54,623 bases of DNA from a virus (lineage: Duplodnaviria; Caudoviricetes), in the IMG/VR virus record IMGVR_UViG_3300037882_002110, positions 1-54,623 of that record; one strand, given 5' to 3'. Shown piece by piece: positions 1 through 54,623 of the stretch. The number at the start of each line of letters is the position of its first letter. The stretch's first letter is position 1. The translations under genes and the position numbers were made by a program. The notes under the pieces are model-generated. The model was not told the origin of the DNA, searched no databases, and saw nothing but the letters and a program-made list of their open reading frames with translations.

Positions 1-327
1 ATTCACAACTGTTTCTTGGCTCTCAAAGTCTCCTTCATGAACGAAATCTTCGAACTCACCCAAACACAAGGGCTCGATTTCGACGACATAGTTCGGATGG
101 CGGCTTCTCAAGACAGAATAGGTCACACTCACAATTCGGTCCCAGGTCCCGATGGTCGCAAAGGCTTCGGTGGCACCTGCTTCCCGAAAGACATGGCTGC
201 TCTCATCCAATGGTCACATGACCAAGGCGTTTCGATGGACACCCTCAAAGCAGCCCATTTCAACAATTTCGACCGTCGAGATGACCTCGATATCGAGAAT
301 CACGTTCCCCATATGAACGTTGGTTGA
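1..327 (+). CDS. ugd: UDP-glucose/GDP-mannose dehydrogenase family protein (5' truncated by window edge)
   Basis: Frame open from base 1; NCFLALKVSFMNE and catalytic GFGGTCFPKD motifs; ends soon after, without the C-terminal UDP-binding domain. Confidence 0.85.
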   Translation: MHNCFLALKVSFMNEIFELTQTQGLDFDDIVRMAASQDRIGHTHNSVPGPDGRKGFGGTCFPKDMAALIQWSHDQGVSMDTLKAAHFNNFDRRDDLDIENHVPHMNVG

Positions 328-362
328 CCCAGTCCCTGAAACCCTCCCTTTTAGGAGTCACC

Positions 363-767
363 ATGAACCGGTTCTTTGTGTTCCTCATGTCTTTCGTCGC
401 CATGTGTATGCTCTCGGCCCCCGCTTTCGGAGAAGGAGAGTCCTCGGGCTCTCTCACTTCCAGCTACAAGTATGACCTCCTGGAAAAAGAACACAAGACG
501 GCTTACGGCTTCTCGCTGTCGGCTTCGAAGTGTTGCGGAGTGGCTTGGTGGAGCTGGACCGGTTTCGGCCAGAACATCCCAGATTCCGGCAAGCTCTCCC
601 AGAGCCAGTGGTTCTCCCACACTCAGGGCATCGACTTCAACATGTTCAAGAGCCGTTTGGCTGTTGGCCCTGTGTTCGACGTGAAGCGTGAACTCGAAGG
701 CACCACATGGGCCGAAGGCGAGAATTTCTTCTCGGCTGGGGTTCGCGCCAAGCTCAAGGTGTGGTGA
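363..767 (+). CDS. Exported, small outer-membrane beta-barrel-like protein
   Basis: AGGAG RBS before ATG 363; signal peptide; alternating beta pattern; C-terminal aromatic (GVRAKLKVW). Confidence 0.55.
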   Translation: MNRFFVFLMSFVAMCMLSAPAFGEGESSGSLTSSYKYDLLEKEHKTAYGFSLSASKCCGVAWWSWTGFGQNIPDSGKLSQSQWFSHTQGIDFNMFKSRLAVGPVFDVKRELEGTTWAEGENFFSAGVRAKLKVW

Positions 768-773
768 TCTAAA

Positions 774-2375
774 TTGACGAACCAGATATCTCCCCCATCC
801 GAAAATGAAAAATGGGCCTATTCCCGTCAGAATAGGCCCTACATTCTATGGACAGGTCTCGCGGCTACCATACCCTTGATTCTGGGGATGGCGGCTTTCG
901 TACTTGGACACATGGAAGCTATCTGGTTCGTCCCTCTCCTCGTCTTGAACGCGGCCTATCTAGTTATATCCTATGCCATTGGCATCTTTGCTTCTGCTTG
1001 GGACAAGGCTAGACATCAAAAGGTATACGACTGGTTCCACCGCCAGTTTATGCCCATGATGAACCCGCCTTCGGTGGACGTGTTCCTGCCCGTATGCAGG
1101 GAGGACGAATCCATAGTCCTCAATGCCTGGGATGCCACCAAGAGACTTCGTTGGTGCGGAGACCTGACAGTCTACGTGCTTGACGACGGTGATTCTGACT
1201 TCCTCAAAGAAGAAGCTCTAAAGAGGGGCTTTCAGTATATTCGTCGTGAAGTCAAATCCATGAAGAAGGCTGGCAACATCCTTAACGCCTTTTCTCAGAC
1301 CAAAGGCGACCTGATTCTGATCTTGGATGCCGACTTCGCCCCAAGAGCGGACTTCCTTGAAGAAGCTGTTCCCTATCTGGTGTATGACCCCAGATGCGCT
1401 ATCGTTCAGACCCCCCAATACTTCGAGGTAGCCCCTTGGATGAGCTGGGTCGAACGCGGGTCGGGTTACGTCCAAGAGCTTTTCTACAGACTGATTCAAG
1501 TGTCTAGAAACTCTTTCAAGGGTTCGATTTGTGTGGGCTCCTGTGGGCTCTACAAAAGGTCCGCCATGGAGCGCATCGGCGGACCAGTCCAGATTGAACA
1601 CTCTGAGGACGTTTGGACCGGATTCACTCTGTCCAACGCTGGATATTATCTTGAATATCTGCCCCTGAATCTGGCCAAAGGTAGGTGTCCGGACTCTCTC
1701 CGAAACTACTTCAACCAGCAGTATAGGTGGTGCTCGGGGTCCATGTCCCTGTGTTTCACCAAATATTTCTGGAAGTCTAATCTGACTTTTGGCCAAAAGT
1801 TTTGTTATTTCTCGGGAATGTTGTATTACATCGCCACGGCCTTTTCAATGTTCACGCTTCCACTCCCCGGAATCTTCATGATTCTGTGGCTTCCCGAGTT
1901 CATCAAATGGTATAACGTATTCTTTTATCTTCCATCGTTCCTGTTCGGGACCATCATAGTGGTGCTCTGGTCTCACTATGGTGCGGGCTGGAATTATCTC
2001 CTCCTTCGCAACATATCCTATTACGCTCACTTTTTGGCCATCGTGGACAAAATGAGGGGCAAAGTTCAGGGATGGGTGGCCACCGGCCAAAAGGTTAAGA
2101 CAAACTCCAAGTTCACGCTCGCCAAGCGCATATGTCTTATCTGGTCATCTCTGATAGCTACCATCAATTTCACCATGGTGGGATTCAGGATAAACGAGGG
2201 CATGGACCCGACCGACTTCATCCCAGTGGTCCTGTTCTCCATATTCCATTTGACTGTAGCCCAGATGTCCTTCCTCCGGCCCGAGGGTGTCAAAGAAGAT
2301 TTAACCCCAGAGCCCAACCAAGTTCACTTTCCAGATGAGAGTCGAACGTTCCAAGATCAAGGAGTCTCCGCATGA
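774..2375 (+). CDS. Processive GT2 glycosyltransferase, cellulose synthase (BcsA)-like, no PilZ domain
   Basis: VLDDG, KKAGN, DADF, QTPQYF, SED and QQYRW motifs plus N- and C-terminal TM helices. Confidence 0.9.
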   Translation: MTNQISPPSENEKWAYSRQNRPYILWTGLAATIPLILGMAAFVLGHMEAIWFVPLLVLNAAYLVISYAIGIFASAWDKARHQKVYDWFHRQFMPMMNPPSVDVFLPVCREDESIVLNAWDATKRLRWCGDLTVYVLDDGDSDFLKEEALKRGFQYIRREVKSMKKAGNILNAFSQTKGDLILILDADFAPRADFLEEAVPYLVYDPRCAIVQTPQYFEVAPWMSWVERGSGYVQELFYRLIQVSRNSFKGSICVGSCGLYKRSAMERIGGPVQIEHSEDVWTGFTLSNAGYYLEYLPLNLAKGRCPDSLRNYFNQQYRWCSGSMSLCFTKYFWKSNLTFGQKFCYFSGMLYYIATAFSMFTLPLPGIFMILWLPEFIKWYNVFFYLPSFLFGTIIVVLWSHYGAGWNYLLLRNISYYAHFLAIVDKMRGKVQGWVATGQKVKTNSKFTLAKRICLIWSSLIATINFTMVGFRINEGMDPTDFIPVVLFSIFHLTVAQMSFLRPEGVKEDLTPEPNQVHFPDESRTFQDQGVSA

Positions 2376-2899
2376 AAGCATCTGTCTGTCCTGAATTCGT
2401 CCAGGTCCTCGATTTCGTCAAGTCTGCCGCCTTGGGATACAAGGAAGCCAAAGCTGACGACGGCAAGGTTGAACTCGACGAAGTCCTCGAAGTGGCTCAG
2501 AAAAATGTCGGTCTCGCCGTTCAGGCCGTCGAAGGCGCTGACAAGATCCCTGCCGAACTCAAGGCTCATCCCTTGGTTTGCGCCGAACTCGCAGTCGACA
2601 TGGCCATCGACGTGATCTGTGATGTCGTCGGGGCCAAAGATGGCCAAAGCGACCTCAAAGAAATCACTGAAGTCATGGGAGCCGTCGAAGCCCTCACGGC
2701 TGGTGTCATCAAGGCCCTTCCCGGTGGCGTCGACACGTTCGAAGTCATCCAGCTTGCTCTCGGCAACGTCGGCAAAGTCGTGGCCGCGTTCAAGGACATG
2801 GGCCAGATTCCTGCCGAGGCTAAAGAAGACCTCCGTGACTTCCTCAAGACCGTCGCTCTCGGCGCGTTCAAGTTCTTCAAGGTCGCAGTTCCGGCCTGA
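2372..2899 (+). CDS. Hypothetical helical protein with apparent internal duplication
   Basis: AAGGAG RBS, ATGA overlap with GT2 gene, two similar halves. Confidence 0.7.
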   Translation: MKASVCPEFVQVLDFVKSAALGYKEAKADDGKVELDEVLEVAQKNVGLAVQAVEGADKIPAELKAHPLVCAELAVDMAIDVICDVVGAKDGQSDLKEITEVMGAVEALTAGVIKALPGGVDTFEVIQLALGNVGKVVAAFKDMGQIPAEAKEDLRDFLKTVALGAFKFFKVAVPA

Positions 2900-2927
2900 G
2901 TATTGTCCATCTTTCCTTAACAATCCC

Positions 2928-2959
2928 CTGACCCTCCCCTTCCCGGGAGGGTCAGTTTT
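2928..2959 (+). terminator. Rho-independent terminator
   Basis: Perfect 11-bp stem CTGACCCTCCC/GGGAGGGTCAG followed by TTTT. Confidence 0.8.
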
Positions 2960-2981
2960 ATGACTCTAAGGGAGGGCTTGA

Positions 2982-3380
2982 ATGCTGGTTGGAGAAATTT
3001 TGGAAAAGACTGCTGAGGGTATTCAAAAGGTCCACACTACAGAGATAGGTCTGATTCTTCAGAATTCTCTTTGGGGTATCTGGCTTCTTTTGCCTGCCTC
3101 CACCATGAGTGGTCCCGGTTACGCTGTACTTCGTCAGGTGGCCCCAGAAATTGTGTGGGGTAGCATATCTTTTGTTCTCGGTATCGGCATCATGTTCTCT
3201 CGTTTGTTCAGACTTTCCGGACTGGCTACTGGGTTCCTGTTCGCTTCGTTTGTTTGGTGGACTATCGTGGCTATATCCTTTGGAATGCTGAATGTGACTT
3301 CAACTGCCGTCCCAACCTACGCAGCTCTGGCTGTAATGGCTGCGATGTCCTATTTGAAATCGGCTGCTCGGAGTGTTTAA
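2982..3380 (+). CDS. Multi-pass membrane protein (holin-like candidate)
   Basis: About four hydrophobic segments; GGAGG RBS. Confidence 0.6.
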   Translation: MLVGEILEKTAEGIQKVHTTEIGLILQNSLWGIWLLLPASTMSGPGYAVLRQVAPEIVWGSISFVLGIGIMFSRLFRLSGLATGFLFASFVWWTIVAISFGMLNVTSTAVPTYAALAVMAAMSYLKSAARSV

Positions 3381-3664
3381 TGTCGACGACCGAAGTGGTT
3401 ACCATAGCAACGACCGTAGCTGGTGCCCTCGGGGTCGGCCTTCGCATATTTGCCAAGTGGTATACTGAGAGAGCCGCAAAGAGAGAAGAGTTGGAGAGAG
3501 AGATAATCTCGATCGAGAGGGCTAGAGCCAACGAGGTCACCAATTCTTTGCTCGCTGAACTCAGAGACAGAATCAAAGACCTTGAAGCTGAGGTCAAGTC
3601 TCTCAGAGAAGAATCTTGTATTCTCAAAGGATGCAAGTTCAGGCAGAACCCTATTCCGGCCTGA
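3380..3664 (+). CDS. Single-TM coiled-coil protein (holin/lysis accessory candidate)
   Basis: TAATG coupling; N-terminal TM then heptad-rich coiled coil. Confidence 0.6.
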   Translation: MSTTEVVTIATTVAGALGVGLRIFAKWYTERAAKREELEREIISIERARANEVTNSLLAELRDRIKDLEAEVKSLREESCILKGCKFRQNPIPA

Positions 3665-3950
3665 AATGGACAGAGTGATGTTCCAGAACGCACCTAATCA
3701 TATAGTCAAGAACTTTTGGACGAACGAATTCGAAGCCATGTTTGGCTCTGACGTCCGTTCTTACCATACAGACTAAATGGTTAGTCGGAACGGCATCGTC
3801 AGTGTCATTCACATAGTAGACACCGTCTATCCCGATGGCCAATCCCAGTTCTCTAAGTCTGGTTTGAATGGCCACCACCACGGGGTCTGCAGCGCCCGAA
3901 TCTTGAAGACGGATAGCTTCTGCTTTAATAGACGCAGACACTTTGACCAT
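3651..3950 (-). CDS. Hypothetical protein
   Basis: 99-aa ORF filling the gap between + strand genes. Confidence 0.45.
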   Translation of the reverse strand: MVKVSASIKAEAIRLQDSGAADPVVVAIQTRLRELGLAIGIDGVYYVNDTDDAVPTNHLVCMVRTDVRAKHGFEFVRPKVLDYMIRCVLEHHSVHFRPE

Positions 3951-3988
3951 GTACTATACCTATACAACTATAACGAGGAGGGACGTTA

Positions 3989-4756
3989 GTGGAAATACCT
4001 GTTGGGGCTCTTTTGCCATTTGCCGGTCTCAACGCTCCCGATGGATTTTTGGTGTGTGACGGAAGAGACATCTCCAGAGCGGCTTACGGAAATTTGTTTT
4101 CGGTCCTGGGGGTGACATACGGGGCTGGCGACGGCAATTCCACTTTTACCCTTCCAGACCTCCGTGGTCGAGTCATAGCTGGGGTTGATGCCTCCGAAAT
4201 CAGGCTTTCCAATCTCGTAGCGGGGTTCACCCCCCGAATTGGTGGAGCCGGTGGGGTCCAAAGTGTGGAACTTGCAGTGGCCGACCTCCCAGCCCACACC
4301 CACGGTTCTAGCCTTACGGTTTCCGGGACGAACGCACCTTCGAACGTCACTGGGACGGCTGGAACGTCTGGGAATGCAGCCCTGACCAACCACTCCCACT
4401 CCCTGTCTGGGGCCACATCTCAGAATGACACGGCTACTCTTGAATCTCATGTCCACGCGTTCTCCAACCCAGTTCTCAGGAGAACGGCTGGATCTCAGGA
4501 CCTGCAATTAACTTCCGGGTCATACTCGTTCGGGGTCGATTCCCAGACCGAACCCTCCAACATCGACCACACCCACCCGAACGCCGGAGCGGCTAGTTCC
4601 GTGAACATTGACCACACCCACCCCATTTCTGGGGTGGCAGAAGCTCAAGCATGGACGGGAACAGTAGGAGGGTCGACTTCAAGCATAGGGGGCGGAGGGT
4701 CTCACTTAAACGTTCAACCCACAATCGTCATGAACTATATCATTCGCGCCATTTAA
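3989..4756 (+). CDS. Phage tail-collar domain fibre protein
   Basis: PVGALLPFAG..APDGFLVCDG..ISRAAY..LFSVLG.TYGAGDG.STF.LPDLRGR collar signature, repeated HxH motifs, C-terminal NVQPTIVMNYII. Confidence 0.9.
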   Translation: MEIPVGALLPFAGLNAPDGFLVCDGRDISRAAYGNLFSVLGVTYGAGDGNSTFTLPDLRGRVIAGVDASEIRLSNLVAGFTPRIGGAGGVQSVELAVADLPAHTHGSSLTVSGTNAPSNVTGTAGTSGNAALTNHSHSLSGATSQNDTATLESHVHAFSNPVLRRTAGSQDLQLTSGSYSFGVDSQTEPSNIDHTHPNAGAASSVNIDHTHPISGVAEAQAWTGTVGGSTSSIGGGGSHLNVQPTIVMNYIIRAI

Positions 4757-4769
4757 AGGAGTGTCGGTT

Positions 4770-5072
4770 ATGCTTTTCGGAAAAAGCTTTCTCATCTCGA
4801 TCCTGTTCAGATACGTCCTTCCAAAAGGCGTGGAGTGGCTCGAAGACTTCACCGAAGAGAAGAAGGAAGAAATTCGGGTTTTCGTTCGGGAGACTGTCCC
4901 GGGAGAACTCTATGACGAAAGAGCAGTACGTCTGGTCGAAATGGCCATGGATGCCGTGATAGGGATGGCCAAAGTCATCCTTTGGAAGAACGCCGACAAG
5001 TCTCTGGACTCTCAGGTGGCTATTGGGGTTGCCAGCTTGGAAGGCATTGCGAAGGCCGAAGCCCAGGTGTAA
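4770..5072 (+). CDS. Hypothetical protein
   Basis: AAGGAG RBS, follows the collar gene. Confidence 0.6.
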   Translation: MLFGKSFLISILFRYVLPKGVEWLEDFTEEKKEEIRVFVRETVPGELYDERAVRLVEMAMDAVIGMAKVILWKNADKSLDSQVAIGVASLEGIAKAEAQV

Positions 5073-5195
5073 GGTCCGGATACCTCATCCACAGGCTTCG
5101 CCACCTGTGGTCTTCCACGCCGGTCTCCACAACCGGTTTCGCCCCAGCGAACTCCAAGGTTCCTGGGGCTCATTTATGTTTGGGGCTCGGAGTTC

Positions 5196-6347
5196 TCAGT
5201 AGGCTTCGGTCACAACCCGGGACCGAGCTTGATAGGCCGCGTTGTTCCCAAGGGTGGTTCCATAGGCTGGCATCGTGTATCCGTTCCAACCGGCCATGTA
5301 CAGGGAGCTGTTTTCGAGTCCTGTGTAAAAGTCGGTGAAGGAGATGCCAAGCATCATCGGGGATGCGAGCAGGGTGCCAGCCGCATTGGTGTCTCTGGTC
5401 AACATGATCTTCTGGATGAGTCCAGCGAAGCTAGAGCCACACTTGCGTTCCCAAACGCCAGAGCTAATCATCCAGGTTCCGAGATGGTCCAGGGGGGCGT
5501 CCCAATAACGCAGGGTCCAGCTTCCATCGACGCACTTTTGGCCGTTGGTGAGAGTGATCTTGCGGACTATAGCGGACACTTTCTCCGAGTCCCCATTGCC
5601 ATAGCGCAGTCCGAAGGATGTACCACCACTGTGGGGCCAGAATTCAACATGGTGGATTTCGGAGACCGTGCCCGGGTCGACGACGGGGGCATCCTGGCCA
5701 GCCGCACCCGTAGCCCCTGTGGCTCCTGTCGCACCAGTGGCCCCCACGGCTCCAGCAGCACCGTTCGCCACGAATACCGTCTGACCACCACACGTGACGT
5801 TGGCACCATTGGCCACAGAAGTCACCGAGCAAGAGGCCCCTGCTTGGCCTTGAGCCCCCTGGGCTCCGGCAACACCGTCGAGAATGTCAGCCGTCTGGCT
5901 ACCACAAGAAACCCTGGCTACTCCGTTGGTCTTGACCACCGAGCAGGACTGGCCGTCGCGCCCATCTTGGCCATCGACTCCATCACGTCCGGAAGCTCCA
6001 ACTACCGAAAGGCCATCCTTGCCGTCTTTCGGCTTGAGGTCCACGAGAGTCCATTCCTTGCCGTCGCACGAAAAGAAACTCTTCTCCAGCTTCACGTAGG
6101 CCAGATTGTGGAGACGAATTTCAGAGCATTCTGGGAGAGTCTGGACGGACTCAGCCAGGAAAGATATCGGCTGAACGGCTTCGGAGGGCTCTTCTGCAGC
6201 GGCCTTGGATGGGACGGCTACTCTAGCCTCTGTCTTGGCTTCAGGCTCAACGGAGACCTTCTCGGAAGCTTGGGGGAGAGCTGGTTCCTGGGCTCCGCAA
6301 GCGGTCGAGAGAAGGGAGAGGGCGAGGAGAGAGTGGGTGGTCTTCAT
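5196..6347 (-). CDS. Lipoprotein with collagen-like Gly-X-Y repeats
   Basis: Lipobox LSTA-C; GxDG/GATGAT repeats; paired CSV...C(G) modules. Confidence 0.8.
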   Translation of the reverse strand: MKTTHSLLALSLLSTACGAQEPALPQASEKVSVEPEAKTEARVAVPSKAAAEEPSEAVQPISFLAESVQTLPECSEIRLHNLAYVKLEKSFFSCDGKEWTLVDLKPKDGKDGLSVVGASGRDGVDGQDGRDGQSCSVVKTNGVARVSCGSQTADILDGVAGAQGAQGQAGASCSVTSVANGANVTCGGQTVFVANGAAGAVGATGATGATGATGAAGQDAPVVDPGTVSEIHHVEFWPHSGGTSFGLRYGNGDSEKVSAIVRKITLTNGQKCVDGSWTLRYWDAPLDHLGTWMISSGVWERKCGSSFAGLIQKIMLTRDTNAAGTLLASPMMLGISFTDFYTGLENSSLYMAGWNGYTMPAYGTTLGNNAAYQARSRVVTEAY

Positions 6348-6408
6348 GGTCTTTGGGTCCTTCCAGTGAGTTTCAGAATTCAGGGGTCTTCATCTCCCCC
6401 TATTTTCT

Positions 6409-6437
6409 TTTTCGTCATGGAAGTTTCCGGACTTTAG
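6409..6437 (-). promoter_or_regulatory. Sigma-28-like promoter, copy 1
   Basis: CTAAAGT-N14-GACGAAAA upstream of the lipoprotein gene. Confidence 0.7.
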
Positions 6438-6438
6438 C

Positions 6439-6867
6439 CTAACGTTTGCGATCCGCGTCCGACGCGACTGGAAACACACACATCTTAGGGGCCGCTTCCA
6501 AAGCGGCTCGAAGACTGGACAGGAGTCCAGGCAGGACTTCGTACCCCCAAGAATGGAAATAGGTCTCGTCTTTAGTGAACTGCTCGCTGGATGTATGGGT
6601 CCAGAGGAGACCTGTCTCCGAATAGTCCACCTGAATCACCCTTTTTCTCCAACCCAACACGATGTGTCCGAAATTGGTGTTGAATCTCCACCAGGGTGTG
6701 GAGACGCACCTGGACCACATTTCGTATTCGTTCAAGACGGGTTTGTGGTCCTCTACCTTGAATCCAGCCAAGAGAAGGGCCCCGAGGAACTTGTCTCGGT
6801 GGTCCTTCGAACGCTCCTCCAGCTTGCCCCAATATTGGGGGTCTATTTCTATCACCATGCTGGTCAT
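6439..6867 (-). CDS. Hypothetical protein
   Basis: Coupled to upstream gene by ATGA overlap. Confidence 0.65.
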   Translation of the reverse strand: MTSMVIEIDPQYWGKLEERSKDHRDKFLGALLLAGFKVEDHKPVLNEYEMWSRCVSTPWWRFNTNFGHIVLGWRKRVIQVDYSETGLLWTHTSSEQFTKDETYFHSWGYEVLPGLLSSLRAALEAAPKMCVFPVASDADRKR

Positions 6868-7241
6868 GATTTAGGTCCGTCCTTCAGCTTTTCCAACACT
6901 TTGTCGAACCGTTCCCTAAAGGTCTCGGTTTCTATAGCGTCTGGGGCCTCCTTTTTGAGTTCCTCCAGAAGACCCGGCGGGTAGGAGAAGTGGATGTCGC
7001 AATAGGTGGAGTCGAAATCGTCATCTTCATCTTTCAACCATAACGGGTGCTGGCTAAGCCCATCGAGGTCGCCCTGATACTCTTCACGGTTCCCTCCCCC
7101 GGCCCGAGTCCTCACGACTATCGACTCTTCCATGAACATGGCGTCTCTGAAGCGGGGGAAGTCGTCGGGTTTGAGACCCAAAACGGCTAGGACCATGGGG
7201 GCAGCTTTGTTGATTCCGAACATCATGTTGTAAAGACTCAT
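6864..7241 (-). CDS. Conserved-looking phage hypothetical protein
   Basis: RFRD..TRAGGGNREEY..DDDFDSTY pattern; GAGG RBS. Confidence 0.75.
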   Translation of the reverse strand: MSLYNMMFGINKAAPMVLAVLGLKPDDFPRFRDAMFMEESIVVRTRAGGGNREEYQGDLDGLSQHPLWLKDEDDDFDSTYCDIHFSYPPGLLEELKKEAPDAIETETFRERFDKVLEKLKDGPKS

Positions 7242-7242
7242 T

Positions 7243-7590
7243 TTACCTCGCCTTTGTGTTATCGCGTGTGCTTAAAAATTCGTTCAACGTTCTTTCAAAT
7301 TCTTCGTCATCCTGAATCCTGGATGTCCATTCTACTGGAACAAACTTACCGTTCCGGTCCCTAAGGTGTTCTTCGTTGGGGTCGTACATCTGAGCTGAAT
7401 CCGTGGAATCCAAGTAGGTACCGACCACAATCCCGTTTCGAGCAAGCTCATGAAGAATACGGAAGGCCCCCACCTTCGAGCCTTTGGTCCCAACACCCAG
7501 CAGGGCTTCAACGACGTTCATAGTGGTCACCGTTTGGCGGTTTCGGATAAACCTAGCCACAAATTCCCTGGGGTCTATCTTGATGTCCAC
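7243..7590 (-). CDS. Hypothetical protein
   Basis: GGAGG RBS, GTG start, tight packing. Confidence 0.6.
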   Translation of the reverse strand: MDIKIDPREFVARFIRNRQTVTTMNVVEALLGVGTKGSKVGAFRILHELARNGIVVGTYLDSTDSAQMYDPNEEHLRDRNGKFVPVEWTSRIQDDEEFERTLNEFLSTRDNTKAR

Positions 7591-7649
7591 CGGAAGCCTC
7601 CTTTTTCCTGCGCTCCACTTCTTGGATTATGGCTCGGACCACGTGGTCA

Positions 7650-7994
7650 TCAAGCCAAGTTCCTCTGAACATTTCGTGCATTTCGCTCAGGGTTTTTGAC
7701 CTTAGGTCCAGGTCGACGCTTTGTGTAGTGGAACGGGGAAGGCTTGAACCATTCAAATCCGTCACTCTCCATGGCAGTTTCAATGACATAAGCTACCCCT
7801 TCAGCTTCATCTAGACTAGTGTTGACAGGCAGTTCCCCCAAGACCTGAAACGGCATGTTTCTGGAACGGGTGAACCAAACCGTGCGACCGTTTACCATCA
7901 GGCTGAAGTAGCGCCCTGGGATTCGAGTTTTTAGTTCTTCCAGGAGAGCCAAGCCAGCTTCTAAGACATGGTCCCTGATATTTTCTTTTTTCAT
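7650..7994 (-). CDS. Hypothetical protein
   Basis: Abuts upstream ORF. Confidence 0.55.
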   Translation of the reverse strand: MKKENIRDHVLEAGLALLEELKTRIPGRYFSLMVNGRTVWFTRSRNMPFQVLGELPVNTSLDEAEGVAYVIETAMESDGFEWFKPSPFHYTKRRPGPKVKNPERNARNVQRNLA

Positions 7995-8300
7995 TTAAAC
8001 TGGTCCCCACTCGACGGACCGGCTGCTGAGGGTTATTTCAACCCATTCGGCCAAGTCGTCCGAAATGTCGGTGGCCAGGGGTACCGTGGAGATTCGAGCC
8101 CGGGTTGTTTCTGTTCTGGGGGTTTCTATGGACAAGTGAGCGTGGACGACCCGATAATCCCCGTGTTCCACTTCCCGAGCCACGACTTGCCCTCCACGAC
8201 CGTCAGACTCGGTTTCCTCGACCATATCTTGTTCGATGGACAACAGAATGGAGGTGGTGGGATTGACGGTGAAGCAAAGGGTGGCTTGGAGTGTTCTCAT
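7995..8300 (-). CDS. Hypothetical protein
   Basis: AAGGAG RBS; directly downstream of promoter copy 2. Confidence 0.65.
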   Translation of the reverse strand: MRTLQATLCFTVNPTTSILLSIEQDMVEETESDGRGGQVVAREVEHGDYRVVHAHLSIETPRTETTRARISTVPLATDISDDLAEWVEITLSSRSVEWGPV

Positions 8301-8343
8301 CGGGGTCTCCTTAAGCAGGTAGTCGTTCTCAGCCTTCTTTTTC

Positions 8344-8372
8344 TTTTCGGCACTAGAGGCTCAGAACTTTAG
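8344..8372 (-). promoter_or_regulatory. Sigma-28-like promoter, copy 2
   Basis: CTAAAGT-N14-GCCGAAAA. Confidence 0.75.
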
Positions 8373-8681
8373 TCCGGCCCTTTCGAGAAGGTCTTTAATC
8401 CCTATCAGCACCCCAATATTGGTACAGCGTCCGACCGCTTCCTGAATTTTGTGTCTGTTATCTTTAATCCAAGCCGTATCGTCGAACCCTTCTTTGGTGA
8501 ACCATTGCCTGTCACCCATGTCCTTCCCGTAACCGCTGTATTCGACCATGTTCGACTTCCGGACCTTCTGCTTCCCGATGAGCCAGCTCACCCTGGTTTC
8601 TCCGGTGATAACAGCGCTATGGGTCCTGCGGCCACCCCGGTCGAAGCTGTATATCGTGTCTCCAACCCGAATCTCAGTCAT
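8361..8681 (-). CDS. Hypothetical protein (SH3-like beta-barrel candidate)
   Basis: AAGGAG RBS; IRVGDTIY..AVITGETRVSW. Confidence 0.65.
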   Translation of the reverse strand: MTEIRVGDTIYSFDRGGRRTHSAVITGETRVSWLIGKQKVRKSNMVEYSGYGKDMGDRQWFTKEGFDDTAWIKDNRHKIQEAVGRCTNIGVLIGIKDLLERAGLKF

Positions 8682-8698
8682 GGAAGTCTCCTTAAGAT

Positions 8699-9472
8699 TT
8701 AGAGAGCCTGGATGCCGAGATATTCTTCCAAGAACTGGCGGGGCTGGCCCTTGCGGGGCATCACCAGAGTCTGGTCGATCTCTTTCTCGATAGCCACAAT
8801 CTCAGAGAACGCTTCAGGGTTAAGACGAGCAGCAGTTTGAAGGTCTCCTTTTGAAGCCATGATACAGAACCGGCATGATAGGCGACCCATTCCGGCGGCA
8901 TAGGCCCAATGGGGCTCTTGGCCCTCGTCGGCAATAGCCTGAAAGACCTCTTCCTCGGACCAATCATGGATGGGGAGCATGTCGTACCATTCACGACCGG
9001 CTTTAGAATTCCCCTCGTTCAGCTTCAGGGGAGATTCGCAGGTCTTCTTACGGGTGCAGGACTCCTGGGCCCGGAGACCCATGCAGTTCACCACCAACTT
9101 GTTGTCGCGGTCCTTGACGGCGTGACGGATGGCCTTCTCGATAGGGCCCCTCTTGAGGTCCGAGGTGCATTGGCGATACTTGGGGGACGGCCACATCTTG
9201 CGATGGCGGACCATGTCATAGAAGGTCTTTTCGGCCCTAACGACCATATAGGCGAATCCGAGGTCTCCCGTGTAACGACGAGCTTGGGCTTCGGTACCTT
9301 CCCACTCAACCCCAGGAAGGTCGGCGTGGATGACCAGGATTTGGTCCTTGGGAACGAGGGCCGAGACCTTGATGAACATCGCCTGGGAATCTTTTCCGCC
9401 GGAGTGGTTCACGACAAAGAGAGCACCACGGGCCGCGAGTTCTTTGATTTTCAGGTCGACTTGAAAGCTCAT
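8699..9472 (-). CDS. PAPS-reductase-family (PP-loop, Fe-S) protein
   Basis: SGGKDS PP-loop, CTSDLK, GLRAQES..R, RLSCRFC. Confidence 0.9.
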   Translation of the reverse strand: MSFQVDLKIKELAARGALFVVNHSGGKDSQAMFIKVSALVPKDQILVIHADLPGVEWEGTEAQARRYTGDLGFAYMVVRAEKTFYDMVRHRKMWPSPKYRQCTSDLKRGPIEKAIRHAVKDRDNKLVVNCMGLRAQESCTRKKTCESPLKLNEGNSKAGREWYDMLPIHDWSEEEVFQAIADEGQEPHWAYAAGMGRLSCRFCIMASKGDLQTAARLNPEAFSEIVAIEKEIDQTLVMPRKGQPRQFLEEYLGIQAL

Positions 9473-9497
9473 CTTGTTCTCCCTTGCTTCTTTTTTC

Positions 9498-9526
9498 TTT
9501 TCGGCACGAAGAAGCAAAGACTTTAG
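9498..9526 (-). promoter_or_regulatory. Sigma-28-like promoter, copy 3
   Basis: CTAAAGT-N14-GCCGAAAA upstream of the PAPS-reductase gene. Confidence 0.75.
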
Positions 9527-9547
9527 TTTTGCAAGTAAGAGCTTGAT

Positions 9548-9925
9548 TTAGATCAAGTCTTTCTCGCACGCTGCAGAACAGGCGTAACCCTTTTTGTAGA
9601 AGTACCTGCCGCAGTTCATGCATTTATTCATCACCTTGGTGTCTTCCGGAGCCTCTTCGTAAACCAGCTCTCCAAGAAGCATGAACTGCCCAACCGTTGG
9701 GTCTACTATGTTGCCTTGTGGGTCTTCAAGCCACATGTGTGGGTACTGCTTCTGGACTTTGCCATGGTTGTCCGTATTCTCGTGTGACCAGACCACCCCA
9801 GTCTTGATCTTGAGTTCCGGGAACTCCTTGGCCATGAGAGGAGAAAAGTGGGTACACTGTCCAGCCTGTCCGAATACGTCACGAGGGACGTTGGCGTTTA
9901 TCCATTGTTCATACTTCGGGTTCAT
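9548..9925 (-). CDS. Transglutaminase-like Cys-His-Asp protein with C-terminal Cys cluster
   Basis: GQC...HMWL...IVDPT triad pattern; CMNC..C...C tail; AGGAGG RBS. Confidence 0.6.
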   Translation of the reverse strand: MNPKYEQWINANVPRDVFGQAGQCTHFSPLMAKEFPELKIKTGVVWSHENTDNHGKVQKQYPHMWLEDPQGNIVDPTVGQFMLLGELVYEEAPEDTKVMNKCMNCGRYFYKKGYACSAACEKDLI

Positions 9926-10199
9926 GCTGAGCCCTCCTACGGTTAGACTTGGGGAACTCAGTCTTGAACTCTTTGCCCTGATGAAGCAATGCGGCCTGGA
10001 ATTCCATGGCTTCTTTGAAGGACAGAGTCTCGAACGTGGTGTCGAATCCATCCTTCTTTGGGTCCATCGTCGGAGACCTATACAGTATCCGAATCCAGCC
10101 ATGCTTGGCGTGGTCGTAGCTTTCGGACATGGCGAATAGTTCTTTGAACGACTCCCAGACCGCACCCCATATCATGGACCAAGACAGAGCTGGCATCAT
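9909..10199 (-). CDS. Hypothetical protein
   Basis: GGAGG RBS, downstream of promoter copy 4. Confidence 0.55.
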   Translation of the reverse strand: MMPALSWSMIWGAVWESFKELFAMSESYDHAKHGWIRILYRSPTMDPKKDGFDTTFETLSFKEAMEFQAALLHQGKEFKTEFPKSNRRRAQHEPEV

Positions 10200-10252
10200 A
10201 AATTCAGACCTCCGAGAAGAAAACGAAAAGGATGAAACCTTCCCTATTTTTC

Positions 10253-10281
10253 TTTTCGGAACCCTTGGTTCACAACTTTAG
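10253..10281 (-). promoter_or_regulatory. Sigma-28-like promoter, copy 4
   Basis: CTAAAGT-N14-TCCGAAAA. Confidence 0.7.
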
Positions 10282-10284
10282 TCG

Positions 10285-10545
10285 TTAGACGTTGGTGGCG
10301 TTTCCGAACCGTTGGGTAGAGTCTTTGAGACACGACCAGTAGTGGGTCTGGTGCTTGCCTATGGTTTTGGAGTGGAACCCGGAGAATCCAAGGCTGGACG
10401 GCGGATACCCCATGGCGGATTGGACGTTCTTGGCTTCTTCAGCCGAAATGTCCTGGTCCAAAGCCAGGATGAAATAGGCAAGAGAGTCCTTGGGGGGTTG
10501 GACTTTGACTGTCAGGGAGACGAGCTTGCGAACTCTGTCGTTCAT
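10285..10545 (-). CDS. Hypothetical protein
   Basis: AAGGAGG RBS before MNDRVRK inside the longer ORF. Confidence 0.55.
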   Translation of the reverse strand: MNDRVRKLVSLTVKVQPPKDSLAYFILALDQDISAEEAKNVQSAMGYPPSSLGFSGFHSKTIGKHQTHYWSCLKDSTQRFGNATNV

Positions 10546-10702
10546 TTGGGCCTCCTTCACTGTGGGATTCCTTGATGGGGTTTGAGGGCTGCTCAGCCTC
10601 ATTCCAATCAGGGAGAACGCTTCGGACGGGGCACGGAACCATACCATGGATTCCTCATCCATGATATCATGAACAAAATCGCAATACCAGGAAGGACGTT
10701 CA

Positions 10703-10828
10703 ATGAGCATGACCGAATATTATGTTCACAAGATATCGGAAGCTCTTGCGGCCCTGGAAACTGGAGATTTTGATGTCGCGGAAGAGATATTGAGGGAAGC
10801 TCTGGCAGGGGACGATGTGGAGGATTGA
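10703..10828 (+). CDS. Small acidic helical protein (41 aa, below ORF-track cutoff)
   Basis: AGGAAGGA RBS; MSMTEYYVHKISEALAALETGDFDVAEEILREALAGDDVED. Confidence 0.45.
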   Translation: MSMTEYYVHKISEALAALETGDFDVAEEILREALAGDDVED

Positions 10829-10877
10829 ATACGGAAAGACCCCGGACTTTGTAGCCTCGGGGTCTCGCTTGGGGTCT

Positions 10878-11168
10878 TTAGGCTTCGGGAGCTTGAGGAG
10901 TCTGGGACTTCTCGAAGGCCAGAGCCTTCTGGATGATAGAGCCCACCGAGTCCAGGTGTCCCTGGTATTCGCCAATGGCGAGACGAGCTTTCTCGACACC
11001 TTCTGAATCGTTTGCCAAAAAGGCTTCCACGAGAGCCTTGTAGCTGTCCTGAATGCCGGTCAGCGCGGTAGAAACCTGAGCCGTAAGGCCCTGGCCACCG
11101 GCCCGAAGGGTCTTCACGTCTTCCATAGAATTTACCTCGGCTTGGAGAAAAGGTTTGTTCTCGCTCAT
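10878..11168 (-). CDS. Hypothetical helical protein
   Basis: AAGGAG RBS. Confidence 0.7.
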   Translation of the reverse strand: MSENKPFLQAEVNSMEDVKTLRAGGQGLTAQVSTALTGIQDSYKALVEAFLANDSEGVEKARLAIGEYQGHLDSVGSIIQKALAFEKSQTPQAPEA

Positions 11169-11224
11169 TGAAAAACTCCTTGAGAGTTGGGGGTGGCTGG
11201 GGACGCGGGGATTATGTCATGCTT

Positions 11225-11887
11225 TCAGAGAGAACGCAACGGCCAAAGCTTGGGTACTTCCCCAAAGACTATGTCCTGACCCTTGCCATTGAGAAGGACT
11301 TCCGAAGCCCCGGAGGACGACCACATGTAGCCCTGGACCTTGGAGTCTTTGACCAGAAGTCGCATGGTCCCACGGCCCACCCCACCAGTGTCCTCGCCTG
11401 TCTTGAGCCTTCTGGTGTCTCCGACCCCGTGGGACGACCTACAGGAATCCACGATGTCCAGGGCATAAACCTGCATGGTGCCAAAGGGTTCGGGCAGAAG
11501 CCTAGGCTCGGAGACCACCAAGAAGACATGTCCCGTGGCCCCGACCTTGGCCGGATAATACTTGATGGAGCCCACATCACCGGCCTGAATTTCCTGAACC
11601 GTCGAAGCCTTCAGGAGGATTCCCCGGTTCGTGGACTCGAAGAACCTGGATGCGGTCGGGAACTTTGCTCCAAAAGCGTGCAGCCACTCCCCCGGGGTCA
11701 GGTCCAAGACTTGATTCATGTGCATGGTCATGAAAGAAGAGCAAGAGACGCTGGCGAAATAGGGGGACCGAGTCAGGACCGGACGAGCACCAGTACCGGA
11801 TTCCAAGAAGAAGTTATTGGCAGGAGTCAGGTTCTTCACATACTCGTCGGCCAGTTTCACGAGGGCAGACCGGATTGCGGCAGTCAT
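11225..11887 (-). CDS. NlpC/P60-like cysteine hydrolase (putative peptidoglycan peptidase/amidase)
   Basis: SCSSF...IQAGD...TGHVFLV Cys/His pattern; next to endolysin. Confidence 0.65.
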   Translation of the reverse strand: MTAAIRSALVKLADEYVKNLTPANNFFLESGTGARPVLTRSPYFASVSCSSFMTMHMNQVLDLTPGEWLHAFGAKFPTASRFFESTNRGILLKASTVQEIQAGDVGSIKYYPAKVGATGHVFLVVSEPRLLPEPFGTMQVYALDIVDSCRSSHGVGDTRRLKTGEDTGGVGRGTMRLLVKDSKVQGYMWSSSGASEVLLNGKGQDIVFGEVPKLWPLRSL

Positions 11888-11964
11888 TCAGGGGTTCCTT
11901 TGAGTCGGGGACCCCGAATGTGAGGCCCACCTGGAAAAGCCCCCTTAGACAGCCAACCCGACAG

Positions 11965-13380
11965 TCAAGCGGCCTTGAGTCCCCAATCGACGATACATTC
12001 CTTGGGGTCGTGCTTGCGGAGGGCTTCGACGAAGGATTTGAGTTCAGCCAACGAGTAGAACACCACGCACCCGGCAGAGCCAGGGGCACCATCAATGTTG
12101 GAGTCCAAGTGGAAACCAAACGCTCCACGGTCATCCTTGAAGGTAGCCACGATCGGGATGAATGCCGCTCCCAAGCCAGGACCATGGGATGCGCTGTAGT
12201 TGTCTTTCCCGTTCGCCCATTGAATGGCACCAAGGGTATACTTGCCCTGGGGGATGGGTTCCATGTTCCCGGGGACAGAGCCCGGGTCCCAAGGGAGATC
12301 GAAGTCCTGAGCCCAGGACTGACCGGAAGCGCAAACCCAATCCTTGCCAGCGAACGACACCACTATCGGAACCAAGCCACGCCACTGAGGACGCGACAGA
12401 CGTTCGTCACCCTTACGGATGTAAACAGTCTTGGTATTCATAGGGACTGCGGGTTCGTCGTCCTTGGGCTTGCCTCCAGAACGAGCATCCGTAAGCATCT
12501 TTTCCATGCGAGAGATGGTTTCGGGTCCGACGACACCGTCCACTTCAAGTTTCTGGGACGTCTGAAACCAGATCACCGCATCCTGGACGTTGCTGTTGAA
12601 AACGTCGGTCACTTTGTCAGCTTTTCCCAGAAACCCGAGCCCCATCATGGCTGTGATGAGCCAACGGACGGACTCGGACTTGTCGCCCATCCTGAGGAAT
12701 CCGGTGATCTTCGACGGAACGACGGCCCCACCGCTCGGATAGTCAGTTTCGGTGGCTTCAGGGACTTCAACTTTCTTCCCAAAAGTTACCAGACCGGCTG
12801 CTTCGAGGACCTTGAAGATTCCGGCCACACCAAATTGAGCAGAACCAGCCCAAGGGTCAAACGAACCGTCCGAGGTGTACTTGCCGCGCACCCATTGATT
12901 GGTACCGGACCACAGGTAGGGAGAACGCTTTGGAGGGGTCGAGTTCCGGCCCGCACCAGTCTGATATCCCCAGCCATTGTACGCTTCACAGTAATACAGA
13001 CACTCTTCGACAGTGTCCATGGGGCCGTCGAGGGAAGCCAGAATCACCCTTTTCATCCCCAGGGCATCCGCTGCAGACTCTTCCCAGGTGTACGGAGGAT
13101 TGACCCCTGGGATACGACCGGCGGGAACCCAAAAGGTCTTGCCAGAAAGCGGGTTACCGTTATGCAGGTGTTTGGTGAAGCTGAAAGAAGCTTCCATGGC
13201 GTGAATCGCCGCGATGACTGGCCACCATACACCCGTTCGCTTCTGGGTCTCCTTGTACCTGTTCAGGTTGGACTTGATGATAGACAGATGCCAGTCGGCT
13301 TGTTTCTGCCAAGACGGGTTGATCTGGCAGTTCTTCCAGCAAGCAGAATAAAGCGGTTTAAGTTCGGAAAAGGTAGGCAT
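11965..13380 (-). CDS. Modular endolysin: lysozyme-like domain + PG-binding domain + L,D-transpeptidase-like (Tlde1/DUF2778-type) domain
   Basis: AIHAMEAS..HLHNGNPL..EAYNGWGY..SPYLWSGT; LRMGD..FQ...LEVDGVVGPET; PIPQGKY..FHLD..GSAGC. Confidence 0.85.
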   Translation of the reverse strand: MPTFSELKPLYSACWKNCQINPSWQKQADWHLSIIKSNLNRYKETQKRTGVWWPVIAAIHAMEASFSFTKHLHNGNPLSGKTFWVPAGRIPGVNPPYTWEESAADALGMKRVILASLDGPMDTVEECLYYCEAYNGWGYQTGAGRNSTPPKRSPYLWSGTNQWVRGKYTSDGSFDPWAGSAQFGVAGIFKVLEAAGLVTFGKKVEVPEATETDYPSGGAVVPSKITGFLRMGDKSESVRWLITAMMGLGFLGKADKVTDVFNSNVQDAVIWFQTSQKLEVDGVVGPETISRMEKMLTDARSGGKPKDDEPAVPMNTKTVYIRKGDERLSRPQWRGLVPIVVSFAGKDWVCASGQSWAQDFDLPWDPGSVPGNMEPIPQGKYTLGAIQWANGKDNYSASHGPGLGAAFIPIVATFKDDRGAFGFHLDSNIDGAPGSAGCVVFYSLAELKSFVEALRKHDPKECIVDWGLKAA

Positions 13381-13449
13381 ACTTGAACTCCCTGGATTGG
13401 ACGAAATGTCCAGGGAGCAGTATATCAGGTGGGCATGTATAGGCGGAAT

Positions 13450-14052
13450 TCAGAGGGGTTGGTAGTCAGCAGCCTTGAAGACAGCCTCCACCCGTTTCAC
13501 AGGGTCGAGTTCCGTAAGCTCCAGATAGGTTTCGGTTTCCGACATGAAAGGCCCCAAGCCCCCATACAAAACCTGCGAATACGCGTAACTCATGCGTTCT
13601 GGAGAGTGTTTCTCGAAAACATCTCCTGCCTCTGGGACTCGAAAGGTTCGTCCTGGATTCACGTGTACGATAAGGACCTGATAATGCTTCAACGCTCGCA
13701 AGTACACGGACTGGTAGATCTTGGCTAGAAGATGCAAATTCTCTTTAGAGACGCCGCCCAGACCCCCATACACCATGCCGGAAATCCAGCACCTGTCCAT
13801 CACAACATCGCGAGACTGGTCGAACGTTGCAGCGTCCCAAACGTGGGAACAAGCTATCAGAAGCTGGCGCTCGAAAGGGCCAAAGCTGGGGTCGAATTTG
13901 GAAACGTCTCTCAGGAACCCCAGGGGTGAATCGGACGCTGGCTGGCGCATGGTCCTGGTGTACAGGCTACCCATTTTTTCGTACAAGTCTTTGGCCAGGG
14001 TAGACTTACCTACCCCGTCGCTGCCTTCCAACACAATAAGCTTTGGCATCAC
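13450..14052 (-). CDS. tmk: Thymidylate-kinase-like dNMP kinase
   Basis: LEGSDGVGKST P-loop; VMDRCWISGMVYG. Confidence 0.85.
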   Translation of the reverse strand: MMPKLIVLEGSDGVGKSTLAKDLYEKMGSLYTRTMRQPASDSPLGFLRDVSKFDPSFGPFERQLLIACSHVWDAATFDQSRDVVMDRCWISGMVYGGLGGVSKENLHLLAKIYQSVYLRALKHYQVLIVHVNPGRTFRVPEAGDVFEKHSPERMSYAYSQVLYGGLGPFMSETETYLELTELDPVKRVEAVFKAADYQPL

Positions 14053-14068
14053 TTCACCCCCATTTTAC

Positions 14069-14097
14069 TTTTCGGCCCCCACGACCCGGAACTTTAG
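14069..14097 (-). promoter_or_regulatory. Sigma-28-like promoter, copy 5
   Basis: CTAAAGT-N14-GCCGAAAA in the thyX-tmk gap. Confidence 0.75.
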
Positions 14098-14098
14098 T

Positions 14099-14776
14099 TT
14101 AAATGTTCCAGCCGTTCTTTTCGAGACTCTCAAGAGCCACTGGACATACGTTTGCCTTGACGACTTCCTCGTACATGAGACGAGCCACCAATCTGATTTC
14201 GTCTTGAGCCTTCGGGGAGTTCCGTTGCTTTTGGAAGTTCGCCCATGACCTGAGATTGATAACAGTGACTCTTTCAGTCATGTTGTTTTGGGGCAAAACC
14301 CCTCGGTAGAATTCCCGCATCCGTTTGAACTGGTCGTTCGTCAGATTGCCCAGACCCTCTGCTGTTTTGAGGATCTGAAGGGTTCCCTCGTAGAAATCGT
14401 TCGCGGCTTTGCAGAGTTCGTCATATTGGCTCGATATGTTTTCGAATCCCATGGCCTTGATGTCGTCTGGAACCGCAAGCCATTCTCTGGGCATAGTCCG
14501 GTATCTACCGCTCATACCGTTGTGACTGGCTATCCTATGTGTCACGTGTTGACGGTCCGACGTGATGGGCATTTTTATCCAGAATCTCAAGACCACCGAT
14601 TCGAATGGTGTGGAGTGGCGGTCGTCGGCCAAACGCCGAACCAGCCTTTCGACGTCCTCATCAGTTCTTTTAGCCTTCCCGACCAATGTGGTGGACGAGG
14701 TCCATGCCGCTTCCGCGATGCTACGGTCGGAGCCCATGTGGTCCTGAAGCTGGACCCGGATTTGTGAATCAGTCAT
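14099..14776 (-). CDS. thyX: FAD-dependent thymidylate synthase
   Basis: HSTPFE, RQHVTHRIASHNGMSGRY, NLRSWANF..QR..AQDEIR. Confidence 0.93.
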   Translation of the reverse strand: MTDSQIRVQLQDHMGSDRSIAEAAWTSSTTLVGKAKRTDEDVERLVRRLADDRHSTPFESVVLRFWIKMPITSDRQHVTHRIASHNGMSGRYRTMPREWLAVPDDIKAMGFENISSQYDELCKAANDFYEGTLQILKTAEGLGNLTNDQFKRMREFYRGVLPQNNMTERVTVINLRSWANFQKQRNSPKAQDEIRLVARLMYEEVVKANVCPVALESLEKNGWNI

Positions 14777-15017
14777 CCTTGGGCTTCTCCATCTTTGGTA
14801 TTATGCGTTGACCCTTGGGGGGAGGCCAATTGCCCTCGGCTTCCATCCGGACAGCTTCGTTGTAATAGTGGGCGCAAACGTCTTCGTCTGTGGAAGAACC
14901 CACGAACCTGCCTTTGAATTGGGCTCTGAAGACCTTCAACGTGGCGTCATAGTAGACACCCTTGTGTTTGGACGTTTTGGTCTTCGGGAACGGCGGGTCT
15001 TTTCTCTTGCTAGCCAC
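14769..15017 (-). CDS. Stand-alone AP2-like DNA-binding domain protein
   Basis: TSKHKGVY..FRAQ..VG..E..AH.YNEA. Confidence 0.65.
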   Translation of the reverse strand: MASKRKDPPFPKTKTSKHKGVYYDATLKVFRAQFKGRFVGSSTDEDVCAHYYNEAVRMEAEGNWPPPKGQRIIPKMEKPKDD

Positions 15018-15023
15018 GATTGT

Positions 15024-16154
15024 TCACCCTCTCCAGATGAAGGAGTTGTGGTCCGCGCCGGTCCCGAGCATGACCACTTGGAGCCCCGTCACGTCTTCCA
15101 TCCTGTCCACGTAGGCCCTGACCTTCGGATGAAGCTCGCGGAATTCCTTCTCTCCTCCCCGGACGTCCGTCGACGACCAATGGATGTAGGAGGTGAAGTT
15201 CAGCACTATCTTCGTGGCCCCGCAGAGCTTAGCGGACTTCTCAAGGAGGGCCCACGAGGGGGTGAACACCCGGCGCAGTCGCTTGGTGACCGTGGTTAAT
15301 TCCTTGGACAGGAGAGCCTGAATCTCAGCTTCTGGCATTTCGGCGTCTACCCCGATCTGCTCCCAAGATGTCTCTTCCGAGTCGTCCATGAAACTGCCAG
15401 ACGAATGGACTTCGCCGGACTCGTCCTTGAAGTTTCCGACTCGAATCGGATACGACCTGCAGTTCATGTAGACGTCGCCCACCTGATGGGGCAGAATCAT
15501 CATGTCGGCTAGAGCCTGCTGAGGGGTGCAGTTCCGATAGGTGCCTTTGCGCAGTTCCGTCCCGTAGTCTAGTGACAGGGCGAATCCCTGGGCTACTTCG
15601 TGAAGGAACCCTCTGCCCTTAGCAAGCTCTGCCTGGATACCTTCGGCGAAGTCCCAAGGCTGAAGCGAAAGCTCCGGCGTCTTTTCACCCCAAAGCAGGG
15701 TGTCTCGCATCCGCATGGCCTTCATTGCGTAGGTAGCCCCGGCCCCAGACATGGTAGAAGCCACGTGAGCCACCGAGAGACCCCCACCAGGGGCTTCGAG
15801 AGCCTTATGGTGGGCCTGGGTGATAGCAGCCCTGGCATGAATGAAGAGGTCATAGCCGGGTTTGTATCCGGTGTGCTCAAACTCTTTGATGAGCGTATCG
15901 ATCTCGAAGGACGAGTTTGGCCCTATCCAGGCTTGCGGTTTGTGGCCCGTGATTTTGGGCAGAAGGCAGGGAGACGGCATGGCCTTGAAGACGAACTCGG
16001 CTTCAGGACTGCGCACCCAATGGCCTGCGTTAGGCCCGTTGCATGTGGCTACGTTCGGAATCTTGAATATATCCGCTAGTCTGGTAGATACAGCACCCTT
16101 GCCAGACGAACCGTGACTCGCGTCGTACAACAGATTATATGCTCCAAGCTTCAT
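15024..16154 (-). CDS. purZ: PurZ-like adenylosuccinate-synthetase paralogue (N6-succino-2-amino-dAMP synthase candidate)
   Basis: GSSGKG in place of PurA GDEGKG; GPNAGH, EVAQGF.L, RSYPIRVG, ELTTVTKRLRRVF; LNF in place of PurA TKLD; GGAG RBS before ATG 16154. Confidence 0.8.
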   Translation of the reverse strand: MKLGAYNLLYDASHGSSGKGAVSTRLADIFKIPNVATCNGPNAGHWVRSPEAEFVFKAMPSPCLLPKITGHKPQAWIGPNSSFEIDTLIKEFEHTGYKPGYDLFIHARAAITQAHHKALEAPGGGLSVAHVASTMSGAGATYAMKAMRMRDTLLWGEKTPELSLQPWDFAEGIQAELAKGRGFLHEVAQGFALSLDYGTELRKGTYRNCTPQQALADMMILPHQVGDVYMNCRSYPIRVGNFKDESGEVHSSGSFMDDSEETSWEQIGVDAEMPEAEIQALLSKELTTVTKRLRRVFTPSWALLEKSAKLCGATKIVLNFTSYIHWSSTDVRGGEKEFRELHPKVRAYVDRMEDVTGLQVVMLGTGADHNSFIWRG

Positions 16155-16217
16155 CTGAAAACTCCATCCATAAACAGTTTCAGTAGTAGTCAAACGAAGA
16201 AGGAGTGGCGCTAGAGT

Positions 16218-16817
16218 TTAGGCTAGCGACGCGATCGTGAATCCTCTGTCAGTGAGATAGGCTCTGAGAGACACCAGCAGCTTCCTTGACGCCATGGCGT
16301 TGAATCCCAGGATGGACACGAGAGTCGTGAATGGGACGTCTTCATATTGATTGTACGATGGACAAGCCAGCGACTTTTCTCTAAAAGCTCGCAGGGTGCG
16401 ATCAGACGGAGCAATCAGCTCCTCCACAAGAATCGCGGCCCTTGGGGTTTTACGGGTCTTCGCCCACTCCCTCATGGCCTCGCAAAGCTCTCGATGGCAC
16501 ACCGCCTGGAATCCAGTCACCAAGGTGCTGAGAGGAGACTCAAACTGGTCCGAGAACTCTTCTGTGTCTCTCGTGTCCAGTCTCGCATCGAGGAATCGCC
16601 CCAAGTCCACGAACCTGTTCTTGAGGACAGTCATCACCATCCCCTTCTTGTCGGACTCGGACAAATGGTCAAGCTTCGGCAAGAGCTGCACCAGCTTGAG
16701 GCAGAGTTCCTGCTCCACATCCTCAACCGTCATGAGCCTGGACTTCTTGCATTTCTTGGCGTAGAATTTGACCATCTTCAAATAGGGCGACAGATCCACA
16801 GGGCAGGCTCCTTCCAC
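16218..16817 (-). CDS. Phage RNA polymerase sigma-factor-like protein
   Basis: Region-2-like EDVEQELCLKL...KNRFVDLGR; possible C-terminal HTH. Confidence 0.6.
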   Translation of the reverse strand: MEGACPVDLSPYLKMVKFYAKKCKKSRLMTVEDVEQELCLKLVQLLPKLDHLSESDKKGMVMTVLKNRFVDLGRFLDARLDTRDTEEFSDQFESPLSTLVTGFQAVCHRELCEAMREWAKTRKTPRAAILVEELIAPSDRTLRAFREKSLACPSYNQYEDVPFTTLVSILGFNAMASRKLLVSLRAYLTDRGFTIASLA

Positions 16818-16829
16818 AGGGTGCAGGCG

Positions 16830-19706
16830 TCAGATGGTCGGGGACTCCTTCTTGCAGACGGTGATTCGAACTGTCTGCTCCACCGTGTCGGTGTAGAAGA
16901 TGTCGTCTCCGAATGAAGCGGGGTCGATGGGCTTTTCGTCGATGATATTGGTGTGTACCACGTAGGCCATACCCATGTCAAGTACCATATCCCCGATATC
17001 GCGACGAAGCCCGTGACAAACAAAAACGAGAGAGTCCTCGGACACGGATTCTATCTCACTTTTAACGGCACCACCCCAAGAGCGTCCGATTTCAAAGTCG
17101 ATTCGTGTGGGGCAGATCATCCAGGGATGCGCGGTCTGGATGTTGTCCTCGCCGTGGAATTTCAAGATTCGCACCAGTTCGAAGATCTCGCCCGGATAAA
17201 CGTCAAGCTCCAAGGAGTCGTGCACCGTGGCCAGGAATCGCGTTCTCATGCCACGGTCGACCAGCTCTTTGCCTACTTTCTTGACCATGTCGAACACGAT
17301 GTCAGAGCCTGCGCTCTGGATGGGGTAGTTGACCGCTAAGCGCTTAGCTTCCGCGATCTCCCATTCTTTCTTCGAGAACGCTTGCGGGACCGGAATGACT
17401 CTGCCAAACATCGTCTGCACGGTGCCCGTTTTGAGTGTGAATTTCTCGACGGACTTTTTCCACGCGGCCAGATGTCCGGCCCCAGAATAGAAGTTCCGCA
17501 TGATGGAACCCGCTTCTTCCTTGGAGCACCCGATTTCGTCTGCTAGCCCTTCCTCGCCTTTGCCGTACAGGATGGCGAAGTTCACCCGTTTGCCAATAGA
17601 GCGCTGGACCGAGGTGACTTCTTCAGTCTTGCATTTGTAAATGACAGCAGCCGTGGCCGTGTGCGCGTCCACGCCTTGCTTGAACGGCTCGATGAAACTT
17701 GGTTCCTGGGCGACAGCGGCCACAACCCGAAGTTCGAGCTGGCTAAAGTCCACGGCCACGATGATTCCGCCGTCCTCCCTCCACCGAGACGAGATGAGCC
17801 TCTTGAGGTCGCACCTGTTGGGCATTGAGTGGAACGCGCTGGCGAGCCTTCCAGTCACAGTCCCGTTCAGTCTGAACTCAGGCTTGTAGAGTCCGTTGTG
17901 GGCCGAGTTCGGCATCGAATAGACGTAGTCCTTAAGCAGCTTCGATATGCGCTTGAACTCGGAAACTTTCTTCACGAAGAGCTTGGCCTCGCGCCATTTC
18001 GCAGCCTTGACCGGGTCCTTCTCTTCTAACGTTTCCAGATGGGTGTCGACGAGAACTTTGCTTAGAAAGAACCCTCTGGCGTCCTTGTTGAGGGACGGCA
18101 TTTTCTTCTCAGTCATGAAGTCTTCCATGGCTGGCAAAGCGTAAAACCTCTTGTCGTAGGCGATTTCGGAAACCTTAGCCGCGTTGTTCAAGTTGAAAGC
18201 GTTCTCCCGGAGCTGTTCCATGGAGACTGGTTTCTTCTTTTTGAGATTCGCCTCGATGAGAGGCGCGAGATAGGGAGCCGTATAGGCGTCGACGATGGGC
18301 AGAGCGTCGAGTTCGGCACGCTTGCGAACCAGATATTCGGTGTAAGAAGTCTCCAGGAACTTCCACGCCTCCATATCCATATACATCCCAGAAGTTTCGC
18401 AATCAGCGAACATAGGGATAGCCTCGGTCACAAACGCGGCCATCCTCTTTTGACCTTCAGGTATGACATGCTCGAAATGCTTAAACAGCAAGCGGTTGAA
18501 ATAGGAGTCGAGAGCCGCATACTCCCCTAGGACCGATGTAGGGATATTGGAGTAAGTCCGTTCTTTGATAAGCTTGAATTTCTTGAGGTACTCTTGGACC
18601 TGAAGTTCCCAGTCGTCTTTGACGTCGAAATACCTGCGGCAGAGACCCTTGAGAGAATTGTCGATTCCAAAGCCCATCGAGTTGAACTGAACCGACGAGT
18701 TGAAGGTATCGTTCAGAATCCTGATCTTGGATGCCTTCGCGACATTGTGATACAGAATCCAACGGATATCGAACAGAAGGTTGTGACCAACGATAGGGAT
18801 AGTCTCGATGACCTCCCCTATCTTGGACAGCAGCTTGGCCCGTTCCGACTCAGACACGTTGAACGGGGTCTCTGGGCACTTGAAGGATAGGTCCTTGTGG
18901 TGAACCACATTAGTGACCTCTAGAGGGATGGCGATGCCTCTGGAATCCGCGTCGTGGGCAAACGATGCCATGATGATTCGGCCATCCCAAGGGGTCAGGG
19001 CCGAAGTTTCAAGGTCAAAAATGACGTAGGAAATCTCGCCAGCCTTGTAGAGCCTCAAGGCTTCGTCCATGTAGGCCATGGAGTCGTCGGGATTCAAGGT
19101 GGCGAACCGTTCATTAGACTCTAGATTGTTGTGGTTCTTGCCATCCACCTGCAGGTGCTCTCCACCCCCTCTAAACACTCTGTCGATGTAGGTCTTGAGT
19201 TCGGAGGTCATCGCCGGAGATTTTTCGGCGTGTCGTGGGTCCAGGTTCACCGTGAGGTCGAATTTCACACCCCCAGCCGTAGCCGGTCTGGTGGAACCCC
19301 TGTCCTTGGTTATCTTGAATTCCTTATCCTTGAGCAGGGATTTGGCCACCAGCGCTCCAAAGCCCATGACCCGGGGTTTGGATTCGAACGACTGCAGTTC
19401 CATGCCCAGATAGTTCGAACATTGGGATATCTGTTTATCCGAAGGTTCGGCGAAGGACTCCCGGGAGATGGAATTCTCATACTTCGGACATTTGACCAAA
19501 TAGGTCAAATACCAGGAGTCATCATCCGGTAGCATGGCTCGAATCGACGTGGCCACGGGGCCCTCAAACGCCTTCCCGAAATCGTCTTTCTTTTCTGGAA
19601 ACGGAAGGATGAGAACCACATCTGGATTCGTGGAGTTCCCCATCCCAGCGGTTCTTGGGGTCTGGCATTGAGAAAAGAGACCACACTCTCTGCAAATCTT
19701 ATTCAT
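16830..19706 (-). CDS. polA: Family A DNA polymerase with N-terminal UDG-like domain and 3'-5' exonuclease
   Basis: CREC..YLTYLVKC UDG-like N-terminus; FDLETS exo I; DFSQLELR, RSIGKRVNFAILYG, VHDS motifs A/B/C. Confidence 0.95.
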   Translation of the reverse strand: MNKICRECGLFSQCQTPRTAGMGNSTNPDVVLILPFPEKKDDFGKAFEGPVATSIRAMLPDDDSWYLTYLVKCPKYENSISRESFAEPSDKQISQCSNYLGMELQSFESKPRVMGFGALVAKSLLKDKEFKITKDRGSTRPATAGGVKFDLTVNLDPRHAEKSPAMTSELKTYIDRVFRGGGEHLQVDGKNHNNLESNERFATLNPDDSMAYMDEALRLYKAGEISYVIFDLETSALTPWDGRIIMASFAHDADSRGIAIPLEVTNVVHHKDLSFKCPETPFNVSESERAKLLSKIGEVIETIPIVGHNLLFDIRWILYHNVAKASKIRILNDTFNSSVQFNSMGFGIDNSLKGLCRRYFDVKDDWELQVQEYLKKFKLIKERTYSNIPTSVLGEYAALDSYFNRLLFKHFEHVIPEGQKRMAAFVTEAIPMFADCETSGMYMDMEAWKFLETSYTEYLVRKRAELDALPIVDAYTAPYLAPLIEANLKKKKPVSMEQLRENAFNLNNAAKVSEIAYDKRFYALPAMEDFMTEKKMPSLNKDARGFFLSKVLVDTHLETLEEKDPVKAAKWREAKLFVKKVSEFKRISKLLKDYVYSMPNSAHNGLYKPEFRLNGTVTGRLASAFHSMPNRCDLKRLISSRWREDGGIIVAVDFSQLELRVVAAVAQEPSFIEPFKQGVDAHTATAAVIYKCKTEEVTSVQRSIGKRVNFAILYGKGEEGLADEIGCSKEEAGSIMRNFYSGAGHLAAWKKSVEKFTLKTGTVQTMFGRVIPVPQAFSKKEWEIAEAKRLAVNYPIQSAGSDIVFDMVKKVGKELVDRGMRTRFLATVHDSLELDVYPGEIFELVRILKFHGEDNIQTAHPWMICPTRIDFEIGRSWGGAVKSEIESVSEDSLVFVCHGLRRDIGDMVLDMGMAYVVHTNIIDEKPIDPASFGDDIFYTDTVEQTVRITVCKKESPTI

Positions 19707-21021
19707 ATCCAGACTCCAATTCCACAAACGAACATATGCTCATATCTCTTTTAGCTCGAATTTTGGTTTTGCCCTTTCCGCGTCTGACCATATCAACGAA
19801 CAAGATGCCGTTGTCAGATTCGTCGGTGAAGTTCAGGGTAGTGATGGAATACAGCAGGTGGGCCTTTTTTGCCGAGTGGGCCAGATTGTCAGCCTTCAGA
19901 AGCTTGTCCTGGTTGGCGTTATCCCAGGAGTCTCGTTGGGGCTGGGCGAAGGTGACGATTGGACACTTCAGAGAGTCTGCCAGCGAGATGAGGTCCATGT
20001 AGATCTTGCCAGAGTTCTCATACATAGACTCGTCTTTGCCCCCAGACGGAATCAAAAGGTCGTCGTAATCTATGAGAACGATGTCTGGCTTCTGACCAGT
20101 CTTGGTCATGACCTTCGTTATCCAAGCCCGGATGGTCGTCGTGTTGATAGTGTTCGGCGACCAGTAGTTCATGTAAAGGTTGGGCTTGACCTTGTTGTAC
20201 TTGTTCATCCGCTGGGCATACTGCGGGTTGTTCTCCGAGATGATATCGTCGATGGTCATCTCGGTCATGTTCATCGCATACTTCATCGCCAAGTCAATAA
20301 GCTTGATTTCGAGCGAGATATGGAAGACGACCTTACCGGCTTTCAGGTTGGCTGCACCGATGCAAACCCCTAGACTCGTTTTGCCGCTCTTGGGAGGAGC
20401 GCAACACACGTGAAGTTCCCCAGCCCCGAAGCCCCCCATCAGGCAGTCATCCCAAGACGGGAACCCTGTGGTGCAAAGCTTCGACCGGTCGTAGGCCAGT
20501 CTGTAAATTTCTGGCAAAGAAGCGAGGTCCTTGAATTCCATCCCGACTCGGTTACCGACCCCGACCGCTACCGCATCGTCGATGAGTTTGATGCATCTCT
20601 CGTAAGGCTGGTTCTGTTCGAACACCTCGACGGACTTGTAGAGAGCGATCTTCAGGGCCTGCCTGCGAACGAACGAAATCATGGACTCAATGACGGAGCG
20701 GTCGGACCCAACGTCCACCTTGGCTATCACCCTGGCTTCGGTCGCGAGTTCCTTGGCCATGGCGGAGTTCACATCGCGCCCGTGCATGATGTATTCTTCG
20801 ACCTTGACCGACAGGAGGTCCGAATCTATTGGTGTCTCGTAGGTGTAGACGTGGTTTTTGATTAGCTCCAGCAGGATTCTGCAAGGGGACGTTTCGAAGT
20901 ATTCTGGCTTGAGTTCCGACCCATATTGGTGTGCAAAGGTCACATCAGACATCAGAAGCCTGAGGACCCGTCGCTGGAACTCAAGCGAATACATAGACTC
21001 GACAAGGTCTTCACTATCCAC
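19699..21021 (-). CDS. Replicative DNA helicase (DnaB/T4 gp41-like)
   Basis: APPKSGKT Walker A, HISLE, IVLIDY, TFAQ. Confidence 0.9.
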   Translation of the reverse strand: MDSEDLVESMYSLEFQRRVLRLLMSDVTFAHQYGSELKPEYFETSPCRILLELIKNHVYTYETPIDSDLLSVKVEEYIMHGRDVNSAMAKELATEARVIAKVDVGSDRSVIESMISFVRRQALKIALYKSVEVFEQNQPYERCIKLIDDAVAVGVGNRVGMEFKDLASLPEIYRLAYDRSKLCTTGFPSWDDCLMGGFGAGELHVCCAPPKSGKTSLGVCIGAANLKAGKVVFHISLEIKLIDLAMKYAMNMTEMTIDDIISENNPQYAQRMNKYNKVKPNLYMNYWSPNTINTTTIRAWITKVMTKTGQKPDIVLIDYDDLLIPSGGKDESMYENSGKIYMDLISLADSLKCPIVTFAQPQRDSWDNANQDKLLKADNLAHSAKKAHLLYSITTLNFTDESDNGILFVDMVRRGKGKTKIRAKRDMSICSFVELESGYE

Positions 21022-21100
21022 GTGCCGCGACTCCTTGGAACAGAGCCAGGGTCAAAAGAAGACGGAGTTTAAAGAGTTCAGCTTCCCTGGGGGTCAGCAT
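21014..21100 (-). CDS. 28-aa mini-ORF between primase and helicase
   Basis: AAGGAG RBS then ATG; overlaps the helicase start. Confidence 0.35.
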   Translation of the reverse strand: MLTPREAELFKLRLLLTLALFQGVAARG

Positions 21101-21137
21101 TTTAGGCTCCTTTGAGGGTGGTCCACAGAGAAAACGT

Positions 21138-22067
21138 TTACATGTGGACACGACGAGCTGTTCGGACAAGAGACTTGAACTCTCTGGTTGAAAGCTCATC
21201 TGGGTCTTTGCCGAGCGGCAGGATGACCGAGTTCACTTTGAACCCGGCCTGCAGAAATCTTCGATGCATTCGATTCCGAGTCTGGACAGTCACGTCCTCG
21301 GTCCCGTCGAGACAAACATAAACTTCATCCGACCTCGACCGTAGCTTGGATATCTGTATGTCGGTCAAGTTCTTTCCCAAGAGGCAGACGGCGGGAATCC
21401 CTGTGGACCTATGGACCGCGATCGCGGATATGATACCCTCGCAAAGAATGAAAGGGTCGGAAGTCACAGAATCCAGACCATAGATCACACCCGATTTGTC
21501 TCCGACCGAGTTCAGATACTTAATATTGGCATCAATATAGCTACGACCAACGACGTAGGTGACTTCTCCGTCTTCCACGAATGGGAACAGAACGCGCCCT
21601 GACCACCTGGAGACCTTCGTCTCGCCCTCGAAATAGGTCACCCCTGTTCGGAGACCATACTTTTCTATCTCAGCGTCGGTGAACCTACGCTTCTTGGTCA
21701 TGAAGTCATAGGCTATTGGTGTCTTCTCTTTGGTCAGAGGCAGAGAAATCAGGTCTAAATCGAATTTGACCGTAGGGAATTTTGGTCCTAGGAGTCTGGC
21801 TTTCAGGGTGGACAGGTTCTCGGAAACCGCATTGCTGTCCTGAGCAGCCAGCCCGAGTTCCCTGATGGCACCCCTAGATTCGCATCTGTAGCAGAAGAAA
21901 AGGCCCTTCCGGACATTCACTGTCAGGTTCTTGTGGGTGACCCGATGCCCCAGAGACTCGCAAAATGGACAGTATGACCTGACCTCCCCCTTGGGAGATA
22001 TTTCGCCTAAGCTAGCTAGGTCAAATGGTGCCATCGTTTGGTCCGAACTCTCTTTCAAGGTATTCAA
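21138..22067 (-). CDS. DNA primase (Zn finger + TOPRIM)
   Basis: CPFC..CYRC; KYLNS; LCEG; CLDG; KDPDE; exact start uncertain. Confidence 0.9.
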   Translation of the reverse strand: MNTLKESSDQTMAPFDLASLGEISPKGEVRSYCPFCESLGHRVTHKNLTVNVRKGLFFCYRCESRGAIRELGLAAQDSNAVSENLSTLKARLLGPKFPTVKFDLDLISLPLTKEKTPIAYDFMTKKRRFTDAEIEKYGLRTGVTYFEGETKVSRWSGRVLFPFVEDGEVTYVVGRSYIDANIKYLNSVGDKSGVIYGLDSVTSDPFILCEGIISAIAVHRSTGIPAVCLLGKNLTDIQISKLRSRSDEVYVCLDGTEDVTVQTRNRMHRRFLQAGFKVNSVILPLGKDPDELSTREFKSLVRTARRVHM

Positions 22068-22968
22068 GCGGATGAAGCAGGAACTCGCGTTCTCTGATGA
22101 GAGAAGTCTCTAAAGAAGCGAACGCGTCGGTGCAAATAGTAAAACTAAGTCCAGACTGCTGGAACCCGGTCACTATCCGCTTCATATCGGCCACCGAGCG
22201 GACAGCGCCCGAAGCTAGGTTCGACGACGGACACACCTCGAACATAATCTCACGGCTTTTAGCAGCTTCCACGAGGTCAGGGGACTTTAGTATCCAAATC
22301 CCATGCCCGATACGCCTCACGTTAAGCTCATGGATGACATAGTCAAGCTCGGACTCGGTGGCATCCGTTAAGACTTCACCCGCGTGACAGGTAGTTTCTA
22401 AACCTTTGTCCGACGCTTGATGAAAAAGCGCCCTGAAATTCTCGTAGGGCTGGACACCGTAAGGCCCAGCAAGATCTATGGCCCTCACTCCGTCCGAGGA
22501 TTTGTATTTGATGGCTTTAGCCAAGATGGCTTCATTCTCGTTCTGGGTGCAGTCGGTACCCATGCAAAAGGCCAAACTACCGGATATACCGTAAGTCCAA
22601 CAAGCTCTCCTCATCCCGGACAGAGCAGACTGGATAATGGCGTCGAGGTCGATTTGTCCCTTAAGGGACCTCTTGACCGGATTGAAGCGAACTTCGAGAA
22701 CGTCGACTCCAGACAGAGCGGCATGTTTGAAGGCGTTAAACGACGACAGCTCCACACCCATAGGGGAGGACTGCAGACGGTCTATCTCATGGAGGAGTGA
22801 CAGATATACTTCCAGAGATTCCCTTTTGCCCATCTGCATTGTCCGGGCGAATTCTTTGTAGGTCCGAACTGAAAGCTTGACCCCAGATTCAACGACAATC
22901 TCCCAAAGAGCGTCAGAAGAGACAGAGCCTGAGAGGTGCGCGTGAGTATCTATATTCAAAGCGGACAT
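22021..22968 (-). CDS. add: Adenosine/AMP deaminase family protein
   Basis: HAHLSGS, EVRFNP, IDLAG, HAGE, RRIGHG, EVCPSSN, CTD. Confidence 0.92.
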   Translation of the reverse strand: MSALNIDTHAHLSGSVSSDALWEIVVESGVKLSVRTYKEFARTMQMGKRESLEVYLSLLHEIDRLQSSPMGVELSSFNAFKHAALSGVDVLEVRFNPVKRSLKGQIDLDAIIQSALSGMRRACWTYGISGSLAFCMGTDCTQNENEAILAKAIKYKSSDGVRAIDLAGPYGVQPYENFRALFHQASDKGLETTCHAGEVLTDATESELDYVIHELNVRRIGHGIWILKSPDLVEAAKSREIMFEVCPSSNLASGAVRSVADMKRIVTGFQQSGLSFTICTDAFASLETSLIREREFLLHPLEYLEREFGPNDGTI

Positions 22969-22973
22969 ATAGA

Positions 22974-24614
22974 TTAAACTTCCTTGTCGTTGTGAGAAGC
23001 TATTTGACGCCAGAATTCTTTGTCGTCTGTCAGAATAGTGGCTCCAACCTGTTTGTACAGATGAAGCCGGGTTCGGGAATGATTCAGCAAAAACCCGTGA
23101 CTTTTGTCCATGTAGTCGAGGACGTAGACCCGATTGAGGCCAGATTTTTTCTTACGAACCCCTCGACCCAGTCTTTGCAGAGACTTGATGGCAGATTTGC
23201 CCCCACCAGCCAGGATCACGGCCCCAATGGAGGGAATGTTGAAACCCGTATCTAGAGCCGACGACCCTATCAGGATATCGATTTCACCCCCGGCCACCTG
23301 ATAACGAACTGAATCGTAGTCGATAGGGGAATCTTCGACCTGACCCAAGGGGTCGACAATAAGGCCCTTAGAGCCCCCGAACGCGCAAACTACCCTGACT
23401 TGCCTCAAAGCCTCCATCAGGGTCCGGGCATGTTCCAGACGTTGCACCAGGATCAGGACTTGATGGCCCCATTTGACCATTTCCAGCGCGGATTTCACTA
23501 TATGCAAATTCCTGTCCCTGGACTGAACGATATTTTCGTCGTAGACCTTCTGAAAGTTGAAGCCCGACGACGTGGGAGAGCCGATAGGCTTGAAACACAT
23601 CACGGGTTCCGCGATGTATCCGTTGTCGATCAGGAATTTGTAGTCTATGGAGAAAATGGGGCCACCGGACATAGCCCAAACCATGGCATCGCCAGGGTCT
23701 TTGGTGGGGTCCTCGTTGAGGAACGGAGAACCCGTCATAGCTATCTTAAACTTGTACTCGTGACAATGCTTTACGATAGAAGAAACCGACTCCGACCGCA
23801 TCCCGTGCCCTTCGTCTATGACGAAAGTGTCTGCAGCTTCAAGGAGTTCCAGAGTCTTCGGGTCGTTGGCCTTGATTCCCGAAGCCAGCGACTGGAACGT
23901 GGCTACGGTTATCAGATTTCCCTTCTTAGACCTACCGTCCCAGGACGACACTCTGGATTCGAATAGCGGCTCTACCTTGAAATCGTCCACGAACTGGTGA
24001 ATCAGGGCCGTGGTCGGGACCACCACAACGGCCCTTTTGGACGAGGTCAGGTCTCCCCTGTCCAAAAGAGTCTTTAGGAAGCCTATTGCGCAAAGGGTCT
24101 TTCCAGCCGACGTGGGGAGGACGAGTATCCCAGATTTATGGGTAACTGCAGCGTTGATAGCAGCCACCTGATATGGATACAGCGAGAACTCCCCGACTTG
24201 GAGTTCGGATAGTTTCAGCCTGTCCTTGGGTGTGGGTTCCACGTCGTCGACGAGTTCGACCGGATACGGGGATTTTTTCTTGATGAGAGAATACAAATTC
24301 TTGTAGGTCTTCAGATTGTCCAAGGACCCCCAGACCAGACGAATCTGGACCATGCGAGTGACTTGAAATATAGGAAGAGCCTGTTCGGCAGGCGACCCCG
24401 GTTCTCTGAAATAGACCTTGTTCCCGAGAATCCGAGTCACTTTACAAATCTGATTTCGCTTAGAACCCTGAGAAGGCTTGATATAGTCTTCCGGCAATAG
24501 GTCCTTGAGAGTCCCCTCTCTGACATACCAAGTGAAGGTAGCGTTCAGGAAGCTGACCTCGGCGTCGGTGGCTTCTATCAACCTTATCAGGTAGCCCTTA
24601 GCTTTGAATTTCAC
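22974..24614 (-). CDS. uvsW: UvsW-like SF2 helicase
   Basis: LPTSAGKT, DEGH, MTGSP, QRLGRGVR. Confidence 0.88.
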   Translation of the reverse strand: MKFKAKGYLIRLIEATDAEVSFLNATFTWYVREGTLKDLLPEDYIKPSQGSKRNQICKVTRILGNKVYFREPGSPAEQALPIFQVTRMVQIRLVWGSLDNLKTYKNLYSLIKKKSPYPVELVDDVEPTPKDRLKLSELQVGEFSLYPYQVAAINAAVTHKSGILVLPTSAGKTLCAIGFLKTLLDRGDLTSSKRAVVVVPTTALIHQFVDDFKVEPLFESRVSSWDGRSKKGNLITVATFQSLASGIKANDPKTLELLEAADTFVIDEGHGMRSESVSSIVKHCHEYKFKIAMTGSPFLNEDPTKDPGDAMVWAMSGGPIFSIDYKFLIDNGYIAEPVMCFKPIGSPTSSGFNFQKVYDENIVQSRDRNLHIVKSALEMVKWGHQVLILVQRLEHARTLMEALRQVRVVCAFGGSKGLIVDPLGQVEDSPIDYDSVRYQVAGGEIDILIGSSALDTGFNIPSIGAVILAGGGKSAIKSLQRLGRGVRKKKSGLNRVYVLDYMDKSHGFLLNHSRTRLHLYKQVGATILTDDKEFWRQIASHNDKEV

Positions 24615-25927
24615 TTGGCCGCGTCCAGGAGGATTTGAGCAGCCTCCTTTTCCTTCTCTGTAAGCAGAGTTTGCTGCTTGCCGAAGAACTTCATCTCGTA
24701 GGCCCAGATTTTGACGATGTTCTTAATCTTGGTCAACGGAGACAGAGCGGCAAAATGCATGTAGATCTTGTAGTCCGACCACTCTTTGATGATAGGGAGT
24801 TCTTCACACTTCTTCCGGTAGATGCGTGAGGTCTGGATGTTAAGGTCCAGCATTTTGGGTTCGTCCACAGGTTCCTTGGCGTAAGAATCCGGCCAGGACA
24901 CTGTCAGGAAGTTGCCGTTGGGCTTGAATATCGCGTTTTTGCGGAGGAATGCCCACTGGGTTTCCCAAATGTCCACCCCTTCTTCGGGGTTGAGGAAATA
25001 AACCAGATCGTAGTCCTTCATGCCGGTGAGCTTGTTCTTAATCATCTTGATAGAACACTCGTAAAACCGCTTTTTGGACCCATCCTCGTAAGTCACTTCC
25101 TTGGCAGTCTTGGCTGAAGACACCATACCCCGAATAGAAGCGTAGTGCTTGATCCCGTAGCCACCCGAAGAGTCCAGGACAGGGCCGTGACGGGAGAACG
25201 TTCCGACTTGCGTTGTCACCTGATTCACCACGATGAAACAGGAATGGGTCAAACCAAGCTCGGTCGTGATGTCTCTGAACATCTCACGAATCTTACGGGG
25301 TTTCTCCATCATGCCACCGGGGTTCATGGCCTTTTCTTTGGAGTCGTCATCCTCGTCGTCCGTCGACCCTTTGACCTTCTTTTTGGCTGTCTGGAAAGAG
25401 GCTTCTTTGGTCTTCTCGGTGGTGACAGCCGCGATTGTGTCCCACACGATGAGGAGCTTCATGTTCTTTTTGACTATGCAGCGCTGCAGGAACTCTTTAA
25501 TCTTGGTGTGACCACCCTCGACCGTGTCGGTCTCGTGAAAGACGAACCTGTCGATAGGGCACCCCATGTAGGAGGCTCGAACCTTGTCGATGGCAGACTC
25601 AGACTCTATCCAGAGAACCGCATATCTGTCATCGTTTCTGGCCTTCCAATAGTTGGCGAAAGCTTTGGTGAACTCTTGGGCCAGGGTACTCTTTCCGGAC
25701 GATTCTTTCCCAAAAAGCTCGACAACTTTACCCCCAGGCAGTCCACCGCCGAATGGGATGTCGATCGGTGGGCAATTGAGGGGAAACATGTGGACAAGGT
25801 CCGAGGACAATTCCTCCTGAAAGGTCTTGACCTCGTCGTCTCCATCCAAAAAGTCAGACATGGAAAAGTCTGCAGCTTCTTGGGGTTCAGGAATTGGGTC
25901 TTTGGCTTTCGCTTTCTTAGTCGCCAT
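24611..25927 (-). CDS. recA: RecA/UvsX-like recombinase
   Basis: GGGLPGGKVVELFGKESSGKST, ESE, IVWDT, VNQV, SGG.GIKHYAS. Confidence 0.92.
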   Translation of the reverse strand: MATKKAKAKDPIPEPQEAADFSMSDFLDGDDEVKTFQEELSSDLVHMFPLNCPPIDIPFGGGLPGGKVVELFGKESSGKSTLAQEFTKAFANYWKARNDDRYAVLWIESESAIDKVRASYMGCPIDRFVFHETDTVEGGHTKIKEFLQRCIVKKNMKLLIVWDTIAAVTTEKTKEASFQTAKKKVKGSTDDEDDDSKEKAMNPGGMMEKPRKIREMFRDITTELGLTHSCFIVVNQVTTQVGTFSRHGPVLDSSGGYGIKHYASIRGMVSSAKTAKEVTYEDGSKKRFYECSIKMIKNKLTGMKDYDLVYFLNPEEGVDIWETQWAFLRKNAIFKPNGNFLTVSWPDSYAKEPVDEPKMLDLNIQTSRIYRKKCEELPIIKEWSDYKIYMHFAALSPLTKIKNIVKIWAYEMKFFGKQQTLLTEKEKEAAQILLDAAK

Positions 25928-25930
25928 ATT

Positions 25931-26200
25931 TCAACTAGACCTCTTTGAAGACAAAGACAAAAATTCCGCTTGCCGAATCGAATGGTAGTTGTCCAAGAAA
26001 TAATCAAGCGAGCAGGTCAGGACCCCAAAGTTCGTGGATTTGGGGTCGTTGTCGACTCTGGGGATAATCCCATGGAAATCGTCGATTATCACACAGGTGT
26101 TGGCTGTGACCTCTGGGGTCGTCAAATCCAAGAGGTCGGGATGGCGACGGGCGATTTCCGTTGCCTGGAACTCAGTACACTTAATGAACTTGACTTTCAT
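25931..26200 (-). CDS. Hypothetical protein
   Basis: ATG 26200 just after the dUTPase stop. Confidence 0.6.
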   Translation of the reverse strand: MKVKFIKCTEFQATEIARRHPDLLDLTTPEVTANTCVIIDDFHGIIPRVDNDPKSTNFGVLTCSLDYFLDNYHSIRQAEFLSLSSKRSS

Positions 26201-26204
26201 AATC

Positions 26205-27356
26205 TCACCGTCCAGAAGAGCCCCAGCCGTTGGCCCCGCGCGTTCCAGGAACATGTTCAAATTCAGCGACCTCTTCCCATACTTCAGGGTCGAAAACGGG
26301 ATTGAACTTAAGCTGACCAATCCGGTCCCCGGGTTGGATTATGTACGTCTCTTTCGAGAAGTTGGTCAACACGACTCTAATTTCGCCTTGGTAAAAGGCA
26401 TCACACAGACCCAAGGAAGCCTGGATGCCTCTTCGGGACAGACCTGACCGACCACGCAGGTCATAGCTCCACCCTTCCCCGACTTCTACCGCGAGCCCAG
26501 TCCCAACGTTGATATGGTCTCCAGGTGCCACTTCAGCCCCTTCGACACCATAAACGTCATAAGCTCCGTCCTGTTCGTATCCTTTGGTGGGTTTAACAGC
26601 TTCCGGATGGATTTTTTTCCATCTAACAATCAGTGGTTTTAACAAGTTGCCTCCGACATTTCTAAGGTTGACGTCTGGATGGATTAGTCGAATCTGACTT
26701 AACACCTCGCGAAAGTGTTTTTCGTCAGCGTCATTCTTGGCCAAATTGGCTATTTTAGAGGACCACACCACATTGTTTTCTACGTAACCAGACTTGCTAT
26801 CTAGCCTCTCCAGATGAGCGGAACACAGATGTTTTTCACCGAACCTGAGCATCAACCCGAAGTAGTGACATCTACCGTTCTGCTCTGACCACAGTTTGTT
26901 CAGGTAATCTGGAGTCAGGTCAAATTCTAGTCCGAACTTCTTGGAATGCTTGCGCTTAGCGTACACCAAACGCCGTATCCAATGTTGAATATTTGACTTG
27001 TTTAAAGCTGCATTTGCGATATCTTTTCTAACATTCGACGAACTCAACTTTTTGCAATCCACACATACAGCGGACAGACCATCATGCCTAGCTTTGTTTT
27101 TAGAAAACGCTGCCAAAGTCAAAAACTGGCCACATGTGTTGCACCACTTAAGCTCGACTCCGTCGTCTCTGATTTGACGCGTAGGACAATTGTGTAGTTG
27201 GTATAGCTTTCGAACTTCCCTGAGGAATTCTGCATTACAGCGGGTGCACCTGACTACGGCTCTAACCCTTGGCATGGATTCGACTCGGTCAGGGTGGATG
27301 TTGAACCGCTGGAAAGTTTCTTCTTTTAAAAGCTCAACTCGCCCTTTGCCATACAC
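26205..27356 (-). CDS. dut: HNH-like endonuclease fused in frame to a trimeric dUTPase
   Basis: N-part CxxC pairs and ERLDSKSGY..NNVVW..AN.AKN; C-part all five dUTPase motifs (AYD, RSG, DAFYQGE, RIGQ, RGANGWGSSG). Confidence 0.88.
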   Translation of the reverse strand: MYGKGRVELLKEETFQRFNIHPDRVESMPRVRAVVRCTRCNAEFLREVRKLYQLHNCPTRQIRDDGVELKWCNTCGQFLTLAAFSKNKARHDGLSAVCVDCKKLSSSNVRKDIANAALNKSNIQHWIRRLVYAKRKHSKKFGLEFDLTPDYLNKLWSEQNGRCHYFGLMLRFGEKHLCSAHLERLDSKSGYVENNVVWSSKIANLAKNDADEKHFREVLSQIRLIHPDVNLRNVGGNLLKPLIVRWKKIHPEAVKPTKGYEQDGAYDVYGVEGAEVAPGDHINVGTGLAVEVGEGWSYDLRGRSGLSRRGIQASLGLCDAFYQGEIRVVLTNFSKETYIIQPGDRIGQLKFNPVFDPEVWEEVAEFEHVPGTRGANGWGSSGR

Positions 27357-27424
27357 TTTTTAACTCATCCCTCAGTCAAATGTCCGGCCATTTACCAGTT
27401 TTTCGACTCAAAACGGCACTCCCG

Positions 27425-28372
27425 CTAGTCTTCCTCCGAAGGTGTCGTGGTTTCCTTCTTGGACATTTTCTTGATGGCGCTGGCACACGAGAATTCATGT
27501 GGGCAATCGCCACACACTTCCGTTTCCGGATTGTAAACCTTCGGATTTGAGAAGCACGCCGGAGCCCCAGCCGGACGAGGGGTGGACGTGGAAGAAGCAG
27601 TCTTAGATTTCTGGGCTTCCTTCTTCAGACCGGCAGGTTCTTCATCAGCGTCATGGTCGTTATGACCTTTCACCGACCCTGTCTCAGCCTTCATCATGAG
27701 ATTGTTTTCGAAATGGTCACGGAGGGCATCCGCCATCTCCTGAACTTCTTTGACTTTGTCGTCCGAGGGGTCTGGAAAGATTTTGTCGAGGTTGTAGAGC
27801 TTGGACAGAATGGCTTCGATCCCATCTGCTGTGGGAGCAATAGCACGGGCCGACATCGACGGACGGATGTCGAAGGCCCCGCCCTTCTTTTTACGATGAA
27901 CTCGAAGGTCACGACCGAGCTTCGGGTCGAAGAAAACCCGCTCATCTTCGTCTTCCCAGCACGCCATGATGAGGTCGATGAAGGCTTTAGACCCAGACGC
28001 GATGTGGACCTGATTGGGGTCGATATTCGCCTTGGTTTTGTCAGACAAAATCAGAGCGTTGAAGTTGATCTGGGGTGCAGAAGCCATTCTGGAAGTGTCG
28101 ATGCGATGCTCGAATTCCGTGAGGACGTTGCACACGGGGCATTCCAAATCATAGATGCGCAAACATTTGCACATCTTGTTGTCTGGCATCTGATAGTGGG
28201 ACATGCCGATCTTAAACGGCATTTCCATTTGTGGGTGTTTGGGCAAAACACGGATTTTGACTTCCTCAGTCCCGTTTGGGAACTTGTAGAATTCAAGATC
28301 TCCACCACTGCGTCCAGGGGTCTTACCAGAGAGGACCTTCTTGAGGAAACTGACGCTGTTAGCATTGGCCAT
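27425..28372 (-). CDS. Single-stranded DNA-binding protein (T4 gp32-like)
   Basis: IRVLP..HY..C..CPVC, FFDPKLGRD, acidic C-terminus; replication context. Confidence 0.75.
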   Translation of the reverse strand: MANANSVSFLKKVLSGKTPGRSGGDLEFYKFPNGTEEVKIRVLPKHPQMEMPFKIGMSHYQMPDNKMCKCLRIYDLECPVCNVLTEFEHRIDTSRMASAPQINFNALILSDKTKANIDPNQVHIASGSKAFIDLIMACWEDEDERVFFDPKLGRDLRVHRKKKGGAFDIRPSMSARAIAPTADGIEAILSKLYNLDKIFPDPSDDKVKEVQEMADALRDHFENNLMMKAETGSVKGHNDHDADEEPAGLKKEAQKSKTASSTSTPRPAGAPACFSNPKVYNPETEVCGDCPHEFSCASAIKKMSKKETTTPSEED

Positions 28373-28417
28373 TGTCTAGGATGCTCCTGTTGTGACTGGT
28401 CTATGATGAGAACGGGG

Positions 28418-29038
28418 TCAGGCAGAGGGTAAATGTGATTCGAATACCGGGTGCGACCCGGGGATGTATCGATGGAGGAGTTCTTCGAAGGGCAGGAGGA
28501 TGAAGAACCCCCGGTCGGCTGCTCTCCAAAAGAGCACCGTGGAATCCTCTCCGAATTCACCATCGAAGGAAGCTTCGAAATCGGCGACTTTCATCATGGC
28601 CAGACTTGGGTATAGGTTCTTGGAGAACACTACCATGGGTTTCTTGTCTATGCCTGATTTTTTGACGTCACGTTCGGCTTGAGCGAACCAATCTAGGAAG
28701 GACTTCTCAGCGGCCTTGGTGAAGACAGACTCTAACTTCCACCCTTGCCGACACTTGCATTCGATGACCCAGGGCAGACAACCAGCCACCGTTGGGTCCT
28801 TGGGGGTGATGTCCCCCACCGGGGTCCAGCCACCGGACATCGGAGTCCGCTTAAACTCCACCCCGAACTTTTCTGTAAACAGCTTTGCGATCCTGCGCTC
28901 AAACGCACTCCCCTTGGACCTGCCATTTACCGGCTTCTTCGGAGCCTTGACTTCCTCAACCGGGAGAGGTGACTTTGATATCAATGCCCGCAATTTTTGA
29001 TTCGTATTCTTTGAGCTGCTCGACCGAGACTTGGACAT
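28418..29038 (-). CDS. Holliday junction resolvase (PD-(D/E)XK)
   Basis: SKGSAFER.IA..F.RTPMSGG..GDI..IECK. Confidence 0.85.
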   Translation of the reverse strand: MSKSRSSSSKNTNQKLRALISKSPLPVEEVKAPKKPVNGRSKGSAFERRIAKLFTEKFGVEFKRTPMSGGWTPVGDITPKDPTVAGCLPWVIECKCRQGWKLESVFTKAAEKSFLDWFAQAERDVKKSGIDKKPMVVFSKNLYPSLAMMKVADFEASFDGEFGEDSTVLFWRAADRGFFILLPFEELLHRYIPGSHPVFESHLPSA

Positions 29039-29318
29039 TCTCTACCCCTGCTTTGTGGATGGGTTCGGTATTGGTCCTAGGAATATGGCCAACATGCATG
29101 AAATTCACAGATTCCAGAGATTCGCCGGGGATTCGAAGACCGGCCAAAACAGCGATCGCTCTATTGTCGAACTTGTTTTGGGGTTCAGCCTTCAACTTGG
29201 CCACGACCTCGGCGTCATCCCGGTCCGAGTTCTCCATGATGACCTGGAGAGCCTGAACGTTTTCTTTGGCTGGAGAAAAGGTGATACCGACGACTTTGCC
29301 CGAATATAGTGTGGTCAT
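28956..29318 (-). CDS. HIRAN domain protein
   Basis: KVVGITF..L.AEPQNKFDNRAIAV..HVGHIPR. Confidence 0.8.
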   Translation of the reverse strand: MTTLYSGKVVGITFSPAKENVQALQVIMENSDRDDAEVVAKLKAEPQNKFDNRAIAVLAGLRIPGESLESVNFMHVGHIPRTNTEPIHKAGVENVQVSVEQLKEYESKIAGIDIKVTSPG

Positions 29319-29324
29319 TGTAGT

Positions 29325-30980
29325 TCACTCCAAGTAGGATACGCCGTCTCTCTTGACAGCGTGGATGAATTGATTGAATCTGGACTTAAGCTCGCTCATG
29401 TGGGTCACTACATATATACACTTCTCCTGACCATACATTTCCTCCAGAGCTTCCAAGACAGAAGACACCCCGGAAGCATCCAGCGAATCGAACACCTCGT
29501 CAAAGACTGCGAGATTGAACGACACACCAGACGAGTGTTCCATTAGCTTCTGTATGGAGAGAACGATAGCCACGTCGAACCGACGCTTCTCCCCCCCAGA
29601 CATCCCGTTGAACTCGACCTGCTCTCCCCCGTCGAAACATTGAATTTCGAGACCGGATTCTTTGGGTGACAGAGAAATCCGACAGGTCATGGATGAGAAG
29701 AAGAAACCGATAATCTGAGACAGGATTCTGTTGAGGGTCTCAAGGTGTCCCCCCAGGACTCGCGACCTGAAGACCCCAGACGGGGACAGGATGTCATACA
29801 GAGCTTGCAAAGACTCCCGCTTGGACTCCAACGATAGAAGCTGCTCTTGGACGGCATTAGCATTCGAGGCCAGCTCCATCAGCTTCTCAGACTTCCCCTG
29901 TATATCCACGGACTGGGACAAGGACGCGAGTTCAGCGGCAAGTCTGGTCAGATTGGTGTTGACCTGAGCCCTAGCTGTCTCTCGGGCGTTGCGCTCCCTC
30001 TCGTAAACCTCCAGCTTCTTGGACCTCAAGACCGCCCTATGGTTCAAGTCCTTCAAAATCTGAAGTTCTTCTGTCAGGCTAACGACAGCCGCTCTTTGGG
30101 CTTCGATGTGGCTTTGTTCAAACGGACGATTGCAGGCCATGCAGGAAGAGTTTATCAGAGACTCTTTAGCAGACTCGACCGCGCGTTCCTTCATCCTGAG
30201 TTCCACACCCAGGGCCTGGATTTTCTGGAGGGCTCTGTCGAGAGCTTCTGCCTGAGAATCCAAATTCGGGATCTCGGCAAGCTGGAATTCCTGGTCCTTG
30301 ATCTTGGATTGGATGTCCAGTTCTCTGTCCGAGGTGATGGAAGACAGGACTTCAATTTCCTTACGCAGAGTGGCGACTTCTTTGTCCAGAGCAGCGTAGG
30401 ACGCGGATTGAATCTTCAGGGACTTGTCCAGAGATTTTATCTTGGGGCCCAAGTTCTCCCGAAACGAATCCCATATGCCCATTTGAACGACTTCCTCGAA
30501 GAACACCTTTCGAGGAGTAGGGGACAACCTGGAGAAGTTGACTGGCATTCCCTGGGCTATAAGAACCGTGGAAATGAAGGTTTCGTACGAAAGTGGTATT
30601 AGCTTAGCTATCTCAGCGTCCACCATGCTCGAAAGCCTGTGAGACACATTCTCGCCATCTCGGAACAGATGAACCTGGGATTCAAATTCCCTATGCTTAA
30701 GGTACCTGTCTATCCTGAAACCATGGCCCGCGACCCGGAATTCCAAGGAGACCTTCAGGTTTCCGCCCTTCTTGTGGGTCGGGTCCCTTGGGTCTCTCGG
30801 AGTCTTCTTATAAATGGCGAACAGGATAGCTTCGACTATTGAAGACTTCCCGCTAGCATTTGACGACCCAGTATCTGTATTTAAACCAGATAATAGGGTT
30901 TGCCCAGGAAGGAACTCCAGGTCAAATTCTCTGTAAGACAGGAAATTTTCGGCAGAAATCCTGGTGAATTGTATTCTCAT
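29325..30980 (-). CDS. sbcC: Rad50/SbcC/T4 gp46-like ATPase
   Basis: ENFLSY, NASGKSS, CMAC hook, MSGGE, FDEVFDSLD, VTH. Confidence 0.92.
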   Translation of the reverse strand: MRIQFTRISAENFLSYREFDLEFLPGQTLLSGLNTDTGSSNASGKSSIVEAILFAIYKKTPRDPRDPTHKKGGNLKVSLEFRVAGHGFRIDRYLKHREFESQVHLFRDGENVSHRLSSMVDAEIAKLIPLSYETFISTVLIAQGMPVNFSRLSPTPRKVFFEEVVQMGIWDSFRENLGPKIKSLDKSLKIQSASYAALDKEVATLRKEIEVLSSITSDRELDIQSKIKDQEFQLAEIPNLDSQAEALDRALQKIQALGVELRMKERAVESAKESLINSSCMACNRPFEQSHIEAQRAAVVSLTEELQILKDLNHRAVLRSKKLEVYERERNARETARAQVNTNLTRLAAELASLSQSVDIQGKSEKLMELASNANAVQEQLLSLESKRESLQALYDILSPSGVFRSRVLGGHLETLNRILSQIIGFFFSSMTCRISLSPKESGLEIQCFDGGEQVEFNGMSGGEKRRFDVAIVLSIQKLMEHSSGVSFNLAVFDEVFDSLDASGVSSVLEALEEMYGQEKCIYVVTHMSELKSRFNQFIHAVKRDGVSYLE

Positions 30981-30986
30981 CCAGGG

Positions 30987-31406
30987 TCAGTTCCTAACGC
31001 ATACGAGAGGCGAGTCCCATACGAAATATCCGGTGGCATTCTGTCCCTGATTGAACAGAACAGCCTGACCAGACGGAGTCCTGCCCAGAATTTTGGACGC
31101 CGTATCATAAAAGTCATTCAGAGCAGCCTTCGTGACGAATTCCGCTTCGAAGACCTGACCGGTGGCAAAAGTCAGAGACAGGGTGTCCCACTCGTCCGAG
31201 ACTTCAGAAAAACCTACAGTCATGGATTTGATAGCTTTCGACGACACCCTGAAGAGATGCTTATCATCCGAGAAGTCTATATCGAAGTCTGCACCCTCGT
31301 TCGCCCAAGACTCACGGAATTTGGCTACGACATTTTCGTAGGCGGAGGCTTGAACCTTGAGTTCGTGGACAATGCCGCCTGCGTTCAGGGTTATGTAGGC
31401 TATCAT
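30987..31406 (-). CDS. Hypothetical protein
   Basis: GGAG RBS, ATGA overlap. Confidence 0.6.
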   Translation of the reverse strand: MIAYITLNAGGIVHELKVQASAYENVVAKFRESWANEGADFDIDFSDDKHLFRVSSKAIKSMTVGFSEVSDEWDTLSLTFATGQVFEAEFVTKAALNDFYDTASKILGRTPSGQAVLFNQGQNATGYFVWDSPLVCVRN

Positions 31407-31597
31407 GAGTTTTCTCCGTAGATGAACTTGTTGCACTGCGACCTAGCTTTGGCAAACGACTGCATTCGTTTGGCGTCCAATCTAGACCTCTTAAGATTTC
31501 GAACGAACACCCAAAGTCTGGTCTCAGCCACTAAGTTGAAGACCCCCCAGGCAGTCAGAACTATAGCCACCGTGACCTTGACCAAATCTGGACTCAT
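31403..31597 (-). CDS. Small membrane protein
   Basis: One TM segment; overlapping start/stop chain. Confidence 0.55.
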   Translation of the reverse strand: MSPDLVKVTVAIVLTAWGVFNLVAETRLWVFVRNLKRSRLDAKRMQSFAKARSQCNKFIYGENS

Positions 31598-31926
31598 TTG
31601 GACACCTCTTCTCTCAACCGGGCCATAGCAATCTGGAACTTGGTGAAATTGTATTGGTCCATGGTGACACCCAAAAAGGCAAAGCCGAACGCAAGAGACC
31701 TTAAAGTCTTATGGGTGACCCCCATGTGAGTAGCCAAAACCCTGAAAGTTCCGGCTGGACACTTGGTAAGCCATCTCTGAACAGCTTCTGGAGTTTGGAC
31801 TTTGACATGCCGGTCAAAAGATGCCAGAATGACCGGTCTCACATCTGGCCTGGGCTTGTTGGGACCTCTTGGATTTTTGGGGGCCGGTCTCGTCATCCGC
31901 ACTCCGTCGAAGCAGAAGTTCGCCAT
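31594..31926 (-). CDS. Hypothetical protein
   Basis: Coupled ORF chain. Confidence 0.5.
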   Translation of the reverse strand: MANFCFDGVRMTRPAPKNPRGPNKPRPDVRPVILASFDRHVKVQTPEAVQRWLTKCPAGTFRVLATHMGVTHKTLRSLAFGFAFLGVTMDQYNFTKFQIAMARLREEVSK

Positions 31927-31948
31927 GAAGAGAACGTCCCATATCCCT

Positions 31949-32251
31949 TCAAAAGGATTTGGCCACGTACGTTCGAGAACGTGTCCGAAATTTGACCTCG
32001 GTCGAGTCTTCGTTCACAGACAGAATCTCAAGGACTGGAGAAGTCCTCCACCAATCCTGAGACTGATAAGACCGAGCGAAGATAGACCCACACTTGGCCA
32101 AATGGCCAACCCTGATTTCGCCAGCGACTCCAACTATTTCGAGAGTTTCTGGGTCCAGGCATTCGAACGCGGGACCAGAATCACCTACGGACTGGTCCTC
32201 TGAATACAGGCTAAACCTGCCAGATTTCAAGACGACACTATTTCTGTCCAT
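31949..32251 (-). CDS. Hypothetical protein
   Basis: AAGGAAG RBS; DWWRTSPV.EI..KFRT. Confidence 0.65.
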   Translation of the reverse strand: MDRNSVVLKSGRFSLYSEDQSVGDSGPAFECLDPETLEIVGVAGEIRVGHLAKCGSIFARSYQSQDWWRTSPVLEILSVNEDSTEVKFRTRSRTYVAKSF

Positions 32252-32631
32252 GGCAGAGCTTCCTTTTTGGATTTATATTCCTCCATGGCCTCGTTCAACA
32301 AAGCCCGGAAGTTCCGTATCTGATCACTCATGGACTGGTCTCTAGTGGGAGACGCTAACATCTGTTCCAGGACCGTCCCAAAAGCCTGAAGGAGCATAAC
32401 CATGCCGTTCTCGACATCAGTGAAGTCCTTAACCAGACCGAGCAAGGCGACCTGAAGGTCTTTCCTGTCCTCTATGACCCTGACTGCAAAGGAATCTTTC
32501 GAAGCAGGAACCATCGTGAATGGCGAGGCCAGTCTAACGTCGCATTCTTCCACGGTGGTTTTGAGCTTTAGAGCAGAGAGCAACTTGGATTCGTCTACAT
32601 GGGATGCGTAATGCCCTAAAATATCCGCCAT
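32227..32631 (-). CDS. Hypothetical protein
   Basis: Coupled ORF chain. Confidence 0.6.
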   Translation of the reverse strand: MADILGHYASHVDESKLLSALKLKTTVEECDVRLASPFTMVPASKDSFAVRVIEDRKDLQVALLGLVKDFTDVENGMVMLLQAFGTVLEQMLASPTRDQSMSDQIRNFRALLNEAMEEYKSKKEALPWTEIVSS

Positions 32632-32632
32632 T

Positions 32633-32872
32633 TTAACGGCCCCCGCGTTCGATTGTTGTGAAGGTGCTGACTATCCATAATACCCCAGCCGAAATTACTG
32701 CACCAGACAACAACAGACACACGGATATGATAAGGAAGTCCGGATTCAAAGCCACAATTTCAGGTCTGACCATATCCGCAAAGAACATGGCCACCGGGAC
32801 CCCACCAGAGACAAGTAGCACCAGCCCCAGAGCCCCGAGACGGTTCAGGAACTTACGGTCAGAGGGTGTCAT
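32633..32872 (-). CDS. Two-TM membrane protein
   Basis: Two hydrophobic segments. Confidence 0.6.
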   Translation of the reverse strand: MTPSDRKFLNRLGALGLVLLVSGGVPVAMFFADMVRPEIVALNPDFLIISVCLLLSGAVISAGVLWIVSTFTTIERGGR

Positions 32873-33131
32873 CTTGGGGCTTCTCCGAGACGAACATGTC
32901 CAACAGGTCCCGGACGGTCAGGATATCGCCGTCCGGCATCGTAAGATGACATCCTCCCCTGGTGGAAGCGTACTCGATGTCCTCAGGGTCCTTCAGAAGC
33001 CCCAGGCACTCCATCGCGACCGCTGCAGTCGAGCTTGAATATATCACCGAAGCGTCGGGTTCCAGACTTCCGGTTTCTTCCAGGAGCAGGGCTTTGGCTA
33101 TCTGTTCCCGACTGAATTTTGACTTCGACAT
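32859..33131 (-). CDS. Hypothetical protein
   Basis: GGAG RBS before MSKSKF. Confidence 0.55.
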   Translation of the reverse strand: MSKSKFSREQIAKALLLEETGSLEPDASVIYSSSTAAVAMECLGLLKDPEDIEYASTRGGCHLTMPDGDILTVRDLLDMFVSEKPQDDTL

Positions 33132-33351
33132 TCGTGGACTCCAAAGGTGGTTTCTCTTCAACGACAACGTCCATTATCTTCTGGACGGAGTCTGGAGTCC
33201 ATAAATGCCAGCCCCTACAGCCGACACACGGCAAGGGTTTGGGTCTGCTTTTTCCTTTGCCCAGCCTGTCTGCCTCGGTGTGGGCTTCGAAGGCCGTCTT
33301 GGACTGGAACCCGTCGATGCAATGTGTAAGTCTGGTAGGAACTTCAGTCAT
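32983..33351 (-). CDS. Hypothetical protein with CxxC-GWHL motif
   Basis: ATGA coupling; long overlap with the next gene lowers confidence. Confidence 0.4.
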   Translation of the reverse strand: MTEVPTRLTHCIDGFQSKTAFEAHTEADRLGKGKSRPKPLPCVGCRGWHLWTPDSVQKIMDVVVEEKPPLESTNVEVKIQSGTDSQSPAPGRNRKSGTRRFGDIFKLDCSGRDGVPGASEGP

Positions 33352-33662
33352 TTGGAAAAGGACTCCGTCCTGACCCCCGGTTCGCATTCGACGGGGCAGG
33401 TGAATATGACGTTGACAGGTGCGTGACCCATCTCCCGTTCGATGACTTTTGAGGTCCATCTATTGGAGAATTTTTGAGCCTGAGAGCACGAATGCCAATA
33501 GGACGGTTTGACCCGGATATCCAAAGTCGAGACCCTCGGGTCGAACTTGGCCTTTCGCAAAGCATCCACCAGCATTTCGTCTCTGGCCTTTGGAGAAAAA
33601 ACGGACGAAAGACTTAGCGAACATATGTATAGGGCCACTGAAGGAGTCATTCCGCCTTCCAC
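33348..33662 (-). CDS. Hypothetical protein
   Basis: Coupled ORF chain. Confidence 0.5.
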   Translation of the reverse strand: MEGGMTPSVALYICSLSLSSVFSPKARDEMLVDALRKAKFDPRVSTLDIRVKPSYWHSCSQAQKFSNRWTSKVIEREMGHAPVNVIFTCPVECEPGVRTESFSK

Positions 33663-34006
33663 TCGACTTCGACGGCATAGTCCATGTAATCGGAGTCTCC
33701 AAGGTGAATAGTCATCTTGAGGGATTTCCCGAGACCATTTTCCACCAGCAAACGCCTGATGAAATTGCCCATGGCCTCGTCGAACATTTCTCCGTCTGGG
33801 ACTCCGGAGACTTTGAACTCATACTCGCCTTCTGCGTCGTGTCCTCGTTCGTACAAGATATCATCAGCAATCGCGCCCACCAGTGGAGCAGTGAAAATCG
33901 TGAAACTGGCTTCTTGATTGAAGTCGTTGGTCAGAACCCTGACCATGCCTTCGACGGTGTCCGTCAAATCTTCGAACTTGATGTCCAGGACTTCATTCTT
34001 TTCCAC
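33647..34006 (-). CDS. Acidic hypothetical protein
   Basis: AAGGAG RBS, GTG start. Confidence 0.7.
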   Translation of the reverse strand: MEKNEVLDIKFEDLTDTVEGMVRVLTNDFNQEASFTIFTAPLVGAIADDILYERGHDAEGEYEFKVSGVPDGEMFDEAMGNFIRRLLVENGLGKSLKMTIHLGDSDYMDYAVEVEWKAE

Positions 34007-34049
34007 GATGTCTCCTTAAAGGACTATTACACTTCTAAGATATTACGAG

Positions 34050-34268
34050 TCATTCGTCTTCTTCCTCGTCCGAATCTTCTTCGTCGTCTTCATCCTCATC
34101 ATCCCAATCGTCCGAGTCGTCATCTTCTTCTTCTTCATCCATGACTTCCAGGTCTTCATCATCCTCGTCCGAGTCCTCGTCGTCTTCGGATTCTTCCTCT
34201 TCAAGGTTAACTGCCCCAGGAACGGGCAATTCGTGTTCGAAAGGGTCAGCGGATTCGAATTTCATCAT
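34050..34268 (-). CDS. Very acidic small protein (poly-Asp/Glu)
   Basis: AAGGAG RBS; C-terminal ~50 aa almost entirely D/E. Confidence 0.7.
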   Translation of the reverse strand: MMKFESADPFEHELPVPGAVNLEEEESEDDEDSDEDDEDLEVMDEEEEDDDSDDWDDEDEDDEEDSDEEEDE

Positions 34269-34291
34269 TAGGTAGCTCCTTGGGTTTATGG

Positions 34292-34783
34292 TTAACATTC
34301 TTTCGGTTTGACTCGTCCTACGACATAATCTGGTCTTCTCTGGTCCGGCTGAACACAGACAGCCAGAATCTTCCACCCCACTTCTAGCTCTTTTGCAAGC
34401 TCCATGGTGCAGAAGTCTTCCAGAACCTTGACTTCATCTATCAACATAAGCCCAAATCCACCCACGTGGACATGGACCTTCTCGTTCAGACTTGCTTTGG
34501 TGTCCGACGTTAACCGCTCAAGCTTGTCGTGGATTAACATCAGGTGGGACGCCAAATTGCCCTCTACCGCATCCCATACCTTTAGAACCTTGACCGGCCC
34601 TATCATCCTCACGACATCTTCAAGGACTCCGACAATCGGACTAAATCCAAAGGTATTTGAGTCCGGGTCGATGTTGACCATCAGTTTGAACTCTCGAAGC
34701 TTGTCTGGGTCGCTTTCCAGCGTCCTTTTGGCTTCCCAATCAAGCTCGAACGTAACCATGGTTCCAGGGGTTTTTCTAGTCAT
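34292..34783 (-). CDS. Hypothetical protein
   Basis: GWKILAVCVQPDQRRPDYVVGR C-terminus; coupled. Confidence 0.7.
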   Translation of the reverse strand: MTRKTPGTMVTFELDWEAKRTLESDPDKLREFKLMVNIDPDSNTFGFSPIVGVLEDVVRMIGPVKVLKVWDAVEGNLASHLMLIHDKLERLTSDTKASLNEKVHVHVGGFGLMLIDEVKVLEDFCTMELAKELEVGWKILAVCVQPDQRRPDYVVGRVKPKEC

Positions 34784-35052
34784 AGGGTGCCGTTCTCGAT
34801 TTCCAGGTTCCTAACGTCCGTCAAAGCCTCATCTGCCATTGCTTCTATGGACACATAGCGGTTGTCGATGTCGTCCAGAGGAATGTCCACAATCTCTGAC
34901 AAAACCTTCTTGAGTATCCGGACTTTTTCCTGTTCCACTTCGAACAGTCTTTCAAGGCGCTCCACCCTTGAACAGGACCATTCTTCTTCTGGGGTCGGAA
35001 TTTTGTAGCCAGCCATGAAAAGGGCCCGAAGCTTGGCAGAGATGGCCATCAT
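34780..35052 (-). CDS. Hypothetical coiled-coil protein
   Basis: ATGA overlaps at both ends. Confidence 0.55.
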   Translation of the reverse strand: MMAISAKLRALFMAGYKIPTPEEEWSCSRVERLERLFEVEQEKVRILKKVLSEIVDIPLDDIDNRYVSIEAMADEALTDVRNLEIENGTL

Positions 35053-35324
35053 TTGGACACCTTCACGACATCGAACAGCGTGTCCGACTTGCTTTCGCCT
35101 TTCAGGGTCATATACATGCACGACCGGAAGCCCGGAATGAAATCACACCTGACTTCCAAGATTCCTGGGACATGAAGTTTCGAGCTTACGATCCTACCCG
35201 AGATTCCATTCCTCAGAGTCACGACCTTTGGATATTCCAACACGTGAGCCTGTCCATCCGGGGTCAGGATAGACACCGGAGGGAGATTCTGAAGTTCGAC
35301 TTTTGGTTTGAATGGCCACATCAC
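35049..35324 (-). CDS. Hypothetical protein
   Basis: Coupled ORF chain. Confidence 0.5.
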   Translation of the reverse strand: MMWPFKPKVELQNLPPVSILTPDGQAHVLEYPKVVTLRNGISGRIVSSKLHVPGILEVRCDFIPGFRSCMYMTLKGESKSDTLFDVVKVSK

Positions 35325-35587
35325 TTGTAGCCCATCAGCTTGAGCTTTCTATCCACAAGACCCTCGACGTACTGAGGAAAGATATCGGTCGCGATTTTGA
35401 TGAAAGCCTGAGTGGCTTCGTCCGTCGACGAAAACCCATTGAACTGAATGGTGCCCTCTGGGGTCAGCTCAATCCACAGGTCTCCATCTGCCCCTTTCGG
35501 AAAGAACTTGAGCCCATATGGCATCTTCAAAAATGTCATGGGCTGGTCCTGATAGACGGGACCATCAATTTGACCGACAACGTCCAC
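35321..35587 (-). CDS. Hypothetical protein
   Basis: Coupled ORF chain. Confidence 0.55.
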   Translation of the reverse strand: MDVVGQIDGPVYQDQPMTFLKMPYGLKFFPKGADGDLWIELTPEGTIQFNGFSSTDEATQAFIKIATDIFPQYVEGLVDRKLKLMGYK

Positions 35588-35628
35588 TTACGCACCTGCC
35601 TTCCCTGAAACAGTCGTCAAAAGCGCAG

Positions 35629-36003
35629 TCAAACTCCTGGAGCCGCAATAGGTTCTGGACCTTGGTCTTTATGGATTTGAGCGCTCTTTGAACCCACTTG
35701 ATTAGGTGCCACGCTTTCTTCTGCAGCTTTACGCATCGCCCTCTGTTCAAGCCACAACTCCCTTCTACAGTCTGCTTCATACCTGTTGAGACCAACCATA
35801 ATCTCCAGGTTCTCCAGGTCCAGCTTCCGATAAACCCTGTCGTCGTCGCGGTTAGACCTGTGAAAGTCCATCTCCTCCTGACGCTGAGATATGAACTTGT
35901 CATGGTTCGACTTCATTCTGAAAGCCTGAGCCCAGAACGCTGCTGCAGACACTGCCTGACCGATAGCCAAAACCCAAACCGCCAAAGTCAAATTATCACT
36001 CAT
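35629..36003 (-). CDS. Hypothetical protein with N-terminal TM segment
   Basis: AAGGAG RBS. Confidence 0.55.
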   Translation of the reverse strand: MSDNLTLAVWVLAIGQAVSAAAFWAQAFRMKSNHDKFISQRQEEMDFHRSNRDDDRVYRKLDLENLEIMVGLNRYEADCRRELWLEQRAMRKAAEESVAPNQVGSKSAQIHKDQGPEPIAAPGV

Positions 36004-36220
36004 CCGGAAACGCTCCTTTGCTAGCTTCTACCCTAATCTTCTCAAGAACTTCTTCCATAGACTCCACGGTCCGCTGGCCGTGCTTAAGTTCGTTTCGAGC
36101 CAAGCCGTAGATCTCATACACTACGTTGTGAAGAGTTTGGGCTTCCTTCTTGGCGTTCATTATGGCGTCGTATTCTGGCTGCTCATCGGGCAGGTTGAAT
36201 TCAATTATGGCTTTCGGCAT
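35996..36220 (-). CDS. Phage hypothetical protein
   Basis: MPKAIIEFNLPDEQ.EY start of a type frequent in phage small genes. Confidence 0.65.
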   Translation of the reverse strand: MPKAIIEFNLPDEQPEYDAIMNAKKEAQTLHNVVYEIYGLARNELKHGQRTVESMEEVLEKIRVEASKGAFPDE

Positions 36221-36467
36221 TGCTTGGTTTCCAGTCTGGATTAGGTTTGAACAGACCCGACACAGTCCTCGTTTCAAGTTTAACCTTCATAGCCTCGCTA
36301 CCTATGACTCTGATGTAGGAACCCTGTCCTCCGTCCAGGCTCAGGCCCCCACAAGCGCAGGTCTGGAAGTCGTGGCCATAAGAGCTGTACACAAAGTCAC
36401 TGCAAACGGGGCACGTCCCACCGGTCACAGTTCTCAGTTTCTGCTTTTCGGGCTGAGTTGAACTCAT
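36201..36467 (-). CDS. Small Zn-binding protein
   Basis: CPVC..S..HDFQTCACG..LDGG..Y.R. Confidence 0.7.
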   Translation of the reverse strand: MSSTQPEKQKLRTVTGGTCPVCSDFVYSSYGHDFQTCACGGLSLDGGQGSYIRVIGSEAMKVKLETRTVSGLFKPNPDWKPSNAESHN

Positions 36468-36685
36468 GGCTTCCTCTCGTTCATCTCGATGAGATGACCC
36501 CATCTGACCTCTCGTACGGGAACGCGAACAGCATTGCCAGAAACATCCTCCAGGGTGACGGTTTTGGCGGAGGGGTCGAAGGAAGCGATAGTCCCGAACA
36601 CCCTAGGCTGGCTCTGTGGGACCCAGGTTACCTTCTCACCAAGTTCGGCCACAGTAAGGGTTTTGGACTCGATCATGAGATTCAT
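36464..36685 (-). CDS. Small SH3/Sm-like hypothetical protein
   Basis: GGAG RBS; TG-TATAAG -10-like element upstream. Confidence 0.6.
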   Translation of the reverse strand: MNLMIESKTLTVAELGEKVTWVPQSQPRVFGTIASFDPSAKTVTLEDVSGNAVRVPVREVRWGHLIEMNERKP

Positions 36686-36740
36686 GGGGTCTCCAGTTTA
36701 GACATGGGGTTGGTGTACACCTCCACCTTATACCATTGGG

Positions 36741-37802
36741 TCAGTCCGCGTCCATAAGCTCCTTCGAAACTTCCTCAAAGTCTGAAAGTAGTTCCGGGTG
36801 GTTCTGACTCAGGAACTCGCGGAGAGACTCCCTTGGGGAAGAGGCATCGGAAGGCGTGTGGTCGGAATGGTCTTCGGAGAGCCTGGAAACCACGTGGACG
36901 TGCCAAAAGGGTCCGAGCACCTTGGCCATGTCGTCTGGAAGCTCCGGGGCTCTCAGGGACACTATGACTTCGTCTGGCTTGAAGAATTTCAGAGTGTCCA
37001 GATGTTCCGGAGTCATCTTCAGGTAGTGGCGCGACTTGTGATTCCTGACTCGACGAACAGTGTACCCATCTGGGTGGTTCTCGTCGAAATCGAACAGCAG
37101 AACCCCACCGGCCCCGGACAGGTCCATACGATTGAATCTGTTCTGCACCAGAGACCCCGGATAGTGAACATCTCCAACGGATTGGGCCAGATGTTGGTCT
37201 CCAGCGATGATAGGACAAGGCCAGGGCGAGGAAGGGACGGCGGATTTGGACGAAATCCCGGTCTCGTAGAGAGCCCCCTGGAACTCGAAATGGGTCACCA
37301 GAACGGCATGGGTCTCAGACATCCTCCGAAGGCTGTCGAAGAAAGCTTCAGGGTCCTTGCAGTAGGGAACGACCCCCAAGGGTCCGCCTTTCAAGGGAAT
37401 GGTCTTCTCGACCGCGAGAAGAATGGGGTGTCCGTGGGGGGTGTGACTCAAACTTGGGCAAAGGGCAGACAGCAAGTGAATCCCAAGGTCATCGTTGAAG
37501 GTGTCGTGGTTCCCCGGGAGCAGGTAGAAATGGGCTCCGACCGTGGCGCAGGCTGAAGAGATGGTAGACAAACCCAGCGATGCCGCATGCAGGACCGTGG
37601 TGGTCACGGAATCTGGGTGGTGGAAGAGGTCTCCGAGGAAGAAGACTGCTTCCGGCTTATGGAGACGGATCTGTTCGGCGACGAATTCAAATCCAAGGAG
37701 GGTGTTCTCAAGCTCCATGGAGAGCCCCCGGGACCCTGGCAGATTAAACGGCGGAAAGGAGGACCGGTCACGGAGATGAACATCGGCAAAGGCCAGAATC
37801 AT
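36741..37802 (-). CDS. sbcD: Mre11/SbcD/T4 gp47-like metallophosphoesterase nuclease
   Basis: ADVH, LGDLFH, PGNHD, VTH, GDQH, YPGS. Confidence 0.88.
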   Translation of the reverse strand: MILAFADVHLRDRSSFPPFNLPGSRGLSMELENTLLGFEFVAEQIRLHKPEAVFFLGDLFHHPDSVTTTVLHAASLGLSTISSACATVGAHFYLLPGNHDTFNDDLGIHLLSALCPSLSHTPHGHPILLAVEKTIPLKGGPLGVVPYCKDPEAFFDSLRRMSETHAVLVTHFEFQGALYETGISSKSAVPSSPWPCPIIAGDQHLAQSVGDVHYPGSLVQNRFNRMDLSGAGGVLLFDFDENHPDGYTVRRVRNHKSRHYLKMTPEHLDTLKFFKPDEVIVSLRAPELPDDMAKVLGPFWHVHVVSRLSEDHSDHTPSDASSPRESLREFLSQNHPELLSDFEEVSKELMDAD

Positions 37803-38232
37803 TGGTGTGGGGCTCCAGGAGTTAGGGTCATCCTGAAGAGAACGGAGGCCAGCTCGGGGAGACCTCTTTGAGATTCTCATCACAGATATAATATGCTCCC
37901 CTCGAAGGGGCTCCGTTCTCCTCTCTCGCTGGCTACTTATGATTTGCTGCCTGCTCGCCTATGCCGTGGGGTCTCCCCTGGATGGACGGAAGAAATCTCC
38001 CCTACTCCTTGGGCTTCACGGCCTTTGTCATGAGTGGGTCTGGGGTGATTTCCTCCTCTCCCAAACCAACCTGTCCAGGGGTCCAAGGCCGCAGAAGCGA
38101 AGGCAGAGCCGCAGCGGCGGCCCCGGGGAAAGATCGACCAAACACTCGAAAGGACAGAAACCCAACCCGAAACCCAGAAGGAACCCAGGAAGCCAATTCT
38201 ACGACTAACCTAAACTACACTTGAGGACCTCA

Positions 38233-38916
38233 ATGAAACTCATCCCCCCGCTCATCCTGCAGTCTCTCTCTGGAAAGAACTGGCTGTATATCGATTCTCT
38301 CAGAAGCCCCTCGTCGGGCTACACGACCTGTCTGCTGGCCATTTGGACCGGGGGTGGTCACGGTGAGCCTGCTTTGAATCGCATGTTTGAGACTGGCACG
38401 TCCTGTTATCCAGAAGCCTGTTGGACTGCAGCCGTAGCGGGTCTTAGATGTGTAGCGGACATGGGGATAAAGTCGGTCAACGTGATGTCTTCGAGTCCCT
38501 TCATGGTGGATTCCATCGCCAGAATGACTCCGTCCGGCTGGAGACAAAGCAAAGACTTCTTCAACATGGCCCTTGAACACAAAATATGGATGATCGGTCT
38601 TCTGGCCACCAGAGATATGATACTGGAGGGTCGAGCGGAAATGTCCGGCGGTCAGGTCATCATAAAGAAGGCGGTTGAGATTGAAGAGGCAAGAGGGGGC
38701 CTCTCCAGAATGTCTTCCAGGAAACTCCGTGGGCTCGCCGACACAGGTTCTAAGGAAGCTCTCCTAGAAATTCAACATAGGGTGTCGCAAAGCATCGACA
38801 TAGCCTCCATGGCTAGAAATGTTGAGTGTCTCCGTAAGCATGGTCTTGGGTCAAAACCTATTGCGATCCCCAAATCCGAATCATCGACGGGGGCCGAGAG
38901 TGAAAGATTCTTTTGA
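38233..38916 (+). CDS. Degenerate RNase H-fold protein
   Basis: WLYIDS..AAVAGL...GIKSVNVMSSS..V echoes RNase HI; catalytic set incomplete. Confidence 0.5.
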   Translation: MKLIPPLILQSLSGKNWLYIDSLRSPSSGYTTCLLAIWTGGGHGEPALNRMFETGTSCYPEACWTAAVAGLRCVADMGIKSVNVMSSSPFMVDSIARMTPSGWRQSKDFFNMALEHKIWMIGLLATRDMILEGRAEMSGGQVIIKKAVEIEEARGGLSRMSSRKLRGLADTGSKEALLEIQHRVSQSIDIASMARNVECLRKHGLGSKPIAIPKSESSTGAESERFF

Positions 38917-39145
38917 CGTCGAGGCCACCAGAGAGGAACTGTTCTACAAGGTCAAAGAAGTATCTGTCCACCTGATAGGTCCCTTTCAGAACCATGGTGT
39001 CGTTCTCTCCCCAGACGACCTTGAAAACTACAGGAACGCCGTGGAATTCAACCTGCTTGAAGAGTCCAAAAGGCTCGAACGGTCCAGGGTCGTGATGAAG
39101 AAGGCTATCAAATTCCTGGAACTATATTGTGTGGAGCCGAAATGA
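38900..39145 (+). CDS. Hypothetical protein
   Basis: Coupled ORF chain, GTG start. Confidence 0.5.
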   Translation: MKDSFDVEATREELFYKVKEVSVHLIGPFQNHGVVLSPDDLENYRNAVEFNLLEESKRLERSRVVMKKAIKFLELYCVEPK

Positions 39146-39402
39146 AGATATGGGTGGATTTCTACAAGCCAAGAGGCAAATGGTACACCGGGGGTGTGGT
39201 GGACCTCGGAGACGTGAAGCCCTACCAGGGTCGGGACCTGATGCTTGAAGCCGTCTGGAAGAACCAGGACCTACTCAAAGCGTCCACTGATCGGACCTAT
39301 TGGACGGTGGTCTCGGACGACCTTCGAAGCTTGGCCAGAGACCCAGAATACAAAGACTTTGCCAAGGCTGTTCTCCAGATTGGGGTGAATGGCGATGAGT
39401 GA
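39142..39402 (+). CDS. Hypothetical protein
   Basis: GGAG RBS; VDFYK..GKWY. Confidence 0.65.
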   Translation: MKIWVDFYKPRGKWYTGGVVDLGDVKPYQGRDLMLEAVWKNQDLLKASTDRTYWTVVSDDLRSLARDPEYKDFAKAVLQIGVNGDE

Positions 39403-39814
39403 GTCCAGACCCAAAGACAACACTGCTACCACGGCCTTCCGTCTCATGAGGACAGCCCTTCGGGATATAGCAGCGGTGGACCCAGCCGAAGAGAACCCCC
39501 GTATGTCTCGCATGGGTATGTTCAGGCTAGCAAATTCGGTCATGGACCAAGTCGACAAACTCGAAGTCATAGGGAGACAGCAGACAGCCGACCCGTCTCT
39601 GTTTTACCACACAGATGCCAATCCTCCTGGGCCCAGCGGATGCCTGGAGCAGGTTAAAGCTGAGGACTTGATAGAATCCTTTTACGCGAGTTTCACCAGA
39701 GACATCCCCAGGGCTCTGATTCACAACTGGATGCAACAGTTTGTTTTTGTGGCCAGGATTCCGAAATCAGAGAGGCCCGAATACCACCCTGTTGGGGTGA
39801 ATGGTGACGAGTGA
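39380..39814 (+). repeat. 23-nt direct repeat (39380-39402, 39792-39814; 21/23 identical) at consecutive gene junctions
   Basis: TTGGGGTGAATGGYGAYGAGTGA; both genes end GVNGDE*. Confidence 0.85.
39389..39814 (+). CDS. Hypothetical protein
   Basis: ORF bounded by the 23-nt repeats. Confidence 0.6.
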   Translation: MAMSESRPKDNTATTAFRLMRTALRDIAAVDPAEENPRMSRMGMFRLANSVMDQVDKLEVIGRQQTADPSLFYHTDANPPGPSGCLEQVKAEDLIESFYASFTRDIPRALIHNWMQQFVFVARIPKSERPEYHPVGVNGDE

Positions 39815-39901
39815 AAGATGGGAACTCCTTAAGGTTCTGTTGACCTTGTGTTTATACTTTGCGTTCGGGTATCTGGCTGGAAGGTCTAGCAGGAAGGCGA
39901 A

Positions 39902-40171
39902 ATGATAGATCATGGCGAATATCGGCATATTGCTACTCTAATGATCAAATCCATCAAGATGACTCTGAACGAGTCGGGTGTTAAGCATCGTTTGGTTCCT
40001 CTAGAACATCTCCTGGACGTGTTGAATGTTTTTGCTTCCGGGTGTCGCGCTGTACTGACCGAAGATGCTACCTCTATCTCCATACTAATCGAAGATTATC
40101 CCTCTACCGCTGGTGAAAGGTCTCCTAACGATGTGGATTCTAAGGTCGAACCCCATGCGGGGCAGAGCTGA
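39902..40171 (+). CDS. Hypothetical protein
   Basis: AGGAAGG RBS. Confidence 0.55.
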   Translation: MIDHGEYRHIATLMIKSIKMTLNESGVKHRLVPLEHLLDVLNVFASGCRAVLTEDATSISILIEDYPSTAGERSPNDVDSKVEPHAGQS

Positions 40172-40451
40172 AACTAAAATTGCAATAGCCGCTTCTGAAT
40201 CCAAAGAGAAGTTGGTAGCCTGGGTGGACTCCTTCAGGGTTCCGGATTACAAGGAAACGGACGAGTCTAATTTTCACTTCCCTGGTCAGTCTTACACATG
40301 GAACAAGTATTTCGCCAAAGATTCCCCTATGGAACCCTTTAACGTCCCTACGGACGAAGATTATATCGATATCGGGACCGAGCAGGACGCTGCTCGTGAA
40401 GCTGTTCTGCAGTATCGCAATTTCATAAAGTCTCTGGTCGAGGTGGACTGA
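40131..40451 (+). CDS. Hypothetical protein
   Basis: Coupled ORF chain. Confidence 0.6.
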   Translation: MWILRSNPMRGRAETKIAIAASESKEKLVAWVDSFRVPDYKETDESNFHFPGQSYTWNKYFAKDSPMEPFNVPTDEDYIDIGTEQDAAREAVLQYRNFIKSLVEVD

Positions 40452-40909
40452 TGAGAAGTCTCGAAGAGATAGTCCAAAAGGTTCGAGAAGCAGGAAACCG
40501 GTTTCTCATCTTCACACCCGAAGTCCTGGTTCCACATCTGCCATTTGCTATGGCCCAGGAGTTCCTGAAACCCGAGGTCGACCCCAAGGACTGGAGCCCC
40601 ATGGACCTGACCAGGGAAGCCGTCCTGGCGGAGATGAAAAGGTATATGGAGTTTGCCTGGAGCAAGGTGGAAGGTCATAGGGGTCTTTCAGCAAGCAGGT
40701 CTGTCTCCAAGATGAGATACTGGGTTTGGCTCCTTGGGGACGACGAGATACTGGAGAGATTCCAGAGCACCTCATATTCACCCTATGGTGCGCCTCAACT
40801 CAAACTGGTGTCGGAAATTTACGGGTTCCCCATCCCGTATGGCCCGGGACTCCTTCGGATGACAGAGGGACAACCCTGCTCTCCAGATTGTGATGGGTGC
40901 ACGTCGTGA
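40451..40909 (+). CDS. Conserved-looking phage hypothetical protein
   Basis: YMEFAWSK..HRGLSASRS..WVWLLGD..YGAP.L. Confidence 0.75.
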   Translation: MRSLEEIVQKVREAGNRFLIFTPEVLVPHLPFAMAQEFLKPEVDPKDWSPMDLTREAVLAEMKRYMEFAWSKVEGHRGLSASRSVSKMRYWVWLLGDDEILERFQSTSYSPYGAPQLKLVSEIYGFPIPYGPGLLRMTEGQPCSPDCDGCTS

Positions 40910-41127
40910 CTGTGTCTCAAGCTGTCAAACGTTTACGGAAATATCTGAAGGCTAGCTCTAAGGAATATGTTTTGGACGGTAGACGGATGGTTCTGGTTCG
41001 CTGCAAAGACCTCAAGGTCCTCTTAGACCAGTTTGCGGAACCGGACCCAGAAGAAATACAGCGGGACATGAGAACTCGTCATGCCAGATACTTGTTGAGT
41101 GGAAAGAAGGCGTGGGGTCCATGGTGA
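40906..41127 (+). CDS. Hypothetical protein
   Basis: GTGA overlap. Confidence 0.5.
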   Translation: MTVSQAVKRLRKYLKASSKEYVLDGRRMVLVRCKDLKVLLDQFAEPDPEEIQRDMRTRHARYLLSGKKAWGPW

Positions 41128-41504
41128 ACAAAAAAGTGAGTCCTCATACTACTCGTGAACAGCGTGATGGCCTAGTGGCTGACAAGATGAACAAGCAGAA
41201 GTTCACCCTTAAGAAATTAGCGGAAGACGCCAATGCGTTCGAAGATAAGTCACTTAGCTTGCAAAAAGAGTTGGACGAGGCCCGTCGTCCTCGTGTCTCC
41301 AACCCCAATGTGACGTGCATAGACAAGCGGATTCTTGAAAGAATGCAGGAACGCCTAGATTCTATGGAACAGGTTGTGTCTGCAGCCTTCGGAGAACTCC
41401 ATTTTGGCCCTGCCGCCAGAATTGACCACCCAGTGTTGCGAAAAGCGCTTGAGAGACACAAAGCTCGTATAGGACCACAGGATGACAACATTGATGGCAC
41501 GTGA
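41121..41504 (+). CDS. Hypothetical coiled-coil protein
   Basis: Coupled ORF chain. Confidence 0.55.
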   Translation: MVNKKVSPHTTREQRDGLVADKMNKQKFTLKKLAEDANAFEDKSLSLQKELDEARRPRVSNPNVTCIDKRILERMQERLDSMEQVVSAAFGELHFGPAARIDHPVLRKALERHKARIGPQDDNIDGT

Positions 41505-41676
41505 ACTTGAAGAGGCCCGGGAGCGCGTTAAGCTGGCAGAAAATGCCATAATTGATGCGCGTAAAGAGCTTCAGGATTACATAGACGACCCCCGCGAGGT
41601 CACCATAAACGACCAGTCGGTGAACGCCGCAAAAGATGAACTTGATCGTTACATCAAACGTTTTGGGGTGTTGTGA
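41482..41676 (+). CDS. Hypothetical protein
   Basis: Coupled ORF chain. Confidence 0.5.
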   Translation: MTTLMARELEEARERVKLAENAIIDARKELQDYIDDPREVTINDQSVNAAKDELDRYIKRFGVL

Positions 41677-42143
41677 TGACTAACATAAACAAAGCCGTAG
41701 AACGACTACGTGCTTTTTCTGTTTTACTTGGGCAGGACGAGTCTTGGCAAATGGAAGAGGGGGCAGGTTCTAAATATGCCGCCAGAGACGAATACCGAGA
41801 GAATCTCCATTCACATGCTAGACAGTCACACGAAGATATCCGTTCTGTTCTGGACCTCCTGACATCCACCCAACAAGAGCTTGAGAAGAGAAACGAAGCC
41901 TTCCGCATCGTTTCGTTGAACTACAAGAAGGCCCTCGCTGAACGCGACGCTTTTGCCGCTCAAGCAGACATTAATAAACTAGAGGTGGAACTGAAGGCAG
42001 ACGCCATTGAAACGTTCGTGAGCCAGCGGGACGCCTTGAGCCGAAAACTGGAAGTATCCGAACGTGAAAACGCGGAATGGCGTAAGGGTGTCACCCCGGC
42101 AATGACGTCTGCCATGAGCTTTCGGCAAACGACGGAGCAATGA
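41673..42143 (+). CDS. Hypothetical coiled-coil protein
   Basis: Heptad-rich; coupled. Confidence 0.6.
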   Translation: MMTNINKAVERLRAFSVLLGQDESWQMEEGAGSKYAARDEYRENLHSHARQSHEDIRSVLDLLTSTQQELEKRNEAFRIVSLNYKKALAERDAFAAQADINKLEVELKADAIETFVSQRDALSRKLEVSERENAEWRKGVTPAMTSAMSFRQTTEQ

Positions 42144-42377
42144 GAGCGTTGGCACAAGCGGTTACTGGAGCACTTTGGGGGTCGCAATGACAAAACCTGA
42201 ATTGGCGGGAATTGTTATATTGGTGCTGCTCGTGTTCTGGAACTAGGGGGTTCTGATGGTTAGGCGTGGAAGCGTAGCGTATCGACGCAGTGATGAGTTT
42301 ACAGTTTTGGAGGGTAGGTATGGGCCAAACCCTGATAGATTTGAAAAGCGTCGTCGTAAACGTGGTGCCAGAAGCAG

Positions 42378-42767
42378 GTGGTCAGAATGGAAGTGATGTA
42401 CATGCAGGACAGAATCGACACCCTCGAAGCCGAACGTGCATGTGAAGAGACTGCCAAGTCCGACCGTATGTTGATAGTGGCGAACGAACAGGCCATTAAA
42501 TACATGAAGGAACGTGACAAGCTGCGCGAACAAGTGAAGGACCTTGAAGCAAAGGCGCTCTTGGAGAAGGGTGTAAAAAAATTGATGCGTGAGGAGCTGG
42601 AAGCGGCACGGAGAATATACACCTCAGCCGTCAAACTTTGCGATTGGACTCACCAGATGAACGAGTCTACCGAATGCTTTGTCGGCACTGAGCTTATCGA
42701 CGTTATGACTGACACCATTGGTCTGACCTGTGCAGACTATAAGCGACGCTTCGGAGACCGCAAATGA
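42378..42767 (+). CDS. Hypothetical coiled-coil protein
   Basis: Heptad-rich; start uncertain. Confidence 0.55.
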   Translation: MVRMEVMYMQDRIDTLEAERACEETAKSDRMLIVANEQAIKYMKERDKLREQVKDLEAKALLEKGVKKLMREELEAARRIYTSAVKLCDWTHQMNESTECFVGTELIDVMTDTIGLTCADYKRRFGDRK

Positions 42768-42978
42768 CAATCTTCATCCCAATGTGGGTTTTGTGGACGA
42801 TTGCGGGGGTGGTCGGCATACCGATTGTCCTATTGATTTTGTGGCTGGCGCTGTTGGGCGCGGCTCTCGTCCTGTCTTTAAAGGGTGGGTGGAGATAGTT
42901 TCTGGGGATGGCATGTCGTTTTCGCCTTGGGGTCTGGAAGAGACCGATTTCAACCTGTTGCGAGGATTTAAACCTTAG

Positions 42979-44286
42979 ATGTTTATGAATATAGTTCTGA
43001 TTGTGTCCGCTGTTCTCATCCTGATTGTGCTTCTGGTCCTGGCCATAAACATTCTGTCCTTGCGCAGGGTCGTCCCGGTCAACGAAGTCCATATCGTCCA
43101 GACCAACCGGTCCACGATCAGCTACGGCAACAATATGCCGTCTGGCAACACCTATTACAAGTGGCCAGCCTGGATTCCAATTTTGGGACGCTCCGCCACC
43201 ACTCTGCCGATCTCCATCTTCGACGTGGACCTCATCAATTATGAATCCTTCGACCAGGGTCGTTTGCCCTTTGAGGTCGACGTGAAGGCGTTTTTCAGGG
43301 TGTCCGACTCCAACATGGCGGCTAACCGGGTGGCGTCTTTCGAGGAGCTTAAGGACCAGCTCAACGCCGTTGTCCAGGGGGCAGTTCGGTCCATTCTGGC
43401 CAAGTCCGACATTGAAGAGATTCTGGAAGGCCGTTCCAAGTTCGGTGACGACTTCACTTCCGAGGTCAAGGCTCAGATCACCTCTTGGGGGGTGGAAGTC
43501 GTCAAGAATATCGAACTCATGGACATCAGGGATTCCAAGACTTCCAAGTCTATCTCCTTCATCATGGAGAAAAAGCGCTCTTTGATTGAAGCCGATTCCA
43601 GGACGGCTACTGCCGAGAATAACCGTCGGGCTACCACGGCTGAAATTGATGCTCGCCAGCAGATCGAACTTCGGAACCAAGAGTCTCACATGATAACGGG
43701 CCTTAAACAGGTCGAGGCCACGAACGCAGTCAAGATCTCCCAGGAAAAAGCCGAACAGGACCTAAAGGTCGAACAGAAGGTCACCACCGAGAAGGCTCTC
43801 GAAGTGGAGCAGGTCCAGAAGGTCAAGACGGCTGAGATTGAAAAGCAAGTCGAGATTGTCCGGGCCGAGCAGGACAAAGCCACCAAGCAGACCATTTCCG
43901 AAGGCATCCTGATTGAGAAGCAGAACGAGTCCAAGGGTGTGCAGGCCGAGGGTGAAGCTAAGGCAGAAGCTGAGAAGGCTATGCAGCTTGCCCCTGTCCA
44001 GGCTCAGATTACGCTAGCCAAGGAGATTGGTGAGAACAAGTCCTACCAAGAGTATCTGACCAAGATTCGTGAGGTCGAGGCCACTGAGAAGGTGGGCATG
44101 GAACAGGCCCGAGCCCTGGTCAAGGCTGAAGTCAAGATCATCTGTAATACTGGCACCGTCCAGGGTGGTTTGAACAAACTCGGAGACATCTTCTCGGCCA
44201 AAGGCGGGACGGAGGTCGGAGCTATGCTCGAAGCCCTGGCCAACACCCCAGTAGCTAAATCCCTTTTGGAGAAAGCCCAGTCGTGA
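42979..44286 (+). CDS. SPFH/flotillin family membrane protein
   Basis: N-terminal TM, RRVVPVNEVHIVQ, band-7 domain, AEA-rich coiled coil. Confidence 0.9.
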   Translation: MFMNIVLIVSAVLILIVLLVLAINILSLRRVVPVNEVHIVQTNRSTISYGNNMPSGNTYYKWPAWIPILGRSATTLPISIFDVDLINYESFDQGRLPFEVDVKAFFRVSDSNMAANRVASFEELKDQLNAVVQGAVRSILAKSDIEEILEGRSKFGDDFTSEVKAQITSWGVEVVKNIELMDIRDSKTSKSISFIMEKKRSLIEADSRTATAENNRRATTAEIDARQQIELRNQESHMITGLKQVEATNAVKISQEKAEQDLKVEQKVTTEKALEVEQVQKVKTAEIEKQVEIVRAEQDKATKQTISEGILIEKQNESKGVQAEGEAKAEAEKAMQLAPVQAQITLAKEIGENKSYQEYLTKIREVEATEKVGMEQARALVKAEVKIICNTGTVQGGLNKLGDIFSAKGGTEVGAMLEALANTPVAKSLLEKAQS

Positions 44287-44633
44287 AATTCGAAGAGGTC
44301 ATGCCATTCTTCAGGGACGGTCACGATATCTACCGAGAGGCATGGGTGTTCGAGCCCCCGGTCAGTATACCTCGTCTCGGACTGCGTCAGGTTTCCCACA
44401 GGGTCCTGACGCGTTCCTGCGCCATCATGCCGGATGACCTATTCAAAGAGGACTGGAGGTACCTCCCGAAGCCTACTGTGGTGGCTGATTTCTGGGTGTA
44501 TTCTCACACTGAGGACAGACTATACTCAAACGGCGGCTCGGATAAAGTGAAGGTGGCTGACCTGGAGACGCACCGGATGGGGTCCGAGCCCAAGGGTGCA
44601 GTATTAGTCCCTGGGACAGAGAGGACAGTTTAA
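44283..44633 (+). CDS. Hypothetical protein
   Basis: MKFEEV..G..IYREAW..DDLF.EDW pattern. Confidence 0.6.
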   Translation: MKFEEVMPFFRDGHDIYREAWVFEPPVSIPRLGLRQVSHRVLTRSCAIMPDDLFKEDWRYLPKPTVVADFWVYSHTEDRLYSNGGSDKVKVADLETHRMGSEPKGAVLVPGTERTV

Positions 44634-44830
44634 TGACGGTTGTCCCGGAAGTCGTTGCTATAGTTTTCATAGTGCTGAAGCTAACTGGGGTCGTGGACTG
44701 GTCCTGGTTAGCCGTTTTGTCTCCTTTGTTCGTTGCCGTTGGCCTACACATCTTGATTGTGGTTGGTGTGAAAGTTTGGGCCAGACTGAAATTTGGTTCT
44801 AAAGAGGACCGACGGAAAAGAGAGGCTTGA
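44633..44830 (+). CDS. Small two-TM membrane protein
   Basis: IVFIVLKLTGVVDWSWLAVLSPL, a common phage small membrane protein pattern. Confidence 0.75.
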   Translation: MTVVPEVVAIVFIVLKLTGVVDWSWLAVLSPLFVAVGLHILIVVGVKVWARLKFGSKEDRRKREA

Positions 44831-44831
44831 A

Positions 44832-45515
44832 ATGGTAGACGACCTGTTTCCTCATGTCACCAACGAACCTGTCGAGAGAAAGACTCCAAGGTCCGATACT
44901 TGGATCGTCAATGCTCTTCGCATCAACTCGGACGAAGATAACGCTAGGGCTGGTGAGCAGATTCTCAAGATAGCCCAGGACGCAGAAACCGAACTTTACG
45001 ACACTCGCAAGGAACTCGACCGTGTACGTGGGGAGCTTAAAAGGCGACGAGATTATGATGAGACACGAGAAATAGCGTTTCGAAGCCTGGAAAAATGTGT
45101 TTCTCAAGGTGCTGATGAGGTGGATAGATTAGAAAAGGAGCGCGACAGGTGGAAGAATGTTGCACAAAAGCCGGAAGAGCGCAATTTTGTAACTGGCGAT
45201 GATCCTGTGCAGGCGCTGATAGACCTAACGCAAACTTTTCAGGCATGTGGTCTTGACGCACCGACTTCCTTTTCGATGACACCACGAACTGTTAATTTAC
45301 TTCGCATTCTGCTTGCACGAGTTGACCGACTTGCGCCACCGCCGGGAACTGCTTCTCTTGGCATGCGGATCTGCGAAGGTGGGTGTGTAGTGGGTGTTCA
45401 TGAGTATTATGTTGAAGGTCGCGATGTTGTAGTTGACGATAGTGCTCCATCTCAGGCTCAAATATTTGCCGCCGGTATAATCAAAAGAGAGGTTTCCGGG
45501 GGTCACCATGAGTGA
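44832..45515 (+). CDS. Hypothetical protein
   Basis: GAGG RBS; coiled-coil N-half. Confidence 0.6.
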   Translation: MVDDLFPHVTNEPVERKTPRSDTWIVNALRINSDEDNARAGEQILKIAQDAETELYDTRKELDRVRGELKRRRDYDETREIAFRSLEKCVSQGADEVDRLEKERDRWKNVAQKPEERNFVTGDDPVQALIDLTQTFQACGLDAPTSFSMTPRTVNLLRILLARVDRLAPPPGTASLGMRICEGGCVVGVHEYYVEGRDVVVDDSAPSQAQIFAAGIIKREVSGGHHE

Positions 45516-45855
45516 TAAAGTTGGACATCACGTTTCTCTTGGCCGTTCTGAACAGGGTGGTGTGTCGTTCGTGGCCACTGAAGACCTCAATGCGTTAACG
45601 GACCAATGCAAAGCCGCACTCGCCAGAATAGCCGAGCTTGAGATTCAGTCGCGTTTGAACCTGAGGGACTGGCTCGAAAAAGCTGGGGCTTTGCGTGAAG
45701 GTGCGCGTATCGCCTGGGAGTCGGTTACGTGGACTGTTGAGAGACATTATGGCGGGCTACAAGGGCTATATCTTCTGAACGACGAAACGCGTGACCGTCT
45801 TGACCTTGGCACCTGCTCTTCTCTTCCCGCTCAGGGCTGGAGGGTGGTCAGTTGA
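45508..45855 (+). CDS. Hypothetical protein
   Basis: Coupled ORF chain. Confidence 0.55.
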   Translation: MSDKVGHHVSLGRSEQGGVSFVATEDLNALTDQCKAALARIAELEIQSRLNLRDWLEKAGALREGARIAWESVTWTVERHYGGLQGLYLLNDETRDRLDLGTCSSLPAQGWRVVS

Positions 45856-46082
45856 AATACAATCATGGTTTGGGTTCCGATTTAGAACTGGTGGGAAGAT
45901 GAGTAATACATACCCATCGAAATGTTTTTTGTGTCATCAAAAAGTGGTGACTGGGGCTGGTCGACCCAAAACTGTGAACGGCAAAACTCAGTTCTTTCAT
46001 CAAAAATGTTTTTTCGAGTTCAAACAGCTTAGATGAATCTTGAGGCCCCTTTGTGAACAACCCAGTGTTAAGGATACACCAA

Positions 46083-46421
46083 ATGAAAGTTGAAATCATT
46101 GCTAAAGTCTGTCACGAAGTGAACCGCGCCTATTGCATCGGGATTGGCGACAATTCTCAGCCTAGTTGGGAGGATGCACCAGATTGGCAGAAAGAATCCG
46201 CCATCAAAGGCGTCGAATACAAACTGGCCAACGCTGGGGCCAGCCCAGACATGTCCCACCAGTCTTGGCTGGAAGAAAAAGAGCGCACTGGCTGGAAATA
46301 TGGTCCGGTCAAAGATCCAGAGAAGAAAGAACACCCCTGTTTTGTCCCGTACGACGAGCTTCCACAAGAACAACGCATTAAGGACTATCTGTTCATCGCG
46401 GTCGTGGATTCTCTCAAATGA
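46083..46421 (+). CDS. RyR-domain-containing protein
   Basis: IAKVCHEVNRAYC..WEDAPDWQ..H.SW...K...GW.YGPVKD...K.HPC.VPY.ELP..Q..KD.LF. Confidence 0.85.
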   Translation: MKVEIIAKVCHEVNRAYCIGIGDNSQPSWEDAPDWQKESAIKGVEYKLANAGASPDMSHQSWLEEKERTGWKYGPVKDPEKKEHPCFVPYDELPQEQRIKDYLFIAVVDSLK

Positions 46422-46945
46422 GTGACTTCGACGGTCACGTGATACATCTGCACGAGGGCTCGGCGTCTCTACAACAGTTTGTGTGGAAGAATCCCACCCA
46501 ATCTGCATATTGGATGCGGTTTGTCTTCTGGGACCAAGGCGTGGCCGTCACTGGGGATTGTGGCGACCTGCTGTTGAATCCTTACGGGGCCAAGGATTCC
46601 TTGGGCTGGTTCAAGGGTGCGCTCGACAGTCCACGATACATACTGTCCAAGGCCCCAAGCAATATGAAGGATGGTTTGTACAGGTACGACCAAGACCGGG
46701 CTAAACAGGCTGTCATAAACGTCCTTGAACATTGTTCGGAGAGTGAGAGAGACGGGTTCAAGGACCTGCTCACAGAAATCGAAGGTGGCGACATCTGCAA
46801 TGAGCACGATTTCCAGAGGGAGTTTTACAATGTCTCCTCTAACTTCGATCTGCCGGACCCTAGGTCGTTGTCCTTTTCCACGCTGACTATCCTTGAAGGC
46901 TCGAAGGCGTTTTGCAGAGCCCATGACCTTTGGATGCCCAAATGA
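46418..46945 (+). CDS. Hypothetical protein
   Basis: VAVTGDCGD; coupled. Confidence 0.7.
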   Translation: MSDFDGHVIHLHEGSASLQQFVWKNPTQSAYWMRFVFWDQGVAVTGDCGDLLLNPYGAKDSLGWFKGALDSPRYILSKAPSNMKDGLYRYDQDRAKQAVINVLEHCSESERDGFKDLLTEIEGGDICNEHDFQREFYNVSSNFDLPDPRSLSFSTLTILEGSKAFCRAHDLWMPK

Positions 46946-47163
46946 TTCCAAAGCGTGATGAACTTCCAGACAAACTCGACGAAGTCTTCCCTCTCGACAC
47001 CATAGCGGTTCACGTGACCTATCGATATGTGGTAGCTTGGGCTGAAGACCCTAAGACGAGAGAGCGGAAACCCGTTTACGGCGGTGACATGGCTAGGTAT
47101 TTGGCCGAGACTGGATTTGAACTCGACCGTGGTGGTCTTAGGCCAGACGTGAACAGGGGGTAG
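46942..47163 (+). CDS. Hypothetical protein
   Basis: ATGA overlap. Confidence 0.5.
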   Translation: MIPKRDELPDKLDEVFPLDTIAVHVTYRYVVAWAEDPKTRERKPVYGGDMARYLAETGFELDRGGLRPDVNRG

Positions 47164-47164
47164 T

Positions 47165-47773
47165 GTGGGCAAGCTAGGCGGTGGCAAAGTCAACAGAAGG
47201 CCCAAAGAGGAGAGGTCGGAAGCCGACTTCTATCCGACCCCGGCTTATGCGACCCAAGCTTTAATCGATGATGTCGGGATAGTGCCCAGGGCAGGTGGGA
47301 TTTGGGAACCGGCATCGGGTGACGGGGCTATCTCCAAGGTCTTCTTGGCCCAAGGATTCGAGGTCGAGTCCTCAGACCTACGGACTGACGCTGGCATTTT
47401 TGGCACCCCTGGGCTGGACTTTCTGAAGCTTGAGGGGCCGTCCAACCCGGGGTTCAGACACCTGATAACCAACCCTCCTTACAGTCACGTTCGTCCTTTC
47501 CTAAAGCATGCCCTCTCCATGTTGGATTCCGGTCGTTTGGACTCGGTTTCCTTTCTGGTCCGTCTGGCCTTTCTCGAAAGCGCCCATCGAGGGGCCATAT
47601 TTCTGTCTAAGCCCCCGTCCAGAGTGTTGGTGTTCTCCAAGAGGCTCCCATGGTTCAATCCAGAGACCAGGACCATGGAGGACAAATCGGGACAATTCGG
47701 CCACATTTGGATTCGTTGGGACCGCTTCTACAAGGGTCCCACCACAATCGGCTGGTACTTGCGTCCCACCTAA
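47165..47773 (+). CDS. Amino (N6-A/N4-C) DNA methyltransferase
   Basis: DFYPTP, WEPASGDGAI (motif I), DFL, ITNPPY (motif IV). Confidence 0.88.
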   Translation: MGKLGGGKVNRRPKEERSEADFYPTPAYATQALIDDVGIVPRAGGIWEPASGDGAISKVFLAQGFEVESSDLRTDAGIFGTPGLDFLKLEGPSNPGFRHLITNPPYSHVRPFLKHALSMLDSGRLDSVSFLVRLAFLESAHRGAIFLSKPPSRVLVFSKRLPWFNPETRTMEDKSGQFGHIWIRWDRFYKGPTTIGWYLRPT

Positions 47774-47853
47774 TATATGGTTGACCCCATAGTATATCCC
47801 ATGCTAGGCTAGGGCTTTTTTAGGCCCTTTCAAGTCTCGTGGAGTATGCGTAC

Positions 47854-48405
47854 ATGGGAAAGCTTCGGAGCGTACTAGGGGTTGAAATAGATGAGAATTC
47901 TTTGTCTCCAGAACAACGGGAAACTCTGTTTTCGGAGCTTCGTCTGAAGGCTTCGGCAGTGGTCAAATCCTTTGTCGACCACCAGTCTTCTGTCCTGTTC
48001 CGAAATAAACCCAGAGTCGCTGTCCACGTGGCCGCGAGATCCTTCGGGCACCCCGGTAGGTCTTTCATCTCTTTCGCTTACACCTGGGAAAAGAAGCCTT
48101 ACACCCATGTCAGGGCTCTGTCCAACTATCACACCCAGGATGAAGCCACCTACATAGCAGTTATAGAAGCCATCAGGGCAGTGTCTTCCCACGTGTCAAA
48201 GGTTCCGATTTTGATCCGGTGTTCTAACAAGAACGTGGTCCTTCAAGCCATCGGAGACTACAAGGTCAGGTCGCCATCTATGAAGGCTCTATCTAAAGAG
48301 CTGGAGTCTCTGGCCAAAGACTTGCAGGTGTTCTATGAACTTGTTCCTCAGGCCCTTGTTTTCGAACCCTTGACCATGATATCTACTTATGCTAAAGCTT
48401 CCTGA
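47854..48405 (+). CDS. RNase HI-like protein lacking catalytic carboxylates
   Basis: VAARSFGHPG, TQDEATYIAVIEAI, RCSNKNVVLQAIGDYKV, ELVPQ mirror RNase HI DGASRGNPG/TNNxAEY/DSxLVVxQxxGxYKV/VPR. Confidence 0.7.
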   Translation: MGKLRSVLGVEIDENSLSPEQRETLFSELRLKASAVVKSFVDHQSSVLFRNKPRVAVHVAARSFGHPGRSFISFAYTWEKKPYTHVRALSNYHTQDEATYIAVIEAIRAVSSHVSKVPILIRCSNKNVVLQAIGDYKVRSPSMKALSKELESLAKDLQVFYELVPQALVFEPLTMISTYAKAS

Positions 48406-48497
48406 CTCGGAGTTACTAACTTAAGCTCGTTCTTTCTTCACCGAAAGGTTCCCTTTTCACCTATCCTACTTCTTATACTACACACTAGGATTTAACC

Positions 48498-49082
48498 ATG
48501 AATATCAACATCCCAAAGCTCGTATCAGACCTCAGAGATTCAACGGATGAAGAAGTAGACGATTTCTTCGACAAATATTTGTCCATCCCACCAGTCGTGA
48601 CACGTCTTCTAAAGATGGTTCCCCTCTTTTACAGACATTCCTCATCCGCGTCTCCAGACCCCATCGGACTCAGGCTCTCCTTGGACATGTCACTGGTCAC
48701 TGGCGAGCCTTTTGACCTCAACCAGTGTTTCGTAATGCTGGTGGCTGGAAAAGACGGAACCCTACACATGTCCGAGACCAGGGAGAGGATTTCGATGTTC
48801 GTCCACAAGGCGGAATCTATTCTGGCCCTTTATCGCAAGGACAAAGATTCTGAAGCCACCAGAGCCAAAGTTCTGGAGGATCTGAAGAATAACCTTCCGA
48901 CTTTGCCTCCTCAAGTCTCCTCCAGGGTTTCTCTTGACCCTGTGGCTAAGCTGGCTTCTCCTGTTCTAGAACTTAGGTTTAAGACTCTCGACGCCTACAA
49001 GGATTTTGTCCAAACCTTCCAGTCGAAGAGAGTCATTCGCTACGTCAACAGGAAGCCCAACTTCGGAGAACTCGTTCAATGA
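48498..49082 (+). CDS. Hypothetical protein
   Basis: AGGA RBS, 194 aa. Confidence 0.65.
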   Translation: MNINIPKLVSDLRDSTDEEVDDFFDKYLSIPPVVTRLLKMVPLFYRHSSSASPDPIGLRLSLDMSLVTGEPFDLNQCFVMLVAGKDGTLHMSETRERISMFVHKAESILALYRKDKDSEATRAKVLEDLKNNLPTLPPQVSSRVSLDPVAKLASPVLELRFKTLDAYKDFVQTFQSKRVIRYVNRKPNFGELVQ

Positions 49083-49435
49083 GCATCCAAATTAATGCCA
49101 CCCCCTGGGTCATCGAATTCGTGGACACAGATGGCGCTAAGGCTCATGCTGAAGTGACTTTGGCTGTGGTAGACAAAACCATTTTGCCCAAGTTCAGACT
49201 TCTTGGGGATGAAGTGGCCAGGGAACGCCTTGCCAGATTTCTGGCTTTAAACTTTGCGGACCCTCTGGTTGAACATGACACGACTTTGACTTACCCGGTG
49301 GTGTCCAGGCTCCACGCGTCCAAAGGTTTGAACACTGAACAGGCTCCTCACTACAACTATCGTCCTGTATTTGACAATGTGGATAGCTTTCCCGACAGGC
49401 TTCGCACTATGAACAGGGCTCCGGCCCCTAACTGA
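49079..49435 (+). CDS. Hypothetical protein
   Basis: ATGA overlap. Confidence 0.6.
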   Translation: MSIQINATPWVIEFVDTDGAKAHAEVTLAVVDKTILPKFRLLGDEVARERLARFLALNFADPLVEHDTTLTYPVVSRLHASKGLNTEQAPHYNYRPVFDNVDSFPDRLRTMNRAPAPN

Positions 49436-49480
49436 CCTTATCCTTTCGCCTCGACGTCTATCTATGATATACTGGTATTT

Positions 49481-50137
49481 ATGGATAGACTTACCCTTAG
49501 AAAATTCGCCACGGCCCTCTTGAACGCTCCTCAATCTGAAGTCAAAGCTCGTCTTCAGAATGCGGACTTGTCCGCTATCGAACTGTCCATAGTTAAAGCA
49601 GTGGAGAGGTCGACCTCTACAGGGGACTTTGAACCTGTTTGGGCTCTGGTGAACTCGGCTCCAGTTCTCGAATCCTCGGAAGTCCAGGATGCGGAGCTTC
49701 TTCCGTCTGCAGACAAGACCAGTACCCATCTGGACATTCCAGCTTTGAAGCAAGCCTTGACCGAGGGCATCTTTGCTTCTGTGGCGACGCTTGCTTCCCA
49801 ATCCAAGCATGACTATGCCAGAATGGACACCCTTCGGCGGTCCATAGTTGAGATGGAATCGAGGCTCTTCACTCCAGAGAACATCAAGGGGATGTCCCAG
49901 GGGCAGCTTACCAAGCTTTATGCCGTGGCTTCCAATAATCTGACATCAACCATGGCTCACCTTAGGGGAGTCACGGCCAATATCGCGTTTGGTGCTGAAG
50001 CTTTGTCTCAGATTGAAAAGTTCGAACCGGACGTGGCTCCCAAATCTGGGATGACTCCAGAGGCTACTCAGGCCCTCTTTTCCGTCCGGTTGAAGATCAG
50101 GCAACTCTTGGAAGCTAAGTCCAAGAAGTCAGATTAA
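49481..50137 (+). CDS. Hypothetical helical protein
   Basis: TG-a-TATACT element just upstream; 218 aa. Confidence 0.65.
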   Translation: MDRLTLRKFATALLNAPQSEVKARLQNADLSAIELSIVKAVERSTSTGDFEPVWALVNSAPVLESSEVQDAELLPSADKTSTHLDIPALKQALTEGIFASVATLASQSKHDYARMDTLRRSIVEMESRLFTPENIKGMSQGQLTKLYAVASNNLTSTMAHLRGVTANIAFGAEALSQIEKFEPDVAPKSGMTPEATQALFSVRLKIRQLLEAKSKKSD

Positions 50138-50967
50138 GGCGCGTACCAGCAGGTAGGACGCTTCCCGATAGAGACTTGGCAGGCCGCGTCAGCGGATTTG
50201 GTTTTCGGGATCACGTTGAACGGAAAGGTCTTTCCGCAAACGGCCCCGGCCAAATAGGTATCCAACCGGCATTGAGCCCTTGGGTGCGAGACTTGAGTCC
50301 TCGAAACCACTTGCCTGTCTGGTGTGGAGAAGGACGGAGTCTGAGCCCCATTCAAGGATGCAAGCAAGTTGGCCAGAGACTGGCCAGCAGCCGCTTGGCG
50401 GTAGCAGAGGTCCCGGTTCCCCTGGGACTTCCAGGTCTGGTCGCATTTCGATTTCTCGATTTGACCCACAGTGTCTCTGAAGGTGGCGTTCACAGACGCT
50501 TCGGATTTCCACACCAAGCGTCCGCACGCTTGAGTGGCGAACATGTCCGATTGGCCTTCTGAAGCGGCCCATTCTCCAGACCCATACAGGGGGAATCCAC
50601 CGAGGTGGTGACCCAGCTCATGACATACCACCAGGGCGAACCCGTCCAGTGTGACTTCGGGCCTTCTCGCGAGCCCTCCGTACATATTGAGAATCCAGGT
50701 TTTGCCCTGTTGTTCGGCGGATGCGTTCACGGTCGAGTTCGTCCAGAGACGGTTGACTTTCAGTGAAGCCCCGTGTCCAGCCACGGCTGCTCGGTACTTG
50801 TTTACCACTTTGTCGATTTCAGCGTTGAATTCCTGTTCGGTGGTGCCAGCTCCCTCGCACCACAAACAGTCTTCTTTCCACAGGTCGTTCTCTGGGAATC
50901 CGGCCTTGGCCGTTCCAGACAGAAGTCCCATCGTCACGAGGCCGAAGGCAAGCAGATTCTTCGTCAA
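50134..50967 (-). CDS. Secreted Cys-rich HExxH zinc metalloprotease
   Basis: Signal peptide; VNASA..MYGGLAR..VVCHELGHHLGG..SEGQSDMFA..HP.AQCRLDT..RP.CWY. Confidence 0.85.
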   Translation of the reverse strand: MTKNLLAFGLVTMGLLSGTAKAGFPENDLWKEDCLWCEGAGTTEQEFNAEIDKVVNKYRAAVAGHGASLKVNRLWTNSTVNASAEQQGKTWILNMYGGLARRPEVTLDGFALVVCHELGHHLGGFPLYGSGEWAASEGQSDMFATQACGRLVWKSEASVNATFRDTVGQIEKSKCDQTWKSQGNRDLCYRQAAAGQSLANLLASLNGAQTPSFSTPDRQVVSRTQVSHPRAQCRLDTYLAGAVCGKTFPFNVIPKTKSADAACQVSIGKRPTCWYAP

Positions 50968-51099
50968 GGTGTGTCTCCTAGGTTTCCAGTCCCAGTCTGG
51001 GCTGTTACCAGGAGAATCGCTGGCTGGGTGGCCAAACCCTGGTCCTTCTCGTTTGGGTTCTCCAGGTAGCAGTTACAACTCAAATCAGGAGATGTCCGT

Positions 51100-51537
51100 A
51101 TGACGGCCCAGAACCAAAGACTGAACCCTATATCTGTCATTCGGATCGTGGACGGAGACACTTTTGTGGCCTGGATGGACCTTGGTCATGGGGTTCGAAT
51201 CCAAAAGCATTTCCGGTTGGCCAGAATCGACACCCCAGAGGTTAATTCCAAAGACCCCGACGAGCGGGAAAGGGCTAAGATAGCTACCAGGGCTCTCCAG
51301 GCGTTTTTAGACGTGCCAAAGCTTGAATGCCGTGTGGACACCTACGATAGATATGGGCGCATGGTGGCTGAGGTACTCCTGCCCTCTGGGGAGTTCGTCT
51401 CCGACAAAATGCTCGAAGGTGGATATGCAGTTCCCTATCTCAACCCCAAGCCTCCCCCGAAACCAGCGGAGACAGTCAAGGTCTCCGATGCTCATTTCAC
51501 AGAAGGCGTATCTTTCGGCACTCTTTCCGACGACTAA
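51100..51537 (+). CDS. Thermonuclease (SNase-like)
   Basis: RIVDGDT..RLARIDTPE..DRYGR.VAEV..GYA. Confidence 0.92.
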   Translation: MTAQNQRLNPISVIRIVDGDTFVAWMDLGHGVRIQKHFRLARIDTPEVNSKDPDERERAKIATRALQAFLDVPKLECRVDTYDRYGRMVAEVLLPSGEFVSDKMLEGGYAVPYLNPKPPPKPAETVKVSDAHFTEGVSFGTLSDD

Positions 51538-51835
51538 TTCAGTCCGTAAACATCTGGACCCGTTGTTTACTTACGCCATAGACAGACTCCGCACTTTGAA
51601 TATCTTTGCCGCTCTGTCTGGTGGATACATTAACCCGTTTACGGGCGACACCTTTCCTCCAAACCACGTGTTTCTCATTCTCAGGGGTGACCTTATCCAG
51701 GAGTTTAGCAGCGTGGTTTCGAAAGATGACATCAACTTCGTGACTCGTAGGACTCTGGAACTGCTCCCCAGAGCCATGCTGGAATGCGCAGACGAAGTGG
51801 ACCTTAAGATCGTTCCGTTCGAACCACTGGAGTAA
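51488..51835 (+). CDS. Hypothetical protein
   Basis: Internal ATG of ORF 51323-51835; fills the gap after the nuclease. Confidence 0.45.
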   Translation: MLISQKAYLSALFPTTNSVRKHLDPLFTYAIDRLRTLNIFAALSGGYINPFTGDTFPPNHVFLILRGDLIQEFSSVVSKDDINFVTRRTLELLPRAMLECADEVDLKIVPFEPLE

Positions 51836-51839
51836 ACTT

Positions 51840-52004
51840 ATGTCTCTCATCCTGATTCTTAAATTTGTGTGTCTGTTGCTGACCGTCATGTATGGAGTGG
51901 TGATAGTGGCTTCAGTCATCCACAAGAAGTCGATATCCAGCTCTCCCATCGTGGCTTTTGGCATTGGACTAGCGGGGTTTATCACTCTTCAATGGCTGAT
52001 GTAG
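51840..52004 (+). CDS. Small two-TM membrane protein (54 aa, below ORF-track cutoff)
   Basis: GGAG RBS; MSLILILKFVCLLLTVMYG...FITLQWLM. Confidence 0.55.
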   Translation: MSLILILKFVCLLLTVMYGVVIVASVIHKKSISSSPIVAFGIGLAGFITLQWLM

Positions 52005-52006
52005 AT

Positions 52007-52273
52007 ATGAGAGATAGACCCTTCCCGCCGATGTGCTACAAACACTTCGTCATGTTTGGGGGTCCAGGTCATACCATAGACGGCGTCCATGCTGACCTGA
52101 TGGTTCAGTTGGAAACAGAGAGAGACATGTTGGTAGAGGCAATTCAAGCCGTCATACTGGTGAAAGACCCGGTAGAAATCCGCAAGTCTATCTTTAGCGC
52201 ACTTCACCGAGTGGCCAAATCCAGGGCGATGTACGAACTTAAGCTTGCCAAGGGTATGTCCAATGCCCCGTAG
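52007..52273 (+). CDS. Hypothetical protein
   Basis: Tightly packed ORF. Confidence 0.5.
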   Translation: MRDRPFPPMCYKHFVMFGGPGHTIDGVHADLMVQLETERDMLVEAIQAVILVKDPVEIRKSIFSALHRVAKSRAMYELKLAKGMSNAP

Positions 52274-52616
52274 CGTCGGAGACCCAAATTTCCCAAAGAG
52301 ACTTGGGGCTCTGCTAAGAGAAAACAGGCTCATTAAAGGCATGTCTCAGGCTCAACTGGCAAAGAAAGTCGGGTGCTCGAAAGACTTGGTGTCTTCGGTG
52401 GAACAGGGCAAAACCTGTCCGTCAGTCCCGTTTCTGTTCTCGATGGCAGACCACCTGCAGATATCTTTGGACTCTCTTCGCAAGCCTTTAGAGCATCCAG
52501 TTCAAAGAGACCTTCAGAATGCCCAGACTTGGAGATACCGGGCCGAAAGGGCTGAGAAGAAGCTCGAACTCATACAAGAAGTCTTGAAACCAGCGTATCT
52601 GAAGGTGATGTCGTGA
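52263..52616 (+). CDS. XRE-family HTH regulator
   Basis: LRENR..KGMSQAQLAKKVGCS...VSSVEQG...PS. Confidence 0.88.
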   Translation: MPRSVGDPNFPKRLGALLRENRLIKGMSQAQLAKKVGCSKDLVSSVEQGKTCPSVPFLFSMADHLQISLDSLRKPLEHPVQRDLQNAQTWRYRAERAEKKLELIQEVLKPAYLKVMS

Positions 52617-52900
52617 AAAAAGTAGCCCATTCTACCTACTTGTCCTTGAGATTCTATGGGAGTTCCGGGTGGACTCGTGAGGAGTTGGAAGCTTGTCTCT
52701 TGTCCGGCTCCGTCGAGGATTCCCACAAGACTTTCGGGGATCCTCATGCAAGGGCTTATTTCTACAAGTCCAACGGGTCTCAATGGGACTTCGACAAGCT
52801 TGACGGTTTGGTGTCTGAAGTTAGCAGATACTCTGGGGCTCCTGCTAGTGACTTTGAAATGTCCACTCTGGAGTATATGAAGTCTATAGACTTCTGGTAG
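52613..52900 (+). CDS. Hypothetical protein
   Basis: GTGA overlap. Confidence 0.55.
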   Translation: MKKVAHSTYLSLRFYGSSGWTREELEACLLSGSVEDSHKTFGDPHARAYFYKSNGSQWDFDKLDGLVSEVSRYSGAPASDFEMSTLEYMKSIDFW

Positions 52901-52915
52901 ACCCAGTGGTATTCT
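52887..52915 (+). promoter_or_regulatory. Sigma-70-type promoter of tmRNA
   Basis: TAGACT-N17-TATTCT with extended TG. Confidence 0.6.
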
Positions 52916-52925
52916 GGATCTTGAC

Positions 52926-53285
52926 GGGTCTGAATTGGTCTCGACAGAGTCAGAGTTGGCCTTGATGTTCGTGCAGGTGATGCCAGCGGTTCGCCTTAAC
53001 CCATCGCTGGAAGCCGTAACTGGCAATGTTCCAATGCCTCTCGCGGCCTAAACAATCGCGAGCGACCCCAAACGGACGGGCAGCCTAGGTCCCTTGGTCA
53101 GTCGAAATTTCTAGGCGGTTCCCAAGGTGAGAGTTCGTCGAAAGTAGCCAGGGATCTGACACAAAGACGCGAGAGAAGAATCTGATGCCCAAAGCAGACT
53201 TCTCGGGAATTCCTTAAGGGCACGCACGTAAGACGGATAGGTAGACAGTCTCTGGACCCGGGTTCGATTCCCGGCAGATCCACCA
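52926..53285 (+). ncRNA. ssrA: tmRNA, predicted tag (A)GNVPMPLAA
   Basis: 5' GGGTCTG pairs with 3' CAGATCC-ACCA including a G3:U wobble; 5' ..TCGAC; T-arm CCGGG-TTCGATT-CCCGG; tag frame 53022-53051 after TAACT ending LAA-TAA in a hairpin. Confidence 0.93.
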
Positions 53286-53300
53286 ACTTTTGAGGTTTAA

Positions 53301-53537
53301 ATGTTCACCAAAAGGACGATAGTCTTGGGTTCCACTTCCTCCAAGGAAGCAGACGAAGCCTTTGGTCGCATGAGCGAGGCTTTCTCCCACATGGGTGACG
53401 CCTTCGGAAAAATGAACTGGGACAACCTGGGGTCAGGTTCCGGCATCGAGTGTACCGAAGCAGACGGGACCGTGACTCTTAAGGGTGAGGTTAAGAACGT
53501 CATCGTCAACGGCAAAGTCGTCTGGAGCGCGCAGTGA
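53301..53537 (+). CDS. Hypothetical protein
   Basis: GAGG RBS. Confidence 0.65.
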   Translation: MFTKRTIVLGSTSSKEADEAFGRMSEAFSHMGDAFGKMNWDNLGSGSGIECTEADGTVTLKGEVKNVIVNGKVVWSAQ

Positions 53538-53734
53538 AATTCGACATCAATTTGTCGCCAGATGCTTCGTTAGAGAGTGTCATCATGCTTCTCAACGGAC
53601 TAGGGCTTGTTTTTAATGGCGAGATAGACAGTCCTCGGTATCAAGAACTCGCAGCTCTACCGGGGGTCACTCTCACCCCCTCAAAGCCAAACCCACCTAT
53701 CGATATTTCAAAGCTGCTCTCCGAACCCGCATAG
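53534..53734 (+). CDS. Hypothetical protein
   Basis: GTGA overlap, GGAG RBS. Confidence 0.55.
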   Translation: MKFDINLSPDASLESVIMLLNGLGLVFNGEIDSPRYQELAALPGVTLTPSKPNPPIDISKLLSEPA

Positions 53735-53760
53735 ACTCTCCCTCCAGTCTGTGCTATTAT
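53732..53760 (+). promoter_or_regulatory. Sigma-70-type promoter (same design as the tmRNA promoter)
   Basis: TAGACT-N17-TATTAT with extended TG. Confidence 0.6.
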
Positions 53761-53766
53761 ATCTGT

Positions 53767-54010
53767 CTTAGATCCTAGCGATTGAACCCAGCAATGGGGG
53801 ATGGGCTGCTAGGGAGTTCGGCGGCTCTTTCTCCTTAACAAATCTCCGCCGGAGTGATAATCCAAGTTCCGTCTGGCTTGGTACTAGGCATCACACACGG
53901 ACTCAACCCTACGCCGCTCACGCGGAATGGGCAGTCGGATAGGATAAATTGGGTCCCTGGGAGTAGCTTCCGCTTCGGTGGCGGCGATGATACCCAGGGG
54001 CCCTTTTTTT
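53767..54010 (+). ncRNA. Candidate structured non-coding RNA of unknown family
   Basis: Own promoter, about five predicted hairpins, terminal GC stem plus T7, no convincing ORF. Confidence 0.5.
53951..54010 (+). terminator. Long terminator-like hairpin
   Basis: GGGTCCCTGGG...CCCAGGGGCCC followed by TTTTTTT, UUCG apical loop. Confidence 0.65.
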
Positions 54011-54068
54011 GTATCAAATCGTCCCGGCGGGGGCGTAGTCAGCCGCTAGCAGACCGGTCAAAGTCTGC

Positions 54069-54581
54069 TTACCCTAGTCGGCCTTCGCAAATGGGTCCGA
54101 TCGCTCTTTCGATGCTGATGGGGTCGGTCAGTTTAAGTCCGCACACCGAGCAATGTCCGGTGATTCTGCCGTAGTTCCTAACGGACTCCTTCACGTCCAC
54201 GCTTGCTACCCTCAGGGTTTCAAGGACAGCTTCCGAGCACGTATTGTAGGGCTCGAAGGTTCCGTCTGGACGGATTCTGCCGAGGGTCTTCCGCGACTCG
54301 AAGGACTCGTCGGTGTTGACCCACAGGGAGCCTTCATACTTGCCCGACCCCAGAGTGACCCGGATTCTGGTCTCCCCGTGCGCCAGCCTTAGAATAGGTC
54401 TCTTGAGACCTTCTGCCACCTTCAGGAACTTCTCACGCACTGGTCCCAGGTCTATCGACTTGACTTCTGGCTTGACCTTTTCTACCTCAGCCTTCTTGTC
54501 GATGGACTCCTGTCCCAGGTAGATGAGCCACAGGACCTGTTTGTCCGATAAGGAGAAGGGGTCGGCCTTGTACTTGGACAT
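54069..54581 (-). CDS. DUF6011-type Zn-ribbon protein
   Basis: YGRITGHCSVCGLKLTDPISIERAIGPIC. Confidence 0.8.
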   Translation of the reverse strand: MSKYKADPFSLSDKQVLWLIYLGQESIDKKAEVEKVKPEVKSIDLGPVREKFLKVAEGLKRPILRLAHGETRIRVTLGSGKYEGSLWVNTDESFESRKTLGRIRPDGTFEPYNTCSEAVLETLRVASVDVKESVRNYGRITGHCSVCGLKLTDPISIERAIGPICEGRLG

Positions 54582-54623
54582 CGGGTCTTGAGCGAAGCTA
54601 GATTTGGTTCCTTCCAGGGCAAT

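Follow-up and report, generated by a model that had tools for sequence, protein, structure and literature searches.

Phages with Z-genomes need to produce dZTP and to exclude dATP from their DNA, and two solutions have been described, DatZ/MazZ and DutZ/DmtZ, the second of which was published in 2026 as a case of functional convergence. In S-2L-type phages PurZ is accompanied by DatZ, an HD-domain dATP triphosphohydrolase, and MazZ (DUF550), which likewise serve the control of the nucleotide pool. PurZ0 phages have a Dut-like enzyme hydrolysing dATP and dGTP, and DmtZ, a dAMP hydrolase/transferase of the NDT family (PMC12884076). In the literature searched, no paper was found that connects an adenosine or dAMP deaminase with PurZ or with Z phages, and the word 'deaminase' is absent from the main texts of PMC12884076 and bioRxiv 10.1101/2025.10.22.683976.

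Enzymes of the adenosine deaminase (ADA) fold are represented by bacterial adenosine deaminase, Add (PDB 6n91 from Vibrio cholerae, 6n9m from Salmonella), by the N6-methyl-AMP deaminase MAPDA/ADAL (PDB 8qch, 6ijm/6ijn), a small single-domain enzyme acting on a nucleoside monophosphate, and by Cad1 of type III CRISPR systems and RdrB of RADAR, which act on adenine nucleotides (ATP/dATP). In Arabidopsis MAPDA the phosphate pocket consists of Asn17, His65, Thr98 and Lys100, while Asp296, the second Asp of the TDD motif, contacts purine N7 and the five-membered ring, and the exchange D296A abolished measurable activity (PMC6451127).

In the present study the viral record IMGVR_UViG_3300037882_002110 was analyzed over its entire length, a linear contig of 54,623 nucleotides (the window) with a CheckV completeness estimate of 39%. 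The original prediction had placed an adenosine-deaminase-family gene in the replisome operon of a purZ phage and proposed it as a possible new route of adenine exclusion.

Sequence records

The record under study is labelled G000, and the other viral records compared are G001 to G007; all of them are fragments, 5-56% complete. Short metagenome or phage-like contigs and loci carrying relatives of the deaminase are numbered L004 to L017. Two alignments were used, A1 with 23 and A2 with seven sequences. Features of the operon are compiled in Table 1.

Table 1. Genes of the replisome operon and nearby genes in the window, with profile matches.
Feature	Coordinates	Strand	Evidence and remarks
Thymidylate-kinase-like nucleotide kinase	13450..14052	-	PF02223 E 2.3e-9, phrog_761 E 9.1e-16
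ThyX thymidylate synthase	14099..14776	-	PF02511 E 1.9e-36
PurZ-type 2-aminoadenylosuccinate synthetase, 389 aa	15024..16193	-	phrog_1211 E 1.2e-39, PF00709 E 2.5e-22
Conserved 199-aa ORF between PolA and PurZ, sigma-factor-like	16218..16817	-	Sigma70_r2 weak, E 8e-4
Family A DNA polymerase with 3'-5' exonuclease	16830..19727	-	PF00476 E 3.8e-60, PF01612 E 5.3e-10
DnaB-like replicative helicase	19699..21021	-	phrog_19 E 4.7e-51
DnaG-type primase	21138..22067	-	phrog_47 E 9.2e-39, Toprim_2; start overlaps deaminase stop
Adenosine-deaminase-family enzyme, atypical subfamily	22021..22968	-	315 aa; PF00962
UvsW-like SF2 helicase, directly upstream of deaminase	22974..24614	-	phrog_16 E 2.5e-65, ResIII/DEAD/Helicase_C
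UvsX/RecA-like recombinase	24611..25927	-	phrog_97 E 1.5e-39
Endonuclease VII/HNH-like N-terminus and C-terminal dUTPase (about residues 244-383) in one ORF	26205..27356	-	PF00692 E 4.2e-16, phrog_135 E 5.9e-32, phrog_1035 E 9e-28

The deaminase gene and its operon

The open reading frame of the deaminase was predicted to be intact, which was borne out: it begins with ATG, is free of internal stops, is preceded by a Shine-Dalgarno-like motif (AAGGAAG) 10 nt 5' of the start, and its product matches the A_deaminase profile PF00962 over residues 7-307 of 315 (E 1.9e-39; 136.1 bits against a cut-off of 27). Its position between UvsW and primase, overlapping the latter, likewise agrees with the prediction, as the gene starts 5 nt past the stop of the UvsW-like helicase gene and shares its last 14-47 nt with the primase ORF. 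The product belongs to the adenosine/AMP deaminase superfamily of metal-dependent TIM-barrel hydrolases (PF00962). Its AF2 model (pLDDT 92, pTM 0.90) is a single (beta/alpha)8 barrel of 315 aa, and in a Foldseek comparison at least 287 PDB structures matched it at E <= 0.001; adenosine deaminases came first with TMq 0.82-0.85, the best being bacterial ones at 0.85.

The motifs HxH, HAGE, GHG and TDA named beforehand were recovered as H9-A-H11, C-H195-A-G-E198, G-H222-G and T280-D281-A282, and the set characteristic of the subfamily comprises HAHLSGS, QSSP, RFNPVKRS, CHAGE, GHG and CTDA. The six positions H9, H11, H195, E198, H222 and D281 are invariant in both alignments; we take the zinc ligands to be both His of HxH, the HAGE His and the TD(D) Asp, with the HAGE Glu and the GHG His as catalytic residues, in line with the family literature and the MAPDA paper (PMC6451127).

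The gene order UvsW-deaminase-primase-DnaB-PolA recurs in G001/L004 and also in L010, L011, L012 and L017, all short metagenome contigs, and the replisome proteins of the phages with this synteny are only 33-46% identical. A homologous ORF of 203 aa (23% identity, E 1e-15) occupies in G001 the place of the 199-aa ORF; the latter was considered as a hidden DatZ/MazZ analogue and rejected, since, though conserved, it looks sigma-factor-like and is no nucleotide hydrolase. An 82-aa ORF (14769-15017) gave no informative match, and in a promoter and terminator scan of 13000-32000 counts lay at or under shuffled expectation.

The same operon holds a dUTPase-domain gene which was missing from the earlier reading. 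The nearest GenBank phage relatives of its dUTPase domain are ordinary dUTPases of non-Z phages (35-38% identity). The ORF is a candidate producer of dNMPs, and a DutZ-like activity is putative.

In G001 an adenylosuccinate lyase gene (PurB; best PDB matches all ASL, E 6.8e-45) is located two genes upstream of the deaminase, which itself lies between a porin-like gene and one for a TauE-family permease. These surroundings look like an auxiliary-gene cassette as much as a nucleotide operon.

Relationship to known deaminases

The deaminase and its relatives form a clade of 18 rows (SH-aLRT 100) with 39-58% identity and an invariant zinc and catalytic set. Add is the best match of the phage enzyme both by sequence (E 1.1e-24) and by structure (TMq 0.85, 24-26% identity), and fold, zinc and catalytic residues are common to both. 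Compared with Add, however, the deaminase has Ser for the ribose-binding Asp and Ala for the second Asp of TDD, gains the QSSP motif and a basic NPxKRS loop, and is shorter at the C-terminus. The Asp following HxHL (Asp19 in mouse) binds the ribose 5'-OH. At this site HLDG is present in the aligned Add structures and the classical outgroup rows, and HAHLSGS in the window and in 7/7 sequences of A2. The second Asp of TDD is replaced in the window (CTDA), by A or S across the rows of A2, and by G in a sister bacterial branch and in G007; it is absent throughout the wider branch around the clade. With 144.8 bits the protein remained below the cut-off of the equivalog model TIGR01430 (216.55), and it scored far under every cut-off of the remaining Add equivalog models (NCBIfam). 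Because of these scores and the replacement of both ADA aspartates (HLSG for HLDG, TDA for TDD), the enzyme is, judged by sequence, not a canonical adenosine deaminase (EC 3.5.4.4).

MAPDA/ADAL resembles the deaminase in its single domain and in structure (TMq 0.79-0.82), and both have HAHL(N/S)GS, SSP and, in the loop that follows strand 2, a basic residue (PMC6451127). Via the alignment with human ADAL, for which the numbering was mapped from Arabidopsis by inference, the four pocket positions correspond to Ser13, Asp63, Asn96 and Val98, the last followed by Lys99-Arg100, so that the basic residues are displaced by one or two positions relative to MAPDA. Lys99-Arg100 is invariant in the clade and belongs to the loop that contains Thr98/Lys100 in MAPDA. 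Ser at the Asp19/Asn17 site together with Lys99-Arg100 would be consistent with a 5'-phosphorylated ligand; Asp63, where MAPDA has His65, would be unfavourable for phosphate binding. At the position of Asp296, which MAPDA keeps and requires for activity, the deaminase carries Ala282, and since D296A inactivates MAPDA, the base must be recognised in another way, and the substrate may be something other than an ordinary adenine compound.

Such a change of base recognition would suit a modified or non-adenine purine as substrate. The enzyme could then be a sanitiser of N6-methyl-(d)AMP like MAPDA/ADAL, clearing methylated dAMP of degraded host DNA, or a deaminase of 2-aminoadenine ribonucleotides or nucleosides, turning stray ribo-Z to G and keeping Z out of RNA. 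Pairwise alignment with human ADAL, which shares HAHL(S/N)GS, (Q/T)SSP and the basic post-strand-2 loop, speaks for such a substrate, and classical ADA accepts 2,6-diaminopurine nucleosides. We regard both variants as improbable, as nothing in the sequence points to a pocket with space for an N6 substituent or a 2-amino group, no sign of N6-methyl specificity was seen in comparison with MAPDA/ADAL, ADAL ranks under bacterial Add by structure and by sequence, and a Z-to-G activity on deoxynucleotides would undo the work of PurZ. Moreover, MAPDA itself retains and needs the Asp that is lost here (PMC6451127).

Ala282 might also mark a remnant that is catalytically dead or in decay and no longer plays any role, given the inactive MAPDA mutant (PMC6451127) and an in-frame TAA in the adenosine-deaminase-family gene of a PurZ jumbo-phage record (G004). 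This is hardly credible for a gene with an intact ORF and an RBS-like motif, whose six metal and catalytic residues are invariant at the divergence given above, whose wider branch lacks that Asp altogether, and whose synteny persisted although the surrounding replisome proteins diverged.

The deaminase domain of Cad1 aligns with the phage enzyme at TMq 0.74-0.78, and RdrB is not among the Foldseek matches listed. As Cad1 is a detectable structural relative and anti-defence genes are often found among phage early genes, a role in counter-defence or host takeover, with deamination of ATP/dATP or of adenine-based immune signals by a Cad1/RdrB-like activity in the service of the phage, was weighed and judged very improbable. 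Cad1 and RdrB are large, multi-domain, signal-activated, host-encoded oligomers, whereas the phage protein is a lone barrel of 315 aa without sensor or oligomerisation domain, encoded amid a replisome operon of conserved synteny; its closest relatives are housekeeping-type genes of Rickettsiales chromosomes, and the linkage to PurZ would be left unexplained. The fold search as such fails to discriminate nucleoside from nucleotide deaminases, as Add, ADAL, MAPDA and Cad1 all fall within TMq 0.74-0.85.

PurZ and genes of adenine exclusion

Closest solved relatives of the PurZ-type protein are PurZ of S-2L (7odx, E 6e-24) and of phiVC8 (6fm1, E 5.6e-23), with PurA (2d7u) at 3.2e-15, and its P-loop GSSGKG, aligned with PurZ of G001, has Ser in place of the catalytic Asp13 of PurA. 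Ser for Asp13 is given as a PurZ criterion in section 24 of PMC12884076. Being PurA-like, with this Ser and closest to characterised PurZ, the gene is by its sequence features a purZ, and the DNA of the phage probably has 2-aminoadenine in place of adenine.

PurZ with Ser13 is encoded in three of the four IMG/VR records with a full-length relative of the deaminase (G000, G001, G006, G007), at distances of 5.8 kb in G000, 8.7 kb in G001 and 2.0 kb in G007; the fourth, G006, is a 16-kb fragment with an estimated completeness of 5%. G007 has only PurZ and the deaminase in common with G000 and G001, and its deaminase belongs to a different sub-branch and lies in a different position. The background of PurZ is about 0.3% of phage records (149/50,697 in GenBank, named Arthrobacter, Vibrio, Acinetobacter and others), and section 24 of PMC12884076 gives 147 phage sequences among 53,887 viruses. 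These observations support a link between deaminase and purZ that is more than one coincidence. Co-occurrence with purZ was thus upheld for three of the four IMG/VR records, within 2-9 kb, but not for the clade as a whole, which is also present in Rickettsiales and in contigs without purZ (5-10 kb).

That DatZ/MazZ-type domains are lacking around the deaminase held for the window of this 39% complete record: HD, MazG, DUF550 and NDT domains were not found there by Pfam and PHROG scans of ORFs and a six-frame HMM search, the DUF550 model being run without a positive control genome. As the contig is incomplete, datZ/mazZ could lie elsewhere in the genome. The same four domains were not seen in the three records with deaminase and PurZ (G000, G001, G007). 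PurZ records without an intact deaminase have an NDT-like gene 1-3 kb from purZ in three of four cases (G002, G003, G004), clear in G004 and with weak matches below Pfam cut-offs in G002 and G003; none was found in G005. In these seven related records the NDT-like gene and the deaminase appear to alternate beside PurZ, and with viral records 5-56% complete the absence of datZ, mazZ or dmtZ applies to the sequenced fragments.

Distribution of the clade

The clade is distinct and uncharacterised, and its members occur on chromosomes of Rickettsiales and on a small number of phage contigs. Chromosomal members comprise eight Rickettsiales or alphaproteobacterial loci and one further bacterial locus; in three of six annotated contexts Rickettsiales members adjoin a gene for a dUTPase, a dCMP/cytidine-deaminase-family protein or an HD-domain protein. 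No purZ was seen within 5-10 kb of the deaminase in the phage-like contigs L006-L008 and L013. The clade is not Z-specific, because it includes these contigs and the Rickettsiales chromosomes.

PHROG profiles gave no match to the deaminase, and only 8/50,697 GenBank phage records did, all below 27% identity; the one with readable annotation is plainly a bacterial chromosome (nadA, argJ, tRNAs) and was discarded, and PurZ was absent from the three of these eight records tested. Scanning IMG/VR with the deaminase as a single-protein pattern yielded no relative, and a PolA-based scan returned only G001 again. Apart from the cases above, phages hardly ever carry genes of the adenosine deaminase family.

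This distribution bears on another explanation, by which the gene is an ordinary auxiliary gene of purine salvage that takes (deoxy)adenosine from host breakdown and recycles purine and nitrogen, without being tied specifically to the Z pathway, its nearness to purZ reflecting a general neighbourhood of nucleotide metabolism. The family match to adenosine deaminases with bacterial Add as best structural counterpart, the chromosomal occurrence in Rickettsiales, the phage-like contigs without visible purZ and the auxiliary-like flanks in G001 agree with salvage. We nevertheless consider it unlikely: the equivalog score and both ADA-specific aspartates are against it, and without a PHROG family and with GenBank phages essentially devoid of it, the deaminase is not a common phage auxiliary gene. 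Nor would salvage account for PurZ in three of four viral records against its low background, or for the complementary pattern with NDT-like genes.

Discussion

We propose, with a probability of about one half, that the deaminase acts on dAMP or deoxyadenosine and makes the removal of dA irreversible, as DmtZ does. It would be a functional zinc-dependent purine 6-aminohydrolase from a branch of the ADA superfamily that is distinct and uncharacterised, its gene being transcribed together with those of the replisome and coupled to them in translation. Its substrate would be a deoxynucleotide or deoxynucleoside of adenine, with dAMP the most likely, deoxyadenosine the alternative and dATP less likely than either, and would derive from dATP and degraded host DNA, possibly via the phage dUTPase-domain protein. 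Deamination would yield dIMP or deoxyinosine, from which host kinases could not rebuild dATP, and the purine would return via hypoxanthine/IMP to the guanine branch feeding PurZ (dGMP -> dSMP -> dZMP). The enzyme would thereby take the part played by DmtZ in PurZ0 phages or by DatZ in S-2L.

With DmtZ the deaminase shares its proposed role, that of irreversibly draining the dAMP formed from dATP in a phage with a Z-genome. The two differ in their unrelated folds and in chemistry, DmtZ cleaving the N-glycosidic bond to release adenine whereas hydrolytic deamination to hypoxanthine nucleotides is predicted here. Compared with DatZ/MazZ, HD, MazG and DUF550 are missing from the window and G001, and deamination would either follow the removal of phosphate or take its place.

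A dAMP or deoxyadenosine deaminase is supported by the catalytic set, the ADA-fold model, the operon context, the PurZ linkage, the adenylosuccinate lyase of G001, the alternation with NDT-like genes, the residues fitting a phosphate and the Rickettsiales neighbours. It is weakened by Ala282 and Asp63, by clade members outside PurZ phages, the fragmentary records, the porin and permease flanks in G001, the ordinary character of the dUTPase domain and the GenBank pattern.

More tentatively, the whole clade may consist of dAMP (or dA/dATP) deaminases, and PurZ, a Dut-type pyrophosphatase and an ADA-like deaminase replacing DatZ/MazZ or DutZ/DmtZ may constitute a third, undescribed route of adenine exclusion, which would have come together on at least two occasions, involving different sub-branches, in uncultured phages that are large and T4-like, and would feed the discarded adenine to the guanine-to-Z branch. 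A compact set of PurZ and deaminase could help to make Z-DNA in engineered cells. If true, a deaminase-based solution would represent a third, chemically different way of excluding adenine, in which the purine is recycled rather than discarded, and would provide a function for an uncharacterised branch of adenosine deaminases occurring in Rickettsiales.

Gene neighborhood and PurZ type

As a whole IMG/VR record, the window is a linear viral contig (54,623 bp) that carries the deaminase as an intact ORF of 315 aa inside a long minus-strand operon of nucleotide and replisome genes. The ORF begins with ATG, preceded by an AAGGAAG motif 10 nt upstream; the stop of the UvsW-like helicase lies 5 nt before this start, and the last deaminase codons overlap the start of the primase. 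Pfam A_deaminase covers almost the full length (E 1.9e-39, 136.1 bits). None of the six metal and catalytic positions (H9, H11, H195, E198, H222, D281) is missing, and a dead remnant is regarded as extremely improbable. The PurZ-type gene matches phrog_1211, and its top solved relatives are PurZ of S-2L and phiVC8 (E ~1e-23, against 3e-15 for PurA). In its P-loop, GSSGKG, Ser occupies the position of PurA Asp13, which is the PurZ criterion in section 24 of PMC12884076. The operon map, the Pfam match and this P-loop thus bear out the original prediction of an intact deaminase beside primase and UvsW in a purZ phage. The claim that the window holds no recognizable DatZ/MazZ-type gene also stood, as ORF scans and six-frame searches of this 39%-complete contig (CheckV estimate) found no HD, MazG, DUF550 or NDT domain.

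Further features were observed in the same sequence. An endonuclease VII/HNH-like domain and a complete dUTPase domain share a single ORF of 383 aa, which may reflect an in-frame homing-endonuclease insertion or an internal true dUTPase start, whereas the dUTPase of G001, a related IMG/VR record, is a stand-alone gene of 152 aa. PolA of both records has a conserved, Cys-rich N-terminal extension of ~200 residues, for which G001 gave a weak, below-cut-off match to the uracil-DNA-glycosylase superfamily (E 0.009). A tmRNA encoded by the phage (full-length match to Rfam RF00023 at 101.7 bits, E 1.2e-38) was assigned the tag peptide ASDPKRTGSLGPLVSRNF by ARAGORN, with a C-terminus differing from the usual ...LAA; no tRNA was detected in the window by the same program.

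Features of the window and of related viral loci
Sequence	Feature	Position	Strand	Remark
Window	UDP-glucose/GDP-mannose dehydrogenase fragment; family-2 glycosyltransferase; PAPS-reductase-like protein	1-2375 and 8699-9517	+ and -	auxiliary genes; fragment at contig end; glycosyltransferase 533 aa; PAPS-reductase-like phrog_424, E 4.8e-40
Window	thymidylate-kinase-like gene	13450-14052	-	
Window	ThyX	14099-14776	-	
Window	ORF	between ThyX and PurZ	-	82 aa
Window	PurZ-type gene	15024-16193	-	phrog_1211 and PDB relatives
Window	sigma-like ORF	between PurZ and PolA	-	199 aa
Window	PolA	16830-19727	-	
Window	DnaB-like helicase	19699-21021	-	
Window	primase	21138-22067	-	
Window	deaminase	22021-22968	-	Pfam A_deaminase
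Window	UvsW-like helicase	22974-24614	-	
Window	UvsX	24611-25927	-	
Window	endonuclease VII-dUTPase fusion ORF	26205-27356	-	
Window	gp32-like SSB, PD-(D/E)XK nuclease, SbcC	beyond 27356	-	SbcD farther along
Window	SPFH/Band 7 protein	42979-44286	+	435 aa; like the next two proteins, in the plus-strand half of the contig
Window	RyR-domain protein	46053-46421	+	
Window	staphylococcal-nuclease-like protein	51100-51537	+	
Window	tmRNA	52926-53285	+	
G001 (L004)	adenylosuccinate lyase, porin-like beta-barrel, deaminase, TauE/SafE-family permease	7914-11790	+	four additional genes between UvsW-like gene and primase
G001 (L004)	PolA	15969-18962	+	
G004 (L093)	remote TDD-type adenosine-deaminase-family gene	1501-2445	+	in-frame TAA
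G007 (L117)	PurZ gene interrupted by intein with LAGLIDADG homing endonuclease	13278-15650	-	Intein_splicing, LAGLIDADG_2

Affiliation of the deaminase

Judged by its sequence, the protein is not a canonical adenosine deaminase, because it reaches 144.8 bits against TIGR01430, below the equivalog cut-off of 216.55, and has Ser for the Asp after HxHL and Ala for the second Asp of TDD. In a search of 5.8 billion proteins the nearest relatives were one at 58% and five at 42-46% identity, followed by a large set at 33-40% from Myxococcota and Patescibacteria, automatically annotated as adenosine deaminase. In a quick maximum-likelihood tree (85 rows), the window protein and all short-form relatives formed an 18-row clade (SH-aLRT 100), which joins the Myxococcota/Patescibacteria branch with the classical adenosine deaminases outside. 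QSSP and an NPxKR loop are common to this entire wider branch and the second Asp is missing throughout; the deaminase is a new member of an uncharacterized adenosine-deaminase branch.

In alignment, the window protein and human ADAL have HAHL(N/S)GS and SSP in common, as well as a basic loop that follows strand 2. According to PMC6451127, the phosphate ligands Asn17, Thr98 and Lys100 of Arabidopsis MAPDA come from these regions. The shared regions would fit a 5'-phosphorylated substrate, a compatibility short of proof. The position of MAPDA His65 is occupied by Asp, and Asp296, described in that paper as needed for MAPDA activity, is absent. Action on a modified or non-adenine purine nucleotide is considered unlikely. 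The confident AlphaFold model (pLDDT 92, pTM 0.90) was grouped by Foldseek with adenosine deaminases, namely bacterial Add (TMq 0.85), ADAL (0.82), MAPDA (0.79) and the deaminase domains of the defense protein Cad1 (0.74-0.78). A counter-defense role appears very unlikely.

Distribution of the clade

Bacterial and archaeal species genomes yielded eight relatives at 41-46% identity, all from Rickettsiales or uncultured alphaproteobacterial MAGs. All five annotated loci among them clearly lie in chromosomes, where ribosomal protein L25, RpoD, DnaG and tRNA synthetases are encoded close by, and L016 provides a sixth bacterial context. Among the direct neighbors are a dUTPase in L101, a dCMP/cytidine-deaminase-family gene in L100 and an HD-domain gene in L016; at L103, L105 and L106 a Flavodoxin_4 gene follows the deaminase. 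The bacteria concerned are obligate intracellular and nucleotide-importing, and in them the role of this short clade (L100-L107, L016) appears uncharacterized.

Relatives at >=39% identity were found in 13 metagenome loci, and the order UvsW-deaminase-primase-DnaB-PolA is repeated in L010, L011, L012 and L017 over the 2-4 kb that these contigs span. No purZ was present within 5-10 kb on either side of the deaminase in the viral-looking L006-L008 and L013; L014 and L015 were placed in neither of these groups. Only 8 of 50,697 GenBank phage records match, all at <=27% identity; the three examined, one a bacterial chromosome and two unverified records, contained no PurZ, and no PHROGs family matches. 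This occurrence in chromosomes and away from purZ would fit a general salvage gene, and the linkage to PurZ speaks against one; we give this reading rather low odds.

Linkage to PurZ in viral records

Profile-guided scans of IMG/VR detected full-length relatives outside the window in just three records (G001, G006, G007), whereas G008 and G009 showed only an 80-residue match to the family and no PurZ. The co-occurrence with purZ proposed for checking was found in three of the four full-length records (window, G001, G007), counted as two independent lineages because the window and G001 are related, against a background of ~0.3% (149 of 50,697 GenBank phage records); PMC12884076 gives 147 phage PurZ sequences among 53,887 viruses.

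G001 (67.5 kb, 56% complete) keeps the replisome order of the window with proteins 31-46% identical, carries a GSSGKG PurZ 8.7 kb from the deaminase and has adenylosuccinate lyase (PurB) two genes upstream of it. The deaminase is flanked by the porin-like gene (Atlas structure match to Porin_4/Porin_O_P, TM 0.75-0.82) and the permease; neither a porin nor an anion permease would be expected within a phage replisome operon. G007 (19 kb, 9% complete, GC 30%, T4-like portal) has only PurZ and deaminase detectably in common with these two. Its deaminase, 2.0 kb from a GSSGKG-type PurZ, belongs to a different sub-branch (SDG for TDA, 31-32% identical). An intein with a LAGLIDADG homing endonuclease interrupts this PurZ, whose exteins are 47-52% identical to G001 PurZ; PurZ is not known from earlier reports to carry an intein. 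The 16-kb fragment G006 (5% complete) carries the deaminase and no purZ.

Viewed in reverse, three of seven records with PurZ related to that of the window (G000, the window record, to G005, and G007) contain the deaminase, and no NDT, HD, MazG or DUF550 gene was found within these three fragments. In G004 (246 kb, 91% complete), a clear NDT gene lies <=3 kb from purZ, as does a dCTP-deaminase/dUTPase-like gene; G002 and G003 show weak, sub-threshold NDT-like genes ~1 kb upstream of purZ, and none was found in G005. In G004 the TAA of the remote deaminase-family gene directly follows HRHL, at the ribose-binding Asp position; the gene could be a pseudogene, or the TAA an error of sequencing or a site of read-through.

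Possible role in Z phages

In PurZ0 phages, as described in PMC12884076, DutZ hydrolyzes dATP and dGTP to monophosphates, and breakdown of dAMP falls to DmtZ, an NDT-family enzyme; the same arrangement of an NDT-type gene near purZ recurs, among the four related records without an intact deaminase, clearly in G004 and weakly in G002 and G003. That the deaminase takes the place of DmtZ is suggested most strongly by its alternation with NDT-like genes beside PurZ, seen in seven fragments with two of the matches weak.

A Z phage has to hold dATP down while dZTP is built from dGMP, and conversion of dATP to dAMP or dA is reversible by host kinases unless the product is destroyed. A sink of this kind could be formed by hydrolytic deamination, with dIMP or deoxyinosine as product, and the remaining purine could pass through host IMP to guanine nucleotides, needed for both G and Z; the dUTPase domain of the window is a candidate for the source of dAMP. 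We give about even odds to the deaminase acting as an irreversible sink of dA nucleotides. What the sequences show is an enzyme both intact and conserved, its place in the operon, and a linkage that recurs with PurZ and was seen once with PurB; substrate, dAMP source, flux and Z content of the DNA are inferred.

Literature searches brought up no paper that connects a deaminase of adenosine or dAMP with PurZ or Z phages, and the word deaminase is absent from the main text of the two latest surveys of Z-pathway genes (PMC12884076; bioRxiv 10.1101/2025.10.22.683976), whose supplements, with the lists of associated domains, may mention one. The pairing of PurZ and deaminase looks like a new form of Z-genome nucleotide-pool module; as a proposal this is plausible.
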